Source: Escherichia coli
Lineage (GTDB): Bacteria; Pseudomonadota; Gammaproteobacteria; Enterobacterales; Enterobacteriaceae
Reading direction: 5' to 3' (one strand)
DNA length: 64,000 bases
Assembly (NCBI RefSeq): GCF_041886205.1
Contig: NZ_CP169029.1
In this document: piece by piece, positions 1 through 64,000 of the stretch
How the letters are laid out: each line of letters starts with the position of its first letter
How positions within the stretch are numbered: the first letter of the stretch is position 1
Notes under the pieces: model-generated
Databases searched by the model: none
What the model saw: only the letters and a program-made list of their open reading frames with translations
Told to the model about the DNA's origin: nothing
Made by a program: the position numbers and the translations under genes

Positions 1-114
1 GCAAGCCTGACTACAGGGAGCGTCATGACATAATAAACAGCGAGAGGCTTCTTTAATCGCCAGTAAAGGCGTAAAAGCCGGAGTGAGTTCATCCAGATAA
101 TTTTGTTGCGGCAT
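1..114 (-). CDS. preT: NAD-dependent dihydropyrimidine dehydrogenase subunit PreT, 5' end only (gene continues past window start)
   Basis: Reverse-strand ATG at 114 followed by MPQQNYLDELTPAFTPLLAIKEASRCLLCHDAPCSQAC, open to position 1; matches remembered PreT N-terminus and expected neighbour of yeiS. Confidence 0.75.
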   Translation of the reverse strand, partial: MPQQNYLDELTPAFTPLLAIKEASRCLLCHDAPCSQAC

Positions 115-307
115 GTGATCTTCCTTAATGCTATGAGTAATTAAGGCGAACGCTAAATAAATATTGCGTGCTGATATTAAGGCTAAGCGTGTGGGGAAAT
201 TTAAACTGTGAAAGGATTCACAATTAGCTGCGGTTCAGAATGTTATATCCGCAGCTTATTGAGTGAAGTAATAATTATTCTCAATAATTAACAGAAAAGA
301 GAAAATA

Positions 308-2303
<1,996 letters not shown>

Positions 2304-2432
2304 GGCGTTGCCTCATAATCATGTAATGGGATAACAGTTTACGAACCCGTTATGGCTTTATATGTGATCTGAATCTCATTAATTATGCAACGCGTGAAAC
2401 TTACATCAAAAATGCGCGACGCATCGCAAATT

Positions 2433-3559
<1,127 letters not shown>

Positions 3560-3653
3560 TTAATTCGTAAAACGTGCTACCGATCACATTAAGAATTCTC
3601 AGCATAGTTGAATTTTAGGGAAGTAACCTCGGGCGATCGCCCAGTTCAGCACA

Positions 3654-4562
3654 CTAATTCTGCTGTAAAAAGTGCAGAAACTGACTTAAAGCATAAGAAG
3701 GCGTTTCGTTATTGCGCCAGAACACACCGACGCTGCCTTTCTGTTCTATCTTTGGCAGGTTGAGGATCACCAGTTGTCCCTGGCTGGCATAACGTTGCGC
3801 CAGGCGTAATGACAAAATAGAGATCATATCGCTGCTTTGTAACAGGTTGGTACTGACGTTCATCGACGCCGACTCAATCGTGTTTTCTGGCAGCATCACG
3901 CCGTGGTCTACCAGCGCATTATCAATGCTGATGCGGATGGGGGTACCTGTCGGCCAGACTATCCACCGCCAGTTAGCAAGATCATTCCAGCTGAGGGTGG
4001 CGTATTTCGCCAGTGGATGCTCAGGACGGGCGACAAAACACACCGGCTCGGTGTAGAGCACGCGATAATTCAGCGGCAGCTGCAACGCGCGACCGCCAAT
4101 TCGCCCAACCACCACATCGACAGAACCTGCCAACAGATCTTGCAGCAATGGGGTCATCACCTTCTCTTCGATATTCAGGTGTAGAGTTGGCATCTCCTTG
4201 AGCAAATGCAAAATCGCCTGGGATACGCAGTCAGTGGCGACGGGAGAACAGCCAATTTTCAGACTGCCGACCAGACCACCTTGTTTAAAACGGGCCAGTT
4301 CATGTTGCGAGCGCTCCATGTCATTGATTAACCGTTGGGCATGTTGCAATAACAATTTGCCGCCTTCAGTAGGACGAAGTCCTTTGCTGTGCCGCTCAAA
4401 AAGTGTGAGTCCGATCTCATCTTCCAGATGTGACAACCATTTCGAAAGCGCGGGTTGGGTGATATTCATCATCCGTGCGACATGGGTCAGATTACCCTGT
4501 TCACCCAGCGCCACCAGCATTTGCAGGTGATGAAGCTTTAGTTTCTGCGCCCAGTTTGCCAT
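3654..4562 (-). CDS. LysR-family transcriptional regulator of the gentisate cluster (MhbR-like), 302 aa
   Basis: N-terminal HTH (LKLHHLQMLVALGEQGNLTHVARMMNITQPALSKWLSHLE) typical of LTTRs; divergent from catabolic operon. Confidence 0.85.
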   Translation of the reverse strand: MANWAQKLKLHHLQMLVALGEQGNLTHVARMMNITQPALSKWLSHLEDEIGLTLFERHSKGLRPTEGGKLLLQHAQRLINDMERSQHELARFKQGGLVGSLKIGCSPVATDCVSQAILHLLKEMPTLHLNIEEKVMTPLLQDLLAGSVDVVVGRIGGRALQLPLNYRVLYTEPVCFVARPEHPLAKYATLSWNDLANWRWIVWPTGTPIRISIDNALVDHGVMLPENTIESASMNVSTNLLQSSDMISILSLRLAQRYASQGQLVILNLPKIEQKGSVGVFWRNNETPSYALSQFLHFLQQN

Positions 4563-4567
4563 TTGCC

Positions 4568-4583
4568 ATAACCTTCAGGTTAT
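4568..4583. promoter_or_regulatory. perfect 16-bp palindrome ATAACCTTCAGGTTAT, candidate LTTR operator in divergent promoter region
   Basis: Dyad-symmetric sequence read directly in the 126-bp regulator/transporter intergenic region; role inferred. Confidence 0.3.
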
Positions 4584-4688
4584 CTCTCTGCTCGAAATGC
4601 CATTGTACATTTCATCTCTTTAATCACAATATCGCAACATACACAAAACAAAAGAAACATCTACCTTACCTGCACTGAGGCATTTACT

Positions 4689-6047
4689 ATGACTCAACGA
4701 CGTGATCTACAAGCACTGATCGATGCCGCTCCGGTCGGCAAGATGCAGTGGCGCGTTATCATCTGCTGTTTTCTGGTGGTAATGCTCGATGGTTTTGACA
4801 CCGCGGCTATCGGCTTTATCGCCCCTGATATTCGCACTCACTGGCAACTCACCGCAGGCGATCTCGCCCCGCTTTTTGGCGCGGGTCTGCTGGGGTTAAC
4901 CGCAGGCGCACTGCTTTGTGGCCCGTTGTCCGATCGCTTTGGTCGCAAACGGGTGATTGAGCTGTGTGTCTTTTTGTTTGGCGCGTTAAGCCTTGCCTCG
5001 GCTTTCTCACCGGATCTGCAAACGCTGGTATTCCTGCGTTTCCTAACCGGCCTTGGGCTGGGTGGCGCGATGCCAAACACCATCACCATAACCTCGGAAT
5101 ATCTGCCTGCCCGCCGCCGCGGCGCGCTGGTGACGCTGATGTTTTGCGGCTTTACGCTGGGTTCGGCGTTTGGCGGGATTGTTAGCGCGCAGCTGGTGCC
5201 GGTGATTGGCTGGCACGGCATTCTGGTGTTGGGGGGCGTGTTACCGCTGATGCTGTTTGTCGCACTGCTGGTAGTTCTGCCGGAATCGCCACGCTGGCAG
5301 GTGCGCCGCCAGCTACCGCAGGCGGTGATTGCGAAAACCGTCAGCGCCATCACCCGCGAGCGTTATGTCGATACCCACTTTTATCTCATTGAATCAGCCT
5401 CCGTTACAAAAGGCAGCATTCGTCAACTGTTTATGGGACGTCAGTTACCCATCACGTTGATGCTGTGGGTAGTGTTCTTTATGAGCCTGCTGATTATTTA
5501 CCTGCTCTCAAGCTGGATGCCGACGCTACTGAACCATCGCGGCATCGACCTGCAACACGCGTCCTGGGTCACCGCCGCGTTCCAGATTGGTGGTACGTTA
5601 GGCGCGCTGGCGCTGGGTGTGCTGATGGATAAGTTCAATCCTTTCCGCGTACTGGCACTGAGCTATGCCATAGGCGCTGTATGCATCGTGATGATTGGCT
5701 TAAGCCAGGACGGATTATGGCTGATGGCGCTGGCGATTTTCGGCACCGGCATTGGTATTAGCGGATCGCAGGTGGGGCTGAATGCGCTGACCGCCACACT
5801 TTATCCAACACAAAGTCGCGCCACGGGCGTGAGTTGGTCAAACGCCGTGGGTCGCTGCGGTGCGATTGTTGGCTCGCTTTCTGGCGGCGTGATGATGGCG
5901 ATGAATTTCTCTTTCGACACCCTGTTTTTCATTATCGCTGTGCCCGCGGCGATCAGTGCGGTGATGTTAGCCTTGCTGATTACCGTGGTTCGCCAGTCGA
6001 CCTCTGTCCCTGACTCACTGCCTCGCGCAGGCGTTGTGAACGAATAA
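4689..6047 (+). CDS. MFS aromatic-acid:H+ symporter (3-hydroxybenzoate/gentisate transporter, MhbT-like), 452 aa
   Basis: 452-aa 12-TM ORF with MFS signature [11 protein letters not shown]; first gene of catabolic operon. Confidence 0.85.
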
Positions 6048-6058
6048 GGAGCATCCTA

Positions 6059-7087
6059 ATGACTGATAACAATCAAAATAGCCGCGAACAATTTTATCAG
6101 CACATTTCCGGGCAAAACCTGACCCCGCTGTGGGAGTCACTACACCATCTGGTGCCGAAAACGCCCAACGCTAACTGTGTGCCAGCGTACTGGAATTATC
6201 AGGAGATCCGCCCGCTGCTGCTGGAGAGCGGCAGCCTGATTGGCGCGAAAGAGGCGGTGCGCCGCGTGCTGGTGCTGGAAAACCCGGCGCTGCGCGGGCA
6301 GTCTTCCATCACCGCGACTTTATATGCCGGTTTGCAACTGATCATGCCGGGCGAAGTGGCACCGAGTCATCGCCATAACCAGTCGGCGCTGCGTTTTATT
6401 GTTGAAGGCAAAGGGGCATTTACCGCCGTTGACGGCGAACGCACGCCAATGAATGAGGGCGATTTTATCCTCACTCCGCAGTGGCGCTGGCACGATCACG
6501 GTAACCCTGGCGACGAACCAGTTATCTGGCTCGATGGGCTGGATCTGCCATTAGTGAATACTCTGGGCTGCGGTTTTGCCGAAGATTACCCGGAAGAGCA
6601 ACAACCGGTAACGCGTAAAGAGGGCGATTATCTGCCGCGTTACGCTGCCAATATGTTGCCGCTGCGCCATCAGACCGGGAACTCCTCACCCATCTTTAAC
6701 TACCGTTATGACCGCAGCCGCGAAGTGCTGCACGATTTAACCCGCCTGGGCGATGCCGATGAGTGGGATGGCTACAAAATGCGCTACGTCAACCCGGTCA
6801 CCGGTGGCTATCCGATGCCGTCGATGGGCGCTTTCCTGCAACTGCTGCCGAAAGGGTTCGCCTCCCGCGTGGCGCGTACCACTGACAGCACCATCTATCA
6901 CGTGGTGGAAGGCGGCGGGCAGGTCACCATCGGCAATGAAACCTTCAGCTTTAGTGCAAAAGATATCTTCGTGGTGCCGACCTGGCACGGCGTGTCGTTC
7001 CAGACCACGCAAGATACCGTGTTATTCAGTTTTTCGGACAGACCGGTACAAGAAGCCCTGGGACTGTTCCGCGAAGCGCGTTATTAA
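6059..7087 (+). CDS. gentisate 1,2-dioxygenase (bicupin), 342 aa
   Basis: 342-aa ORF with cupin His motif ([16 protein letters not shown] ... WRWHDHGN); size typical of gentisate dioxygenases. Confidence 0.85.
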
Positions 7088-7102
7088 TTTGGGAGAGAAA
7101 AA

Positions 7103-7804
7103 ATGACTCAATACGTATTCGAACCACAAGCGCCCGTTACCGTACCGGTTGTTGGCAGTGATGAACAATTCCCCGTGCGCCGCGTGTACTGCGTCGGACG
7201 TAACTATGCCGCCCACGCCCGCGAAATGGGCTTTGATCCGGATCGTGAACCGCCATTCTTCTTCTGCAAACCGGCGGATGCCGTTGTTCCGGTTGCCGCT
7301 GGCGAAACGCTGGCGCTGCCGTATCCGGCGCAGACCGATAACTACCATTACGAAATTGAACTGGTGGTGGCGATTGGTAAAAAGGGCAGTGATATCCCGC
7401 TGGAAAACGCCCATGAATATGTCTGGGGTTATGCCACGGGTCTTGATATGACTCGTCGTGACCGTCAAATGGAAATGCGCCAGATGGGCCGCCCGTGGGA
7501 AATCGGCAAAGCGTTTGATCTCTCGGCCCCCATCGCGCCGCTGCACAAAGCCAGCGAAACCGGCGGTATTGATAACGCGCCAATCTGGTTACAGGTTAAC
7601 GGCGAAGATCATCAGCGCAGCGATATTCGCCATCTCATCTGGTCAGTGAATGAAACCATCAGCTACCTGTCCGGCTTTTTTGAACTGCAACCGGGCGATC
7701 TGATCTTCACCGGTACGCCGGAAGGGGTTGGCCCGGTAGTGAAAGGTGATGTGATCACGGGCAACGTCGAGGGCTTAACGCCTATCGCGGTGAAAATTGT
7801 CTGA
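7103..7804 (+). CDS. fumarylpyruvate hydrolase (FAH family), 233 aa
   Basis: 233-aa FAH-fold ORF directly downstream of the dioxygenase. Confidence 0.8.
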
Positions 7805-7809
7805 GGTGC

Positions 7810-8457
7810 ATGATGAAGCTGTACAGTTTTTTTAATAGTTCAGCATCGTACCGGGTACGCATTGCGCTGGCGCTGAAAGGCATTGATTACCATACCGAAG
7901 GGGTGAATATCCGCATTGGTCAGCAAAATGAACTGGCCTACCGGCGGATGAATCCGGTCGGGCTGGTGCCGACGCTGCTGACTGACGAGGGCGAATCACT
8001 TGGACAATCGCTGGCGATTATTGACTGGCTGGATCGTCACTACCCCCAAGTTCCGCTGATGCCGCAGGAAGAGCCGGCCCGCAACAAGGTGCTGGAAATT
8101 GTCTATGCCATCGCCTGTGATATTCATCCACTGAATAACCTGCGCGTGCTGCGCTACCTGACCGAAGAGCTGAACGTCAGTGAAGAAGATAAAAAACGCT
8201 GGTATGCGCACTGGATCCAGCAAGGGTTAAGCGCGGTGGAACAGCTGTTGCGCCAGAGCCAGTCGGGGCAATTTTGCGTGGGCGAGACGCCGACGCTGGC
8301 AGATTGCTGCCTTGTCCCGCAGTGGGCGAACGCGCTACGCATGAACTGCGATCTGAGTGGGTATCCGCGCTGCAAAGCGGTGTACGACGCCTGCACGCAG
8401 CTGCCAGCGTTCATTGCCGCAGCGCCAGAAAATCAACAAGATAAAATTTCAGCCTGA
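7810..8457 (+). CDS. maleylpyruvate isomerase (GST zeta-like), 215 aa
   Basis: GST N-terminal thioredoxin-like fold (MKLYSFFNSSASYRVRIALALKGIDY); operon context. Confidence 0.8.
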   Translation: MMKLYSFFNSSASYRVRIALALKGIDYHTEGVNIRIGQQNELAYRRMNPVGLVPTLLTDEGESLGQSLAIIDWLDRHYPQVPLMPQEEPARNKVLEIVYAIACDIHPLNNLRVLRYLTEELNVSEEDKKRWYAHWIQQGLSAVEQLLRQSQSGQFCVGETPTLADCCLVPQWANALRMNCDLSGYPRCKAVYDACTQLPAFIAAAPENQQDKISA

Positions 8458-8468
8458 CCAGGAGAACC

Positions 8469-9665
8469 ATGATGACTAAAGTGACACGCGCAGTAATTGT
8501 GGGAGGCGGGATCGGCGGTGCGGCAACTGCGCTGTCACTGGCCCGCCAGGGGATCAAAGTGGTGCTGCTGGAAAAGGCGCATGAGATTGGTGAGATTGGC
8601 GCGGGCATCCAGTTGGGGCCAAATGCGTTTTCGGCGTTGGATAGCCTCGGCGTCGGCGAAATCGCCCGCCAGCGCGCGGTATTCACCGATCACATCACCA
8701 TGATGGATGCGGTAAACGCCGAAGAAGTGGTGCGCATTGAAACCGGTCAGGCCTTTCGCGACCATTTCGGCGGCCCTTACGCGGTGATCCACCGGGTTGA
8801 TATTCACGCCTCGGTGTGGGAAGCGGTACTGACGCATCCGGACGTGGAATATCACACCTCCACCAACGTCGTGGATATTCGTGAGACGGAAGACGATGTC
8901 ACCGTGTTTGACGATCGCGGCAATAGCTGGAGCGGCGATATTCTGATTGGCTGTGATGGCGTGAAGTCAGTGGTGCGCCAGAGCTTATTAGGCGATGCGC
9001 CGCGCGTCACCGGACATGTGGTCTACCGCGCAGTTATCGATTGTGCGGATATGCCGGAAGATTTGCGCATTAACGCACCAGTACTGTGGGCGGGGCCGCA
9101 CTGTCACCTGGTGCATTACCCTTTGCGCGGCGGCAAGCAGTATAACCTGGTGGTGACATTCCACAGCCGCCAGCAGGAAGAGTGGGGCGTGAAGGATGGC
9201 AGTAAAGAGGAAGTGCTCTCTTACTTTGAAGGGATTCACCCCCGTCCTCGCCAGATGCTGGATAAACCGACCTCCTGGCGACGCTGGTCAACCGCCGACC
9301 GTGAACCGGTAGCGAAGTGGGGAACGAAGCGCATTACGCTGGTTGGCGATGCGGCCCATCCGGTGGCGCAGTATATGGCGCAGGGTGCCTGTATGGCGTT
9401 GGAAGACGCGGTAACGCTCGGCAAGGCGCTGGCGCAGTGTGAGGGGGATGCGGCGCAAGCCTTTGCACTGTATGAGTCGGTACGTATTCCGCGCACCGCG
9501 CGCATCGTCTGGTCGACCCGTGAAATGGGGCGGGTTTATCACGCCGCAGGAGTAGAGCGCCAGGTACGAAACCTGCTGTGGAAAGGTAAATCGCAGGCAG
9601 AGTTTTACCGCGGCATGGAGTGGCTGTACGGCTGGAAAGAAGATAACTGTCTGCAACCACGCTGA
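8469..9665 (+). CDS. 3-hydroxybenzoate 6-hydroxylase (FAD-dependent monooxygenase), 398 aa
   Basis: Rossmann GxGxxG ([20 protein letters not shown]) near N-terminus; salicylate-hydroxylase-like length; last gene of cluster. Confidence 0.8.
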
Positions 9666-9685
9666 GTACTTTAATCCGCTGACCG

Positions 9686-9715
9686 GAGGCGCTAACATAG
9701 CGCCTCATTTTTTTG
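9686..9715 (+). terminator. intrinsic terminator after catabolic operon
   Basis: Hairpin gaggcgct-aacat-agcgcctc followed by atttttttg. Confidence 0.5.
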
Positions 9716-9726
9716 CGGGTGATGAT

Positions 9727-10674
9727 ATGCGTGTGTTACTGGCGCCGATGGAGGGTGTGCTTGACTCTCTGGTGCGTGAATTGCTGACCGAAGTTAACGA
9801 CTACGATCTGTGCATCACCGAGTTTGTCCGCGTGGTGGATCAACTGCTGCCGGTAAAAGTCTTTCATCGCATTTGCCCTGAGCTACAAAACGCCAGCCGG
9901 ACACCATCCGGTACGCGGGTGCGCGTTCAGTTGTTAGGTCAGTTCCCACAATGGCTGGCAGAGAACGCCGCCCGTGCGGTGGAATTAGGTTCCTGGGGCG
10001 TGGATCTCAATTGCGGCTGCCCGTCGAAAACGGTTAACGGCAGCGGCGGCGGGGCGACGTTACTCAAAGATCCTGAACTCATCTACCAGGGTGCAAAAGC
10101 GATGCGTGAAGCTGTACCGGCGCATTTGCCCGTCAGCGTGAAAGTGCGTCTGGGCTGGGACAGCGGTGAGAAGAAATTTGAAATCGCCGATGCGGTTCAA
10201 CAGGCTGGTGCTACGGAGCTGGTGGTGCATGGACGGACAAAAGAGCAGGGTTACCGCGCGGAGCATATTGACTGGCAGGCGATTGGCGAGATTCGCCAGC
10301 GGCTGAATATTCCGGTGATTGCCAACGGTGAAATCTGGGACTGGCAGAGTGCGCAACAATGCATGGCGATCAGCGGCTGCGACGCAGTGATGATTGGTCG
10401 CGGGGCGCTCAATATTCCCAACCTGAGCCGGGTGGTAAAATATAACGAACCGCGAATGCCGTGGCCGGAGGTGGTTGCTTTGCTGCAAAAATATACCCGT
10501 CTGGAAAAGCAGGGCGATACCGGGTTATATCACGTAGCGCGGATTAAACAGTGGTTGAGTTATTTGCGTAAAGAATACGATGAAGCAACAGAATTATTTC
10601 AGCATGTTCGGGTGTTGAATAATCCCCCTGATATTGCAAGGGCTATTCAGGCAATTGATATCGAGAAACTCTAA
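9727..10674 (+). CDS. dusC: tRNA-dihydrouridine(16) synthase DusC, 315 aa
   Basis: 315-aa ORF beginning [22 protein letters not shown]-barrel Dus family; synteny. Confidence 0.92.
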
Positions 10675-10715
10675 TAAACCATAGTGATGTTTTTTGACAA
10701 TGTGTTAGCTCTTTA

Positions 10716-10976
10716 TCAATAGGCCGCACGGTTGTTTGGTGGCGTCAAAATTGCCGAGGCGTTCCCTGAAGGCCGGGGCAGCCCACATGGATGTGGGCTG
10801 AGGGCGCGTTTTACAGGGATGTTACCTCGCGCCCGACCCGGTAGCCGTAAGGGATAAGCCGAGGGCACCGCGCAGCGGCGATTTTGTTCGCCAGAGCCCG
10901 GGGGTGCAGGGGGCGGCGGCGATTGGCCGCCCCCTGCGCGCTCCTTGCGCCAGTGATTATATGAAGCAATGCACAT
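10716..10976. repeat. GC-rich intergenic repetitive element with two perfect palindromes
   Basis: cagcccacat/atgtgggctg (10779-10800) and cagggggcggc/gccgccccctg (10907-10936) read directly; not canonical REP. Confidence 0.4.
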
Positions 10977-11045
10977 GACAGGAGCGCAACAGGATGAGAG
11001 ACTGAAATATTCTCGTTATTTTCGGACCTGATGACATTAATTAAT

Positions 11046-11129
11046 TTTAAAATATCATCTTAAATACGCCAGTCACCACCAGTAGCCCAATCAGGAAAAT
11101 AATCAATACAGCCCAGAGTATAATTTTCA
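11046..11129 (-). CDS. yohP: small membrane protein YohP, 27 aa
   Basis: Reverse-strand ORF MKIILWAVLIIFLIGLLVVTGVFKMIF, below track size cut-off; matches remembered YohP. Confidence 0.7.
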
Positions 11130-11353
11130 TTGGCGTTCCTTTATTTGTGAGTGCTGAATAAGTATAGGAAAAAACGAAGCCCTTTGCCGTTATCCATAAA
11201 CGATTAAGATAAATCGGAAGATATCATTCACTTAGTGTATATTTTTCTGGATATGTCGTTTTATTGCTACTGATGTATTGCCACGCGAAACTAAAAAATA
11301 TATCGCAACACACGGTAATCTCCGCGCACCTTTTCTTACCTGATTATTCCCCC

Positions 11354-12790
11354 ATGAATCGTGATTCCTTTTATCCCGCCATCGCCTGTTTTCCGCTGTT
11401 ACTGATGCTGGCCGGGTGTGCGCCTATGCATGAAACCCGCCAGGCGTTAAGCCAGCAAACGCCCGCTGCACAAGTTGACACCGCATTACCCACGGCGCTG
11501 AAAAATGGTTGGCCAGACAGCCAATGGTGGCTGGAGTATCACGATAATCAGCTCACTTCATTAATTAACAATGCACTACAGAACGCACCGGATATGCAGG
11601 TGGCTGAACAGCGCATTCAGCTAGCTGAAGCCCAGGCGAAGGCAGTTGCCACTCAGGATGGTCCGCAGATCGACTTTTCGGCGGATATGGAGCGGCAAAA
11701 AATGTCGGCAGAAGGCTTAATGGGGCCGTTTGCTCTGAACGATCCGGCCGCAGGTACGACCGGCCCGTGGTACACCAACGGTACTTTTGGCTTAACGGCG
11801 GGCTGGCATCTCGATATCTGGGGAAAGAATCGGGCGGAGGTTACTGCCCGCCTGGGTACGGTTAAAGCACGGGCGGCGGAACGCGAGCAAACCCGCCAAT
11901 TGCTGGCTGGCAGCGTAGCCCGCCTGTACTGGGAGTGGCAAACCCAGGCGGCGTTAAACACGGTCTTGCAGCAAATAGAAAAAGAGCAGAACACCATTAT
12001 CGCGACCGATCGCCAGCTATATCAGAACGGGATTACTTCTTCAGTTGAAGGTGTGGAAACCGATATTAATGCCAGCAAAACCCGGCAGCAGCTCAACGAT
12101 GTCGCGGGGAAAATGAAAATTATTGAGGCACGGTTAAGCGCACTTACAAATCACCAGACAAAGTCATTGAAGCTTAAACCGGTCGCGTTGCCGAAAGTGG
12201 CAAGCCAGCTTCCTGATGAACTGGGGTACTCCTTACTGGCCCGGCGGGCAGATTTGCAGGCGGCGCACTGGTACGTTGAGTCATCGCTAAGCACCATTGA
12301 TGCGGCAAAAGCGGCATTTTATCCTGACATCAACCTGATGGCCTTCCTGCAACAGGATGCGTTGCACTTAAGCGATCTGTTCCGTCATTCCGCGCAGCAA
12401 ATGGGCGTTACGGCAGGCCTGACGCTACCCATTTTCGATAGTGGTCGTCTTAACGCCAATCTCGATATCGCAAAAGCCGAAAGCAACTTGTCTATCGCCA
12501 GCTACAACAAAGCGGTGGTTGAAGCGGTGAATGACGTGGCGCGGGCAGCCAGTCAGGTTCAGACACTTGCGGAGAAAAACCAGCATCAGGCGCAAATTGA
12601 GCGCGATGCCTTGCGTGTGGTAGGTCTTGCGCAGGCGCGCTTTAACGCGGGCATCATTGCTGGTTCCCGCGTCAGCGAAGCCAGAATCCCCGCGCTGCGT
12701 GAGCGGGCCAATGGCCTGTTATTGCAAGGGCAGTGGCTGGATGCCTCCATTCAACTCACTGGTGTGTTGGGCGGGGGTTACAAACGCTGA
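11354..12790 (+). CDS. mdtQ: outer-membrane efflux lipoprotein MdtQ (TolC/OprM family), apparently intact, 478 aa
   Basis: Track ORF 11264..12790 trimmed to MNRDSFYPAIACFPLLLMLAGCA lipobox start; continuous reading frame. Confidence 0.8.
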   Translation: MNRDSFYPAIACFPLLLMLAGCAPMHETRQALSQQTPAAQVDTALPTALKNGWPDSQWWLEYHDNQLTSLINNALQNAPDMQVAEQRIQLAEAQAKAVATQDGPQIDFSADMERQKMSAEGLMGPFALNDPAAGTTGPWYTNGTFGLTAGWHLDIWGKNRAEVTARLGTVKARAAEREQTRQLLAGSVARLYWEWQTQAALNTVLQQIEKEQNTIIATDRQLYQNGITSSVEGVETDINASKTRQQLNDVAGKMKIIEARLSALTNHQTKSLKLKPVALPKVASQLPDELGYSLLARRADLQAAHWYVESSLSTIDAAKAAFYPDINLMAFLQQDALHLSDLFRHSAQQMGVTAGLTLPIFDSGRLNANLDIAKAESNLSIASYNKAVVEAVNDVARAASQVQTLAEKNQHQAQIERDALRVVGLAQARFNAGIIAGSRVSEARIPALRERANGLLLQGQWLDASIQLTGVLGGGYKR

Positions 12791-12842
12791 TGATATGCGC
12801 CTTCTATACTTAACGTTTATTCAGCGTTAAGTGGAGAACTCG

Positions 12843-13604
12843 ATGGCACAGGTTGCGATTATTACCGCCTCCGATTCGGGGATCGGCAAAGAGTGCGCGT
12901 TATTACTGGCGCAGCAGGGGTTTGATATTGGTATTACCTGGCACTCAGATGAAGAAGGGGCAAAAGATACCGCGCGTGAGGTAGTTAGCCACGGCGTACG
13001 TGCGGAGATCGTGCAGCTGGATCTCGGCAATCTACCAGAAGGGGCACTGGCGCTGGAGAAACTCATTCAACGGCTGGGGCGCATTGATGTGCTGGTGAAT
13101 AATGCGGGTGCAATGACCAAAGCGCCGTTTCTTGATATGGCTTTTGATGAGTGGCGCAAGATTTTTACCGTTGATGTCGATGGTGCATTCTTATGCTCGC
13201 AAATTGCGGCTCGTCAGATGGTGAAACAAGGGCAGGGCGGTCGCATCATCAACATTACGTCGGTACATGAACATACGCCGCTGCCGGATGCCAGCGCCTA
13301 CACAGCCGCTAAACATGCGCTCGGTGGGTTAACCAAAGCGATGGCGCTGGAGCTGGTCAGGCATAAGATTTTGGTGAACGCAGTCGCGCCTGGGGCGATC
13401 GCCACGCCAATGAATGGCATGGATGACAGCGACGTGAAGCCCGACGCGGAGCCTTCGATTCCCTTGCGGCGTTTTGGCGCAACGCATGAGATTGCCAGCC
13501 TGGTGGTGTGGCTTTGTTCGGAGGGCGCAAATTACACCACCGGGCAGTCGTTGATAGTGGATGGCGGCTTTATGTTGGCGAATCCACAGTTCAACCCAGA
13601 ATAG
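12843..13604 (+). CDS. yohF: short-chain dehydrogenase/reductase YohF, 253 aa
   Basis: SDR cofactor motif TASDSGIG and catalytic YTAAK; start set at MAQVAIITAS. Confidence 0.88.
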   Translation: MAQVAIITASDSGIGKECALLLAQQGFDIGITWHSDEEGAKDTAREVVSHGVRAEIVQLDLGNLPEGALALEKLIQRLGRIDVLVNNAGAMTKAPFLDMAFDEWRKIFTVDVDGAFLCSQIAARQMVKQGQGGRIINITSVHEHTPLPDASAYTAAKHALGGLTKAMALELVRHKILVNAVAPGAIATPMNGMDDSDVKPDAEPSIPLRRFGATHEIASLVVWLCSEGANYTTGQSLIVDGGFMLANPQFNPE

Positions 13605-13654
13605 CGCAGTGAGGTGCGTGGATATTTCATTGGGTAATATTTTGGTCGGCATGA

Positions 13655-13745
13655 AAAGACGCACAAGCGTCGTATCAGGCATGGTACTCCGGATGTCGGA
13701 TGCGGCGCGAACGCCTTATCCAGGGCAATGGTTTTACGCCTGATG
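13655..13745. repeat. REP/BIME-like repeat cluster
   Basis: gacgcacaagcgtcgtatcaggc and cggatgcggcgcgaacgccttatcc resemble REP units, between yohF and yohD. Confidence 0.45.
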
Positions 13746-14312
13746 ATCCGGCTTTTTCTTCCCGCGTCGTTTCAGCCACCAGCGCACGCCTACCACCAGA
13801 ACCACGACCAGAATCAACCAGACCCAGTGCTTCAAATGCTGGTCGAGATTGTGCAACCACGGCGCAATCACCTGACCACCAGCGTAACCGATAGTGGTAA
13901 AAATCAACGCCCAGGCAAATGCGCCGAGAATATTCAGCGGCAGAAAGATTTTCGGCGGCAGCTGGCTGGCACCAATCAGCGTCGGGCCAATCACCCGAAA
14001 GCCATACATAAAGCGCGTACCAATGACAAACAGATACGGATGGCGTTGGATAAGTTTCTGCGCCCGCTCAATTTTATCCTGATGTTTCGAGAAACGGCGT
14101 AACAGCTTGCCGCCAAACCGCCGCCCGCACAGATAGAGCACCTGGTCGCCAATCATGCCGCCAAGCGCCACAGAAAGTACCACCAGCGGGAACTTTAATA
14201 GCCCCTGATGCGCCGCAACGCCTCCCAGCAACGTCACGGTTTCACCTTCCGCCAGGCTACCGATCACCAGCGCGGCATAACCATATTGTGAGATGAGTGT
14301 ATTGAGATCCAT
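13734..14312 (-). CDS. yohD: DedA-family inner-membrane protein YohD, 192 aa
   Basis: Track ORF trimmed to MDLNTLISQYGYAALVIGSLAEGE; DedA-like; synteny. Confidence 0.85.
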   Translation of the reverse strand: MDLNTLISQYGYAALVIGSLAEGETVTLLGGVAAHQGLLKFPLVVLSVALGGMIGDQVLYLCGRRFGGKLLRRFSKHQDKIERAQKLIQRHPYLFVIGTRFMYGFRVIGPTLIGASQLPPKIFLPLNILGAFAWALIFTTIGYAGGQVIAPWLHNLDQHLKHWVWLILVVVLVVGVRWWLKRRGKKKPDHQA

Positions 14313-14481
14313 AAGCCAGTCTGTCTCCCTTTGGTTGCCTGTAAGCATACACCCTGTAAATCATTCACGCTGAAAAAGGACGTACATCAGACGGTGCAAA
14401 TTACATGAGCGAACAAAAAATAATCACAAGCTGACTTATACTTGAACTGTCAGGTTCATGAACTCACAACAAGGGGGCGGT

Positions 14482-15069
14482 ATGAGCCATGTCTGGGGAC
14501 TGTTTTCCCATCCCGATCGTGAAATGCAGGTGATTAATCGCGAAAACGAAACGATTTCTCACCATTACACCCACCACGTTTTGCTGATGGCGGCGATTCC
14601 GGTGATTTGCGCCTTCATTGGCACTACACAGATTGGCTGGAATTTTGGCGATGGCACTATCCTGAAGTTATCCTGGTTTACCGGACTGGCGCTGGCTGTC
14701 CTGTTTTATGGCGTTATGCTGGCTGGGGTTGCGGTAATGGGGCGGGTCATCTGGTGGATGGCGCGTAATTATCCGCAGCGTCCGTCACTTGCGCACTGCA
14801 TGGTCTTCGCGGGCTACGTTGCAACTCCGCTGTTTTTAAGCGGTCTGGTGGCGCTTTATCCACTGGTCTGGTTGTGTGCGCTGGTCGGCACGGTGGCGCT
14901 GTTTTACACCGGCTACCTGCTTTACCTTGGTATTCCGAGCTTCCTGAATATCAACAAAGAGGAAGGCCTTAGCTTCTCTAGTTCGACGCTGGCGATTGGC
15001 GTGCTGGTACTGGAAGTGCTGCTCGCCCTAACCGTTATACTATGGGGCTACGGTTATCGTTTGTTCTAG
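14482..15069 (+). CDS. yohC: Yip1-family inner-membrane protein YohC, 195 aa
   Basis: Track ORF trimmed to MSHVWGLFSHPDRE; multi-TM; synteny. Confidence 0.85.
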   Translation: MSHVWGLFSHPDREMQVINRENETISHHYTHHVLLMAAIPVICAFIGTTQIGWNFGDGTILKLSWFTGLALAVLFYGVMLAGVAVMGRVIWWMARNYPQRPSLAHCMVFAGYVATPLFLSGLVALYPLVWLCALVGTVALFYTGYLLYLGIPSFLNINKEEGLSFSSSTLAIGVLVLEVLLALTVILWGYGYRLF

Positions 15070-15242
15070 AAAGTTCTTTGACGTTGCATTGCTGGCGTAA
15101 ATGTCAGCAATGCAGCATTTCCTCACGATTCTCCTTTGACGATCGCACTTTTTGCTCGTTATGATGGCGTCGCTAGCCTCAGTAAATCCTTACTCCGGCG
15201 GTGCGCAACCCGTGCGCGTGAACCACTATCTGAATGCTCATC

Positions 15243-16175
15243 ATGCCGAAATTTCGAGTTTCTTTATTTAGCCTGGCCCTGATGCTGGCTGTGCCTTTGG
15301 CACCGCAGGCCGTTGCGAAAACGGCAGCCGCTACCACCGCCTCACAACCGGAAATTGCCTCCGGTAGCGCGATGATTGTTGATCTGAATACCAACAAAGT
15401 GATCTATTCGAACCACCCGGATCTGGTGCGTCCGATTGCGTCTATCAGCAAATTAATGACCGCGATGGTCGTGCTGGATGCACGACTGCCGCTGGATGAA
15501 AAACTAAAAGTGGATATCAGCCAGACGCCGGAGATGAAAGGGGTCTATTCGCGCGTACGACTGAATAGCGAAATCAGCCGTAAAGATATGCTGTTGCTGG
15601 CGCTGATGTCTTCAGAAAACCGCGCGGCGGCAAGCCTTGCGCACCATTATCCCGGTGGTTACAAAGCCTTTATTAAGGCGATGAATGCGAAAGCGAAGTC
15701 GCTCGGAATGAACAACACGCGCTTTGTTGAACCGACCGGATTGTCGGTGCATAACGTTTCAACCGCCCGTGACTTAACCAAACTGCTCATTGCCAGCAAA
15801 CAATATCCGTTGATCGGGCAGTTAAGTACCACCCGGGAAGATATGGCAACCTTCTCTAACCCGACGTATACGCTGCCGTTCCGCAATACTAATCATCTGG
15901 TGTATCGCGATAACTGGAATATCCAGCTAACCAAAACCGGCTTTACCAATGCGGCGGGCCATTGTCTGGTGATGCGTACGGTTATCAATAATAAACCGGT
16001 GGCGCTGGTAGTGATGGATGCGTTTGGCAAATATACCCATTTTGCCGATGCCAGCCGCCTGCGTACCTGGATTGAAACCGGTAAAGTGATGCCTGTTCCG
16101 GCAGCAGCGTTGAGCTATAAAAAACAAAAAGCCGCCCAGATGGCGGCGGCGGGGCAGACGGCACAGAACGATTAA
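15243..16175 (+). CDS. pbpG: D-alanyl-D-alanine endopeptidase PBP7, 310 aa
   Basis: Signal peptide plus SISKLM (SxxK) active-site motif; start set at [11 protein letters not shown]. Confidence 0.9.
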
Positions 16176-16180
16176 GTGAA

Positions 16181-16215
16181 TTACGGATGGCGATACTCTG
16201 CCATCCGTAATTTTT
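16181..16215. terminator. bidirectional intrinsic terminator between convergent pbpG and dld
   Basis: Hairpin ttacggatggc-gatactct-gccatccgtaa followed by ttttt. Confidence 0.6.
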
Positions 16216-17929
16216 ACTCCACTTCCTGCCAGTTTTTCCGTTTACTGGTTTTACCGATCCCCGGATTCATGCTGTTGGTCGGATCGTTCTCGCGATAGAA
16301 CTTCTGCAACGTCTCCGGTGCTTTATACAAATGACCGACGTTATGCTCGGCAGGGTACTGCGCGCCGCGCTGCTGTAGCAGTTCTAGCATCTGTTCTTTT
16401 AACGCATGCACATCCACGCCTTTTTTAACGATGTAATCCTGATGGAAGACATAGCACATAAAATGGCCGTAATAGAGCTTGTGCACCAGCTGGCTGTCGA
16501 TCTCCGGCGGTAAATGCTCATACCACTCGGTGTCGTTACGCCGCAGAGCGATATCCAGCGCCAGAATGTCTTCGACTTCATCGGAATGCACCGCCTGATA
16601 ACGAATTGCTGCGCCCGCAGCGGCGAAACGGTGTAAAAACGCTTTGCTGCCTTCCTCCGGCGTACAGACAAAGAAATCGCCTTCGGCCTGTTTGAAATAA
16701 TCCACCAACCACGATTTGGCTTCGCCCACGCCATCGCCCGCCATTTTTAACAGCAGATGATGCTCGTATTTATCGCGCCAGTTTTTCATGCGCGGCGGTA
16801 AATGGCTGGGGAACAGGTGACCGAATTTTTGCATCGCACGGTCAGTAAAATGCGGACGGAAGAATTTCACTTTCTCCAGCATCGCATCGGTGCGTCCCTT
16901 GAGATTAAAGAAGAACGGCATCTTGTCGGTGCCTAACTTATCAATCATCAGGAAGGTGTCTTTGCCGTATTTTTCCGCAATATCGTAGATATCCCGGTGC
17001 ATATATTCCCCGGCAACCGGCAGATTTTCGAAGTTAGCCAGAATATGACGGCGGATTTCGGTCAGCACTTCCGGCTGGTTGGTGCCGATATAAAACACCT
17101 GCTGATTTTTTTCCGCTTCGAAGGTATCTAGACGTACTGCAAAGACCGCCAGCTTCCCGGCGCAACCAGAAGATTCAAATAACCGATCAGGATCGGCGTT
17201 ATAACGTGCGGGCGTGTCGGCTTCAATATCACGAACGCGGTGGACATAGTCATAATCGTGGGCGTGACGACCATCGTGACGCACATCGTCATCTTTGATG
17301 CGATCATCATCCAGCTTGCTAAGGATCTGCTCCGGCGTTTCGCCCAGATCAATCCCCAGATGGTTCACTAGCGTCAGTTTGCCGTCTTCATTTATACGCG
17401 CGAATAACGACATTTCGGTATACGCCGGGCCACGTTGCACCAGCGAGCCGCCGGAGTTGTTACAAATACCGCCGATGACCGATGCGCCTATACACGATGA
17501 TCCAATCACTGAGTGCGGTTCGCGTCCCAGCGGTTTGAGGGCTTTTTCCAGCGAATAGAGCGTGGTGCCCGGATAGGCCAGCACCTGTTCGCCCTTGCCA
17601 AGAACGTGCAGCTTGTCGAGACGCAGGGTGCTGATGATAACGACATCGCGATCATAATCGTTACCGTTTGGCGTCGATCCTTCGGTCAGGCCTGTATTGG
17701 CGGCCTGCATCAGAATAATTTTGTCGGCGGTGACGCAGGCTTTCAGCACCCGCCACAATTCCAGTAGTGAGCCAGGGAAAACGACAGCCAGCGCGTCGCC
17801 CTGACCAGAACGGAAGCCCTTGCGATAGCGGGCCGTTTTTGCGGGATCGGTGAGCAGGTGTGAAGAACCCACCAGACGAGCAAGTTCATTCAAAAAGGCT
17901 TTATTATCAGTTGTTGTCATGGAAGACAT
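16214..17929 (-). CDS. dld: FAD-dependent D-lactate dehydrogenase, 571 aa
   Basis: Track ORF trimmed to MSSMTTTDNKAFLNELARLVG; length and synteny. Confidence 0.92.
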   Translation of the reverse strand: MSSMTTTDNKAFLNELARLVGSSHLLTDPAKTARYRKGFRSGQGDALAVVFPGSLLELWRVLKACVTADKIILMQAANTGLTEGSTPNGNDYDRDVVIISTLRLDKLHVLGKGEQVLAYPGTTLYSLEKALKPLGREPHSVIGSSCIGASVIGGICNNSGGSLVQRGPAYTEMSLFARINEDGKLTLVNHLGIDLGETPEQILSKLDDDRIKDDDVRHDGRHAHDYDYVHRVRDIEADTPARYNADPDRLFESSGCAGKLAVFAVRLDTFEAEKNQQVFYIGTNQPEVLTEIRRHILANFENLPVAGEYMHRDIYDIAEKYGKDTFLMIDKLGTDKMPFFFNLKGRTDAMLEKVKFFRPHFTDRAMQKFGHLFPSHLPPRMKNWRDKYEHHLLLKMAGDGVGEAKSWLVDYFKQAEGDFFVCTPEEGSKAFLHRFAAAGAAIRYQAVHSDEVEDILALDIALRRNDTEWYEHLPPEIDSQLVHKLYYGHFMCYVFHQDYIVKKGVDVHALKEQMLELLQQRGAQYPAEHNVGHLYKAPETLQKFYRENDPTNSMNPGIGKTSKRKNWQEVE

Positions 17930-18124
17930 TTTCCACTCCTTGTGGTGGCGAAAAAATATCACAAACTAGAATAGCGCCTTGTATGACAATTCAGCGAGTG
18001 AATATTTTGAAAATTCAGACAATAAACTGAGCATTCTTTTTCTCTCTCCATCATGCTTATGGCAAACTACGGTTTTTGCACCATTTTCGCTGCCTCGTCG
18101 GGCAACAGAGGAAGAAAAATCCAT

Positions 18125-20422
18125 ATGAAATGGCTATGTTCAGTAGGAATCGCGGTGAGTCTGGCCCTGCAGCCAGCACTGGCGGATGATTTATTCGGCA
18201 ACCATCCATTAACGCCCGAAGCGCGGGATGCGTTCGTCACCGAACTGCTTAAGAAAATGACAGTTGATGAGAAAATTGGTCAGCTGCGCTTAATCAGCGT
18301 CGGCCCGGATAACCCGAAAGAGGCGATCCGCGAGATGATCAAAGACGGTCAGGTTGGGGCGATTTTCAACACCGTAACCCGTCAGGATATCCGCGCCATG
18401 CAGGATCAGGTGATGGAATTAAGCCGCCTGAAAATTCCTCTTTTCTTTGCTTACGACGTGCTGCACGGTCAGCGCACGGTGTTCCCGATTAGCCTCGGTC
18501 TGGCCTCGTCTTTTAACCTCGATGCAGTAAAAAAGGTCGGACGTGTCTCTGCTTATGAAGCGGCAGATGATGGCCTGAATATGACCTGGGCACCGATGGT
18601 CGATGTCTCGCGCGATCCGCGCTGGGGACGTGCTTCCGAAGGTTTTGGCGAAGATACGTATCTCACCTCAACAATGGGTAAAACCATGGTGGAAGCGATG
18701 CAGGGTAAAAGCCCGGCAGATCGCTACTCGGTGATGACCAGCGTCAAACACTTTGCCGCATACGGCGCGGTAGAAGGCGGTAAAGAGTACAACACCGTCG
18801 ATATGAGTCCGCAGCGCCTGTTTAATGATTATATGCCGCCGTACAAAGCGGGGCTGGACGCAGGCAGCGGCGCGGTGATGGTGGCGCTGAACTCGCTGAA
18901 CGGCACGCCAGCCACCTCCGATACCTGGCTGCTGAAAGATGTTCTGCGCGATCAGTGGGGTTTTAAAGGCATCACCGTTTCCGATCATGGTGCAATCAAA
19001 GAGCTGATTAAACATGGCACGGCGGCAGACCCGGAAGATGCGGTGCGCGTGGCGCTGAAATCCGGAATCAACATGAGCATGAGCGACGAGTACTACTCGA
19101 AGTATCTGCCTGGGTTGATCAAATCTGGCAAAGTGACGATGGCAGAGCTGGACGATGCTGCCCGCCATGTACTGAACGTTAAATATGATATGGGGTTGTT
19201 TAACGACCCATACAGCCATTTGGGGCCGAAAGAGTCTGACCCGGTGGATACCAATGCCGAAAGCCGCCTGCACCGTAAAGAAGCGCGTGAAGTGGCGCGT
19301 GAAAGCCTGGTGTTGCTGAAAAACCGTCTCGAAACGTTACCGCTGAAAAAATCGGCCACCATTGCGGTGGTTGGGCCACTGGCGGACAGTAAACGTGACG
19401 TGATGGGCAGCTGGTCCGCAGCCGGTGTTGCCGATCAATCCGTGACCGTACTGACCGGGATTAAAAATGCCGTCGGTGAAAACGGTAAAGTGCGGTACGC
19501 CAAAGGGGCGAACGTTACCAGTGACAAAGGCATTATCGATTTCCTGAATCAGTATGAAGAAGCGGTCAAAGTCGATCCGCGCTCGCCGCAAGAGATGATT
19601 GATGAAGCGGTGCAGACTGCGAAACAATCTGATGTGGTGGTGGCTGTGGTCGGTGAAGCACAAGGCATGGCGCACGAGGCCTCCAGCCGTACCGATATCA
19701 CTATTCCGCAAAGCCAACGTGACTTGATTGCGGCGCTGAAAGCCACTGGTAAACCGCTGGTGCTGGTGCTGATGAACGGGCGTCCGCTGGCGCTGGTGAA
19801 AGAAGATCAGCAGGCTGATGCGATTCTGGAAACCTGGTTTGCGGGGACTGAAGGCGGTAATGCAATTGCCGATGTATTGTTTGGCGATTACAACCCGTCC
19901 GGCAAGCTGCCAATGTCCTTCCCGCGTTCTGTCGGGCAGATCCCGGTGTACTACAGCCATCTGAATACCGGGCGTCCGTATAATGCCGACAAGCCGAACA
20001 AATACACTTCGCGTTATTTTGATGAGGCTAACGGGGCGCTGTATCCGTTCGGCTATGGTCTGAGCTATACCACTTTCACCGTCTCTGATGTGAAACTTTC
20101 TGCGCCGACCATGAAGCGTGACGGTAAAGTAACTGCCAGCGTGCAGGTGACGAACACCGGTAAGCGCGAAGGGGCGACGGTAGTCCAGATGTACTTGCAG
20201 GATGTGACGGCTTCCATGAGCCGTCCAGTGAAGCAGCTGAAAGGCTTTGAAAAAATCACCCTGAAGCCGGGCGAAACTCAGACCGTCAGCTTCCCGATTG
20301 ATATCGAGGCGCTGAAGTTCTGGAATCAACAGATGAAATATGACGCCGAGCCTGGCAAGTTCAATGTCTTTATCGGCACTGATTCCGCACGCGTTAAGAA
20401 AGGCGAGTTTGAGTTGCTGTAA
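18125..20422 (+). CDS. bglX: periplasmic beta-glucosidase BglX (GH3), 765 aa
   Basis: Track ORF trimmed to signal-peptide start MKWLCSVGIAVSLALQPALA; GH3 family length. Confidence 0.92.
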   Translation: MKWLCSVGIAVSLALQPALADDLFGNHPLTPEARDAFVTELLKKMTVDEKIGQLRLISVGPDNPKEAIREMIKDGQVGAIFNTVTRQDIRAMQDQVMELSRLKIPLFFAYDVLHGQRTVFPISLGLASSFNLDAVKKVGRVSAYEAADDGLNMTWAPMVDVSRDPRWGRASEGFGEDTYLTSTMGKTMVEAMQGKSPADRYSVMTSVKHFAAYGAVEGGKEYNTVDMSPQRLFNDYMPPYKAGLDAGSGAVMVALNSLNGTPATSDTWLLKDVLRDQWGFKGITVSDHGAIKELIKHGTAADPEDAVRVALKSGINMSMSDEYYSKYLPGLIKSGKVTMAELDDAARHVLNVKYDMGLFNDPYSHLGPKESDPVDTNAESRLHRKEAREVARESLVLLKNRLETLPLKKSATIAVVGPLADSKRDVMGSWSAAGVADQSVTVLTGIKNAVGENGKVRYAKGANVTSDKGIIDFLNQYEEAVKVDPRSPQEMIDEAVQTAKQSDVVVAVVGEAQGMAHEASSRTDITIPQSQRDLIAALKATGKPLVLVLMNGRPLALVKEDQQADAILETWFAGTEGGNAIADVLFGDYNPSGKLPMSFPRSVGQIPVYYSHLNTGRPYNADKPNKYTSRYFDEANGALYPFGYGLSYTTFTVSDVKLSAPTMKRDGKVTASVQVTNTGKREGATVVQMYLQDVTASMSRPVKQLKGFEKITLKPGETQTVSFPIDIEALKFWNQQMKYDAEPGKFNVFIGTDSARVKKGEFELL

Positions 20423-20456
20423 TGCTTTAGCAAGGGCGCGACGTTTGCGCCCTTTG

Positions 20457-20493
20457 TAGGCCGGATAAGGCGCTCGCGCCGCATCCGGCAGGA
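20457..20493. repeat. REP element downstream of bglX
   Basis: gtaggccggataaggcgctcgcgccgcatccggcagg matches REP consensus; preceded by hairpin aagggcgc/gcgccctt. Confidence 0.5.
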
Positions 20494-20632
20494 AACGCCG
20501 GACCGAATATGCCTCTTAAGTATTTATCTGATTCTGCAACTGATTCCTTCCGCTCAGGCTAACCCCGCCATTATCAACTATGCTTTTCTCTTAATTCGCT
20601 GAAAACAACAGTAAAAGAATGAGGAAAGCATC

Positions 20633-21550
20633 ATGCCACTCTCAAAGGTCTGGGCAGGTTCACTGGTTTTGTTGGCAGCCGTGAGCCTGCCGCTGCACGC
20701 GGCTTCCCCCGTTAAAGTCGGTTCAAAAATCGATACCGAAGGCGCGCTACTCGGCAACATCATCTTGCAGGTGCTGGAAAGCCACGGCGTACCGACGGTC
20801 AATAAAGTCCAGTTGGGAACTACGCCGGTGGTACGCGGGGCAATTACTTCCGGTGAACTGGATATCTATCCGGAATATACCGGCAATGGCGCTTTCTTCT
20901 TTAAAGATGAAAACGATGCAGCGTGGAAAAATGCCGGGCAGGGCTACGAGAAAGTCAAAAAATTCGATGCAGAGCAAAACAAGTTAATCTGGCTGACGCC
21001 CGCGCCTGCAAATAACACCTGGACCATCGCCGTGCGTCAGGATGTGGCAGAGAAAAATAAACTCACTTCGCTTGCCGACCTGAGTCGTTATCTGAAAGAG
21101 GGCGGCACCTTCAAACTGGCAGCCTCGGCTGAGTTTATCGAACGCGCCGATGCCTTACCCGCTTTTGAAAAAGCCTACGACTTTAAACTCGATCAGGATC
21201 AGTTGCTGTCACTGGCGGGCGGTGACACGGCGGTAACGATTAAAGCCGCTGCCCAGCAAACTTCTGGCGTTAATGCCGCAATGGCTTACGGCACTGACGG
21301 TCCGGTCGCAGCGCTGGGGTTGCAAACCTTAAGCGATCCGCAAGGCGTGCAACCTATCTACGCGCCTGCACCAGTGGTGCGTGAGTCGGTGCTGAAAGAG
21401 TATCCGCAAATGGCACAGTGGCTACAGCCAGTCTTCGCCAGCCTCGATGCAAAAACATTGCAGCAACTGAATGCCAGCATTGCCGTTGAAGGACTGGATG
21501 CCAAAAAAGTGGCTGCCGACTACCTGAAACAAAAAGGGTGGACGAAGTAA
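20633..21550 (+). CDS. osmF: glycine betaine-binding periplasmic protein OsmF (YehZ), 305 aa
   Basis: Signal peptide, substrate-binding-protein length; first gene of osmF-yehYXW block. Confidence 0.9.
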   Translation: MPLSKVWAGSLVLLAAVSLPLHAASPVKVGSKIDTEGALLGNIILQVLESHGVPTVNKVQLGTTPVVRGAITSGELDIYPEYTGNGAFFFKDENDAAWKNAGQGYEKVKKFDAEQNKLIWLTPAPANNTWTIAVRQDVAEKNKLTSLADLSRYLKEGGTFKLAASAEFIERADALPAFEKAYDFKLDQDQLLSLAGGDTAVTIKAAAQQTSGVNAAMAYGTDGPVAALGLQTLSDPQGVQPIYAPAPVVRESVLKEYPQMAQWLQPVFASLDAKTLQQLNASIAVEGLDAKKVAADYLKQKGWTK

Positions 21551-21556
21551 TTTCCC

Positions 21557-22714
21557 GTGACTTATCTACGTATTAATCCTGTTCTGGCGCTGCTGCTGTT
21601 GCTGACGGTAATCGCAGCGGCGCTGCCGTTTATCAGTTACGCGCCTAATCGTTTAGTCTCGGGTGAAGGGCGTCATCTCTGGCAACTGTGGCCGCAAACG
21701 ATCTGGATGCTGGTGGGCGTTGGTTGCGCCTGGCTGACAGCCTGTTTTATCCCCGCTAAAAAAGGCAGCATTTTTGCACTCATTCTGGCGCAATTCGTCT
21801 TCGTGTTACTGATATGGGGCGCAGGAAAGGCAGCGACGCAGCTGGCGCAAAATGGCAGTGCGCTGGCGCGTACCAGCCTCGGCAGTGGTTTCTGGCTGGC
21901 TGCGGCGCTGGCATTGCTGGCCTGTAGTGATGCCATTCGCCGAATCTCCGCGCATCCGCTGTGGCGCTGGTTGTTGCATATGCAGATTGCCATCATTCCG
22001 CTGTGGTTGCTGTACTCCGGCACGCTTAACGATCTCTCGCTAATGAAAGAATACGCCAACCGTCAGGATGTGTTTGACGACGCGCTGGCACAACATCTGA
22101 CGTTGCTGTTTGGTGCGGTGCTGCCTGCGTTAGTGATTGGTGTGCCGTTGGGCATCTGGTGCTACTTTTCCACTGCGCGGCAGGGGGCGATTTTTTCTCT
22201 GCTCAATGTCATTCAGACCGTGCCTTCGGTAGCGCTTTTTGGCCTGTTGATTGCGCCGCTTGCCGCGCTGGTTAAGGCCTTTCCGTGGCTGGGGAAGCTC
22301 GGCATAGCAGGAACAGGAATGACACCCGCACTGATTGCGCTGGTGCTCTATGCATTGCTGCCGCTGGTGCGCGGCGTGGTAGTCGGTTTGAACCAGATCC
22401 CGCGCGATGTGCTGGAGAGCGCCAGAGCGATAGGGATGAGCGGGGCGCAGCGTTTCCTGCATGTTCAGTTACCGCTGGCGTTACCGGTATTTCTGCGCAG
22501 CCTGCGGGTGGTGATGGTGCAAACTGTAGGTATGGCGGTGATTGCGGCGTTAATCGGTGCAGGCGGTTTTGGTGCGCTGGTTTTCCAGGGGCTGCTAAGC
22601 AGTGCCATTGATTTAGTGTTGCTGGGGGTGATCCCGGTAATTGTTCTGGCGGTGCTTACCGACGCGCTGTTCGATTTGCTTATCGCACTGCTGAAGGTGA
22701 AACGTAATGATTGA
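21557..22714 (+). CDS. yehY: ABC transporter permease YehY, 385 aa
   Basis: Polytopic permease; overlaps yehX start. Confidence 0.9.
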
Positions 22715-23633
22715 ATTTAGCCATGTCAGCAAACTGTTCGGCGCACAAAAAGCCGTTAACGATCTCAATCTCAATTTTCAGGAAGGGAGTTTTTCGGTGC
22801 TGATTGGCACATCTGGCTCCGGTAAATCCACCACCCTGAAAATGATTAACCGCCTGGTGGAGCATGACAGCGGCGTGATCCGCTTTGCCGGAGAAGAAAT
22901 TCGCTCGCTGCCAGTACTGGAGTTGCGCCGCCGGATGGGCTATGCCATTCAATCTATTGGCCTGTTCCCCCACTGGAGCGTGGCGCAAAACATCGCTACC
23001 GTGCCGCAATTACAAAAATGGTCGCGGGCACGGATTGACGATCGTATCGACGAATTAATGGCGCTACTGGGGCTGGAGTCAAATTTGCGTGAGCGTTATC
23101 CGCATCAGCTTTCCGGTGGTCAGCAGCAACGTGTGGGAGTGGCGCGCGCACTGGCTGCCGATCCGCAAGTCTTACTGATGGATGAACCTTTTGGCGCACT
23201 GGACCCGGTAACGCGCGGCGCGTTGCAACAAGAGATGACGCGCATTCACCGTTTGCTGGGGCGCACTATTGTGCTGGTCACTCATGATATTGATGAGGCG
23301 CTACGGCTGGCAGAACATTTGGTATTGATGGATCACGGTGAAGTGGTGCAGCAGGGCAATCCGCTGACGATGCTGACTCGTCCGGCGAATGATTTTGTCC
23401 GCCAGTTTTTTGGACGTAGTGAACTGGGTGTGCGCCTGCTTTCGTTACGTAGTGTGGCGGATTACGTGCGTCGCGAAGAACGTGCAGAAGGTGAGGCACT
23501 GGCAGAAGAGATGACGCTACGCGATGCGCTCTCCCTGTTTGTCGCGCGGGGATGCGAGGTGCTGCCGGTGGTGAACATGCTGGGCCAGCCTTGCGGCACG
23601 CTGCATTTTCAGGATCTGCTGGTGGAGGCGTAA
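22707..23633 (+). CDS. yehX: ABC transporter ATP-binding protein YehX, 308 aa
   Basis: Walker [13 protein letters not shown] signature LSGGQQQRV, Walker B LLMDEP. Confidence 0.92.
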
Positions 23634-23637
23634 ACGT

Positions 23638-24369
23638 ATGAAGATGTTGCGCGATCCGCTGTTCTGGCTCATTGCTCTGTTTGTGGCACTGATTTTCTGG
23701 CTGCCTTACAGCCAGCCGCTGTTTGCTGCCTTGTTCCCACAACTGCCACGACCCGTTTATCAGCAAGAAAGTTTTGCAGCTCTGGCACTGGCTCATTTCT
23801 GGCTGGTGGGAATTTCGAGTTTGTTTGCGGTGATCATTGGTACTGGTGCCGGAATTGCAGTCACTCGCCCGTGGGGCGCGGAATTTCGCCCACTGGTGGA
23901 AACTATTGCCGCCGTTGGGCAGACTTTTCCGCCTGTCGCAGTGCTGGCGATTGCTGTTCCGGTGATCGGCTTTGGTCTGCAACCAGCGATTATCGCCTTG
24001 ATCCTGTACGGCGTGCTGCCCGTCCTGCAGGCGACACTTGCCGGGCTGGGAGCGATTGATGCCAGCGTGACAGAAGTTGCGAAGGGTATGGGAATGAGTC
24101 GTGGTCAGCGACTGCGTAAGGTCGAGCTACCGCTGGCGGCTCCGGTGATTCTGGCGGGCGTGCGAACTTCGGTGATTATCAACATTGGTACGGCGACGAT
24201 CGCCTCAACGGTAGGGGCCAGCACGCTGGGTACGCCCATCATCATCGGGCTTAGCGGATTTAATACCGCGTATGTGATCCAGGGGGCGTTACTGGTGGCA
24301 ATGGCGGCGATCATTGCAGACCGCCTGTTTGAAAGGCTGGTGCAGGCGCTTAGCCAGCACGCAAAATAA
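23638..24369 (+). CDS. yehW: ABC transporter permease YehW, 243 aa
   Basis: Polytopic permease, last gene of transporter block. Confidence 0.9.
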
Positions 24370-24457
24370 AGGTATAACCTGCGAGCATGACGCCACCAAT
24401 TCCGCCTAACGCCATAAACAGGAACAGGGCGATGACCCCAATTTTAGCTATGCGCAT
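24350..24457 (-). CDS. yohO: small membrane protein YohO, 35 aa
   Basis: Reverse-strand [38 protein letters not shown], below track cut-off; 3' end overlaps convergent yehW. Confidence 0.65.
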
Positions 24458-24516
24458 AATGCACTCCTTATGTTAACGAAAGGATTGTACAGTAAAGCGC
24501 ATTTGTTAACGAATCA

Positions 24517-25248
24517 TTAAATGCCGAGTGGGAAAATATCATAGCCTTGTTCTTGCCAACTGGTGAGTTGCTGTTGTTGGGCGGAGGTTCGATTTTCACC
24601 GCACCACACCAGCAATGTACGGCCTTCAAACAGTTCAGGGCGTAGTTGATTGAGTGAGTGGGCGAGGACATCAATGCGCCAGCCTTGTTGACTGGCAATC
24701 CAGCCCTCCAGCCACAGACGGGTGGTATCGTGAATATTCCAGCCAACCACCAGCGCATCTTTACCCTGTTTTTTACGTGCCGAAGCCAGACAGATGGCGA
24801 TGTAGTTGATCAGTACGCCGTCGAGGATCGCCAGCAGCGCCTGGAGAGTCGGTTGTTGGCACTGAAGCCGTCGGCGCAGAGGAATAAACAGATGTGTGGT
24901 GAGTGTCTGGGCGGGGTAATCCTGACCACGCTCTTTGATCCACGTTCGCAGGCTATGCAGATTGCCGCTTTGCAGGTAAGTCAGTAATGTTTCTTGCTGA
25001 TCGCGCCAGCCATTCTGCACATCAACATTTTCATTACTGAGCAGCATTTTTACTTTGCTGACCTGCACGCCGTTGTCGATCCAGCGTTTAATCTCGCGGA
25101 TCCGGTCAATATCGGCATCGTTGAACAGCCGATGACCGCCGTCTGTCCGTTGCGGTTTCAGCAATCCGTAACGCCTCTGCCACGCGCGTAACGTGACAGG
25201 GTTAATATCACAAAGCAACGCCACTTCACCAATTGTGTAAAGCGCCAT
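24517..25248 (-). CDS. mlrA: MerR-family regulator MlrA (activator of csgD), 243 aa
   Basis: MerR HTH at N-terminus (MALYTIGEVALLCDINPVTLRAWQRRYGLLKPQRTDGGHRLF); synteny. Confidence 0.9.
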   Translation of the reverse strand: MALYTIGEVALLCDINPVTLRAWQRRYGLLKPQRTDGGHRLFNDADIDRIREIKRWIDNGVQVSKVKMLLSNENVDVQNGWRDQQETLLTYLQSGNLHSLRTWIKERGQDYPAQTLTTHLFIPLRRRLQCQQPTLQALLAILDGVLINYIAICLASARKKQGKDALVVGWNIHDTTRLWLEGWIASQQGWRIDVLAHSLNQLRPELFEGRTLLVWCGENRTSAQQQQLTSWQEQGYDIFPLGI

Positions 25249-25469
25249 CGTCTCACCCTTGCTCGCGAGGTCCCGGTTTAACTTTAGACGCAGTTTTGCG
25301 AACCAGGTAGTTTTGCCCGTTTTTTGTGCATCTATAGGGTGATTTTATTTTTGCCAGGCGATTTTGAGTGATCATACTCACGAATTCTCATTTTTCTGCA
25401 AGAGTTCAAAGAAAGTTAAACGCAGGCAATGTATGTTACGCGTTTTAAAGGGAAGTGTGGTTTGCGGGT

Positions 25470-27155
25470 ATGTACGATTTTAATCTGGTGTTGCTGCTGC
25501 TTCAGCAGATGTGCGTTTTTTTAGTCATTGCATGGTTAATGAGTAAAACGCCATTATTCATACCGTTAATGCAGGTCACGGTTCGTCTGCCGCATAAATT
25601 TCTCTGCTACATCGTCTTTTCCATCTTCTGCATCATGGGCACCTGGTTTGGGTTGCACATTGACGATTCTATTGCCAATACCCGTGCGATAGGCGCGGTA
25701 ATGGGCGGCTTACTCGGCGGTCCGGTCGTCGGTGGGCTGGTTGGTCTGACCGGCGGGTTACATCGATATTCGATGGGGGGCATGACCGCGTTAAGTTGCA
25801 TGATCTCGACCATCGTTGAAGGATTGCTCGGCGGCCTGGTACACAGCATCCTGATCCGCCGCGGGCGCACTGATAAAGTCTTTAACCCCATTACCGCCGG
25901 TGCCGTCACGTTCGTCGCTGAAATGGTGCAAATGCTGATCATCCTGGCGATCGCCCGACCTTATGAAGATGCGGTGCGTCTGGTGAGTAATATTGCTGCG
26001 CCAATGATGGTCACCAATACCGTCGGCGCGGCGCTGTTTATGCGTATATTGCTCGATAAACGCGCGATGTTTGAAAAATACACTTCGGCTTTTTCTGCCA
26101 CTGCGCTGAAAGTGGCGGCCTCGACGGAAGGCATTTTGCGCCAGGGGTTTAACGAAGTGAACAGCATGAAAGTGGCACAGGTGCTGTATCAGGAGCTGGA
26201 TATTGGTGCAGTCGCGATTACCGATCGAGAGAAATTGCTGGCCTTTACCGGAATTGGTGACGACCACCATTTACCCGGCAAACCGATTTCTTCGACTTAC
26301 ACCTTAAAAGCGATTGAAACCGGTGAAGTGGTCTACGCTGATGGCAACGAAGTACCTTATCGTTGCTCTTTGCATCCGCAATGCAAACTGGGGTCGACGC
26401 TGGTAATTCCGTTGCGTGGTGAAAATCAGCGGGTGATGGGCACCATCAAATTGTATGAAGCCAAAAACCGTTTATTCAGTTCAATCAACCGCACGCTGGG
26501 CGAGGGGATTGCGCAACTGCTTTCGGCGCAGATCCTCGCCGGGCAATATGAGCGGCAAAAAGCGATGCTCACCCAGTCAGAGATCAAACTGCTTCACGCC
26601 CAGGTGAACCCCCATTTTTTGTTTAATGCGCTTAACACCATTAAAGCGGTGATTCGCCGCGACAGCGAACAGGCCAGCCAGCTGGTGCAATATCTTTCCA
26701 CTTTTTTCCGCAAAAACTTAAAGCGGCCTTCGGAGTTTGTTACTCTCGCCGACGAAATTGAACATGTGAACGCTTATCTGCAAATTGAAAAGGCGCGCTT
26801 CCAGTCGCGGTTGCAGGTCAACATTGCTATTCCGCAAGAATTATCCCAGCAGCAATTGCCCGCGTTTACCCTGCAACCGATAGTGGAAAACGCCATTAAA
26901 CATGGGACATCACAACTGCTGGATACAGGGCGAGTGGCAATCAGCGCCCGACGTGAGGGGCAACATTTGATGCTGGAGATCGAAGACAATGCCGGTTTGT
27001 ATCAACCGGTAACCAATGCCAGTGGGCTGGGGATGAATCTGGTGGATAAGCGTTTACGTGAACGGTTTGGCGATGACTATGGGATAAGCGTCGCCTGTGA
27101 GCCTGATAGTTACACCCGAATAACGTTACGACTACCATGGAGGGACGAGGCATGA
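25470..27155 (+). CDS. btsS: LytS-type sensor histidine kinase BtsS (YehU), 561 aa
   Basis: 5TM-LYT N-terminus, GAF-like region and His-kinase_3 core; start set at [11 protein letters not shown]. Confidence 0.9.
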
Positions 27156-27871
27156 TTAAAGTCTTAATTGTCGATGATGAACCGTTAGCACGGGAGAATC
27201 TGCGCGTATTTTTGCAGGAGCAGAGCGATATTGAAATCGTTGGTGAGTGTTCAAACGCCGTGGAAGGGATCGGCGCGGTGCATAAACTGCGCCCGGATGT
27301 GCTGTTTCTCGATATCCAGATGCCGCGCATCAGTGGTCTGGAAATGGTGGGGATGCTCGACCCGGAACATCGTCCGTATATTGTTTTTCTCACCGCGTTT
27401 GACGAATACGCTATTAAAGCCTTTGAAGAACATGCCTTTGACTATCTGCTGAAGCCAATTGATGAAGCGCGACTGGAGAAAACGCTGGCGCGTTTGCGTC
27501 AGGAACGCAGCAAGCAGGATGTTTCGCTGTTACCGGAAAATCAACAGGCGCTGAAATTTATCCCTTGTACGGGGCATAGTCGGATTTATTTGCTGCAAAT
27601 GAAAGATGTGGCATTTGTCAGCAGTCGGATGAGCGGTGTCTACGTTACCAGCCACGAAGGGAAAGAGGGCTTTACCGAATTGACATTACGTACCCTGGAA
27701 AGTCGTACACCACTACTGCGCTGCCATCGTCAGTATCTGGTTAACCTCGCGCATTTACAGGAGATTCGTCTGGAAGATAACGGCCAGGCCGAGTTGATTT
27801 TGCGTAATGGCTTAACCGTGCCGGTCAGCCGCCGTTATCTGAAAAGCTTAAAAGAGGCGATTGGCCTGTAA
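27152..27871 (+). CDS. btsR: LytTR-family response regulator BtsR (YehT), 239 aa
   Basis: Receiver domain (IVDDEP ... LFLDIQMP) plus LytTR output; overlaps btsS stop. Confidence 0.9.
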
Positions 27872-27917
27872 AAGACTGCTAAAATGGCTTTTTGCCTCAT
27901 CAACACCTGAAGGCCTC

Positions 27918-28388
27918 ATGCTAAGTAACGATATTCTGCGCAGCGTGCGCTACATTTTGAAAGCCAATAATAATGACCTGGTGCGTATTCTGGCGCTGGG
28001 TAATGTCGAAGCCACCGCGGAACAGATCGCCGTCTGGCTACGTAAAGAAGACGAAGAGGGTTTTCAGCGTTGTCCGGACATTGTTTTGTCGTCATTCCTC
28101 AATGGCCTGATTTATGAAAAACGCGGCAAGGATGAGTCTGCTCCGGCACTGGAGCCGGAACGTCGCATTAATAACAACATCGTGCTGAAAAAATTACGCA
28201 TCGCGTTTTCGCTGAAAACCGATGACATTCTGGCGATCCTCACCGAACAGCAGTTCCGCGTTTCGATGCCGGAAATTACAGCGATGATGCGTGCACCGGA
28301 TCATAAAAACTTCCGCGAATGCGGCGATCAATTTTTACGTTATTTTCTGCGTGGACTGGCAGCGCGCCAGCATGTGAAGAAAAGCTAA
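27918..28388 (+). CDS. yehS: DUF1456 protein YehS, 156 aa
   Basis: Track ORF trimmed to MLSNDILRSVRYILK; synteny. Confidence 0.8.
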   Translation: MLSNDILRSVRYILKANNNDLVRILALGNVEATAEQIAVWLRKEDEEGFQRCPDIVLSSFLNGLIYEKRGKDESAPALEPERRINNNIVLKKLRIAFSLKTDDILAILTEQQFRVSMPEITAMMRAPDHKNFRECGDQFLRYFLRGLAARQHVKKS

Positions 28389-28396
28389 GACGGGTA

Positions 28397-28423
28397 TGGC
28401 GGCCATGCGAAACATGGCCGCCG
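28397..28423. terminator. hairpin between convergent yehS and yehR
   Basis: tggcggccatg-cgaaa-catggccgcc inverted repeat; weak U-tract on either strand. Confidence 0.45.
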
Positions 28424-28428
28424 ACAGA

Positions 28429-28890
28429 TTATTTCACTTCTTTAAAACCAGCGGCTTTCATCACCAGTTCCATTTGCGCCATAGTGATACCTTTTTTGGC
28501 ATCTTCAGCAGAAACGTTGATTCCTGAAATACCCTGCAGGGCTTTAAAATCCACTTTTTCCATATCGATAGTCACGTTTTCCTGCGCGTAGGTATCGGTA
28601 TAGGTTAATTTTTCTTCAACACCCGCGATGTTTTTGTATTTGGCGCTTAACGGCTCAAGTGTCTTGGCAGCATCTTCTTTGGTGGTTGCACCAATGGAGG
28701 CAAATTGAATTTTGGTTTCAGAAGATTGCTTAAGCACCTTGTCACCTTTGTAGACATAGGTAATGGCAATTTCAGTGCCGTTCAGATTGGCGCTGAATTT
28801 CTTCGATTCTTCTTTGTCACCGCAGCCAGCAAGAGAGAAAACCAGAACAGATGCAACAACGAGGGAAAACAGCTTATTGAAAGCCTTCAT
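28429..28890 (-). CDS. yehR: lipoprotein YehR (DUF1307), 153 aa
   Basis: Lipobox LAGCG after signal peptide MKAFNKLFSLVVASVLVFS. Confidence 0.85.
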   Translation of the reverse strand: MKAFNKLFSLVVASVLVFSLAGCGDKEESKKFSANLNGTEIAITYVYKGDKVLKQSSETKIQFASIGATTKEDAAKTLEPLSAKYKNIAGVEEKLTYTDTYAQENVTIDMEKVDFKALQGISGINVSAEDAKKGITMAQMELVMKAAGFKEVK

Positions 28891-29014
28891 GTAAAACTCC
28901 ATTTTATTTAATCAAGAAACTGGTGACTCTCACCAGGGGCTATATAGGATATGCCTAATACCGTGGCGTGAGCAGTCCGGAACTGGAGTAGAACTCTTAG
29001 TAAAAAGCACTATT

Positions 29015-31015
29015 TCATCCTTGTTGCTGAAGCATGGGGAATAATTGTTCGCAAAGCAAAACACCGTTATTCATTGCTTCTACCCGAGCCTCGCTTTCTG
29101 TATTACGAAATTGTGCCAATACATGTGCCAGCCGATAAAAACCCATCGCGGTGAGGTCATTCGCCAGCAACTCTGCCTGACCAATAGCACTCTGTTCCTG
29201 ATAGCGCCAGCCGTTATGGAGCAGTTGAATAAGTAACGCCTGGCAGCGCATCAGCAACTGAGGAGCGGTAGACGGCACAGGCAGAACGCTGGCAGAAGGT
29301 AGCGGTGCCACAGGCGTAGTTTCTGCGTCCAGCGCCCAGGCGCGGGTTTTTGTCATCATCACCCGTGGTTCCAGTGTCAATTGCCCCTCAACAAAACTGA
29401 CAAAGCCAGAAACCAGACTCACGGGGTCCTCTGTTTGTTGTAACAGAGCTGCCATGCGTTCAACAGCAAAGGGCGAACAGGTAGAGGCTGGTAGGGATAA
29501 TGTCAGCACGTTATCTTCACCTTCGCCGCTGATTACCTGCGCATCCAGCGTTTGGCGGCTGCTATCCCAACCGAGTGAAATACACTCAGCGACCGGCAGA
29601 ATAAATAAGTTATCGACCTGATTAAGAGGCCGTATGCAGGCGGGGGGACGCTGGCGTAAATATTCCCGCAAAGCCACAATGCCCGGCTGGCGTAACGGCG
29701 CGCTCAACATTTGCCAGGCATCAGGCGACAGCGGCACAACGCTGCTTAAGCGGTTGCGGGTAGCTAACAGCAGCTCGCCATCGGCACTGCGTTTTGCTGC
29801 TTGTGAAACAATTTGCCCGCCCGCTAGTGCGCCAGCCTGAAAACTAAACAGCCGACGCGTAGCTGCCGGTGAGTTTTCCTGTTCACTTCGCGGCCAACTG
29901 CGCGAAAGGTGCAAAATACTGCCGGTGTCGGGATCGGTAAACCAGATGCGTAAACCATAATGCTCAATATCCTGCCAGCAACGCATACCTAAAGACACCA
30001 GCCGCAGATGATCAAGCTTTGCTTCTCCGGCAATGCCAGAGCCAACGACCGTGCGCCACGGCACAGGAGGAACTTCACCAATACTGTCGCGCCGGGCCAT
30101 CTCTTGTGCGCAATTTAATCGACTGTTTAATGCCGCAAGCTGACGTAAGCATTCTCCGGCATGATAGTGGCTGGCGCGGGCGTGGAAGGCATCAACGCTT
30201 GCCCGTAGCTGTCGTAGTGATTCACTCACCCATCGCCAGTTGCAGCGTTCCGCCGCCTGCTGCGCGCGACTAAAAGCGGCCTCGTAGTGAATAAGCGGCT
30301 GGCTGATGCCGCCCAGCCATAATGCCTGGCTTAATTGCTGAACATATTGACGACACGCGTTACCCTCGTCGTTGGCAAACGGATCGTTAGATGATGTGAC
30401 GTGTTCGCTGCGCATCTGCCAGATTAAATGAGTCAATTCCGCTTGCTGCGCTTTTGCCTGGACAAAGGCCTGTACTGCCAGTACGACATGTTCGCAAAGT
30501 GTGCCTTCAATACAATCACAACGGGCGAAACGAATGCTGCTACGGGAATAAAAACGCACATCGCTCATCGGTAAGCGGGCAGAGGGAATTTCGCCCGGCG
30601 TACAGAACAACTCAATGGTGATGCCTTTAGCGACCAGCGCCTGTGCGCGTTTGCGGGTAGCATCGGGAAGGGTAGCCAGTTCTTCCAGCCAGATTGCCGG
30701 ATCCCACTCTTCTTCTTTTTCCGTAGACTGAGTGGTGGCACAAAGTCGTTGATAACTTAACACCAGCATCACGCGATGACGGCACATACCGTTGGCCCCG
30801 CAACTGCACTGAGCCTCTTTCAGTGCCTGGCCGTTCGCCAGCTGGGTACGGACACCGTCACTGAAGGTGGCGATTAAAGCGTCGTTCTCATGGCTGATCT
30901 CCGGGACGTTGCCATTTTCCAGTTCCTTAAGACTGCGCTTAACAAAACCGGCATTGCTTAACGCCGTCAGGGCCTGCGGTGTCAGTTCTAATAATTCCGG
31001 ACGTAGTGAATTCAT
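29015..31015 (-). CDS. yehQ: SWIM zinc-finger protein YehQ, about 666 aa
   Basis: CSCGANGMCRHR (CxC..CxH SWIM signature) near N-terminus; start set at MNSLRPELL so that ATG overlaps yehP stop (ATGA). Confidence 0.8.
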   Translation of the reverse strand: MNSLRPELLELTPQALTALSNAGFVKRSLKELENGNVPEISHENDALIATFSDGVRTQLANGQALKEAQCSCGANGMCRHRVMLVLSYQRLCATTQSTEKEEEWDPAIWLEELATLPDATRKRAQALVAKGITIELFCTPGEIPSARLPMSDVRFYSRSSIRFARCDCIEGTLCEHVVLAVQAFVQAKAQQAELTHLIWQMRSEHVTSSNDPFANDEGNACRQYVQQLSQALWLGGISQPLIHYEAAFSRAQQAAERCNWRWVSESLRQLRASVDAFHARASHYHAGECLRQLAALNSRLNCAQEMARRDSIGEVPPVPWRTVVGSGIAGEAKLDHLRLVSLGMRCWQDIEHYGLRIWFTDPDTGSILHLSRSWPRSEQENSPAATRRLFSFQAGALAGGQIVSQAAKRSADGELLLATRNRLSSVVPLSPDAWQMLSAPLRQPGIVALREYLRQRPPACIRPLNQVDNLFILPVAECISLGWDSSRQTLDAQVISGEGEDNVLTLSLPASTCSPFAVERMAALLQQTEDPVSLVSGFVSFVEGQLTLEPRVMMTKTRAWALDAETTPVAPLPSASVLPVPSTAPQLLMRCQALLIQLLHNGWRYQEQSAIGQAELLANDLTAMGFYRLAHVLAQFRNTESEARVEAMNNGVLLCEQLFPMLQQQG

Positions 31016-32148
31016 GACTGAAGATTCTCCGCAAGCCATGATGCCAGCTCGCCCGGCGTCATGGCGGCTATTTGTGCGCCGACATTAACCAGCGCCTGGG
31101 CCGTATCGTGGTCATAGCAAGGTGTTGCGTTGCTATCGAGCGCCGCCAGTCCCAGCACTTTGATGCCGCTCTGGACACACTTTTTCACCTGATGCGTGAG
31201 TAATGATGATGAACCCCCTTCGTAAAAATCGCTCACGAGGATAATGACGCTTTTTGCTGGTTGTTCAATAAGTTGCCGACCATATTCCACGGCACTGGCG
31301 ATATTGGTTCCGCCGCCTAATTGCACTTTCATTAATAACTCTACCGGATCGGCAACGTCTGCCGTGAGATCGACGACGCTGGTGTCAAACGCCACCAGAT
31401 GGGTACGAATACCGGGTAACTGCCATAAACAGGCCGCCATCACCGCTGAGTGGATCACCGAGTCCACCATTGATCCGCTTTGATCAACCAGTAAGACCAG
31501 TTGCCATTGTTCACTGTGGCGCTTAATACGGCTGTTAAAGCGGGGGGATTCGATATACAACTTGCCGTGTTGCGGGTGCCAGTGTTGCAGGTTGGCGCGC
31601 AGAGTACTTTTGAAATCAAAGTTTCGCGCCAGTAGAATAAATGAGCGGCGACGGCGATCGCGGACACCAGAAAAAGCCTGACGAACCTCCTTTGCCAGTT
31701 GTGCCATAATTTCTTCCACAACCTGGCGCACTATCCGGCGGGCGGCAGCCAGTACTTCGGGATTCATCAGATGTTTGGTGTGCAAAACGGCGCGTAGCAG
31801 GCTTTCAGAAGGCTGCATACGTTCCAGCACGTCGAGATTCGTCACCACATCTTCAATGCCATAGCGCAGTACGGCATCGCTTTCCAGCCGCTCAATCACC
31901 TGTTGCGGAAACAGCGTGTGAATACTGTTGATCCACTCAGGAGTGGTGAGATTTGAGCCACCTAATCCACCGGAGCGTTCACCACGCTGGAGCCGTTCAG
32001 GATCGCGCCCATACAGCCACTCCAGCGCGTGGTCTATCTGCCGGGCGTTGTCATCCAGCCCACAAAGGGTCGTTTCTGCCGCTTCGCCAAGAATTAATCG
32101 CCAGCGTTGTAGCTCACGGGTGGTCAGAAGATCGTTCAGTTCAGACAT
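31012..32148 (-). CDS. yehP: von Willebrand factor A (VWA) domain protein YehP, 378 aa
   Basis: MIDAS motif DQSGSM in LVLLVDQSGSMVDS; track ORF trimmed to MSELNDLLTT; start overlaps yehM stop. Confidence 0.85.
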   Translation of the reverse strand: MSELNDLLTTRELQRWRLILGEAAETTLCGLDDNARQIDHALEWLYGRDPERLQRGERSGGLGGSNLTTPEWINSIHTLFPQQVIERLESDAVLRYGIEDVVTNLDVLERMQPSESLLRAVLHTKHLMNPEVLAAARRIVRQVVEEIMAQLAKEVRQAFSGVRDRRRRSFILLARNFDFKSTLRANLQHWHPQHGKLYIESPRFNSRIKRHSEQWQLVLLVDQSGSMVDSVIHSAVMAACLWQLPGIRTHLVAFDTSVVDLTADVADPVELLMKVQLGGGTNIASAVEYGRQLIEQPAKSVIILVSDFYEGGSSSLLTHQVKKCVQSGIKVLGLAALDSNATPCYDHDTAQALVNVGAQIAAMTPGELASWLAENLQS

Positions 32149-34420
32149 GGAAAACTCCCCAGTGTTGCAGCGATGCCAGTGCCTGCTGTTCGAGTTGTTG
32201 ATGATGTGCAATGGCTTGCGGTGGACAATGCAACGGTATTTGCAGCGCCGAAACGGGAAGTTGCGCCAGTTGATAATGCTCAAGCACCTGATGCGCCAGC
32301 GTCCCGCGTTCTCGTGGTGGTAGCCAGGCCATCGCCGCGCGTAAATCGGGCAGGGCATTGATAAAATCGGCATCACTCAGTTGATTTAAATGACTGCTGA
32401 AACCGGCGATAAATGCCGGCTGACAAGCCAGTTGATGACGGGCTAATGCCAGCAAACCGTGCAGCGCCTCGCCGGATTGGGCCGGGGATAACTGCGTCAG
32501 CATTGTCAGCGCCGCTTCGGCACTAGCGTTGGGATGTTCCAGACGCATCAGTGCGCCAAGAGTCGCGCCGCGATCCAGCGCCGGGGCATGAATCGCCTGA
32601 CTGCGGCGCTCCAGTAAGGCTACCGCCGCAGAAAGCGAAACGCCGGATAAGTTAACGCCGCTATGTAGATCGCGCAGGATATGGCAAAGCGCTTGCCAGC
32701 TATGCAGGTGAGCGTGAAACTCCTTTTCATCCGGTCTGCCGTTGGATTCACACAGCCACAGCGTGCGATCGATAGCCGCGCATAACGTCGTTTGTAATAT
32801 CTGCGCGCCTTGCATACCGCTAATTTCATCCAGCCGCCATAAGGCATATAGCACTTCCAGCGCCTGGCCCATTTCGGCAAATTGATTTTCCTGGGCGATT
32901 AATAATGTGAGTTGTTCCAGTAATTGCTCACTAAAGCTCGCCAGGCCCGCTAACGCCGCCTGGCTAAGACATGCGGTAATGCTGCCGATTCCACCCGCGT
33001 CCAGCATATCGGCTTCTAATTTATTGCGTGCGGCTTCCTGGAGTGTTGCACCAAAGCAGGCGGCCTCAATCAATGCCGCATGCTGGCTAAGCGGGCGGGT
33101 TAATTTCCAGCGTTCTTCACCGTTGCCTGCAAGTGTCAGTGTACTTCCCTGCTGGCGTAAAATCCCTGGGATCTCCAGTATTGCCAGCCGATGTAACACC
33201 TGACTTTGCGCTAGTCCATTGGGGTTAAAGCGATTTAAGGTAAGCTGCGCCGGAAGAGAGATTCCGGTACGTTCCAGTTCGCAGGTGACATCTTTTGGCA
33301 GAGGCGGTTGTGGCGTGGAGGGGGCAAGTTTACCGAATCCGTCACCCGCTAATGTGTCTATCAACGTTAGCAGAATCGGATCGGTATCGGGATGAATAAC
33401 TCCGCGATAGCTCCACGGCAACGGCGCGTTCAAGGCTTCTTTAATCAGCGAGCCTGCTATGGCATCCAGCCAGTCAGTGCGTAACGGTAGTGTATGACCG
33501 CGCAACTGTGCCAGTGCCATTGCATGCAGATGTGCGGCAGCCATATCAGCGGTAGAAGCGGGCAATTTGTGCTGGCGCAAACGGGTGAGAACCGTTTTTA
33601 GCAGTTGTTCTCCCGCCTGCTGTAAGCCCCACTGCCAGCACCAGTTTTGCCAGACCGGAGCAGGCATTCCGGAAAGGTATCCTGCCAGCACATCAAGGCG
33701 CTTTTCGCTGTATGGCGTGAGATAACAACCTGTAACGGCATCATCCTGTGAGGGCAATTCTGGCTTGTTAATTTCCTGCGGGCATTCGCGCCACATTTTT
33801 GCCAGTGCCGGAGCGTGCCAGCCACCGCAGACGACTAACACGTCGCCATTGTTTTGCAGCATCGCCCATCCAATCCAGCGGGCCATAAAGGCTTCGCGCT
33901 GACGATTGAGAGCATCTCCGGGGGAATCGCCCCGCAGTTGGGCAAAATAGTGCGCCAGCGCAGAGGGTAATGCAGTTTGCTGGCTTTCATCTTCGAATAA
34001 GTGATCCCACAGGGTGTCGCTGTTATCCATGCGGGTGGCACGCAGCAGCAAGGCCTGGCTTTCCTCTTGCGTATCAGGCGAATCGTCCTCTTCTTCACTC
34101 TGCGCCCAGCAAGGCAAATCGATGAAGTAAGTTTGTGCCTGAATACGACGTGCGGCTTGTAGCGCCTGCCACTCCGGCGAAAATTCAGCAAATGGCGTCC
34201 AGGCACCGCGCCCGGGGGCCGTACCGTCCTGATACTGGCAATAACTGTAAATAGCTACCGGAAGCTGGTGGGCTAAAAACAGTTCGTCTACCCGGTCATT
34301 AAAATCAGCCGGGCCTTCAATCAACACGTATCGTGGCCGCTGGCTTTCGATTAACGATTTCACCAGCCGGGCGCTGGCCGGGCTATGATGCCGGATGCCG
34401 ACAATTAACGGCTCGCTCAT
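32141..34420 (-). CDS. yehM: large alpha-helical protein YehM, 759 aa, function unknown
   Basis: Track ORF trimmed to MSEPLIVGIRHHSPA; Ala/Leu-rich, no motif I recognise; RBS GGAAAG upstream. Confidence 0.8.
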   Translation of the reverse strand: MSEPLIVGIRHHSPASARLVKSLIESQRPRYVLIEGPADFNDRVDELFLAHQLPVAIYSYCQYQDGTAPGRGAWTPFAEFSPEWQALQAARRIQAQTYFIDLPCWAQSEEEDDSPDTQEESQALLLRATRMDNSDTLWDHLFEDESQQTALPSALAHYFAQLRGDSPGDALNRQREAFMARWIGWAMLQNNGDVLVVCGGWHAPALAKMWRECPQEINKPELPSQDDAVTGCYLTPYSEKRLDVLAGYLSGMPAPVWQNWCWQWGLQQAGEQLLKTVLTRLRQHKLPASTADMAAAHLHAMALAQLRGHTLPLRTDWLDAIAGSLIKEALNAPLPWSYRGVIHPDTDPILLTLIDTLAGDGFGKLAPSTPQPPLPKDVTCELERTGISLPAQLTLNRFNPNGLAQSQVLHRLAILEIPGILRQQGSTLTLAGNGEERWKLTRPLSQHAALIEAACFGATLQEAARNKLEADMLDAGGIGSITACLSQAALAGLASFSEQLLEQLTLLIAQENQFAEMGQALEVLYALWRLDEISGMQGAQILQTTLCAAIDRTLWLCESNGRPDEKEFHAHLHSWQALCHILRDLHSGVNLSGVSLSAAVALLERRSQAIHAPALDRGATLGALMRLEHPNASAEAALTMLTQLSPAQSGEALHGLLALARHQLACQPAFIAGFSSHLNQLSDADFINALPDLRAAMAWLPPRERGTLAHQVLEHYQLAQLPVSALQIPLHCPPQAIAHHQQLEQQALASLQHWGVFHV

Positions 34421-34430
34421 GCATCTTTCC

Positions 34431-35519
34431 TCACGGCAGGCGGTGGCGGGCTTGATAATAAGCCTGCCAGTGAGCTTCTTTATGTGTGGCGACTCGCTGT
34501 TCGAAGTAACGGCGCAGACGAGCGCGATCTTCTTCGTTATCTTTGACGATGGTTCCGGCAATACAGTCCACCAGATCGGCTGGCTCACCTGCGCGATTCG
34601 CTAAAAACCAGGCGCGGACGCCCACAGCGTGGGCCACGTTCACGGCTTCAGCGGTGGACATAATCGCTGTTAGTGTATCCATTGACGTTTTCTTTTCGCC
34701 GTTGGCACGCAGATCGCGGAAGGTGCGGACCAGTAACTCCAGTACCGCGTCAGGCACTTTATGCGGAATACCGCTATGGGCCAGCAAACGCGCCGAAGCA
34801 CTGGCGACCAGTTCCAGCTCCTGAGCGAAATCCATAATCGGAAAGACAGTTTCAAAATCGAAGCGACGCTTTAGCGCAGCACTCATCTCATTGACGCCGC
34901 GATCGCGCGTATTGGCAGTGGCAATAATATTAAAGCCTTCCCGCGCATAGAGTTGACTGGCTTCACCAGTGAGTTCCGGCACCGTCATCACCCTGTCAGA
35001 AAGCATACCTAACAGACAGTCTTGCACTTCCAGCGGTGTACGCGTTATCTCTTCAAAACGGACGATTTTGCCGTCGCGCATTCCCTGGTAAAGCGGGGCA
35101 GGGACCAGCGCTTCCGTTGATGGACCATGATTGATAAGCAGAGCGTAGTTCCAGCCGTACTTGATTTGATCTTCAGTGGTAAATGCGCCGCCCTGGATGG
35201 TTAACCCGGCATCGCCGCTAATAGCGGTTGCCAGTAATTCAGACAGGAGAGATTTTGCGGTGCCCGGTTCCCCCACCAACATCAAACCGCGCCCGGTGGC
35301 AAGAGTGACTAACATACGTTCGACAGCAGAGGGACTAATCACGACTTTACGGCTAATATTTTGCGCGCTATCGCCAAGGATAAAAGCACGTGCCGCAGGC
35401 AAACTTAACTGCCAACCGGGCGGGCAAGGTGCGTTATCATTTTGTTTTAATTTTGCCAGTTCATCGGCGTATAACACAGCGGCAGGCGGACGCTGCAGAT
35501 GATTATTCTGCGGTGACAT
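34431..35519 (-). CDS. yehL: MoxR-like AAA+ ATPase YehL, 362 aa
   Basis: Walker A GEPGTAKS in LMLVGEPGTAKSLLSELLA; start set at MSPQNNHL. Confidence 0.88.
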   Translation of the reverse strand: MSPQNNHLQRPPAAVLYADELAKLKQNDNAPCPPGWQLSLPAARAFILGDSAQNISRKVVISPSAVERMLVTLATGRGLMLVGEPGTAKSLLSELLATAISGDAGLTIQGGAFTTEDQIKYGWNYALLINHGPSTEALVPAPLYQGMRDGKIVRFEEITRTPLEVQDCLLGMLSDRVMTVPELTGEASQLYAREGFNIIATANTRDRGVNEMSAALKRRFDFETVFPIMDFAQELELVASASARLLAHSGIPHKVPDAVLELLVRTFRDLRANGEKKTSMDTLTAIMSTAEAVNVAHAVGVRAWFLANRAGEPADLVDCIAGTIVKDNEEDRARLRRYFEQRVATHKEAHWQAYYQARHRLP

Positions 35520-35626
35520 ATATTCATCCCTGAAATGTATTAATGAAATAAACGATATTTTACGCGCAATAAATGTTTGGCGCATTAGTTGTTTGAGCGA
35601 AAAATATCTGGAAAGCAGATCACAGT

Positions 35627-35656
35627 AAATAAAAAAACCTGCTGGTGAGGCAGGTT
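35627..35656 (-). terminator. intrinsic terminator downstream of yehK, upstream of yehL
   Basis: Reverse strand reads aacctgc-ctcacca-gcaggtt followed by tttttttatt. Confidence 0.55.
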
Positions 35657-35825
35657 CTTTTATTTACTATTTTCAGGCCTAACACCACAGCCTGTGCAAC
35701 ATCGTGTTCCAACGAACGAATTATAACCACGGCTGGACCCCGTTGCAATTAAGATAATGAGATTTATAATCCAGACCGTTGGGACGTTGCGCCGGATCGG
35801 ACCAATTTGAATTATTTAGAGTATA

Positions 35826-36143
35826 TTATTCTATTTCTTGGTTGAATATATTCTGTAGTTCACGATTAAAAATTGCTATTACAGTTTCAGGTGATTCACC
35901 TCGTAATTTCCGCTCATCAATACACTCATCTCTTATATAAATCAACGCATCATTTATTAGCGGGTCAGCATCTTCTCGATCACGTTGATGAAATGTTGGA
36001 TGTAGCCGGAATCGCTCCAGTCGATAGACGGAACCTGTAAATAATTCAGAGCATTTATGGATCTCAAGTCTGAAGGAAAACGGATCTTCAGGTACAGGGA
36101 CCTCATAATCGTAAATAGCAACCAGCTCTTTTTGCACGATCAT
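35826..36143 (-). CDS. yehK: small uncharacterised protein YehK, 105 aa
   Basis: 105-aa ORF 59 bp downstream of yehI; synteny with K-12 yehK. Confidence 0.75.
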   Translation of the reverse strand: MIVQKELVAIYDYEVPVPEDPFSFRLEIHKCSELFTGSVYRLERFRLHPTFHQRDREDADPLINDALIYIRDECIDERKLRGESPETVIAIFNRELQNIFNQEIE

Positions 36144-36202
36144 CGCTTTCCCGTTGGTAAGTCGTGTTGAAAACGGGCAGTCGCATCACTGCCCGTTGTG
36201 TT

Positions 36203-39200
36203 TTAATGGAAAATGACGTCGGGTGCGCTTAACGCCTCACTCAAATCAAACACATCAAGTGCGGCAAAAGTGACGGATTTATTGTCACGGTACACCCGAA
36301 GAGAACGGAAGCTCATCAGCGCTTTGCTATCAGCACTGTAGTAGTTAAAACCGGGTGAAAACTTAAGGACCAGCCGGTACTCACCTAAGTCATAGACAAA
36401 TGCGTCCTCATAGCCTGACTCCCAGCCTTTGTATCGCATTCCCATAAGCTGCCCAACGGTAGCGGATTTACCTTCCCAGCGAGTCAGGCTGTTACTGGTT
36501 GACTCGTCAGGTGTGAGCAGCACCGTGCGGCGCGACAACTGGCGAAAAGGCGGCATAATTTCGTAATCGGCAAAAAGCTGTGCAAATTCACTGCGCATTT
36601 CTGCTGTCATTTCTAACGGGTGGGCAATGCCAATCAGAGCGTCCGCAGGCAGGTCAATGGGCTCATCTTGTGCATTGCAGAATTCCCCCTCTGCGGCCAC
36701 ACGAAAGGTGTTGAGTAAACGACGTGGTTCATTTGCCGGATAAACCCCCCATATTAATCGCTGGGTAACCAGGCGGGTAAAGGGATGATTAACAAAAAGA
36801 GAATGAAAATCTGCCAGCGACCAGCGTCGGGTGGTGCGTAGGGCAGTTTCAAGACGCGGGAGCAGGTTTTTGCTCACCTGAGTGGCATCTTTTTTTAGCC
36901 CTTTTAGTCGGGCCAGTGCCTCGGGCGCTTTCAGTTGATCGTCATCGGCGCGCAACCGGGGAACACTTTTCTGGCGAACGTTTTGTTGATCGTAGATAAC
37001 CGGGTTGAGGTTTTCATCGAAGCGAACGGTAAACTGCCGGGGACCAAAATCAAAAATCAACGCCTGCGGATCATCAAGACCCAGTGTTGGGACTAATCTG
37101 TCCGCTAACTCTTCCTGGCTTAGCCCGCGATTTTCTGCGACCACCTGAAGAAATTCCGCTGCGTTTTCACGTAATGAAGAGGATTTCGCCCGTTGTGATA
37201 CATGATGCAGCTGTATCAGCGCCATATCATTATTCATCAGGGTGAGTATATTCAGACCACTGACAGCACGGGCAGATTTGCCTTCTTGTGGCCAAGCGAG
37301 GATCTGTGTTGTTAGATCCCGTGCCGTGCTTTCGTCACCAAAGAGACTTAACGCCAGAAATGCCCAGTTGTCTTTTGCGGGGGCACCAGCTTGTTGCCAT
37401 GCGGTGAAGAGATCCCAGGCAAAAGCTGCCAGCGTTTGCGGCTGGCAGAACGTTTTCAGTTGTTCCAGCCCGCTATAAAAACGTCCCCCTTGGGTAAAGC
37501 GCAGCATTTCGCCAATAATTTCCAGAGCGTCATCGGTAACAGGTTGATTATTAGTGATAAGGCGCGGCCTGGACCACATTTGCGGATGCCAGAAATCAGG
37601 GGCTTTTGGAATGCGTGCCGGGTAAATCTCTATTGGACTCTGTTTAAGTAATTGTTCCAGGGCAGGCCATACATCAGCGCGATCCCAGCGGTTTGCCACG
37701 GTTTGTAGTAATACGCCATGTCCCTGTTCGTAAAGTAAACGCAGGGCAAGTAATGCAGCTTCGCTATTATCGCTGGATTTAGTGAAGACAAGAGGGATAA
37801 GTGCAGTAGCCGTATGTTCCGGCCATTGTAAAATCCACTGGCGAGCCAGATCACGCTGCGCCGCGAAACGTCGCCAGACGCGGGCAACAGGCAGCGCCAG
37901 TTCTGTTGCGCCGAAATGAATCAGCAGCGGAAATATCTCTTGTGGATGTCGGGCAAAGGCGGTGTTTAATCCAGGCAAAGCATCGGTAGCCAGCACACTT
38001 AACAGATATTCCACCCCAGTGTAATGAAAATCAGCATCGACAATTTGTTGCCAGCACGATACCGCCATTTCGCGCGGCATCTGCGCGATAAGGTACAGAT
38101 TCCAAATCCCCCAACGCTTTTCATTACCATAGTAAAATTCGTGCTGAAAAGTTCGCCACCCTTCCATCAACGCAATGCAATCTTGTGCCAGTAATGCTTT
38201 GGTGGCTTCTTCACGATACTGTTTAGATTTGGCCTGATGCGCGTGATAAGTACGCAATAGTCCTATTGATGTGTATTCTTGCAGTTGCTGAGCATCAAAG
38301 GCATCCAACTGTCCATTAAGAAGATGCTTATTAAATTCCAGGCTATGAACGTCAAAACCTAATTCCCGCAAGAAGGTATCCGCCCCTCTCTTAGCAATAC
38401 GTTCGTCAAAAGACATGGCGCTAAAATGGTCAATTGCAGTTTGCTGTTCCGGCGTCCAGTGTTTATTCGGCGACCTGTACGTTTGCGGTGCAAGCGTAAG
38501 ATCAGGCAGCGAAAAGTGAGGTATGGAAGTCTTTTTCTTCCTCCCACGCCATGGTGGTGAAACGAGGATTTCAGGCATTTGGCTGTTATCGGTACTATCA
38601 ATAACCGGTTTGGGCGGTGCCAATAAATAACTATTCAGTACTGCCCGGGCTTGAGTACTTAACCACTGCATCACCTCTTCTGCCAGTTGTGGCTGCGATG
38701 CCATCAGCGTTTGTAACAGCGTACGCCAGTATTCATCTCGAGCTTTTTGCTGGGCAGGCAGCTTTTTGTCTTCGATGATTGGATAACCAGGGCGGGCTGG
38801 TGGTTCTTTTAACGCCAACAGTTCTGCCAGTGCCGCGAGCGTCGCGTGGGGGAAGTTTTTACTGTATTTAGCCACACGTTGCAGGCTGGGTTTGTTTTTA
38901 TCAGCCACCAGTAGCAAGGTGCGGATGACCTGCGGATGGTTAATTTGTACCAACAGACTGCCGCAATCTTCTTTATGGGCATACATCGCGAGGCGCGGAA
39001 TGGCTGCCAGTCCTTGTTCGCGCAAAAGGGCGGCGCAGGCCGCGTAGCCGAAGTGGTTTTCATGCGACATGTAGCTGGCTTCGCGATCGCTAAATATATC
39101 CTGACTCCAGTAGTGATCGAGTTTCCTCACCGCTGTGGGGTCATTAGCAACAACTTTTAGCCACTCCTTAGAATGATAATGAGTCCGTGGGCATTCAAGG

Positions 39201-39850
39201 CCTATCAACTCATTGGCGATTTCTGGTTTTTCCGGGAGGATCAGCGCAATAAAAGGGCGGCGAACTTTGGTTATTCCTGGCAGTGCGGCAATGAGTTTGT
39301 CGGCGCAACGCTGCCAGCAGCTTTCCTCTGCCAGAGAGAGATGCTTACGCAGTCGGAGATCGAATTCGTTATAGGTTTCTGATCGATAACCATAGCCATA
39401 GTCCTCGTTCTGATACTGCAATGTCACTACCAGAGGATCACTCTCATAACACCGCGCAATAAACTGGCGTGCAATCACCACCTCAGTCGCATATTCCAGT
39501 CCCTCTTGTTGGACGATTTCGTCGAGCAACTGTTGGCTGTCATTTTGCGCGATACAGGCTAGTGCCGCCATTGTGCGGGCCGGGACTGAGGGTTTGTGTT
39601 CGCCGATCAAGTTGATGGCCTGCGTAATGGCGGACTGCCACTCCAGTGAAAAATTTTCATAACGCCAGACAATGTTTTTTTTCTTCTCAGCTTTTTGTAG
39701 CAATTCATCACCCAGTGTCTGAATGATGCTTTCAGTGATAACAGGCACCGGTTCGCCCGGCCATTTGCGATGACTGAGTGGTGTTTTGCCTTTTTTATAT
39801 TTCAGTTCCAGTTGGGCGTTATCCGCCAGCCACGGTAATTCCTTGTCCAT
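36203..39850 (-). CDS. yehI: giant DUF4132-family protein YehI (MolR paralogue lacking the WGR head), 1215 aa
   Basis: 1215-aa ORF; C-terminal two-thirds alignable by eye to both molR-like genes (e.g. FDFGPRQFTVRFDENLNPV, FAQLFADYEIMPPFRQL). Confidence 0.85.
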   Translation of the reverse strand: MDKELPWLADNAQLELKYKKGKTPLSHRKWPGEPVPVITESIIQTLGDELLQKAEKKKNIVWRYENFSLEWQSAITQAINLIGEHKPSVPARTMAALACIAQNDSQQLLDEIVQQEGLEYATEVVIARQFIARCYESDPLVVTLQYQNEDYGYGYRSETYNEFDLRLRKHLSLAEESCWQRCADKLIAALPGITKVRRPFIALILPEKPEIANELIGLECPRTHYHSKEWLKVVANDPTAVRKLDHYWSQDIFSDREASYMSHENHFGYAACAALLREQGLAAIPRLAMYAHKEDCGSLLVQINHPQVIRTLLLVADKNKPSLQRVAKYSKNFPHATLAALAELLALKEPPARPGYPIIEDKKLPAQQKARDEYWRTLLQTLMASQPQLAEEVMQWLSTQARAVLNSYLLAPPKPVIDSTDNSQMPEILVSPPWRGRKKKTSIPHFSLPDLTLAPQTYRSPNKHWTPEQQTAIDHFSAMSFDERIAKRGADTFLRELGFDVHSLEFNKHLLNGQLDAFDAQQLQEYTSIGLLRTYHAHQAKSKQYREEATKALLAQDCIALMEGWRTFQHEFYYGNEKRWGIWNLYLIAQMPREMAVSCWQQIVDADFHYTGVEYLLSVLATDALPGLNTAFARHPQEIFPLLIHFGATELALPVARVWRRFAAQRDLARQWILQWPEHTATALIPLVFTKSSDNSEAALLALRLLYEQGHGVLLQTVANRWDRADVWPALEQLLKQSPIEIYPARIPKAPDFWHPQMWSRPRLITNNQPVTDDALEIIGEMLRFTQGGRFYSGLEQLKTFCQPQTLAAFAWDLFTAWQQAGAPAKDNWAFLALSLFGDESTARDLTTQILAWPQEGKSARAVSGLNILTLMNNDMALIQLHHVSQRAKSSSLRENAAEFLQVVAENRGLSQEELADRLVPTLGLDDPQALIFDFGPRQFTVRFDENLNPVIYDQQNVRQKSVPRLRADDDQLKAPEALARLKGLKKDATQVSKNLLPRLETALRTTRRWSLADFHSLFVNHPFTRLVTQRLIWGVYPANEPRRLLNTFRVAAEGEFCNAQDEPIDLPADALIGIAHPLEMTAEMRSEFAQLFADYEIMPPFRQLSRRTVLLTPDESTSNSLTRWEGKSATVGQLMGMRYKGWESGYEDAFVYDLGEYRLVLKFSPGFNYYSADSKALMSFRSLRVYRDNKSVTFAALDVFDLSEALSAPDVIFH

Positions 39851-39859
39851 GCTCTTTCC

Positions 39860-42800
39860 TTATTCAAACAGGGCTTCAATATCGTTAATTAGCTCGCTGG
39901 CGGTGATGGCATCGAGTACGGAGAACTGCGCTTCCTGTGTTGAATTACTCCCCCAGCCATAGCTTTCCGCTTTGCCTTCCCATAACCACAGCTTGCTTAA
40001 GAGCTGCTCAGCGCTAAGTTCGGCTGGTGACATACCCACCGCAAAACCTTCGTCGATTTCCATGATTAACGACCAGCGACCCAAAGGTTTGATCATCCAT
40101 CCGATCCAGCCTCCATCCTGTGGTTCGCCCTTTATCCAGCCTTTATTCGCCAGCCCCATGACCCGACCACTCGGGCATTTTCTGCCTGCCCAGCGGGTCA
40201 GTTCACTGGCATTGCGCTCGGCTTCTGTCAGGGCGTAGCTGTTACGGTCGAGCTGGCGGAACGGTGGTAGCAGTTCGTAGTCGGCAAAAAGCTGACCAAA
40301 GGCGGCAGCATCCGTTGGTGATATTTCCAGAACGTGAGGAGTGCCGATAGAGATATCGCCTTCCGGCAGGGTGAAAAGATCATCGTCAGCGGTGCTGTAG
40401 CTGTTATCTTCTGCTACGCGAAAGCAAGCCAGTAGCTGGTTTTCGGCGCTATAAACGCCCCAAATCAGACGGCGGGTTAAGTGACGAACCAGCGGATGCT
40501 CAACCAGGAAGAGCTGGAAGTTTTCCAGCGACCAGCGGCGGCGCAGGCACATGGCGGATTCCAGCCTTGCTACCTGCTGGGCGGCGACGGTACGCGCATC
40601 TTTTTTCAGCAGTTTGTAGCGGTTAACAGCATCGTTCGCCTGTGATTCATCATCGCTTTTGTTTGGTTTGGGCAGGTCTTTCAGACGGCTGCCGGAAGCG
40701 TCACGCACAAACGGTTTTAAGGTTTCATCAAAGCTGACGGTGAACTGGCGTGGGCCGAAATCCAGCAGCAACGAACCGTTATCATCCAGACCGAGATCTG
40801 GTGCTAACCGATCTTCAAGCTCCGCCACCGTGAGTTCGCGGCTCTCGGCAATATCGGCAATTTTCTCTTTTGCCCGCTCCTGTAAAGCTTTGAATTTCAG
40901 TTTCTGAGCAATGCCGTTAAGCTGCATCAGAGCAATATCACTACCGATAGCGGCGAGGATATCAAGCCCGACGGTGGCGCGTTTATGCTGGGATTCGCCA
41001 GGCCAGGCGCGGATTAATGGCGTCAGTTTGCGGGCGGTGTCATCGTTACCGAGAACGCCTAACGCAGTGAACGCCCAACTCTCTTTCGACGGCGCGCCAG
41101 CGGTCTGCCAGGCGGTAAACAGATCCCAGGCAAATTCAGCCAGTGAGTCGGCGGTACAGGCGTCTTTCACCTGTAATATTCCCGGATACAGAACCTCTTC
41201 CTGAGGGAAGCGGAGCATTTCACCGAGGTGGAGGAGGGCTCTATCTGGCAGTGATTGGGCGTTTGCTTTTAATACCGGGCGCGTCCAGAGCGATGGTTGA
41301 TAAAAGGCCGGAAGAGTGGGGATTTTTGTCGGGTGATTATCTAAGGGATCGAGCGCAAGCAGAGCGTTCACCGCATCGGTTACTTCCGGCTGGTTATAAC
41401 GTCGGGCGATTTCTTGCAGTAATGGCTGATGACCGTTTTCGGTAAGCATACGCAAGGCAGCGCGGGCGTTATCCTGTGCTTCACCGGCTTTGCCGAGCGC
41501 CGCAGGCAGCAGGCCGGTAAGGGCATGTTCCGGGTATTTCAACAGCCAGCTACGGGCGTTTTCGCGTAGCGTTTTGAGTTTGTTGAAGGCACGGGCAATC
41601 AGTGGCGCTAATTCGATAGCCGCAAAATATTGTGCTACAGGCAGCGCTTCTTGCGGATAGCGAGATGCTGAGTGGATAAAACCTGTTAAACCAGCAAGTC
41701 GAAGATGCAACATTACTTGTGTTGCACCTGTATGTGGTTCTTTACTAAGGATGTTCCACATCTCGATAGCTTTATTAATGGGTAAAACATGGAGTGAAGA
41801 AAGATTCCATTCGCCCTGATAAGGGGAGTTATAGGACTTAAAAGCATCAATCAGCGCTGAATAATCTTCACGCTGCAAGGCATCCAGTGCTATTTCTGGA
41901 ACATCAATATAGCCTCTATGTTTGTTCCAATCCCAGCGGTTGAATCCCAGGGAGGTCAGAAAAGCTTTTTCTCCCTCAGCTTGCTGATGAGGTTGCCAGT
42001 TATGCTGCACTTGCAGTGTTTTGCTTTTTGTTTCATTTATTGTACAGAAGGATTCTAGGGATAATGGTGCTAAATCCAGCACCGAAATCGTCGATTTTTT
42101 CTTTTTAGCCAGCCAGGGCGGTGAGACTAATACGGCAGGCAGCATATCAGCGTTCGCATAAACTGAAGGTTGTGTCAGTTGTTGCTGGCATGACTTAAGA
42201 ACGGTAACTGCCGGGGCAGATAGCCAGGAGATTACCCGTTCTGCTAATGTTGGTTGTGAGATAAGCATTGTCATTAGCATCATGCGCCAGCGCTTTTCAT
42301 CTTTTTTTGCCAGAAGTTCTGCTAATGCCGCCAGCGCTGCATGTGGAAAGCGAACGAAAGCCTTTGTCATGCGATCGTGGCAACGCTTTCCCTGCTCGCT
42401 TGCATGGATAAGTAGTGTAAGTGCCTGCGGGTGGTTGATATGCATCAACACTTCACCACATGTGTCACCAGCAGCGTAAGGAGCAAAACGGGCCAGCGCA
42501 GCGACACCTTGCTCCTTGAGTATCGTTGCGCACCAGATTTTACCTCCGTAATAATCATCAAATACCTGCCCAGGCTGTCCTGGATAGTATTTTCCCAGTT
42601 CTGCCAATACCTGCTCGTCAGCGGCCGTCAGTTTTAGCCATTCCAGCGCATATAACCCTTTTTGTCCGCAAAGATGTCTGGCAATCTCATGAGCTATTTC
42701 TGGTTTTTCCGGCAACAATAGTGCAACCAGCGGCTGGTGCCAGGTGGGCATGTTTCCGAGAGCGGCAATCAGTTTGTCGGCGCAGCGCTGCCATACATCG

Positions 42801-43618
42801 TCATTTGCAAGTGAGAGATGCTTACGCAGGCGCATTTCAACCGAAGCGAAGCGTAACAGATAGCCAGGCTGCCTGTTATCCGGGGTAACCGTAATGAGAT
42901 GGGCATCATAATCCCAGTCGAAGCGGATGAATTGCAATGCAATGACAACCTCAGTGGCATATTCCAGACCACCTTCCTGGACAATTTGATCCATTAACTC
43001 TTCATGATCGTTACGATTGAAGCCTTGTTCCAGCGCAACCAGTACCGCCAGTACCATCGGAGGTAGCGTGGTGCTAATTGGCGAGTCGATAAGGCCTACT
43101 GCTTGTGTAATTGCCTGCTGCCAGTCGAGTGAACAGGTACTGTAATCGAAGGTGAGCACCTTTTTAAAACGCCGGTGAGTATTCGCGGCAACGGTGCGTA
43201 GCAGGGTTAATTCATCCTCCTGCTGCACCGGATCGCCAGGCCAGCGTCGATGACTGAGTGTGGTTGGCGCAATCTCTGTCGGTAACATGATTTGGGCACC
43301 GTCTGCCAGCCAGGGGAGGAGGTCACCAGCAAATGCTGGTTTGTCTTGTGGCAAAGGGGTAATTTCAGGGCATTCAATAACCTGGCCGGGTGCAAATGTC
43401 GCTGTCATCACGGATACTTCTTCTACGTAGCCCTTTTTTGTTTTCTCCGCAATCAGCTTCAGCTCCGCTTTTTCCGCCGCCGCAGCATCTGCAAAGCTTT
43501 TTACCTGACTTTGCCCGTTACTGCCGACTTTACCCCAGTTAATATGCAGCTCGTTTCCCTGCTGCTCCACCGCCCAGAATTTATGTGATTTTTCGTCCTG
43601 ATAAATATAGGTTTTCAT
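39860..43618 (-). CDS. molR: intact MolR/YehH-family protein, N-terminal WGR domain plus DUF4132, 1252 aa
   Basis: N-terminus MKTYIYQDEKSHKFWAVEQQGNELHINWGKVGSNGQSQVKSF is a WGR-domain signature; uninterrupted 1252-aa frame; 9-bp gap to yehI. Confidence 0.8.
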   Translation of the reverse strand: MKTYIYQDEKSHKFWAVEQQGNELHINWGKVGSNGQSQVKSFADAAAAEKAELKLIAEKTKKGYVEEVSVMTATFAPGQVIECPEITPLPQDKPAFAGDLLPWLADGAQIMLPTEIAPTTLSHRRWPGDPVQQEDELTLLRTVAANTHRRFKKVLTFDYSTCSLDWQQAITQAVGLIDSPISTTLPPMVLAVLVALEQGFNRNDHEELMDQIVQEGGLEYATEVVIALQFIRFDWDYDAHLITVTPDNRQPGYLLRFASVEMRLRKHLSLANDDVWQRCADKLIAALGNMPTWHQPLVALLLPEKPEIAHEIARHLCGQKGLYALEWLKLTAADEQVLAELGKYYPGQPGQVFDDYYGGKIWCATILKEQGVAALARFAPYAAGDTCGEVLMHINHPQALTLLIHASEQGKRCHDRMTKAFVRFPHAALAALAELLAKKDEKRWRMMLMTMLISQPTLAERVISWLSAPAVTVLKSCQQQLTQPSVYANADMLPAVLVSPPWLAKKKKSTISVLDLAPLSLESFCTINETKSKTLQVQHNWQPHQQAEGEKAFLTSLGFNRWDWNKHRGYIDVPEIALDALQREDYSALIDAFKSYNSPYQGEWNLSSLHVLPINKAIEMWNILSKEPHTGATQVMLHLRLAGLTGFIHSASRYPQEALPVAQYFAAIELAPLIARAFNKLKTLRENARSWLLKYPEHALTGLLPAALGKAGEAQDNARAALRMLTENGHQPLLQEIARRYNQPEVTDAVNALLALDPLDNHPTKIPTLPAFYQPSLWTRPVLKANAQSLPDRALLHLGEMLRFPQEEVLYPGILQVKDACTADSLAEFAWDLFTAWQTAGAPSKESWAFTALGVLGNDDTARKLTPLIRAWPGESQHKRATVGLDILAAIGSDIALMQLNGIAQKLKFKALQERAKEKIADIAESRELTVAELEDRLAPDLGLDDNGSLLLDFGPRQFTVSFDETLKPFVRDASGSRLKDLPKPNKSDDESQANDAVNRYKLLKKDARTVAAQQVARLESAMCLRRRWSLENFQLFLVEHPLVRHLTRRLIWGVYSAENQLLACFRVAEDNSYSTADDDLFTLPEGDISIGTPHVLEISPTDAAAFGQLFADYELLPPFRQLDRNSYALTEAERNASELTRWAGRKCPSGRVMGLANKGWIKGEPQDGGWIGWMIKPLGRWSLIMEIDEGFAVGMSPAELSAEQLLSKLWLWEGKAESYGWGSNSTQEAQFSVLDAITASELINDIEALFE

Positions 43619-43630
43619 TGCTAAATCCTT

Positions 43631-46600
43631 TTAATCAAACAGTGATTCAATATCGTTAATCAGCTCGCTGGCGGTGATGTCGTCGAGCACGGAGAAGGGA
43701 TAAACCGATTTGCGCGGCGTCAGTTTGCACAACTGAATGTGCTCAATTTTTTGGCTATCGCTGATTTCGGTGACGGGCAATCCAACGCAGAAGCCTGGTG
43801 TCACACTCAGTTCGACGTAGCCATCATCCACAGATTTATAAAATGAGTAATAGCCGCCACCATCCAGCACATCGCCCCGTTGCCAGCCTTTATTCATCAG
43901 CCCGGCGACGCGCCCACTCGCTGCCTGGCGACCAGCCCAGCGCTGCAAATCGCTGCTGCTTTTTTCTGTCTCAGAGAGCTGAGACCAGGGGCGATCAAGT
44001 TGACTGAATGGTGGCAATAGTTCGTAGTCAGAGAACAGTTGTGCAAATTCAGCAGCCTGCGGGGCCGGGATTTCCAGTACATGCGGGATACCGATACTGC
44101 CCTGCGCAAGGGTTAACGGGTTATCCTGACCGTCGCTAAAACTGCCATCCTCCGCCACGCGGAAACAGGAAATAAGCTGATTATCAGCGTCATAAATGCC
44201 CCACATCAGACGTTGGGTGATATGACGAACCAGGGGATGCTCAACCAGAAACAGGCGGAACTGTTCTGCAGTCCAGCGGCGACGCTGACACATGGCGGCT
44301 TCCAGACGCGAAATCTGTTGTGCAGCTACCGTGCGGACATCTTTTTTCAACAACTTGTAGCGATTTACCGCTTCCTCAGCCAGCGTTTCATCATCGCTTT
44401 TGTTCGGTTTGGGCAGATCTTTCAGACGGTTGCCGGAAGCTTCGCGCACAAACGGTTTTAAGGATTCATCAAAGCTGACGGTGAACAGGCGTGGGCCGAA
44501 ATCCAGCAGTAGTGAGCCGTTATCATCCAGACCGAGATCGGGGGCTAACCGGTCTTCCATCTCTGCGACGGTGAGCTGGCGGCTTTCGGCAATCTGGGCG
44601 ATTTTAGTTCTAGCCTGATCCTGCAAGGCTTTAAATTTTAGCTTTTGCGCAATACCGTTAAGTTGCATCAGGGCGATATCGCTGCCGATAGCAGCAAGAA
44701 TATCCAGCCCGACAGTGGCGCGTTTATGCTGAGATTCCCCCGGCCATGCGCGGATGAGCGGGGTGAGTTTGCGGGCGGTGTCATCGTTACCCAGAATCCC
44801 CAGTGCGGTAAATGCCCAGTTATCTTTGGCTGACCCGCTTGCAATCTCCCAGCTCAAGAAGAGATCCCAGGCGAAATCGGCAAGAGACTGCGGGGTACAG
44901 GCCTCGATTACCTGTGTTATCCCCGGGTAAAGGGTGGCTTCGCGGGGAAAAGAGAGCATGGTGCACAGTTGCAGGATAGCTGAATCCGGAAGTGCCTTGC
45001 CGTTACTGCGCAGAAGCGGGCGGTGCCATACTTCAGGGGTACACCAGGCGGGGAGTTTAGCGATTTTCTGCGGAAAATTATCGAGGGGGTCGCTGTTAAG
45101 AACATCTAACAAACCCGTAAGCACTTCTGCCTGATTATAGCGGTGGGCAATTTCTTCCATTAACGGCTGATGCCCATGATGAGCCAGATAGCGAATTGCC
45201 GTAGCGGCGTCTTCACGCTCACTACCTGCTTTTCCCAGCACGGAAGGCAGCAGGCCCGTAATGGCATGTTCCGGATAGGTTAACAACCAACGTTCAGCAA
45301 CATCACGTACAGATTTAAGCTGACGAAAGGCGCGAGCCATTAAGGGGGCTACTTCGGTTGCGCCAAAACGTGCCGCTAAAGGAATGGCTTCCTGAGGTAC
45401 GACTAAGGCGCGACGCAGCAAGCCGGGCAATGTCGGAAGACCGTAATATTCCACTACTTCACATGCGTTAATCAGATGTAGGTGAGTCAGTGCGTTCCAT
45501 ATTTTCAGTGCTTTATTTTCTGATAACTGAAGCAATACCGACACATTGACAAGGATATGACTTGCCCACCGAGGTTTATCCCAGATCTTTAATAAAGCTT
45601 CGTAATTGTCCTGCTCGAAAAAATCAATGGCAGCCTGAGGTATACCCCAACCAAGCTCTTCGCAATGGAAGTTCAACAAATCCAGGATATCTTTCGCTGA
45701 TGGGGATGGCGCAGATGGCTCAGTCAGATTTTTTGTTGCGGGGATAGATTCAGGGGGGGAAGAGGTAATACCCGGAGAGTGAGGTTGATACCAGCAATCT
45801 TTTTCTTTTTTTCCAACCATGAAGGGGCGATCAATATACTGGGTAATTCATTCTTATGAGCAATTTTTTCGATGGACATAAGCTGAGGAAAATAACTAAA
45901 TAAAATTTGTTGCTGTTTTTCGTCAAGCCAGGGAAGCGTTTTATGTAAGGCTTGCGCATTACCCAAGATGATGCGCTGCAGTAAACGATAATAGTGAGAG
46001 TTATTTGTGTAATTTAAGGCTTTTGTTAATGCATAAAGTGCAGCTTCAGGATGTAAATTTGTTGCGTGTTCCACTTCACTGATACATTCTTCTTTTATTA
46101 ATATATTAATGGCGTCAGGATGATTAACTTGTGTAATTAGATTTTTAACTGAATAACTATCCTTTATCCATGGCTGAAGAAGTGGAAGAGCTTTTACCCC
46201 TCGTTCACGCAGTAATGTCGCAGTGCATTTTTCCGCCGTCTGCCAGTCGTTATAGCGCTTAAGTTGGTTAAGATTCATCAATTCATTGAGTGCCTGCGGA
46301 TCTGTGGCAACGATATCCAACCATTCCATTTCTGGGTAATTAGCACATTGCACTAAGTCAAAGACAATTTGATTAGCAATTTCAGGTTGTTCAGGCAAAA
46401 GAAAACCTATTAAAGGGCGTTTACGTGGAGACAGGGAAGGCAACGCTTGAGTAAGCTTTTTCATGCACCGTTGCCATGTTTTTTCATCAATACGCGAGAG
46501 ATGATTTCGCAAGTGAAAATCTACAGTGCTGAAGCCGAATTCAAAACGTTGTTCTGATATTGTGTTACTTAGAATAAGCGTTGGTACGCAATTTTTTGTA

Positions 46601-47370
46601 AAAAAATTGTATCCCATGCGAACATACAAAAGGCATTTATCTAAAGCTTCACAATTTCCCGGATCTTGATTTTGATCATCTGATATCTGAATTTGCTGTA
46701 ATAGCAAGACTAATTCGGTCGCGTATTCTACCCCATGCTGTTGCGCCAGATAATCAAAAAGATCATTAGCGCTATCGCTATCTTGCATAAGAAACTTGAC
46801 CAGCAAAAAGAATGCATTGGAGAAAATCGAACCGTCTATATTTTTCTGCTGAACGCGCATGATTGCTTCATCCCGGCCTCGTTGCCATTCCGGGCGGCAG
46901 TCACTCACATCAAAATGCTGTAATTGTGCAAGAAAATAGTATTCCTCATATTTGTTTTCCCATAAGAGTGACCATAACGAGATATCTTTAGCAAACGTCC
47001 TGACACTGTCGGCTGGGAATTTCCTACTGCTAAATACTCTCTTTGTTTCGAGAATGATTGGTTCAAGGTCCGCAATCCACGGTGGTGTGTCGACATCAGT
47101 AATAATTGGATGTTGTTCGCTATCATCAGCTGTGGTGGGAACAGTTATCAGCATGTTTATATCGTCAGTCGATTTTACATACCCCTTCTTCACCTTCTCC
47201 GCAATCAACTTCAGCTCCGCTTTTTCCGCCGTTGCAGCATCCGCAAAACTTTTTACCTGGCTTTGCCCTTGGGTGCCAACTTTTCCCCAACTGATATGCA
47301 ACTCGTTTCCCTGTTGCTCCACCGCCCAGAATTTATGTGATTTTTCGTCCTGATAGATAAAGCGTCTCAT
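43631..47370 (-). pseudogene. molR: second MolR-family paralogue split by a frameshift near 45727-45745 (WGR-containing 548-aa N-terminal ORF plus 729-aa C-terminal ORF)
   Basis: ORFs 45724..47370 and 43631..45820 overlap by 97 nt in different frames; joined they parallel the intact paralogue along its whole length; N-terminus MRRFIYQDEKSHKFWAVEQQGNELHISWGKVGTQGQSQVKSF. Confidence 0.7.
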
Positions 47371-47470
47371 TCTGCATCCCTGTAATTTTATCCAGTTGAA
47401 TGCAGATGCTACCAGTATTTATGCGGGTTAGAGAGAGACAAAATCGCAAGAAAACAACTTTAGGAATTTA

Positions 47471-47501
47471 TAAAGAAAAGGCGCTGTCGATGCAGCGCCT
47501 T
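47471..47501 (-). terminator. metG intrinsic terminator
   Basis: Reverse strand reads aaggcgctg-catcga-cagcgcctt followed by ttctttat, just after metG stop. Confidence 0.6.
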
Positions 47502-47510
47502 GAAGGGGGA

Positions 47511-49544
47511 TTATTTCACCTGATGACCCGGTTTAGCACCGGCATCCGGGCTTAGCAGGAAGATATCTTTCCCGCCAGGACCAGCAGCCATTACCATGCC
47601 TTCGGAGATACCAAAGCGCATTTTACGCGGCGCCAGGTTAGCCACCATAATGGTGTGACGACCAATCAGAGCCTGCGGATCCGGGTAAGCAGAACGAATG
47701 CCGGAGAAAACATTACGTTTTTCACCGCCGAGATCCAGTGTCAGTCGCAGCAGTTTGTCAGAACCTTCAACAAACTCTGCATTTTCAATCAGCGCCACGC
47801 GCAGGTCAACTTTAGCGAAGTCGTCAAAGGTGATGGTTTCCTGAATCGGATCGTCTGCCAGCGGGCCAGTAACTGTCGCGGCAGCTGCTTTCACTTCTTC
47901 TTTAGAGGCTTCCACCAGTGCTTCAACCTGCTTCATATCGATGCGGTTATACAGCGCCTTGAACGGATTCACTTTGTGGCCCAGCAGCGGTTGCTGGATA
48001 CCATCCCAGGTCAGTTCCGTATTGAGGAATGCTTCTGCACGCTCGGTCAGTTTCGGCAGTACCGGCTTCAGGTAAGTCATCAGCACGCGGAACAGGTTTA
48101 TGCCCATTGAGCAAATTGCCTGCAGGTCGGCATCGCGGCCTTCCTGTTTCGCCACAACCCACGGAGCCTGTTCATCGACATAGCGGTTAGCCAGATCAGC
48201 CAGCGCCATGATTTCGCGCACGGCTTTACCAAATTCGCGGCTTTCCCACGCTTCACCAATCACTTCAGCGGCATCAGTGAAGGTTTTGTACAACTGCGGG
48301 TCAGCCAGTTCGCTTGCCAGCACACCGTCAAAACGCTTGTTGATAAAGCCCGCATTACGAGAGGCCAGGTTAACCACTTTGTTAACGATATCGGCATTCA
48401 CGCGCTGAACGAAATCTTCCAGGTTGAGATCGATATCATCAATGCGCGAAGAGAGTTTCGCAGTGTAGTAGTAACGCAGGCTGTCAGCGTCAAAATGATT
48501 CAGCCAGGTGCTGGCTTTAATAAAGGTACCGCGAGACTTAGACATCTTCGCGCCGTTCACCGTCACATAGCCATGAACAAACAGGTTGGTCGGCTTGCGG
48601 AAGTTGCTGCCTTCCAGCATTGCTGGCCAGAACAGACTGTGGAAGTAAACAATATCTTTACCGATGAAGTGGTACAGCTCGGCGGTGGAGTCTTTCTTCC
48701 AGTATTCATCGAAGCTTACGCTGTCGCCGCGCTTGTCGCACAGATTCTTGAAAGAACCCATATAGCCAATCGGCGCATCTAGCCAGACGTAGAAATATTT
48801 ACCCGGCGCGTTCGGAATTTCAAAACCGAAGTACGGCGCGTCGCGGGAGATATCCCACTGTTGCAGGCCGGATTCAAACCACTCCTGCATTTTATTTGCC
48901 ACCTGCTCCTGCAACGCACCGCTGCGGGTCCATGCCTGCAACATTTCGCTGAAAGAGGGCAGATCAAAGAAGAAGTGTTCAGAATCACGCATTACCGGCG
49001 TAGCGCCAGAAACCACCGATTTCGGCTCGATCAATTCAGTCGGGCTGTAGGTCGCGCCGCAAACTTCGCAGTTATCGCCGTATTGATCCGGGGATTTACA
49101 TTTCGGGCAGGTGCCTTTCACAAAACGGTCCGGCAGGAACATGCCTTTTTCCGGATCGTACAGCTGAGAGATGGTGCGGTTTTTAATAAAACCGTTTTCT
49201 TTCAAGCGAGTATAGATAAGCTCAGACAACTGGCGGTTCTCTTCGCTGTGCGTCGAGTGATAGTTGTCATAGCTGATGTTAAAGCCTGCGAAATCAGTCT
49301 GATGCTCCTGACTCATTTCGCCAATCATCTGCTCCGGGGTGATACCAAGCTGCTGAGCTTTCAGCATGATTGGCGTACCGTGGGCATCGTCGGCGCAGAT
49401 GAAGTTGACCTCGTGGCCGCGCATTCGCTGGTAACGGACCCAGACATCAGCCTGGATGTGCTCCAGCATATGGCCGAGGTGGATTGAGCCGTTAGCGTAC
49501 GGCAGTGCGCACGTCACCAGAATTTTCTTCGCGACTTGAGTCAT
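47511..49544 (-). CDS. metG: methionyl-tRNA synthetase, 677 aa
   Basis: HIGH motif (NGSIHLGH), KMSKS motif, zinc knuckle CPKC..CEVC; start set at [11 protein letters not shown]. Confidence 0.93.
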
Positions 49545-49675
49545 AGTAGGCATTACTTCTTAATAGTGAAAAGGGGTTAGATAGTACCAAATGGGAAAAT
49601 GTTAAGTAAGTACTTCTCTATATTCTTCAGGTAAACTATCAGCTGATGGTTTATCTATACAAAAAAGGAGTCGGG

Positions 49676-50785
49676 ATGAACGAACAATCCCAGGCCAAAT
49701 CACCAGAAGCCTTGCGCGCAATGGTCGCCGGGACACTGGCCAATTTTCAGCACCCAACCCTGAAGCATAACCTCACCACGCTGAAAGCGTTGCACCATGT
49801 CGCCTGGATGGACGACACGTTGCATGTGGAACTGGTTATGCCATTCGTCTGGCATAGCGCGTTTGAAGAGTTAAAAGAGCAATGTAGCGCCGAACTGCTG
49901 CGTATCACCGGGGCGAAAGCTATCGACTGGAAACTGTCGCACAATATCGCCACCTTAAAACGCGTGAAGAATCAGCCGGGTATTAATGGCGTGAAGAACA
50001 TCATTGCGGTCAGTTCCGGTAAAGGCGGCGTGGGTAAATCCTCCACGGCGGTAAACCTGGCGCTGGCACTGGCGGCGGAAGGGGCGAAAGTCGGCATTCT
50101 GGACGCCGATATCTACGGCCCATCAATTCCCACCATGCTGGGCGCAGAAAATCAGCGTCCAACTTCGCCGGACGGTACCCATATGGCACCGATTATGTCT
50201 CATGGCCTGGCAACCAATTCAATTGGTTATCTGGTCACTGACGACAATGCGATGGTGTGGCGTGGACCGATGGCGAGCAAGGCGTTAATGCAGATGTTGC
50301 AGGAAACCTTGTGGCCGGATCTGGACTATCTGGTACTCGACATGCCGCCAGGAACCGGTGACATTCAGCTGACGCTGGCGCAGAACATTCCGGTGACTGG
50401 TGCGGTAGTGGTCACCACCCCGCAGGACATCGCGCTGATCGATGCGAAAAAAGGCATTGTGATGTTCGAGAAAGTCGAAGTTCCGGTGCTCGGTATTGTC
50501 GAGAACATGAGTGTGCATATTTGCAGTAACTGTGGTCACCATGAACCGATTTTCGGTACCGGTGGTGCAGAGAAACTGGCTGAAAAATACCACACACAGC
50601 TGCTGGGGCAGATGCCGTTACACATCTCCTTACGTGAGGATCTCGATAAAGGCACGCCAACGGTTATCAGCCGTCCGGAGAGCGAATTTACCGCTATCTA
50701 TCGCCAGCTGGCTGACCGCGTTGCAGCTCAGCTCTACTGGCAGGGTGAAGTCATTCCCGGCGAGATTTCCTTCCGCGCGGTCTAA
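49676..50785 (+). CDS. apbC: Fe-S cluster carrier ATPase ApbC (Mrp), 369 aa
   Basis: Deviant Walker A SGKGGVGKSS and C-terminal CSNCGH motif; start set at MNEQSQAKSP. Confidence 0.9.
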   Translation: MNEQSQAKSPEALRAMVAGTLANFQHPTLKHNLTTLKALHHVAWMDDTLHVELVMPFVWHSAFEELKEQCSAELLRITGAKAIDWKLSHNIATLKRVKNQPGINGVKNIIAVSSGKGGVGKSSTAVNLALALAAEGAKVGILDADIYGPSIPTMLGAENQRPTSPDGTHMAPIMSHGLATNSIGYLVTDDNAMVWRGPMASKALMQMLQETLWPDLDYLVLDMPPGTGDIQLTLAQNIPVTGAVVVTTPQDIALIDAKKGIVMFEKVEVPVLGIVENMSVHICSNCGHHEPIFGTGGAEKLAEKYHTQLLGQMPLHISLREDLDKGTPTVISRPESEFTAIYRQLADRVAAQLYWQGEVIPGEISFRAV

Positions 50786-50814
50786 CGCCTATTAACCATT
50801 CTGGTTATTTTTCA

Positions 50815-50856
50815 TACACCGCAGAGATGTTACATTGATGCGGTGTATTTGTTTTT
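50815..50856 (+). terminator. apbC intrinsic terminator
   Basis: Hairpin tacaccgca ... tgcggtgta followed by tttgttttt. Confidence 0.55.
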
Positions 50857-51047
50857 GCCGCATTAATGAACACTTATTTAATACTGCGAATATTCTGCGG
50901 ACCTTCGTCCGAAACTCTACAAAGTCGATTGATCGTACAGGCAATGCTTCATTATCATCCTTCGTGGCTGTGTAGTGGATGTACAGCTATAGTTTGTTAT
51001 GCACTCATTCTATCCAGGCATAACCTTTACTACAGGGATAACGTTCA

Positions 51048-51329
51048 ATGAATAAGTATTGGCTGTCAGGAATTATTTTTCTTGCCTATGGATTGGCTTC
51101 TCCCGCATTCTCTTCACAGACTGCCACATTATCGATTAATGGCAGGATCAGTCCCCTAACATGCAGTATGACTATGGTTAATAGTCAACCTCAACAGCAT
51201 TGTGGTCAGTTAACGTATAATGTCGATACCCGTCATCAGGTTTCTTCGCCCGTCAAAGGTGTAAAGACAGAAGTGGTTGTTGCAGGTAGTGATAGCAAAC
51301 GTCGAATCGTGTTAAATCGATACGATTAA
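51048..51329 (+). CDS. yehE: DUF2574 protein YehE, 93 aa
   Basis: 93-aa ORF with signal peptide; position upstream of the yeh fimbrial genes. Confidence 0.7.
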   Translation: MNKYWLSGIIFLAYGLASPAFSSQTATLSINGRISPLTCSMTMVNSQPQQHCGQLTYNVDTRHQVSSPVKGVKTEVVVAGSDSKRRIVLNRYD

Positions 51330-51359
51330 TTTGGCAACCTGATTTTAATTGCATTTAGA

Positions 51360-51399
51360 AAGCCGAAATCATTTATATAAATGATTTCGGCTTTTTTTA
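51360..51399 (+). terminator. intrinsic terminator after yehE
   Basis: Long hairpin gccgaaatcattta/taaatgatttcggc followed by ttttttt. Confidence 0.55.
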
Positions 51400-51622
51400 T
51401 TGATATCAATAATACCATTTACATAAATCTACATTAATTAATAGATGCGATAAATATTTAATACTCTTAAGTATTTGTTGTATTTATATTGCATTGGTTA
51501 ATTTGTTTTAAATCAATAAAACAATATGTTTACATTGCGGCAACTTTTTTGATGTGAGAAATTTGTTTCCAAGAGATACAGACTCTTAACAACCAAAAAT
51601 AAATTTTATTAAGGAACATATT

Positions 51623-52165
51623 ATGAAACGTTCAATTATTGCTGCCGCTGTCTTTTCTTCTTTTTTTATGAGCGCTGGAGTATTTGCTGCAGACGTTGAT
51701 ACCGGAACATTAACCATTAAAGGAAATATTGCAGAATCTCCGTGTAAATTCGAAGCGGGTGGTGATTCAGTAAGTATTAATATGCCGACTGTACCAACCA
51801 CTGTCTTTGAAGGTAAAGCTAAATATTCTACCTATGATGATGCAGTCGGTGTAACCAGCAGCATGTTAAAAATTAGCTGCCCGAAAGAAGTTGCTGGTGT
51901 AAAACTCTCGTTGATTACCAACGATAAAATAACTGGTAACGATAAGGCGATAGCCAGTAGCAACGATACCGTGGGGTACTATCTCTATTTAGGTGATAAC
52001 AGCGATATCCTGGATATTTCTGCACCTTTTAACATTGAGAGTTATAAAACAGCGGAAGGTCAATATGCTATTCCGTTTAAAGCAAAATACCTGAAACTGA
52101 CAGATAACTCAGTGCAATCAGGTGATGTGTTATCTTCTCTGGTTATGCGTGTGGCGCAGGATTAA
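51623..52165 (+). CDS. yehD: fimbrial major subunit YehD, 180 aa
   Basis: Signal peptide and conserved fimbrial Cys pair; preceded by AT-rich promoter region. Confidence 0.88.
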   Translation: MKRSIIAAAVFSSFFMSAGVFAADVDTGTLTIKGNIAESPCKFEAGGDSVSINMPTVPTTVFEGKAKYSTYDDAVGVTSSMLKISCPKEVAGVKLSLITNDKITGNDKAIASSNDTVGYYLYLGDNSDILDISAPFNIESYKTAEGQYAIPFKAKYLKLTDNSVQSGDVLSSLVMRVAQD

Positions 52166-52246
52166 TAAATAAAAATTGCAAGTTTCTCCAGGTAATAAAC
52201 ATGGCCGCTATCCCCATGGCGGCTTTTTAATTTAAGAGGCATTAAG

Positions 52247-52921
52247 ATGAAAGGATTATTATCTTTACTCATTTTTTCTATGGTCCTTCCTGCGCATGCC
52301 GGAATTGTTATCTACGGGACGCGCATTATTTACCCGGCAGAAAATAAAGAAGTGATGGTGCAGTTGATGAACCAGGGAAACCGTTCTTCGCTGCTGCAGG
52401 CGTGGATTGATGATGGCGATACGTCGTTACCACCAGAAAAAATTCAGGTTCCTTTCATGTTAACGCCACCAGTGGCAAAAATAGGGGCAAATTCCGGGCA
52501 GCAAGTAAAAATCAAAATTATGCCGAATAAACTGCCCACTAATAAAGAAAGCATTTTTTATCTGAATGTTCTGGATATTCCACCAAATAGTCCAGAACAA
52601 GAAGGTAAGAATGCACTGAAGTTTGCGATGCAAAACAAAATCAAATTGTTTTACCGGCCGGCGGGTATTGCTCCGGTAAATAAAGCGACCTTTAAAAAGT
52701 TACTGGTAAATCGCAGTGGCAATGGATTGGTGATAAAAAATGACTCAGCTAATTGGGTGACGATTTCGGATGTCAAAGCTAATAATGTCAAAGTCAATTA
52801 TGAAACTATTATGATTGCCCCCTTAGAAAGTCAGAGTGTTAATGTCAGAAGTAATAATGCAAATAACTGGTATCTGACCATTATCGATGACCACGGTAAC
52901 TATATTAGTGACAAAATTTAA
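52247..52921 (+). CDS. yehC: periplasmic fimbrial chaperone YehC (PapD-like)
   Basis: PapD-family chaperone N-terminal pattern GTRIIYPAENKEVMVQLMNQG. Confidence 0.88.
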   Translation: MKGLLSLLIFSMVLPAHAGIVIYGTRIIYPAENKEVMVQLMNQGNRSSLLQAWIDDGDTSLPPEKIQVPFMLTPPVAKIGANSGQQVKIKIMPNKLPTNKESIFYLNVLDIPPNSPEQEGKNALKFAMQNKIKLFYRPAGIAPVNKATFKKLLVNRSGNGLVIKNDSANWVTISDVKANNVKVNYETIMIAPLESQSVNVRSNNANNWYLTIIDDHGNYISDKI

Positions 52922-54956
52922 TTGCAGGAGCTGCCTATGTTGAGAATGACCCCACTTGCATCAGCAATCGTAGCGTTATTGCTCGGCATTGAAGCTTATG
53001 CAGCTGAAGAAACCTTTGATACCCATTTTATGATAGGTGGAATGAAAGACCAGCAGGTTGCAAATATTCGTCTTGATGATAATCAACCCTTACCTGGGCA
53101 GTATGACATCGATATTTATGTCAATAAGCAATGGCGCGGGAAATATGAGATTATTGTTAAAGACAACCCGCAAGAAACATGTTTATCAAGAGAGGTTATC
53201 AAGCGGTTAGGCATTAATAGCGATAACTTCGCCAGCGGTAAGCAATGTTTAACATTTGAGCAACTTGTTCAGGGTGGGAGCTATACCTGGGATATCGGGG
53301 TTTTTCGTCTCGATTTCAGTGTCCCGCAGGCCTGGGTGGAAGAACTGGAAAGTGGCTATGTTCCACCGGAAAACTGGGAGCGGGGTATTAATGCGTTTTA
53401 TACCTCTTATTATCTGAGTCAGTATTACAGTGACTATAAAGCGTCGGGTAATAGTAAGAGTACATATGTACGTTTTAACAGCGGGTTAAATTTACTGGGG
53501 TGGCAACTGCATTCTGATGCCAGTTTCAGTAAAACAAATAACAATCCAGGGGTGTGGAAAAGTAATACCCTGTATCTGGAACGTGGATTTGCCCAACTTC
53601 TCGGCACGCTTCGCGTGGGTGATATGTACACATCAAGCGATATTTTTGATTCTGTTCGCTTCAGCGGTGTGCGGTTGTTTCGTGATATGCAGATGTTGCC
53701 TAACTCGAAACAAAATTTTACGCCACGGGTGCAGGGGATTGCTCAGAGTAACGCGCTGGTAACTATTGAACAGAACGGTTTTGTCGTTTATCAGAAAGAG
53801 GTTCCTCCTGGCCCGTTCGCGATTACAGATTTGCAGTTGGCCGGTGGTGGAGCAGATCTTGATGTCAGCGTGAAAGAGGCGGACGGCTCGGTAACCACCT
53901 ATCTGGTGCCTTATGCAGCGGTGCCAAATATGCTGCAACCCGGCGTGTCGAAATATGATTTTGCGGCGGGTCGTAGCCATATTGAAGGGGCGAGCAAACA
54001 AAGTGATTTTGTCCAGGCGGGTTATCAGTATGGTTTTAATAATTTATTGACGCTGTATGGTGGCTCGATGGTCGCGAATAATTATTACGCGTTTACTTTG
54101 GGGACTGGCTGGAATACACGCATTGGTGCCATTTCCGTCGATGCCACGAAGTCGCATAGTAAACAAGACAACGACGATGTGTTTGACGGGCAAAGTTATC
54201 AAATTGCCTACAACAAATTTGTGAGCCAAACGTCGACGCGTTTTGGTCTGGCGGCCTGGCGTTATTCATCGCGTGATTACCGGACATTTAATGATCACGT
54301 TTGGGCAAACAATAAAGATAATTATCGCCGTGATGAAAACGATGTCTATGACATTGCCGATTATTACCAGAACGATTTTGGCCGTAAAAATAGCTTCTCT
54401 GCCAATATGAGCCAGTCATTGCCAGAAGGCTGGGGGTCTGTGTCCTTAAGTACGTTATGGCGAGATTACTGGGGGCGTAGCGGCAGCAGTAAGGATTATC
54501 AGTTGAGTTATTCCAATAACTGGCGGCGGATAAGCTATATCCTCGCGGCAAGCCAGGCGTATGACGAGAATCATCATGAAGAGAAACGTTTTAATATTTT
54601 TATATCGATTCCCTTTGATTGGGGTGATGACGTTACGACGCCTCGTCGGCAAATATATATGTCTAACTCAACGACGTTTGATGATCAGGGGTTTGCCTCA
54701 AATAATACGGGATTATCAGGAACCGTTGGAAGCCGGGATCAGTTTAACTATGGGGTCAACCTGAGTTATCAGAATCAGGGAAATGAAACGACAGCTGGGG
54801 CGAATTTGACCTGGAACGCGCCGGTTGCGACAGTGAATGGCAGTTATAGTCAGTCGAGTACTTATCGACAGGCTGGAGCCAGTGTTTCAGGGGGCATTGT
54901 CGCCTGGTCGGGGGGCGTTAATCTGGCGAACCGTCTTTCCGGGTAATGACTCCAAC

Positions 54957-55460
54957 TTATTGATAGTGTTTTATGTTCAGATAATGCCCGATAACTTTGT
55001 CATGCAGCTCCACCGATTTTGAGAACGACAGTGACTTCCTGCCCAGCCTTGCCAGATGCTGCCTCAGATTCAGGTTATGCCGCTCAATGCGCTGCGTATA
55101 TCGCTTGCTGATAACGTGCAGTTCTCCCTTCAGGCGTGATTCATAAAGCGGCCAGCCATCCGTCATCCATACCACGACCTCAAAGGCCGACAGCAGGCCC
55201 AGAAGACGCTCCAGCGTCGCCATAGTGCGTTCACCGAATACGTGCGCAACAACCGTCTTCCGGAGCCTGTCATACGCGTAAAACAGCCAGCGCTGGCGCG
55301 ATTTAGCCCCGACATAGCCCCACTGTTCGTCCATTTCCGCGCAGACGATGACGTCACTGCCCGGCTGTATGCGCGAGGTTACCGACTGCGGCCTGAGTTT
55401 TTTAAGTGACGTAAAATCGTGTTGAGGCCAACGCCCATAATGCGGGCAGTTGCCCGGCAT
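54957..55460 (-). CDS. insB: IS1 transposase InsB, 167 aa
   Basis: 167-aa ORF with IS1 InsB sequence ([24 protein letters not shown]). Confidence 0.88.
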
Positions 55461-55654
55461 CCAACGCCATTCATGGCCATATCAATGATTTTCTGGTGCG
55501 TACCGGGTTGAGAAGCGGTGTAAGTGAACTGCAGTTGCCATGTTTTACGGCAGTGAGAGCAGAGATAGCGCTGATGTCCGGCGGTGCTTTTGCCGTTACG
55601 TACCACCCCGTCAGTAGCTGAACAGGAGGGACAGCTGATAGAAACAGAAGCCAC
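55379..55654 (-). CDS. insA: IS1 InsA, 91 aa
   Basis: 91-aa [43 protein letters not shown] with zinc-finger Cys pairs. Confidence 0.88.

Positions 55655-64000: not shown

Follow-up and report, generated by a model that had tools for sequence, protein, structure and literature searches.

The yehL, yehM, yehP and yehQ genes of Escherichia coli are part of a conserved unit of five components, which includes the DUF4132 genes upstream of them and is found from E. coli to actinomycetes. We tentatively propose that yehLMPQ and the WGR-DUF4132 proteins act as a single machine that uses ATP to remodel and process proteins, with a MoxR-VWA pair at its core, a hydrolase as output and adaptors linked to nucleic acids. 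The preliminary description, made from the letters of the DNA, had called the module an undescribed system. Indeed, no functional study of it was found in the searchable literature, but parts of it are on record: YehL is the namesake of one of seven MoxR subfamilies (PMC3893208), yehL and yehM are repressed by H-NS/StpA (PMC3686432), a +1 frameshift site was demonstrated in yehP (PMC2790909) and a known SOS box places molR among the SOS genes of E. coli (PMC6590174).

Gene arrangement and conservation of the locus

The window, a stretch of 64,000 nucleotides, is E. coli chromosome. Positions 29015-35600 are identical (100%) to strain wlxctx60, and this region was found in 5366 of 5426 complete E. 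coli genomes; the position of the locus is fixed, and 98.9% of E. coli genomes carry it. RefSeq annotates yehL (34431-35519, 362 aa), yehM (32141-34420, 759 aa), yehP (31012-32148, 378 aa) and yehQ (29015-31015, 666 aa) at the same coordinates, all on the minus strand. Read from the sequence, the yehL stop codon TGA is followed by GGAAAGATGC (10 nt) and the yehM ATG, the end of yehM and the start of yehP share 8 nt (ATGTCTGA), and the end of yehP and the start of yehQ share 4 nt (ATGA). That is, the three junctions of the four reverse-strand genes had been described exactly to the base. Tight or overlapping junctions also occur in Serratia, Variovorax, Chitinivorax and two metagenomic lineages; the tight coupling of the four genes is confirmed. 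On translation, all the motifs that had been reported (Walker A, MIDAS and SWIM) are present, and their residues are at least 90% conserved among 73-83 homologues. Since the junctions recur in other taxa and the motif residues are conserved to this degree, neither is a product of chance.

We then compared 80 loci from Gamma-, Beta- and Deltaproteobacteria and Actinobacteria. The L-M-P-Q order was kept in 73 of them, and 70 had between one and four DUF4132 genes attached in tandem, most of which encode a WGR domain; in about a quarter of the loci the DUF4132 genes lacked a detectable WGR domain. No other conserved neighbour of the cassette was found, and in no lineage does a conserved client enzyme gene adjoin it. 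Thus, the order of the proposed four-gene unit holds across phyla, but the unit has five components: since the WGR/DUF4132 giants accompany L-M-P-Q at 70 of the 80 loci, their link to yehLMPQ, previously left as a question, is a conserved part of the system.

Within E. coli, terminator-like hairpins, yehK and an sRNA gene lie between the DUF4132 genes and yehLMPQ, so co-transcription of all five parts is not implied in this species. yehK (35826-36143, minus strand) is an AT-rich (38% GC) orphan ORF of 105 aa between the DUF4132 genes and yehL. It had no match in Pfam, NCBIfam or PADLOC and no homologue in the 80 foreign loci, is known only in E. coli and probably does not belong to the conserved system. 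Next to yehL lies a type I toxin-antitoxin locus.

The MoxR-VWA pair

Profile searches supported the proposed domain assignments, namely AAA_5/MoxR, VWA_CoxE, WGR and DUF4132 and, weakly, SWIM. YehL matched AAA_5 (Pfam, 2e-34) and has the full set of AAA+ catalytic motifs: Walker A (GEPGTAKS, 35250-35273), Walker B (VRFEEI, residues 153-158), sensor-1 (ATANTRD, residues 200-206) and the Arg-finger region (AALKRRF, residues 214-220), all at least 90% conserved in 83 sequences. Its identity to homologues of other phyla is 64-75% (64% between E. coli and actinomycetes). By sequence, the nearest solved structures are the AAA modules of midasin (1.7e-9 versus 4.6e-4 for a bacterial MoxR). YehP belongs to VWA_CoxE (Pfam, 1.2e-70) and is 57-71% identical across phyla. 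Its MIDAS is intact (DQSGSM at 31468-31485, GGGT at residue 278, SDFYEGG at residue 306), with residues at least 90% conserved in 79 sequences.

Midasin (Rea1/MDN1), a eukaryotic AAA+ protein of ribosome assembly, comprises six fused AAA modules, whereas YehL is one separate AAA polypeptide, and midasin has no TIKI, SWIM or WGR parts. Beyond the AAA domain the likeness would be an architectural analogy: the gene order AAA_5, helical, MIDAS may mirror the ring, helical linker and MIDAS of midasin, with the helical region of YehM as counterpart of the linker, and natural YehM-YehP fusions exist. These fusions are sporadic, falling into seven separate 50%-identity clusters of one or two members each, including Kitasatospora and Yinghuangia isolates, and could have arisen by a single-base indel at the 4-8-nt overlap.

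YehM

YehM as a whole corresponds to Pfam DUF5682 (2.1e-98). The earlier label of a giant helical protein applies to its C-terminal two-thirds (32141-33685, minus strand), a HEAT/TPR-like alpha-helical repeat scaffold, as indicated by helical secondary structure in the model and by helical-repeat matches. It does not fit the N-terminal third (residues 1-245, 33686-34420, minus strand), which has a predicted TIKI/TraB/ChaN/erythromycin-esterase-like alpha/beta fold with a conserved His/Glu site. The candidate active site comprises G8-I-R-H11 (34388-34399), E35 (34316-34318) and G199-G-W-H202 (33815-33826), and the residues of this GxxH...E...GxxH pattern are invariant. From predicted structure and motif pattern, the domain looks like a candidate for an unrecognised TIKI-type hydrolase. 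Profile-profile comparison of YehM with TraB/YbaP was negative (probability 0.5%), Pfam found no TraB domain and Foldseek returned no match at E <= 1e-3. Moreover, the TIKI-type superfamily has members that are not enzymes, such as ChaN and PMT. Compared with the TIKI/TraB/GumN/ChaN/erythromycin-esterase superfamily (including RRSP, HopBA1 and PMT C1-C2), the YehM domain also differs by its fusion to a 500-residue helical scaffold and by its MoxR-VWA operon setting.

YehQ and the DUF4132 proteins

The SWIM-type assignment of YehQ held for one conserved finger, with weak profile support (Pfam, 1.3e-3): only the first motif, CSCGANGMCRH at 30776-30808, has invariant Cys/His ligands (C70, C72, C78, H80). 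It is followed by helical bundles, two possibly OB-like beta-barrels (residues ~331-428 and ~470-561) and finally another helical bundle at the C-terminus.

Three DUF4132 paralogues lie upstream on the minus strand. The molR-type paralogue 1 (WGR and DUF4132, 43631-47370) is frameshifted in the window: strain wlxctx60 has an intact CDS of 1246 aa, and comparison with it places a 1-nt deletion at 45752, which leaves two ORFs, 45724-47370 and 43631-45820. Paralogue 2 (39860-43618, 1252 aa) comprises a WGR domain (residues 7-67; Pfam 1e-17, PDB 2ra8 match 8.8e-18), a divergent middle and DUF4132 (residues 976-1161; Pfam 1.3e-50). Paralogue 3, yehI (36203-39850, 1215 aa), lacks WGR and was assigned by RefSeq, paralogue alignment and synteny elsewhere. 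Paralogues 1 and 2 are 61% identical in WGR, 19-38% in the middle and 54-89% in the C-terminal third. Across the DUF4132 proteins, the C-terminal module is constant, the middle diverges fast and the N-terminus usually carries a WGR domain.

A LexA (SOS) box-like sequence, CTGGATAAAATTACAG (47380-47395, minus strand), lies in the molR promoter region and ends 9 nt before the start codon of paralogue 1. We found no comparable LexA-type box upstream of the cassette in other taxa. The DdrO regulon of Deinococcus includes WGR and DUF4132 genes.

Selection and state of the cassette

Conservation is highest in the engine (YehL, YehP), lower in YehM and lowest in the putative adaptors (DUF4132, YehQ). 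Compared with K-12, dN/dS was 0.046 for yehL, 0.058 for yehP and 0.046-0.12 over the four genes at dS ~0.12-0.16, which shows ongoing purifying selection on all of them. At the same time, several E. coli lineages carry lesions: molR and an amber codon in yehQ in K-12, a stop in yehM in O157 and a transposon in ST131. The K-12 copy of the system is crippled.

Comparison with known systems and alternative explanations

The yeh cassette resembles the MoxR/VWA pairs CoxD-CoxE, NorQ-NorD, CbbQ-CbbO and RavA-ViaA in having an AAA_5 gene beside a VWA gene with intact MIDAS; YehP shares the VWA family of CoxE, and YehL gives its name to a MoxR subfamily of its own. With class I chelatases (BchI/D/H, CobS/T/N) it shares a three-part logic, in which an AAA+ motor works with a VWA/MIDAS subunit and a large subunit that handles the substrate, and searches of NCBIfam and PHROG gave weak matches to cobaltochelatase and porphyrin-biosynthesis ATPases. 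The cassette might encode a dedicated assembly or cofactor-insertion chaperone like CoxD-CoxE, NorQ-NorD, CbbQ-CbbO or the chelatases, a reading we consider possible but doubtful. In that case YehL and YehP would serve the maturation of a metalloprotein or the loading of a metal or tetrapyrrole, YehM would use its ChaN-like domain to bind a ligand or metal and not for hydrolysis, and the DUF4132 proteins would be clients or large 'H/N-type' subunits. However, the cassette has no linked client enzyme, no CobN/BchH, Cox, Nor or Rubisco homology was found, and YehM and DUF4132 were unrelated to the large chelatase subunits in all searches run. Nor would a chaperone predict WGR and SWIM domains, tandem diversifying paralogues, SOS control or a conserved 2His/Glu-type site. 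Characterised MoxR systems lack the three yeh partners, that is the TIKI-fold/helical YehM, the SWIM protein YehQ and the WGR-DUF4132 paralogues.

That the locus is an immune system against phages or plasmids, of the NTP-dependent 'conflict system' type, appears unlikely. In this reading, invader nucleic acid or proteins would be sensed by YehQ and the diversifying WGR-DUF4132 paralogues, with the MoxR-VWA pair as the part that sets the threshold and YehM as a toxic protease effector, leading to abortive infection. MoxR-vWA cores with appended peptidase effectors are indeed predicted conflict systems (PMC7159879), and the vWA-MoxR ternary systems (VMAP, iSTAND, beta-propeller; Kaur et al. 2020) share a MoxR-vWA core of CoxD/CoxE ancestry with extra sensor and effector proteins; YehL has a weak bpMoxR match (E = 0.0019). 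Expansion into tandem paralogues whose middle region is hypervariable, H-NS/StpA silencing, repeated inactivation and the neighbouring toxin-antitoxin locus would also fit, as would a patchy distribution suggestive of horizontal transfer, the YehM of E. coli being about as far from Serratia (48%) as from Betaproteobacteria (46%). Yet the defining third components of the ternary systems are all absent from the yeh cassette, and SWIM, WGR and YehL are unmentioned in the paper describing them (PMC7159879). None of the seven proteins significantly matched any of 5027 PADLOC models, the neighbours of the cassette are housekeeping genes and not defence islands, and among 2.9 million viral contigs the cassette was absent apart from one E. 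coli-like fragment. Fixed position and strong purifying selection are likewise unusual for defence cargo.

Finally, a cryptic, horizontally acquired remnant that is inactive in E. coli and inherited its tight packing from a donor would account for the silencing, the GC content (54-55.5% versus 51% for the window), the lesions, including that in the first DUF4132 copy of the window, and the lack of a clear phenotype in the literature searched, but is very improbable given purifying selection on all four genes, intact catalytic motifs and the 64% identity of YehL between E. coli and actinomycetes.

A possible five-component machine

In favour of the five-component machine we counted domains, motif conservation, synteny, conserved overlaps, M-P fusions, the nearness of YehL to midasin, the conservation gradient, purifying selection, the DNA-damage link and the possibly OB-like barrels of YehQ. 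Against it we counted the negative TraB/YbaP comparison, the missing Pfam TraB and Foldseek matches, the non-enzyme superfamily members, the lack of a LexA-type box outside E. coli, the hairpins and sRNA gene that, in E. coli, separate the SOS-controlled DUF4132 genes from yehLMPQ, the WGR-less DUF4132 proteins in about a quarter of the loci and the tiny fusion clusters with their possible indel origin.

In such a machine, a YehL hexamer would be the motor on which YehP docks, and its MIDAS would grip an acidic residue of the target, by analogy with CbbO, NorD, ViaA and the MIDAS domain of midasin. YehM would bind YehP and provide the hydrolytic output, either as a peptidase or as an esterase, and its helical arm would form a scaffold. 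YehQ and the paralogous WGR-DUF4132 proteins may serve as interchangeable adaptors or sensors that couple the engine to a nucleic-acid-associated cue. This cue would most likely be damaged or abnormal DNA, since WGR is the domain with which PARPs bind DNA breaks and molR is LexA-controlled in E. coli.

Organization of the yehLMPQ locus

The RefSeq annotation places yehQ, yehP, yehM and yehL on the minus strand at exactly the positions (29015-35519) at which the preliminary description had read a translationally coupled four-gene module. The junctions between the genes are as it had reported them. Read along the minus strand, GGAAAGATGC separates the yehL TGA from the yehM ATG; yehM and yehP overlap in ATGTCTGA (yehM stop codon, yehP ATG), and yehP and yehQ in ATGA (yehP stop codon, yehQ ATG). 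Translation returned the motifs GEPGTAKS of YehL (encoded at 35250-35273) and DQSGSM of YehP (31468-31485), together with the SWIM motif CSCGANGMCRH of YehQ (30776-30808). Since annotation, junctions and translated motifs all agree, the observation was fully confirmed. Its interpretation fared less evenly: the domain calls were right, but the four-gene scope and the description of YehM as a giant helical protein need widening.

The stretch 29015-35600 is 100% identical to its counterpart in wlxctx60, a near-identical E. coli comparison strain, and was found, nearly always as a single copy, in 5366 of the 5426 complete E. coli genomes. Comparing this strain with K-12 (dS 0.12-0.16), we obtained dN/dS values of 0.046 for yehL, 0.058 for yehP, 0.11 for yehM and 0.12 for yehQ. 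The four genes are therefore maintained by selection.

Across an overlap of 45.9 kb, the window differs from wlxctx60 by 9 substitutions, a 766-bp insertion and a 1-nt deletion aside. The end of the insertion (54942-55707) reads GGTAATGACTCCAACTTATTGATAGTG..., which we take to be an IS1 terminal repeat. The deletion at 45752 (CC to C beside a G7 run, within 43631-47370 on the minus strand) breaks the first WGR-DUF4132 paralogue into two ORFs that overlap; it may be a true frameshift or an error of sequencing. In K-12 MG1655, codon 615 of yehQ (17101-18945 of the K-12 locus, L087) is changed from GAG to a TAG amber codon with loss of the last 52 residues, and yehF (a WGR fragment) and the yehH pseudogene lie upstream of yehI at 4475-8270 of the same locus, replacing two intact WGR-DUF4132 genes. 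The yehM gene of an O157:H7 genome (3889-5289 of its locus, L086) is annotated as a pseudogene and has an internal stop. Thus, laboratory and reference strains carry damaged versions. In the ST131 sublineage L1a, a resistance transposon has been reported in the DUF4132 region.

A five-component cassette across taxa

A scan for YehM relatives in ~100,000 species genomes, one per species, gave at least 574 confirmed matches. We kept 80 loci, which came from Enterobacterales, Burkholderiales, Xanthomonadales, Myxococcota/Deltaproteobacteria and many Actinobacteria, and searched their ORFs with the E. coli proteins. The order L-M-P-Q (yehL, yehM, yehP, yehQ) was kept in 73 of the 80 loci, most exceptions being contig ends. 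A DUF4132 gene adjoins L-M-P-Q in 70 of the 80 loci, in 67 of them upstream and on the same strand; that is, the conserved unit has five components rather than four. Five of the 10 loci without an adjoining DUF4132 gene are cut by contig starts, and in ~30 loci DUF4132 is present in two to four copies arranged in tandem. Gene tables of five loci revealed the same cassette with 1-4-nt overlaps or ~10-nt gaps, set in unrelated housekeeping contexts with neighbours that differ in every lineage. Clustering of 2256 flanking ORFs yielded no sixth gene common to the lineages.

Median identity to the E. coli protein is highest for YehL (64-75%) and YehP (57-71%), followed by YehM (38-48%), DUF4132 (32-44%) and YehQ (27-37%). 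The E. coli DUF4132 paralogues 1 and 2 are 61% identical in the WGR domain and 54-89% identical in the C-terminal third (including DUF4132), versus 19-38% in the middle 600 residues. Judged by sequence identity, this gradient and the divergence of the paralogues are what one would expect if the engine were constant and its adaptors exchangeable.

Domains of YehL, YehP, YehQ and the DUF4132 proteins

Profile searches agreed with the AAA_5/MoxR assignment of YehL (Pfam AAA_5, 2e-34), the VWA assignment of YehP (Pfam VWA_CoxE, 1.2e-70) and the SWIM assignment of YehQ (Pfam SWIM, 1.3e-3, with the CxCxnCxH signature present). They also recovered the expected WGR (1e-17, residues 7-67) and DUF4132 domains (1.3e-50, residues 976-1161) in paralogue 2, which lies directly upstream of yehI. 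The DUF4132 genes of 54 loci showed a WGR domain, which YehI itself is without.

YehL carries Walker A (GEPGTAKS), Walker B (VRFEEI), sensor 1 (ATANTRD) and Arg finger (AALKRRF) motifs, which are at least 90% conserved among 83 sequences. By these motifs, it is an AAA+ ATPase that looks catalytically competent. In 73 of the 80 loci, the VWA_CoxE gene yehP lies two genes downstream of yehL, giving the MoxR-VWA adjacency. The MIDAS site of YehP is intact, its three elements (DQSGSM, GGGT and SDF) being at least 90% conserved in the 73-83 homologues over which the motif set, YehL included, was compared; on its residues, YehP is a MIDAS-competent VWA protein. The zinc ligands C70, C72, C78 and H80 of the first SWIM motif of YehQ are invariant in 26 sequences. 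A second SWIM-like motif, CDCIEGTLCEH at residues 160-183 (30467-30538, minus strand; Pfam E = 0.21), appears in the family consensus as CDCxxGxxCEH. We rejected it as a conserved finger; its Cys/His ligands are not invariant.

By sequence, the nearest solved relatives of YehL are the AAA modules of midasin (1.7e-9), and a bacterial MoxR protein follows at 4.6e-4. NCBIfam gave generic AAA and chelatase matches alone, all of them sub-threshold, and PDB sequence searches with YehM, YehP and YehQ profiles returned nothing useful.

YehM contains a candidate TIKI-fold domain

YehM matches Pfam DUF5682 (2.1e-98) and no other Pfam family, TraB included. Its AlphaFold model (pLDDT 88.3) consists of an alpha/beta domain, residues 1 to ~245, and subsequent helical repeats. 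The earlier picture of a giant helical protein thus fits the model after residue ~245, but not the N-terminal domain, for which an alpha/beta TIKI fold is predicted. Residues 1-245 are modelled with the parallel beta-sheet core common to ChaN, Bcr135/136, HopBA1, PMT and RRSP. The TIKI superfamily groups ChaN, HopBA1, PMT, the Ere-family protein Bcr135 and RRSP, and is defined by a 2His/2Glu site and a conserved basic residue (PMC6254334). In the YehM model, G8-x-x-H11 is placed after strand 1 and G199-x-x-H202 after a later strand, with E35 at the end of strand 2. G8xxH11, E35, G199xxH202, E46, E83, E176, R10 and R175 are invariant in 21-22 diverse sequences. E. coli YbaP (TraB-family) has a parallel pattern, GSIH...VEAD...GALH, and the YehM motifs are likewise found at strand ends.

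Alignment of the YehM N-domain profile with a YbaP/TraB profile (hhalign) gave a probability of 0.5%, the YbaP profile being shallow. A PDB sequence search with YehM returned no match to a TIKI/TraB family member, and no PDB structure reached E <= 1e-3 in a Foldseek search. In that search, a Tetrahymena complex IV chain (7w5z_E), which is close in length to the TraB-family protein 8bqs_DQ, reached a probability of 0.99. Some members of the TIKI superfamily are non-enzymes. We regard the N-domain of YehM as a predicted TIKI-fold domain with conserved His/Glu residues and as a putative, previously unremarked hydrolase.

YehM-YehP fusion proteins of 1120-1185 aa were found in seven separate 50%-identity clusters of one or two members each, isolates of Kitasatospora and Yinghuangia among them.

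Regulation and flanking elements

The first DUF4132 gene is preceded by the LexA/SOS box-like sequence CTGGATAAAATTACAG (47380-47395). molR is among the genes with a known SOS box (PMC6590174), and its promoter is activated by BglJ-RcsB (PMC3950696). The DdrO DNA-damage regulon of Deinococcus includes WGR and DUF4132 genes. Scanning upstream of the cassette genes in the 80 loci for E. coli-, actinobacterial- and Xanthomonas-type LexA boxes returned only within-gene chance or codon-conserved matches. Since no LexA-type box was found upstream of the cassette outside E. coli, SOS control is not shown as general.

In hns/stpA mutants, yehL and yehM are de-repressed, and H-NS is bound at the adjacent intergenic region (PMC3686432). 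This reported "intergenic" region coincides with yehK (35826-36143, minus strand), a 105-aa ORF of 38% GC, and the equally AT-rich spacer at 35520-35825. Hairpin-plus-T-run structures follow both yehI and yehK. The 10-bp GC-rich hairpin at 36172-36197, directly after the yehI stop codon, has T/A runs on both sides and is bidirectional terminator-like; its sequence suggests that the DUF4132 genes and yehK/yehLMPQ may be separate transcription units in E. coli. We rejected yehK as a system component: among the 80 loci it has no homologue outside E. coli, and it matches no family. In a Variovorax locus (L004), a 139-aa gene (8417-8836) without Pfam match occupies the position of yehK between the DUF4132 and AAA_5 genes, and its product has no detectable similarity to YehK.

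An OrzO-P antitoxin sRNA (Rfam RF02083, 99.9 bits versus a gathering threshold of 60) is encoded at 35631-35706 (minus strand). Its gene precedes yehL on the same strand by 112 nt and ends in a strong hairpin and T-run. No ZorO/ZorP toxin ORF was found at this site in the window or in K-12, so the antitoxin RNA of the window is an orphan from a type I toxin-antitoxin locus. The O157:H7 genome has two copies of Orz at the same site, in a 1240-nt spacer that also contains two toxin ORFs, MDTLTQKLTVLIAVLELLVALLRLIDLLK and a variant of it that differs at one residue.

The preliminary description knew of no experimentally defined role for the four genes. Beyond repression by H-NS and StpA, the experimental facts that we found for these genes are limited to a site in yehP for +1 ribosomal frameshifting (PMC2790909) and a swarming phenotype of a yehP knockout, as cited in PMC2790909. 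For the programmed frameshift, the authors invoked an internal Shine-Dalgarno-like GGAG (PMC2790909). The published frameshift cassette, GTGGAGTATGGTCGGC, is present inside yehP at 31275-31290 (minus strand) with one change, GAG to GAA, which is predicted to weaken this GGAG. Our literature searches found no mention of DUF5682 and no functional study of DUF5682 or DUF4132, gene-name searches being swamped by author names (Yeh, Yehl).

Comparison with known systems and possible function

YehL gave its name to one of seven MoxR subfamilies (PMC3893208), and three later papers repeat the name and nothing more. The cassette, L-M-P-Q plus DUF4132, is a member of the MoxR-VWA kind. As a tentative mechanism, we propose that a YehL ring would be the motor, on which YehP would sit as MIDAS adaptor, by analogy with CbbQO, NorQD, RavA-ViaA and midasin. 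YehM would be bound to YehP and supply both hydrolytic output and scaffold. Target choice would fall to YehQ and the WGR-DUF4132 paralogues, through which the engine would be connected with nucleic acid, damaged DNA being the most plausible candidate.

It is rather unlikely that the cassette instead encodes a cofactor-insertion or assembly chaperone, acting on an unlinked protein or on the DUF4132 proteins: the partner domains are DNA-type and no client is linked to the cassette. YehP does belong to the CoxE VWA family and, as in CoxD-CoxE, its MIDAS (DxSxS...T...D) is intact; but linkage to client enzyme genes (CO dehydrogenase coxMSL, coxF) is missing and the cassette has no conserved flanking gene. 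For want of a linked client it does not count among the CoxDE systems, nor, as it lacks CobN/BchH, among the chelatases. Midasin unites six tandem AAA_5 modules, a helical linker and the MIDAS in one polypeptide, whereas YehL has one AAA module, the parts of the cassette are separate genes with occasional M-P fusions only, and the likeness is confined to the AAA domain. With its single AAA module and split genes, the cassette is therefore not midasin.

Less likely again is a role in immunity against phages or plasmids, in which YehM would be the effector. Among the PADLOC-DB v2 defence models there was no match for six proteins of the locus, YehP reaching only DpdF (E = 0.0068), so the locus fits no known defence system. 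Its housekeeping genomic contexts, its fixed position in E. coli and the absence of the cassette from viral contigs also speak against defence. YehL has a weak bpMoxR match (E = 0.0019). The cassette is nevertheless not a vWA-MoxR ternary conflict system (Kaur et al. 2020), because the signature third components (VMAP, iSTAND, beta-propeller), and the effector domains that accompany them on the vWA protein, are absent from its five proteins and that paper makes no mention of SWIM, WGR or YehL.

A phage origin of the yeh genes was rejected. Their copies in viral databases are near-identical to E. coli and most likely stem from chromosomal DNA wrongly called as prophage. The single IMG/VR match (UViG_2562617057_000009) has 97% identity to the E. 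coli yeh genes, and PHROG families 30700, 33984, 31592, 29006, 36295 and 20839, which are singleton-like, gave full-length, very high-scoring, near-identical matches. Such copies could mislead automated "phage gene" annotation.

A long shot, to which we assign little probability, is that yehLMPQ and WGR-DUF4132 make up a split, bacterial counterpart of midasin: an AAA+/MIDAS extraction machine that is coupled to a TIKI-family protease and that WGR/SWIM/OB-like adaptors bring to DNA lesions or DNA-bound protein obstacles. If true, it would represent an unrecognised SOS-linked clearance of DNA-protein crosslinks or stalled nucleoprotein complexes, a functional analogue of eukaryotic p97/Cdc48 with SPRTN/Wss1 that E. 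coli would share with hundreds of other species. Such a pathway would have been missed because the K-12 copy is crippled. That the genes are a functionless remnant is contradicted by the dN/dS values and deserves hardly any credence.

Implications for E. coli and the MoxR-VWA family

To our knowledge, MoxR-VWA pairs are widespread with a known client for only a handful, and the YehL subfamily has received nothing but its name since 2006. The E. coli locus represents a fixed five-component cassette, present in at least 574 of ~100,000 species genomes and under strong purifying selection, whose adaptor genes encode DNA-associated domains and have an SOS box in E. coli. The defects in K-12 (decayed molR, yehQ amber) and O157:H7 (yehM stop) offer a concrete reason for silent knockout and overexpression screens. 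A "y-gene" cluster is thereby turned into a set of testable hypotheses. Whichever reading holds, knowing what the cassette does would close one of the larger gaps left in the E. coli core genome, and would add the putative TIKI hydrolase as a new output type of MoxR-VWA engines.

Follow-up and report, generated by a model that had tools for sequence, protein, structure and literature searches.

An intrinsic terminator between yehK and yehL of Escherichia coli very probably belongs to orzP, an orphan antitoxin RNA gene

Introduction

The hairpin and uridine run that lie between yehK and yehL in the Escherichia coli genome studied here are very probably the Rho-independent terminator of orzP, a gene for a small antitoxin RNA that carries its own sigma-70 promoter and has lost its toxin partner. 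The window, that is, the whole stretch of 64,000 nucleotides that was analyzed, holds the yeh genes on its minus strand, in the order yehI (36203-39850), yehK and yehL, followed by yehM, yehP and yehQ. A first-pass annotation of the sequence had described a hairpin followed by seven T at 35627-35656 on the reverse strand, had read it as a boundary between two transcription units, and had noted a 105-residue open reading frame, yehK, as a possible adaptor or regulator. Both the hairpin and the yehK reading frame are present as described; their interpretation is the subject of this work.

The sequence of events that best accounts for the region would be the following. RNA polymerase would start near 35712, co-directionally with the yeh genes, and stop at the U-run, generating OrzP. 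A 396-bp deletion between two 9-nt near-repeats took out the pairing site along with an ERIC element, the zor terminator and the zorP open reading frame, leaving the antitoxin gene, both divergent promoters and approximately 30 nt of the zor leader, which is the ‘orz-only’ allele of K-12. OrzP is consequently an orphan RNA here, with no zorP mRNA to pair with, and its terminator would, as a side effect, halt transcription arriving from yehI/yehK ahead of yehL. The orphan-antitoxin state has already been described for OrzPmg of E. coli K-12 (PMC11264685), and the element is thus not of a new kind; ‘antitoxin,’ as applied to the OrzP of the window, denotes ancestry rather than a demonstrated role. 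The features discussed below are collected in Table 1.

Table 1. Predicted and observed features of the yehK-yehL region in the window, and of the corresponding toxin-bearing locus of an O157-like genome (L002)
Feature	Coordinates	Strand	Basis or remark
yehL, MoxR-type AAA+ ATPase, first gene of yehLMPQ	34431..35519	-	AAA_5 match, E 1e-34
orzP intrinsic terminator (probable)	35627..35656	-	G+C-rich stem, U7 then AUUU; fold energy; Term-seq 3' end
OrzP sRNA, ~80 nt	35631..35712	-	RF02083 match, ACG V1 triplet, 122-nt identity; 5' end placed near 35712 from the -10 position and the reach of complementarity to zorP
OrzP 5' pairing region, complementary to the zorP 5' UTR where the toxin is kept	35693..35712	-	
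orzP promoter (predicted)	35720..35748	-	-35 TTGCAA (35748-35743), 17-nt spacer, -10 TATAAT (35725-35720)
Remnant zor promoter (predicted), TTGCAA-16-TATAAT	35743..35770	+	divergent from orzP; consensus scan and hexamer check
zor 5' UTR remnant, ~27-35 nt, ending at the junction	35777..35811	+	start approximate, placed from the -10 position
Junction of the deletion, with a single near-repeat copy, TTCAAATTG (9 nt, as read on the yeh strand)	35803..35811	.	alignment
yehK, 105 aa	35826..36143	-	real, fast-evolving; at this position confined to Escherichia/Shigella
10-bp hairpin within the 59 nt that separate the stop of yehI (36203) from the start of yehK (36143)	36172..36197	.	terminator-like on both strands
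orzP of L002	2647-2572		
zorP of L002	2893-2982		MDSLTQKL...
orzO of L002	3256-3183		
zorO of L002	3502-3591		MDTLTQKL...

The terminator

On the minus strand, the hairpin is built of a 5' arm, AACCTGC (35656-35650), a 7-nt loop, CTCACCA (35649-35643), and a 3' arm, GCAGGTT (35642-35636), and runs into the seven T at 35637-35631; the end initially placed at 35627 includes the subsequent ATTT. A 7-bp stem with four G-C pairs, a 7-nt loop and a U7 tract are the features of a Rho-independent terminator, and the RNA of 35662-35625 is predicted to fold with -15.0 kcal/mol, versus -3.2 +/- 1.9 kcal/mol for 200 shuffled sequences (z = -6.2), none of which folds as well. As a near-palindrome with an A-run on its opposite side, the hairpin was returned by the consensus scan in the plus-strand form alone (35636-35656).

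Term-seq had been proposed by the first-pass annotation as a means to check the site, and published data for MG1655, whose sequence here is identical to that of the window and whose positions can therefore be carried over, agree with termination at the U-run. The reported 3' end at 2204485 (+) corresponds to window position 35630, the first base past the U-run (PMC7815308 Supplementary file 1), and its flank reads ...AACCTGCCTCACCAGCAGGTTTTTTT up to the end, followed by A (PMC7815308). Intrinsic termination thus does occur at the hairpin. Another 3' end, at 2204446 (window 35669, minus strand), lies within the A/U-rich linker of OrzP and may be a processing product; of the two ends, it alone has an entry in the Rho column, which reads ‘No’ (PMC7815308). 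Both ends, 2204485 and 2204446, were classed as ‘orphan,’ i.e., unassigned to yehK (PMC7815308).

The distances to the flanking genes also stand as first given. The last U precedes the annotated ATG of yehL (35519) by 111 nt, the initial estimate having been about 110 bp, and the hairpin is indeed located downstream of yehK, starting 169 nt past its stop codon, with the qualification that a complete promoter is found in between.

The OrzP gene

The transcript that ends at this terminator matches the Rfam family RF02083 (OrzO-P) at 35706-35631 on the minus strand, with 99.9 bits versus a gathering score of 60 (E 6e-17), over model positions 1-76 of 76. The V1 triplet, which separates OrzP (ACG) from OrzO (GAA) (PMC3919570), assigns it to the former type: the window reads UUGGAAC-ACG-AUGUUGCACA, and the second copy of the O157-like locus has GAA. 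The predicted promoter agrees with the sigma-70 consensus at 10 of 12 positions in a consensus scan, and its hexamers, TTGCAA and TATAAT, are those of the orz promoter of EDL933 as well (PMC11264685 Table 3). Promoter and sRNA gene together, a stretch of 122 nt, display zero mismatches to K-12 and to the O157-like orzP. It is of note that the RefSeq annotation lists neither orz nor zor in any genome examined, MG1655 included.

These observations bear on the simplest reading of the hairpin, namely that it is the plain terminator of a yehI-yehK unit, marking an operon boundary without any separate gene. Downstream of yehK on that strand, no strong terminator-like element precedes it and, with the zor terminator that neighbors yehK deleted in the window allele (see below), yehK read-through probably ends here. 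Such a reading, however, is at odds with the near-consensus promoter in the 169 nt that follow the yehK stop codon and with the full-length sRNA match; the Term-seq class, moreover, is ‘orphan’ rather than yehK primary 3' end (PMC7815308), and the sequence is identical to that of a validated sRNA, OrzPmg, whose northern signal in MG1655 disappears in a deletion mutant that lacks its own promoter and first 34 nt (PMC11264685). The plain-boundary interpretation is thus scarcely tenable, and the hairpin is best considered as the end of the OrzP gene.

The gene has also surfaced, under another label, in a study of DA1, a D2O-adapted derivative of MG1655, in which a T>C change at 2204449 (window 35666, minus strand) falls inside OrzP (PMC6881287). 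The change was labeled just ‘yehK/yehL intergenic’ (PMC6881287) and may be a hitch-hiker of mutagenesis. Elsewhere in the window, and unrelated to the hairpin, two further Rfam matches exceed their gathering scores on the plus strand: a Peptidase-S11 RNA motif at 15158-15238 (72.8 bits) and a TPP riboswitch at 59212-59308 (71.2 bits).

Loss of the toxin

In E. coli O157:H7, zor/orz loci, which are type I toxin-antitoxin pairs, consist of an Orz sRNA of approximately 80 nt and, divergent from it, a gene for a 29-aa toxin, and Orz pairs via its 5' 18-19 nt with the 174-nt 5' UTR of the toxin mRNA (PMC3919570). OrzO represses the toxicity of zorO (PMC3919570), and this repression requires RNase III and proceeds without Hfq (PMC3919570; PMC5397157). 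IstR-1/tisB and OhsC/shoB are of the same class as the ancestral locus, with a divergent sRNA that pairs over approximately 18-21 nt with the toxin 5' UTR (PMC3919570); their sequences, however, are unrelated, and those loci retain their toxins, antitoxin-only shoB/ohsC strains being very rare, with two reported (PMC11264685).

The same region was compared in four genomes: an O157-like strain (L002, PNUSAE008406), CFT073 (L003) and two of K-12 (L004 and L005). The O157-like genome has a yehL-yehK spacer of 1240 bp with both OrzP/ZorP and OrzO/ZorO genes (Table 1), CFT073 has one zor/orz pair, and K-12 has a 306-bp spacer, the same as in the window. The zor toxin reading frame is present in five of the loci collected (L002, L003, L006, L008 and L010). 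Set against the full zorP/orzP locus of the O157-like genome, the sRNA of the window is identical to the copy of orzP nearest yehL, and the intergenic site and the divergent promoter pair are shared, whereas the 29-aa toxin reading frame, the 5' UTR pairing site and the toxin terminator are missing, so that only the antitoxin half is left.

A Zor-like reading frame, which a zor-orz toxin-antitoxin system would contain, was sought among all open reading frames of at least 20 aa in 35450-36260 and by a regular-expression scan, and none was found. Of the 20 nt at window positions 35694-35713, 19 match the zorP mRNA strand at positions 2801-2820 of the O157-like locus; this counterpart lies within the deleted segment, and the Orz target site of the zor 5' UTR (18-19 nt) is absent from the window. 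With both the toxin reading frame and the OrzP pairing site missing, the locus of the window is an antitoxin gene without a toxin. What is retained of the toxin side is as described for other strains: orz-only loci keep the zor -35 and -10 elements (PMC11264685 Table 3) together with 27-29 nt of the zor UTR (PMC11264685). The closest comparison is OrzPmg of MG1655 (PMC11264685), which shares with the window the 122-nt identity, the 111 nt to yehL, the junction, the zor promoter and the short zor leader remnant, and differs from it in strain background only, the flanks being 99.3% identical.

The nature of the loss can be read from alignments with complete loci, in which homology breaks at 35811 and resumes beside yehK. 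An assembly labeled E. fergusonii (L010) has both near-repeats, TTCAAATTG beside yehK and TTGAAATTG in the zor leader, and between them an ERIC-like element, the zor terminator and the zor reading frame. When the 396 bp from TTCAAATTG to TTGAAATTG are deleted from this locus in silico, the window allele is obtained, apart from SNPs and one 1-nt indel. The segment at 3340-3440 of this assembly, between yehK and the zor terminator, is a full ERIC-like repeat, 41 of its 44 core positions fitting the consensus; the O157-like and CFT073 loci have just the end of this repeat, next to yehK.

The frequency of the junction was determined with a 60-mer that spans it, at least 80% of its length having to be covered, in 5426 complete E. 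coli genomes. The junction is present in 1840 of these (34%); some match to the 60-mer occurs in 1846 genomes, 1803 of which reach an identity of 99% or more. This looks like a single deletion event that later became common. The frequency is close to an earlier figure of approximately 30% ‘orz-only’ genomes in E. coli, MG1655 among them (PMC11264685).

Beyond E. coli, orz was found between yehK and yehL in all Escherichia-labeled assemblies examined, namely those of E. albertii, E. marmotae, E. whittamii (with two copies) and two further species; a check for the Zor reading frame was positive in E. albertii and in E. marmotae. The locus is thus widespread in Escherichia, which is broader than the 2014 statement that zor/orz occurs in E. 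coli and Shigella only (PMC3919570), and the toxin-less state is derived. Additional variation was seen in the spacer itself: several E. coli genomes have an IS1A inserted within the yehK-yehL region, with yehK annotated twice, and orz varies in copy number, with up to four orz places per genome. With IS1A, ERIC and the varying zor/orz copy number, the spacer has the appearance of a hot spot of small mobile elements. Further along, yehM has an internal stop in the O157-like genome PNUSAE008406 (L002 1-1361).

Does the orphan RNA have a function of its own?

The persistence of orzP in the absence of its partner evokes the question of a function of its own, either through new targets in trans or as an anti-addiction element that would neutralize incoming zorP-bearing DNA. 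OrzP is expressed in MG1655 and, promoter included, is highly conserved among orz-only strains (PMC11264685), and the allele is common, being present in 34% of genomes. This conservation could nonetheless stem from the recent single origin of the allele, with its one junction, rather than from selection; the seven mismatches to the O157-like locus all fall outside orz, with none in its 122 nt, and this distribution reaches P ~0.05 only. No target is known, and a search of the 64-kb window for another OrzP target site with at most three mismatches returned the gene itself only. An independent role for the orphan RNA is therefore unlikely, albeit worth bearing in mind.

Transcription between yehI and yehL

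The terminator also has consequences for its neighbors. The notion that yehI/yehK and yehLMPQ form separate transcription units is reasonable; the cause of the separation is to be sought in an inserted sRNA gene, rather than in a plain operon boundary as originally suggested. Since the zor terminator beside yehK is deleted in the window allele, transcripts that read through from yehK should carry OrzP in their 3' UTR and would end at the OrzP terminator.

Outgroups provide a view of the arrangement elsewhere. An Intestinirhabdus-like contig (L023 5966-6001) has a WGR-DUF4132 gene 34 nt from yehL, and Erwinia rhapontici (L024 5971-6001) has one 29 nt from yehL; each of these two loci contains a single WGR-DUF4132 gene and neither yehK nor orz. 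The 29-34 nt spacing implies a five-gene operon of WGR-DUF4132, MoxR, DUF5682, vWA and SWIM genes, and yehK together with zor/orz is thus an insertion, specific to Escherichia, that split five genes which are tightly linked elsewhere. PADLOC yielded zero matches to defense models among the Yeh proteins and the proteins of the outgroup five-gene operon. In the window, two overlapping minus-strand reading frames at 43631-45820 (729 aa) and 45724-47370 (548 aa) match the C-terminal and N-terminal halves, respectively, of the WGR-DUF4132 paralogue at 39860-43618, and look like a third or fourth full-length paralogue that has been split in two.

Such an insertion leads to a further reading of the terminator, according to which the orz promoter and terminator now double as promoter and leader (attenuator) for yehLMPQ, yehL being expressed by read-through of the OrzP terminator. 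The operon-like outgroup spacing of 29-34 nt, in two loci, is consistent with it, and so are the lack of a minus-strand promoter-like site in the 111 nt between terminator and yehL in the consensus scan and the perfect conservation of orz and its promoter whether or not a strain keeps the toxin. The 3' end, moreover, is included in the list of Adams et al. of ends within 200 nt upstream of an open reading frame (PMC7815308), and yehL is transcribed in vitro by purified RNA polymerase (PMC3141248). Against this stand the strength of the terminator (U7, -15 kcal/mol), the crudeness of the promoter scan, a consensus test to which weak or non-sigma-70 promoters would be invisible, and the scores of known leader families, which are far below threshold. 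The last point also disposes of an amino-acid operon leader as a candidate: Thr_leader reaches 26.2 bits versus 55, Trp_leader 22.3 versus 41 and Phe_leader 19-20 versus 55, scores that are driven by the terminator shape.

All in all, a role as leader of yehLMPQ is improbable. If it were true, the insertion of yehK and zor/orz in the Escherichia ancestor would have severed yehL from its ancestral upstream gene, and read-through of the OrzP terminator, possibly regulated, would express the downstream MoxR-vWA-SWIM operon; this would account for the retention of orz where the toxin is gone, and would amount to the domestication of an orphan type I antitoxin as a cis-regulatory element.

On the opposite strand, the remnant zor promoter is intact and, after the deletion, points into yehK in antisense orientation, with no terminator before the hairpin at 36172-36197. 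Antisense transcription from the yehI-yehL spacer of MG1655 has been observed on an in vitro run-off array (PMC3141248). The hairpin at 36172-36197 is predicted to fold with -18.1 kcal/mol on the minus strand (z -4.9) and with -17.2 kcal/mol on the plus strand, its tail on the yeh strand being just 4 U long. MG1655 Term-seq data report no 3' end at this hairpin, either in the sense or in the yehK-antisense orientation, and a stable yehK-antisense RNA ending there was dismissed for lack of an antisense 3' end in these data.

YehK: a fast-evolving neighbor

YehK yields no match to Pfam, NCBIfam or PADLOC models. The gene evolves under purifying selection, with dN/dS values of 0.16-0.22 between species, versus 0.03-0.05 for yehL, its indels are in frame, and the AF2 model of the protein has a pLDDT of 90.6. 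The strand opposite yehK encodes no Zor, which rules out the possibility that yehK is an artefact of an antisense toxin gene. Wherever a source names the organism, the close homologues of full length, with identities of at least 68%, come from Escherichia or Shigella. In CFT073, yehK is annotated as frameshifted (L003 3092-3408), and many truncated forms exist; the gene is thus dispensable.

A wider family was revealed by a profile search of 1.84 billion representatives, which recovered 52 relatives, many of approximately 100 aa, at 25-48% identity and with the motif FRLE-x-F-G-x-VYRLE-x-YRL-x-PTFPQ...DDAL-x-YV-x-D. A scan of genome contigs with a narrower YehK alignment found three loci, all in Escherichia. 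Two proteins of unusual architecture were encountered: P0075, a metagenomic protein of 2094 aa with 28 separate matches to the YehK profile and no Pfam domain, may represent either a repeat protein or an artefact of assembly, and P0080 (219 aa) is a tandem double YehK domain.

The contexts of distant relatives were inspected on six metagenomic or assembly contigs, four of which place the relative beside polymorphic-toxin or immunity genes. One relative closes a series of small genes that follows an Rhs toxin gene, one lies downstream of an Ntox16 toxin gene, one adjoins Imm53 and DUF6794 (with identical gene order on two contigs), and one adjoins DUF4265, a neighbor of uncertain meaning. Two further contigs with distant relatives were too short for their context to be read. 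None of the six carries a gene of the DUF4132 or MoxR type.

These contexts weigh on the question, raised by the first-pass annotation, of an adaptor or regulatory role for YehK, which would consist in a functional link between the DUF4132 paralogues and YehLMPQ. The conserved position of yehK between the two gene sets across Escherichia species and the purifying selection that acts on it would be in keeping with such a role. Orthologous clusters in Erwinia, in Burkholderia and on the Intestinirhabdus-like contig, however, lack the gene; its distant relatives occur at the end of an Rhs array or with Imm53, Ntox16 and DUF4265, and never with DUF4132 or MoxR; and the frameshift in CFT073 and the common truncated forms likewise speak against it. 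The proposal hence finds no support, and an adaptor function is very improbable.

The same neighborhoods permit a tentative suggestion, short of a probable one, that YehK is an orphan immunity-like protein, the comparison class being the immunity proteins of polymorphic toxins, such as Imm53 or TriX, that of the Xenorhabdus Rhs toxin TreX. This suggestion is one of context: YehK matches no described Imm family in Pfam, NCBIfam or PADLOC, 31 members of its own family likewise give nothing beyond noise, and polymorphic-toxin or immunity neighbors of yehK are absent in Escherichia. The placement of YehK within a wider, unnamed family of small proteins, with a tendency to lie in toxin/immunity islands, nevertheless provides a testable lead for an unannotated gene.

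Concluding remarks

The yehK-yehL spacer holds a small RNA gene, expressed in MG1655, that is missing from RefSeq/PGAP annotation, and the hairpin between the two genes is not understandable without it. Orphan type I antitoxins are a recently recognized oddity; to their description the present comparison adds that the toxin-less allele has a single microhomology junction, common to a third of complete E. coli genomes.

Follow-up and report, generated by a model that had tools for sequence, protein, structure and literature searches.

A frameshifted and apparently hybrid member of the mosaic molR/yehI-family gene array between metG and yehK in Escherichia coli

Directly after metG, the chromosome of Escherichia coli K-12 carries yehF (b2115) and the yehH pseudogene (b4499), historically named 'molR', a broken gene of the WGR + DUF4132 family that consists of a WGR-bearing N-terminal ORF and a remnant. 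YehI (b2118), a paralogue from the same array, shares the C-terminal architecture of this family but lacks the WGR domain. Two broader groups of systems are relevant to such a locus, namely, duplicated bacterial genes that undergo concerted evolution, as exemplified by tufA/tufB, and the partner systems that pair a MoxR AAA+ ATPase with a VWA protein, such as RavA-ViaA, NorQ-NorD, and CbbQ-CbbO. Here, we analyzed the locus in a 64,000-nt stretch of E. coli contig NZ_CP169029.1 (hereafter the window), whose array holds three genes against two in K-12 (Table 1). The metG-yehK interval in E. coli is a mosaic array of 2 to 5 copies of large molR(yehH)/yehI-family genes, and the member closest to metG in the window, which is of type 'B', is broken as in K-12 but by a different lesion. 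The K-12 gene belongs to the common 'M' type and shows about 49% amino acid identity to B overall, with DNA matches only over nt 1-194 (93%), nt 2107-3410 (72%), and the last 66 nt (91%). YehI is 34-35% identical to B at the amino acid level, and its counterpart, copy 1 of the window, differs from K-12-type yehI by its middle cassette (nt ~1322-1905). Our best explanation as a whole, to which we assign a probability of about 0.5, is a recent and private break in an array member that is itself a hybrid of two paralogues, A and B.

Table 1. Features of the metG-yehK array in window coordinates
Feature	Position	Strand	Description
yehK, yehL (MoxR AAA+), yehM (DUF5682), yehP (VWA), yehQ (SWIM)	29018..36143	-	linked, all intact
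Copy 1	36203..39850	-	YehI-like DUF4132 paralogue without WGR, 1215 aa
Copy 2	39860..43618	-	intact WGR + DUF4132 paralogue, type C, 1252 aa
Downstream ORF	43631..45820	-	23 out-of-frame codons, then 706 native C-terminal codons including DUF4132
Conserved last 66 coding nt	43634..43699	-	86-98% identical among all WGR-type paralogues
DUF4132 domain	43883..44434	-	aa 980-1163 of intact protein
Tract of lowered synonymous divergence	44392..44572	-	pS 0.26; coding 2800-2980; copy 2 counterpart ~40651-40831
52-aa block identical to copy 2	44621..44776	-	129/156 nt identical, all 27 differences synonymous
Upstream ORF	45724..47370	-	540 native codons (WGR + variable helical N-terminal half), 8 out-of-frame (NLSPQQKI), TGA
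Single-base deletion	45751..45752	-	+ strand TTC, break, AGGGGGGG; TTCCAGGGGGGG in intact allele
A_AAA_AAG heptamer	45805..45811	-	0 frame, codons GAA AAA AAG of W-L-E-K-K-K-K motif; -1 slip enters downstream-ORF frame
WGR domain	47167..47352	-	aa 7-68, PF05406; PDB 2ra8 match
Predicted crossover interval	47234..47241	-	coding nt 130-137; between last A-specific (nt 129) and first B-specific site (nt 138)
A-derived segment	47234..47510	-	metG-proximal spacer + coding nt 1 to ~129-137; 100% identical to gene A 5' region of strains 6EVA and GF4-3

Window positions 43631-47370 on the minus strand constitute a single gene of 1246 codons encoding WGR and DUF4132 domains, which is split into ORFs of 548 and 729 codons. 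An earlier note on this DNA had described these two overlapping ORFs as a frameshifted MolR-family gene beside an intact paralogue, and each element of that description was borne out. The WGR domain (PF05406) was detected with E = 3.5e-17 in the repaired split-gene protein and 1e-17 in the neighboring copy 2, while DUF4132 (PF13569; E = 7.3e-48) lies at the C-terminus of the repaired protein and hence in the downstream ORF, separated from the start codon. The gene sits between metG and yehK-yehL, as expected for a member of the MolR/YehH-YehI family. The Met-Val-Gly N-terminus of the 729-aa product, suspected of being an artefact, does stem from the shifted frame, given that its first 23 codons (MVGKKEKDC...SSPP) are out of frame and the other 706 are native. 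B-type genes carry a low-GC (40-41%) cassette, and a homologue search with the N-terminal half of B, which missed even the gene's own cluster, returned a single match, P0016, a 928-aa E. coli DUF4132 protein that aligns with 57% of the query at 60% identity.

The repeated junction of the array comprises the last 66 coding nt of one gene, a 12-nt spacer, and the 5' ~200 nt of the next gene. Judging from the alignments, array members appear to reassort their N- and C-terminal halves and to recombine at these conserved termini. The N-terminal halves show 25-34% amino acid identity to relatives in other genera. At their 5' ends, Escherichia paralogues are 82-94% identical to each other against 70-79% to those of Klebsiella, a comparison confounded by the difference in GC content between the genera, and the pattern is consistent with concerted evolution but is not proof of it. 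No gene-wide positive selection was found on the variable half, with dN/dS values of 0.26-0.42. Separately, 12 differences between B alleles were observed to cluster within 30 nt (coding 2515-2544), which resembles micro-conversion, with no sampled paralogue fitting as the donor.

The junction between the two ORFs corresponds to one missing base, at a place where intact alleles read through. On the coding strand, the sequence at codon 541 is CCCCCCCTGAATC here and CCCCCCCTGGAATC in the intact allele, such that CTG GAA becomes CTG AA; with the extra C, the intact allele reads CCAGGGGGGG. The intact allele has here a CCAGG (Dcm) motif that merges into a G7 run, and the absent base is one C of CCAGG. 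Comparison with orthologous loci, which the earlier note had proposed, showed the extra base and an uninterrupted frame in five near-identical assemblies. In three of the five, 0 mismatches and this single gap were counted over 13.6-15.8 kb, and the missing base is the sole difference between NZ_AP027790.1 and window 43400-47600. Moreover, the annotations of two complete genomes include the intact CDS of 3741 nt, and the exact intact protein (WP_001252237.1) was found on 170 contigs. The truncated products have no record in an index of 15 billion proteins, and the same deletion was not found in the other assemblies examined, making the lesion private to this sequence.

Real pseudogenisation, programmed frameshifting, and sequencing error had all been put forward for the break. 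The first and the last form the right pair, and the odds between them are about even: either a dispensable member of the array was inactivated very recently and without selection, or the break is a sequencing slip. If real, the lesion would close the frame 8 codons downstream to give a 548-aa N-terminal fragment, and the 706 native C-terminal codons with DUF4132 would be left without a start of their own. Such a loss would represent the same kind of decay as seen at this locus in many strains, including K-12, and the frequent occurrence of truly broken array members in other strains speaks for it. If the lesion is instead a consensus or assembly error, the cell carries the intact 1246-codon hybrid allele WP_001252237.1, and the array, the hybrid origin, and the similarity pattern stand unchanged; we place this alternative slightly short of even odds. 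Several points favor an error. Apart from the private indel, 0 SNPs were seen relative to three independent assemblies, over as much as 15.8 kb; the intact allele occurs on 170 contigs; and a Dcm motif directly next to a 7-base homopolymer is a context in which long-read consensus is difficult. Unbroken sequence across an IS1 copy in the window also suggests that the assembly was made from long reads. Real slippage would also be expected in the 7-base run and not in the CC dinucleotide, and with 0 SNPs in 32.8 kb, any real mutation is a priori rare. Against an error, 37 other genes of the window are full length, and the 32.8 kb compared with independent assemblies, which include 40 homopolymers of at least 6 bases (9 of at least 7) and 81 CCWGG sites, revealed no second discrepancy. 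An apparent second indel relative to assembly L077 was rejected, since a prophage inserted in mlrA causes an alignment-edge effect there, and it is no sign of an error-prone assembly.

Programmed frameshifting, the third option, was rejected since the break is private and near-identical assemblies have a continuous frame; the same allele, one base apart, forms a continuous 1246-codon ORF in all other assemblies examined. The split gene nonetheless shares with dnaX, known for its programmed -1 frameshift at A AAA AAG, the same slippery heptamer, in frame and upstream of the break. This dnaX-type heptamer lies in the correct frame within the 97-nt ORF overlap and is common to all B alleles, and a -1 ribosomal slip on it would join the two ORFs while altering only residues 523-540, for a predicted trans-frame peptide of EKDCWYQPHSPGITSSPP. 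However, every other B allele, including DNA identical to the window, is one continuous ORF and so needs no frameshift, and a slip in these intact alleles would truncate the protein. The heptamer is also missing from the A, C, M, X, and yehI paralogues. Furthermore, no stimulatory RNA structure was found downstream (MFE -8.3 kcal/mol, z = -0.18 versus shuffles). Unlike dnaX, the split gene thus has neither a stimulatory stem-loop nor a conserved need for the shift, its relatives being continuous ORFs. We consider programmed frameshifting extremely improbable, and at most, slippage at the heptamer would restore a few per cent of the product, as a leaky rescue that is not programmed.

The resemblance between the split gene (copy 3) and copy 2 had been ascribed to recent gene conversion on the basis of long identical protein blocks and mirrored antisense ORFs. 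These observations stand: the 52-aa block ending in KFKALQ is present in both copies, and all four antisense ORFs exist. The latter coincide with the two nucleotide tracts of highest conservation (coding nt ~31-330 and ~2710-2972) and therefore do no more than mirror it. Divergence between the copies, for which a dot-plot had been suggested, is strongly non-uniform along the gene: identity starts at 86% over the initial 150 nt, drops to about 40-45% mid-gene, rises to 77-91% between coding nt 2500 and 3100, and stands at 89% over the final 66 nt. This unevenness and the conserved 5' and 3' termini are what recent conversion has in its favor, along with one tract of ~180 nt (Table 1) in which 78% of codons for the same amino acid are identical, versus ~50% around it, including 19 identical synonymous codons in a row (permutation p = 0.0006). 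In contrast, the 52-aa block itself contains 27 synonymous differences in 156 nt, and sliding pS/pN analysis gave pS values of 0.6-0.7 outside the tract, at coding nt 2518-2817 and from 2968 on. The identical protein blocks reflect purifying selection and not recent conversion, with synonymous sites near saturation across most of the conserved C-terminal half.

Lowered synonymous divergence is limited to the 5' ~150-200 nt, the ~180-nt tract, and the last 66 nt, and no tract of at least 99% nucleotide identity specific to the copy 2/copy 3 pair of this genome exists. The part of the earlier claim that survives is that exchange between paralogues occurs, as in the ~180-nt tract; its recency does not, because the tract has a dS of about 0.3 and is common to all C/M-type alleles, B being 86-92% identical there to C/M alleles from four strains in a comparison that included A, M, and X alleles. 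The tract, which predates the C/M alleles, is thus probably an old exchange tract, and recent conversion between copies 2 and 3 as the source of the long identical blocks is highly unlikely. The similarity to copy 2 is rather built up in three layers, with purifying selection on the C-terminal half, which the synonymous sites demonstrate, old short exchange tracts suggested by the lowered dS, and conserved gene termini that may act as recombination substrates.

The earlier note did not capture a second feature of the split gene, namely, that over its upstream spacer and first ~130 nt it matches without a difference another paralogue, 'A', found in strains with 4 or 5 copies. In a base-by-base alignment, it does not differ from A anywhere up to nt 129 or in the 150 nt upstream, and over nt 138-260 it does not differ from the B gene of strain 6EVA, the split gene being equal to B from nt 138 on. 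These alignments show the split gene to be an A/B hybrid, and they mark a clearly recent event, an unequal crossover that deleted A. A single unequal crossover by homologous recombination within the conserved 5' segments that encode WGR would have removed the ~3.8-kb A gene, with A supplying the spacer on the metG side together with coding nt 1 to ~130 and B supplying the remainder.

The genes linked to the array give some indication of its possible role. A YehL homologue was found in the flank of 44 of 62 loci from many phyla, where arrays reach at least 7 copies, and the conservation of a putative five-part system of WGR-DUF4132, MoxR, DUF5682, VWA, and SWIM proteins extends from Enterobacterales to Myxococcota and Mycobacterium. 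Fold searches of the array proteins yielded generic matches only. Searching PADLOC-DB 2.0, we obtained no defence-system match for the three DUF4132 proteins, and for YehK, L, M, P, and Q the sole match was a marginal DpdF hit for YehP (E = 0.007). A literature search on DUF4132, the yeh genes, and WGR/MoxR/SWIM found no functional study in the library consulted and returned mostly name collisions. The WGR-DUF4132 proteins appear to be putative non-enzymatic, HEAT/ARM-like scaffolds or adaptors that may work with YehL (MoxR), YehM, YehP (VWA), and YehQ (SWIM). More tentatively, and we regard this as rather improbable, the multi-copy WGR-DUF4132 proteins could be the diversifying specificity or sensor part of the five-part system with the MoxR ATPase, DUF5682, VWA, and SWIM proteins, with N-terminal halves swapped as cassettes via the conserved termini and members gained, lost, and broken. 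Were this sensor role true, the present lesion would be one instance of array turnover, and leaky slippage at the B-type A_AAA_AAG might rescue this allele or, in intact alleles, yield a short isoform.

The frameshift itself is ordinary and carries little weight, being a one-base lesion confined to this sequence, or an error, in a gene that is dispensable and at a locus already known as a pseudogene in K-12, and we advise that the split gene be annotated as 'frameshifted, verify by reads'. Of moderate value is the mosaic array together with a MoxR/VWA/SWIM cassette that recurs across phyla, in up to 7 or more copies, which provides a testable handle on the large DUF4132/DUF5682 family. Work on ST131 uses the 'DUF4132 region' as an insertion site (PMC9334617), and the mosaic, recombining nature of the array accounts for the locus being highly variable and often 'disrupted' in such population studies. 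As in known cases of unequal crossover or gene conversion between tandem paralogues, homologous exchange between co-resident paralogues takes place here too, as the A/B junction and the reassorted N- and C-terminal halves demonstrate. Unlike in classic concerted evolution, homogenisation is confined to the short gene termini and small internal tracts, while the gene bodies are extremely diverged. Finally, the array resembles the MoxR AAA+/VWA partner systems in its genetic linkage, across many phyla, to genes for a MoxR ATPase (YehL) and for a VWA protein (YehP), but it differs from them by its additional conserved partners, namely, DUF5682, a SWIM protein, and the multi-copy WGR-DUF4132 proteins.

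The region corresponds to the E. coli metG-yeh locus in reversed orientation, in which copy 2, copy 1 and yehLMPQ were all intact. Pfam placed a WGR domain at aa 7-68 and DUF4132 at about aa 980-1163 in copy 2 and in a repaired copy 3 alike. The ORF listing returned the two overlapping ORFs that an earlier note, made from the sequence alone, had described for copy 3, and the 52-aa identical block and mirrored antisense ORFs shared by copies 2 and 3 were also present. The observation was thus confirmed; its interpretation as a frameshift with recent gene conversion between copies 2 and 3 was partly supported.

Positions of the array genes and their neighbours in the window
Feature	Coordinates	Strand
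yehQ, yehP, yehM, yehL, yehK (window order)	29018-36143	-
Copy 1, YehI-like gene, 1215 aa	36203-39850	
Copy 2, WGR + DUF4132 gene, 1252 aa	39860-43618	
Copy 3, split gene	43631-47370	-
metG (followed by apbC)	47511-49553	

Across window positions 43400-47600, one missing base was the sole difference from E. coli 2017.06.05CC (NZ_AP027790.1). On the + strand the break site reads TTCAGGGGGGG in the window versus TTCCAGGGGGGG in the intact allele, and on the coding strand CTG GAA becomes CTG AA at codon 541. The upstream ORF comprises 540 native and 8 aberrant residues and the downstream ORF 23 aberrant followed by 706 native codons, making the Met-Val-Gly start of the latter an artefact, as proposed before. 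The gene was annotated as an intact 3741-nt CDS (WP_001252237.1) in 2017.06.05CC and wlxctx60, the exact intact protein was on record in 170 contigs, and both truncated products were absent from a 15-billion-protein index. The exact copy-2 protein of the window occurred on 21 contigs, with the intact 1246-aa protein as its neighbour at all three places listed; at the 18 further, unlisted places, the neighbouring genes mostly encoded the same proteins. Three retrieved contigs showed 0 mismatches and exactly one gap against the window over 13.6-15.8 kb. Relatives with the same DNA carry the extra base and a continuous frame, and the lesion is private to the window sequence, since all compared relatives had the intact allele and the truncated products were unrecorded.

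A real, very recent lesion is marginally favoured, with a probability of about 0.5, because the assembly is clean elsewhere and broken array members are common among other strains. Over 32.8 kb compared with independent assemblies, the copy-3 indel was the only change, with 0 SNPs, in sequence holding 40 homopolymers of at least 6, 9 of at least 7 and 81 CCWGG sites. This speaks against an assembly artefact, as does the full length of 37 other window genes, yehB being the sole broken one (by IS1). However, an artefact falls only a little short of an even chance: the missing base is a C from a CCAGG (Dcm) motif that merges into a G7 run, and sites of this kind are notoriously difficult for long-read consensus; long-read data are implied because the window sequence runs through an IS1 copy. 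Real mutations are also a priori rare on a 0-SNP background. An apparent second gap against an independent assembly was dismissed as an alignment-edge effect.

If real, the break would cost one array member its DUF4132-bearing half, and Rho-type polarity on copy 2, copy 1 and yehK would be possible. The array genes are spaced by only 9-12 nt, each with a Shine-Dalgarno sequence. Consensus promoter prediction found no promoter on the coding (-) strand inside copies 2 and 3, the sole - strand matches lying within copy 1 (38623-38594) and in the yehK-yehL spacer (35748-35720).

Further differences were seen between the window and its relatives. A 768-bp IS1 element lies at 54941-55708 in the fimbrial usher gene yehB, flanked by YehB matches to residues 1-668 and then 665-826; NZ_AP027790.1 has a ~1.35-kb deletion there, ending at the IS1 site of the window, with yehB fused to the next fimbrial gene. 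The same strain carries in a TolC-family gene a ~12-kb insertion (207-12306 of its retrieved region, L009), absent from the window (~12027-12233); the insertion resembles a filamentous prophage and has genes for an IS110 transposase, a replication endonuclease, a Zot-domain protein and a GspD-like secretin. Apart from a lambdoid prophage (integrase, RecT, YqaJ) in mlrA, from ~17078 (window ~25202), GCA_011943515.1 (L077) is identical to the window over 17 kb. NZ_AP027790.1 also has rcnA annotated as frameshifted; in the window, tblastn matched all 288 residues of the RcnA reference in one frame at 97.9% identity, with no frameshift visible, at 57882-58727, coordinates and a frame that are provisional as direct translation gave 10 stops. 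K-12 MG1655 (2196474-2200269) shows array decay similar to that of copy 3, with yehF (a WGR fragment, b2115) and the yehH pseudogene (b4499).

Copy 3 belongs to array type B (94-100% identity), and 16 of its 18 differences from the B gene of strain 6EVA fall in the first 130 nt. In a base-by-base alignment, no difference was seen from gene A of 6EVA and GF4-3 over the 150 nt upstream and coding nt 1-129, nor from 6EVA B from nt 138 on, which places the crossover at nt 130-137 (window 47234-47241). The WGR-coding 5' segments of A and B are ~84-85% identical over 200 nt, and a single unequal homologous exchange between them led to loss of the 3.8-kb A gene. Copy 3 is thus a recombinant, a point that the earlier note missed, and the hybrid allele is established in a lineage because it recurs on 170 contigs. 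The copy-3 break is an unremarkable frameshift private to the window sequence, or else an error, and it sits in a hybrid gene of a known, often decaying paralogue array.

Identity between copies 2 and 3 was non-uniform: 86% in the first 150 nt, ~40-45% in the N-terminal half, 77-91% over nt 2500-3100 and 89% in the last 66 nt. The 52-aa block itself did not bear out recent conversion. In it (coding nt 2596-2751), 129 of 156 nt were identical and its similarity reflects purifying selection, because all 27 differences were synonymous. Nei-Gojobori windows placed synonymous sites near saturation almost everywhere (pS 0.6-0.9), including nt 2518-2817, where pN was only 0.09-0.11. Lowered pS was confined to the first 150 nt (0.44, partly because this segment is A-derived), nt 2818-2967 (0.26) and the last 66 nt. 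Over nt 2800-2980, 78% of same-aa codons were identical versus ~50% in the flanks, with a run of 19 identical codons (permutation p = 0.0006). B was equally similar to C/M alleles of other strains in this tract (86-92%; B versus A, 69-75%), which is best read as the result of an exchange long ago between the B lineage and the C/M lineage (dS ~0.3).

Array members in general are modular mosaics. The M gene, the common E. coli type, resembles window copy 2 in its 3' half (94%) and the RM14723 gene in its 5' 1.6 kb (95%); the latter turns B-like (96-98%) past nt ~2950, and the GF4-3 X gene joins an N-terminal half of its own to a B-like C-terminal half. Within a single allele pair, segments differed in dS (0.003 versus 0.27). 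The dN/dS values, 0.26-0.42 in N-terminal and 0.10-0.30 in C-terminal halves, show purifying selection on intact members that is less strong in the variable half. A WGR 5' probe hit 7,067 places in 5,419 of 5,426 complete genomes (median 1, maximum 4); type B is rare, reaching at least 80% coverage in 8 genomes. In nt 1-1322 and 1905-3648, copy 1 and K-12-type yehI share 92-96% identity; yehI is also mosaic, because the middle cassette of copy 1 (nt ~1322-1905) is unalignable to the K-12 type. The N-terminal half of copy 3 (window 45500-47100) has a GC content of 39-42% and GC3 of 0.37, versus 50-55% in the C-terminal half and neighbours. This low GC is seen in all B alleles, and the closest relative of that half outside E. 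coli is in Escherichia sp. MOD1-EC7003 (75% aa).

A cross-phylum scan with one genome per species returned 62 loci from Enterobacterales, Burkholderiales, Xanthomonadales, Methylobacterium, Myxococcota, Acidobacteriota and Mycobacterium, 44 of which had a YehL homologue within the 10-kb flank, usually with YehM, YehP and YehQ. In some alphaproteobacteria the DUF4132 gene is flanked by yehM and yehP. Six loci (Methylobacterium, Aureimonas and related) have the WGR-DUF4132 gene between yehL-yehM and yehP-yehQ homologues, a gene order differing from that of E. coli that supports functional linkage over chance adjacency. Tandem arrays occur in Klebsiella oxytoca (3 genes, same metG position), Massilia aquatica (at least 5) and Massilia rubra (at least 7); the genes of three Massilia arrays, 5 to at least 7 in number, are full length and lie upstream of yehLMP homologues. 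The C-terminal half of B has relatives in other genera at 42-63% identity across phyla; for the N-terminal half they reach 25-34% at most, also within Enterobacterales such as Klebsiella. B residues 640-1246 gave a confident AlphaFold model (pLDDT 90), a helical solenoid followed by alpha/beta domains, and PADLOC gave no match except a marginal one to DpdF for YehP (E = 0.007). We infer that WGR-DUF4132 proteins may be non-catalytic adaptors or scaffolds whose variable halves would give specificity to a MoxR/VWA/SWIM machine. Only the cassette-like evolution of the array and the conserved yehLMPQ partnership seem worth pursuing.

Programmed frameshifting, also raised for copy 3, was rejected. 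The 0 frame does contain a slippery heptamer, A_AAA_AAG, at 45811-45805 (- strand), and a -1 slip there would lead into the downstream frame with residues 523-540 alone altered. However, no shift is required in relatives that share this DNA, the 70 nt 3' of the heptamer held no structure beyond shuffled controls (z = -0.18), and the heptamer, found in every B allele and confined to that type, encodes part of a conserved W-L-x-K-K-K-K motif. A -1 slip would yield a ~548-aa short product in intact B alleles and restore the frame in the window allele, allowing at most unprogrammed, low-level rescue. Elsewhere in the locus, yehP (31015-32148) has been discussed as a +1 frameshift hotspot in E. coli by FSscan (PMC2790909). 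Copy 3 differs from the dnaX frameshift site in the stimulatory structure, which was not found, and shares with it the type of slippery heptamer, which is common to B alleles.
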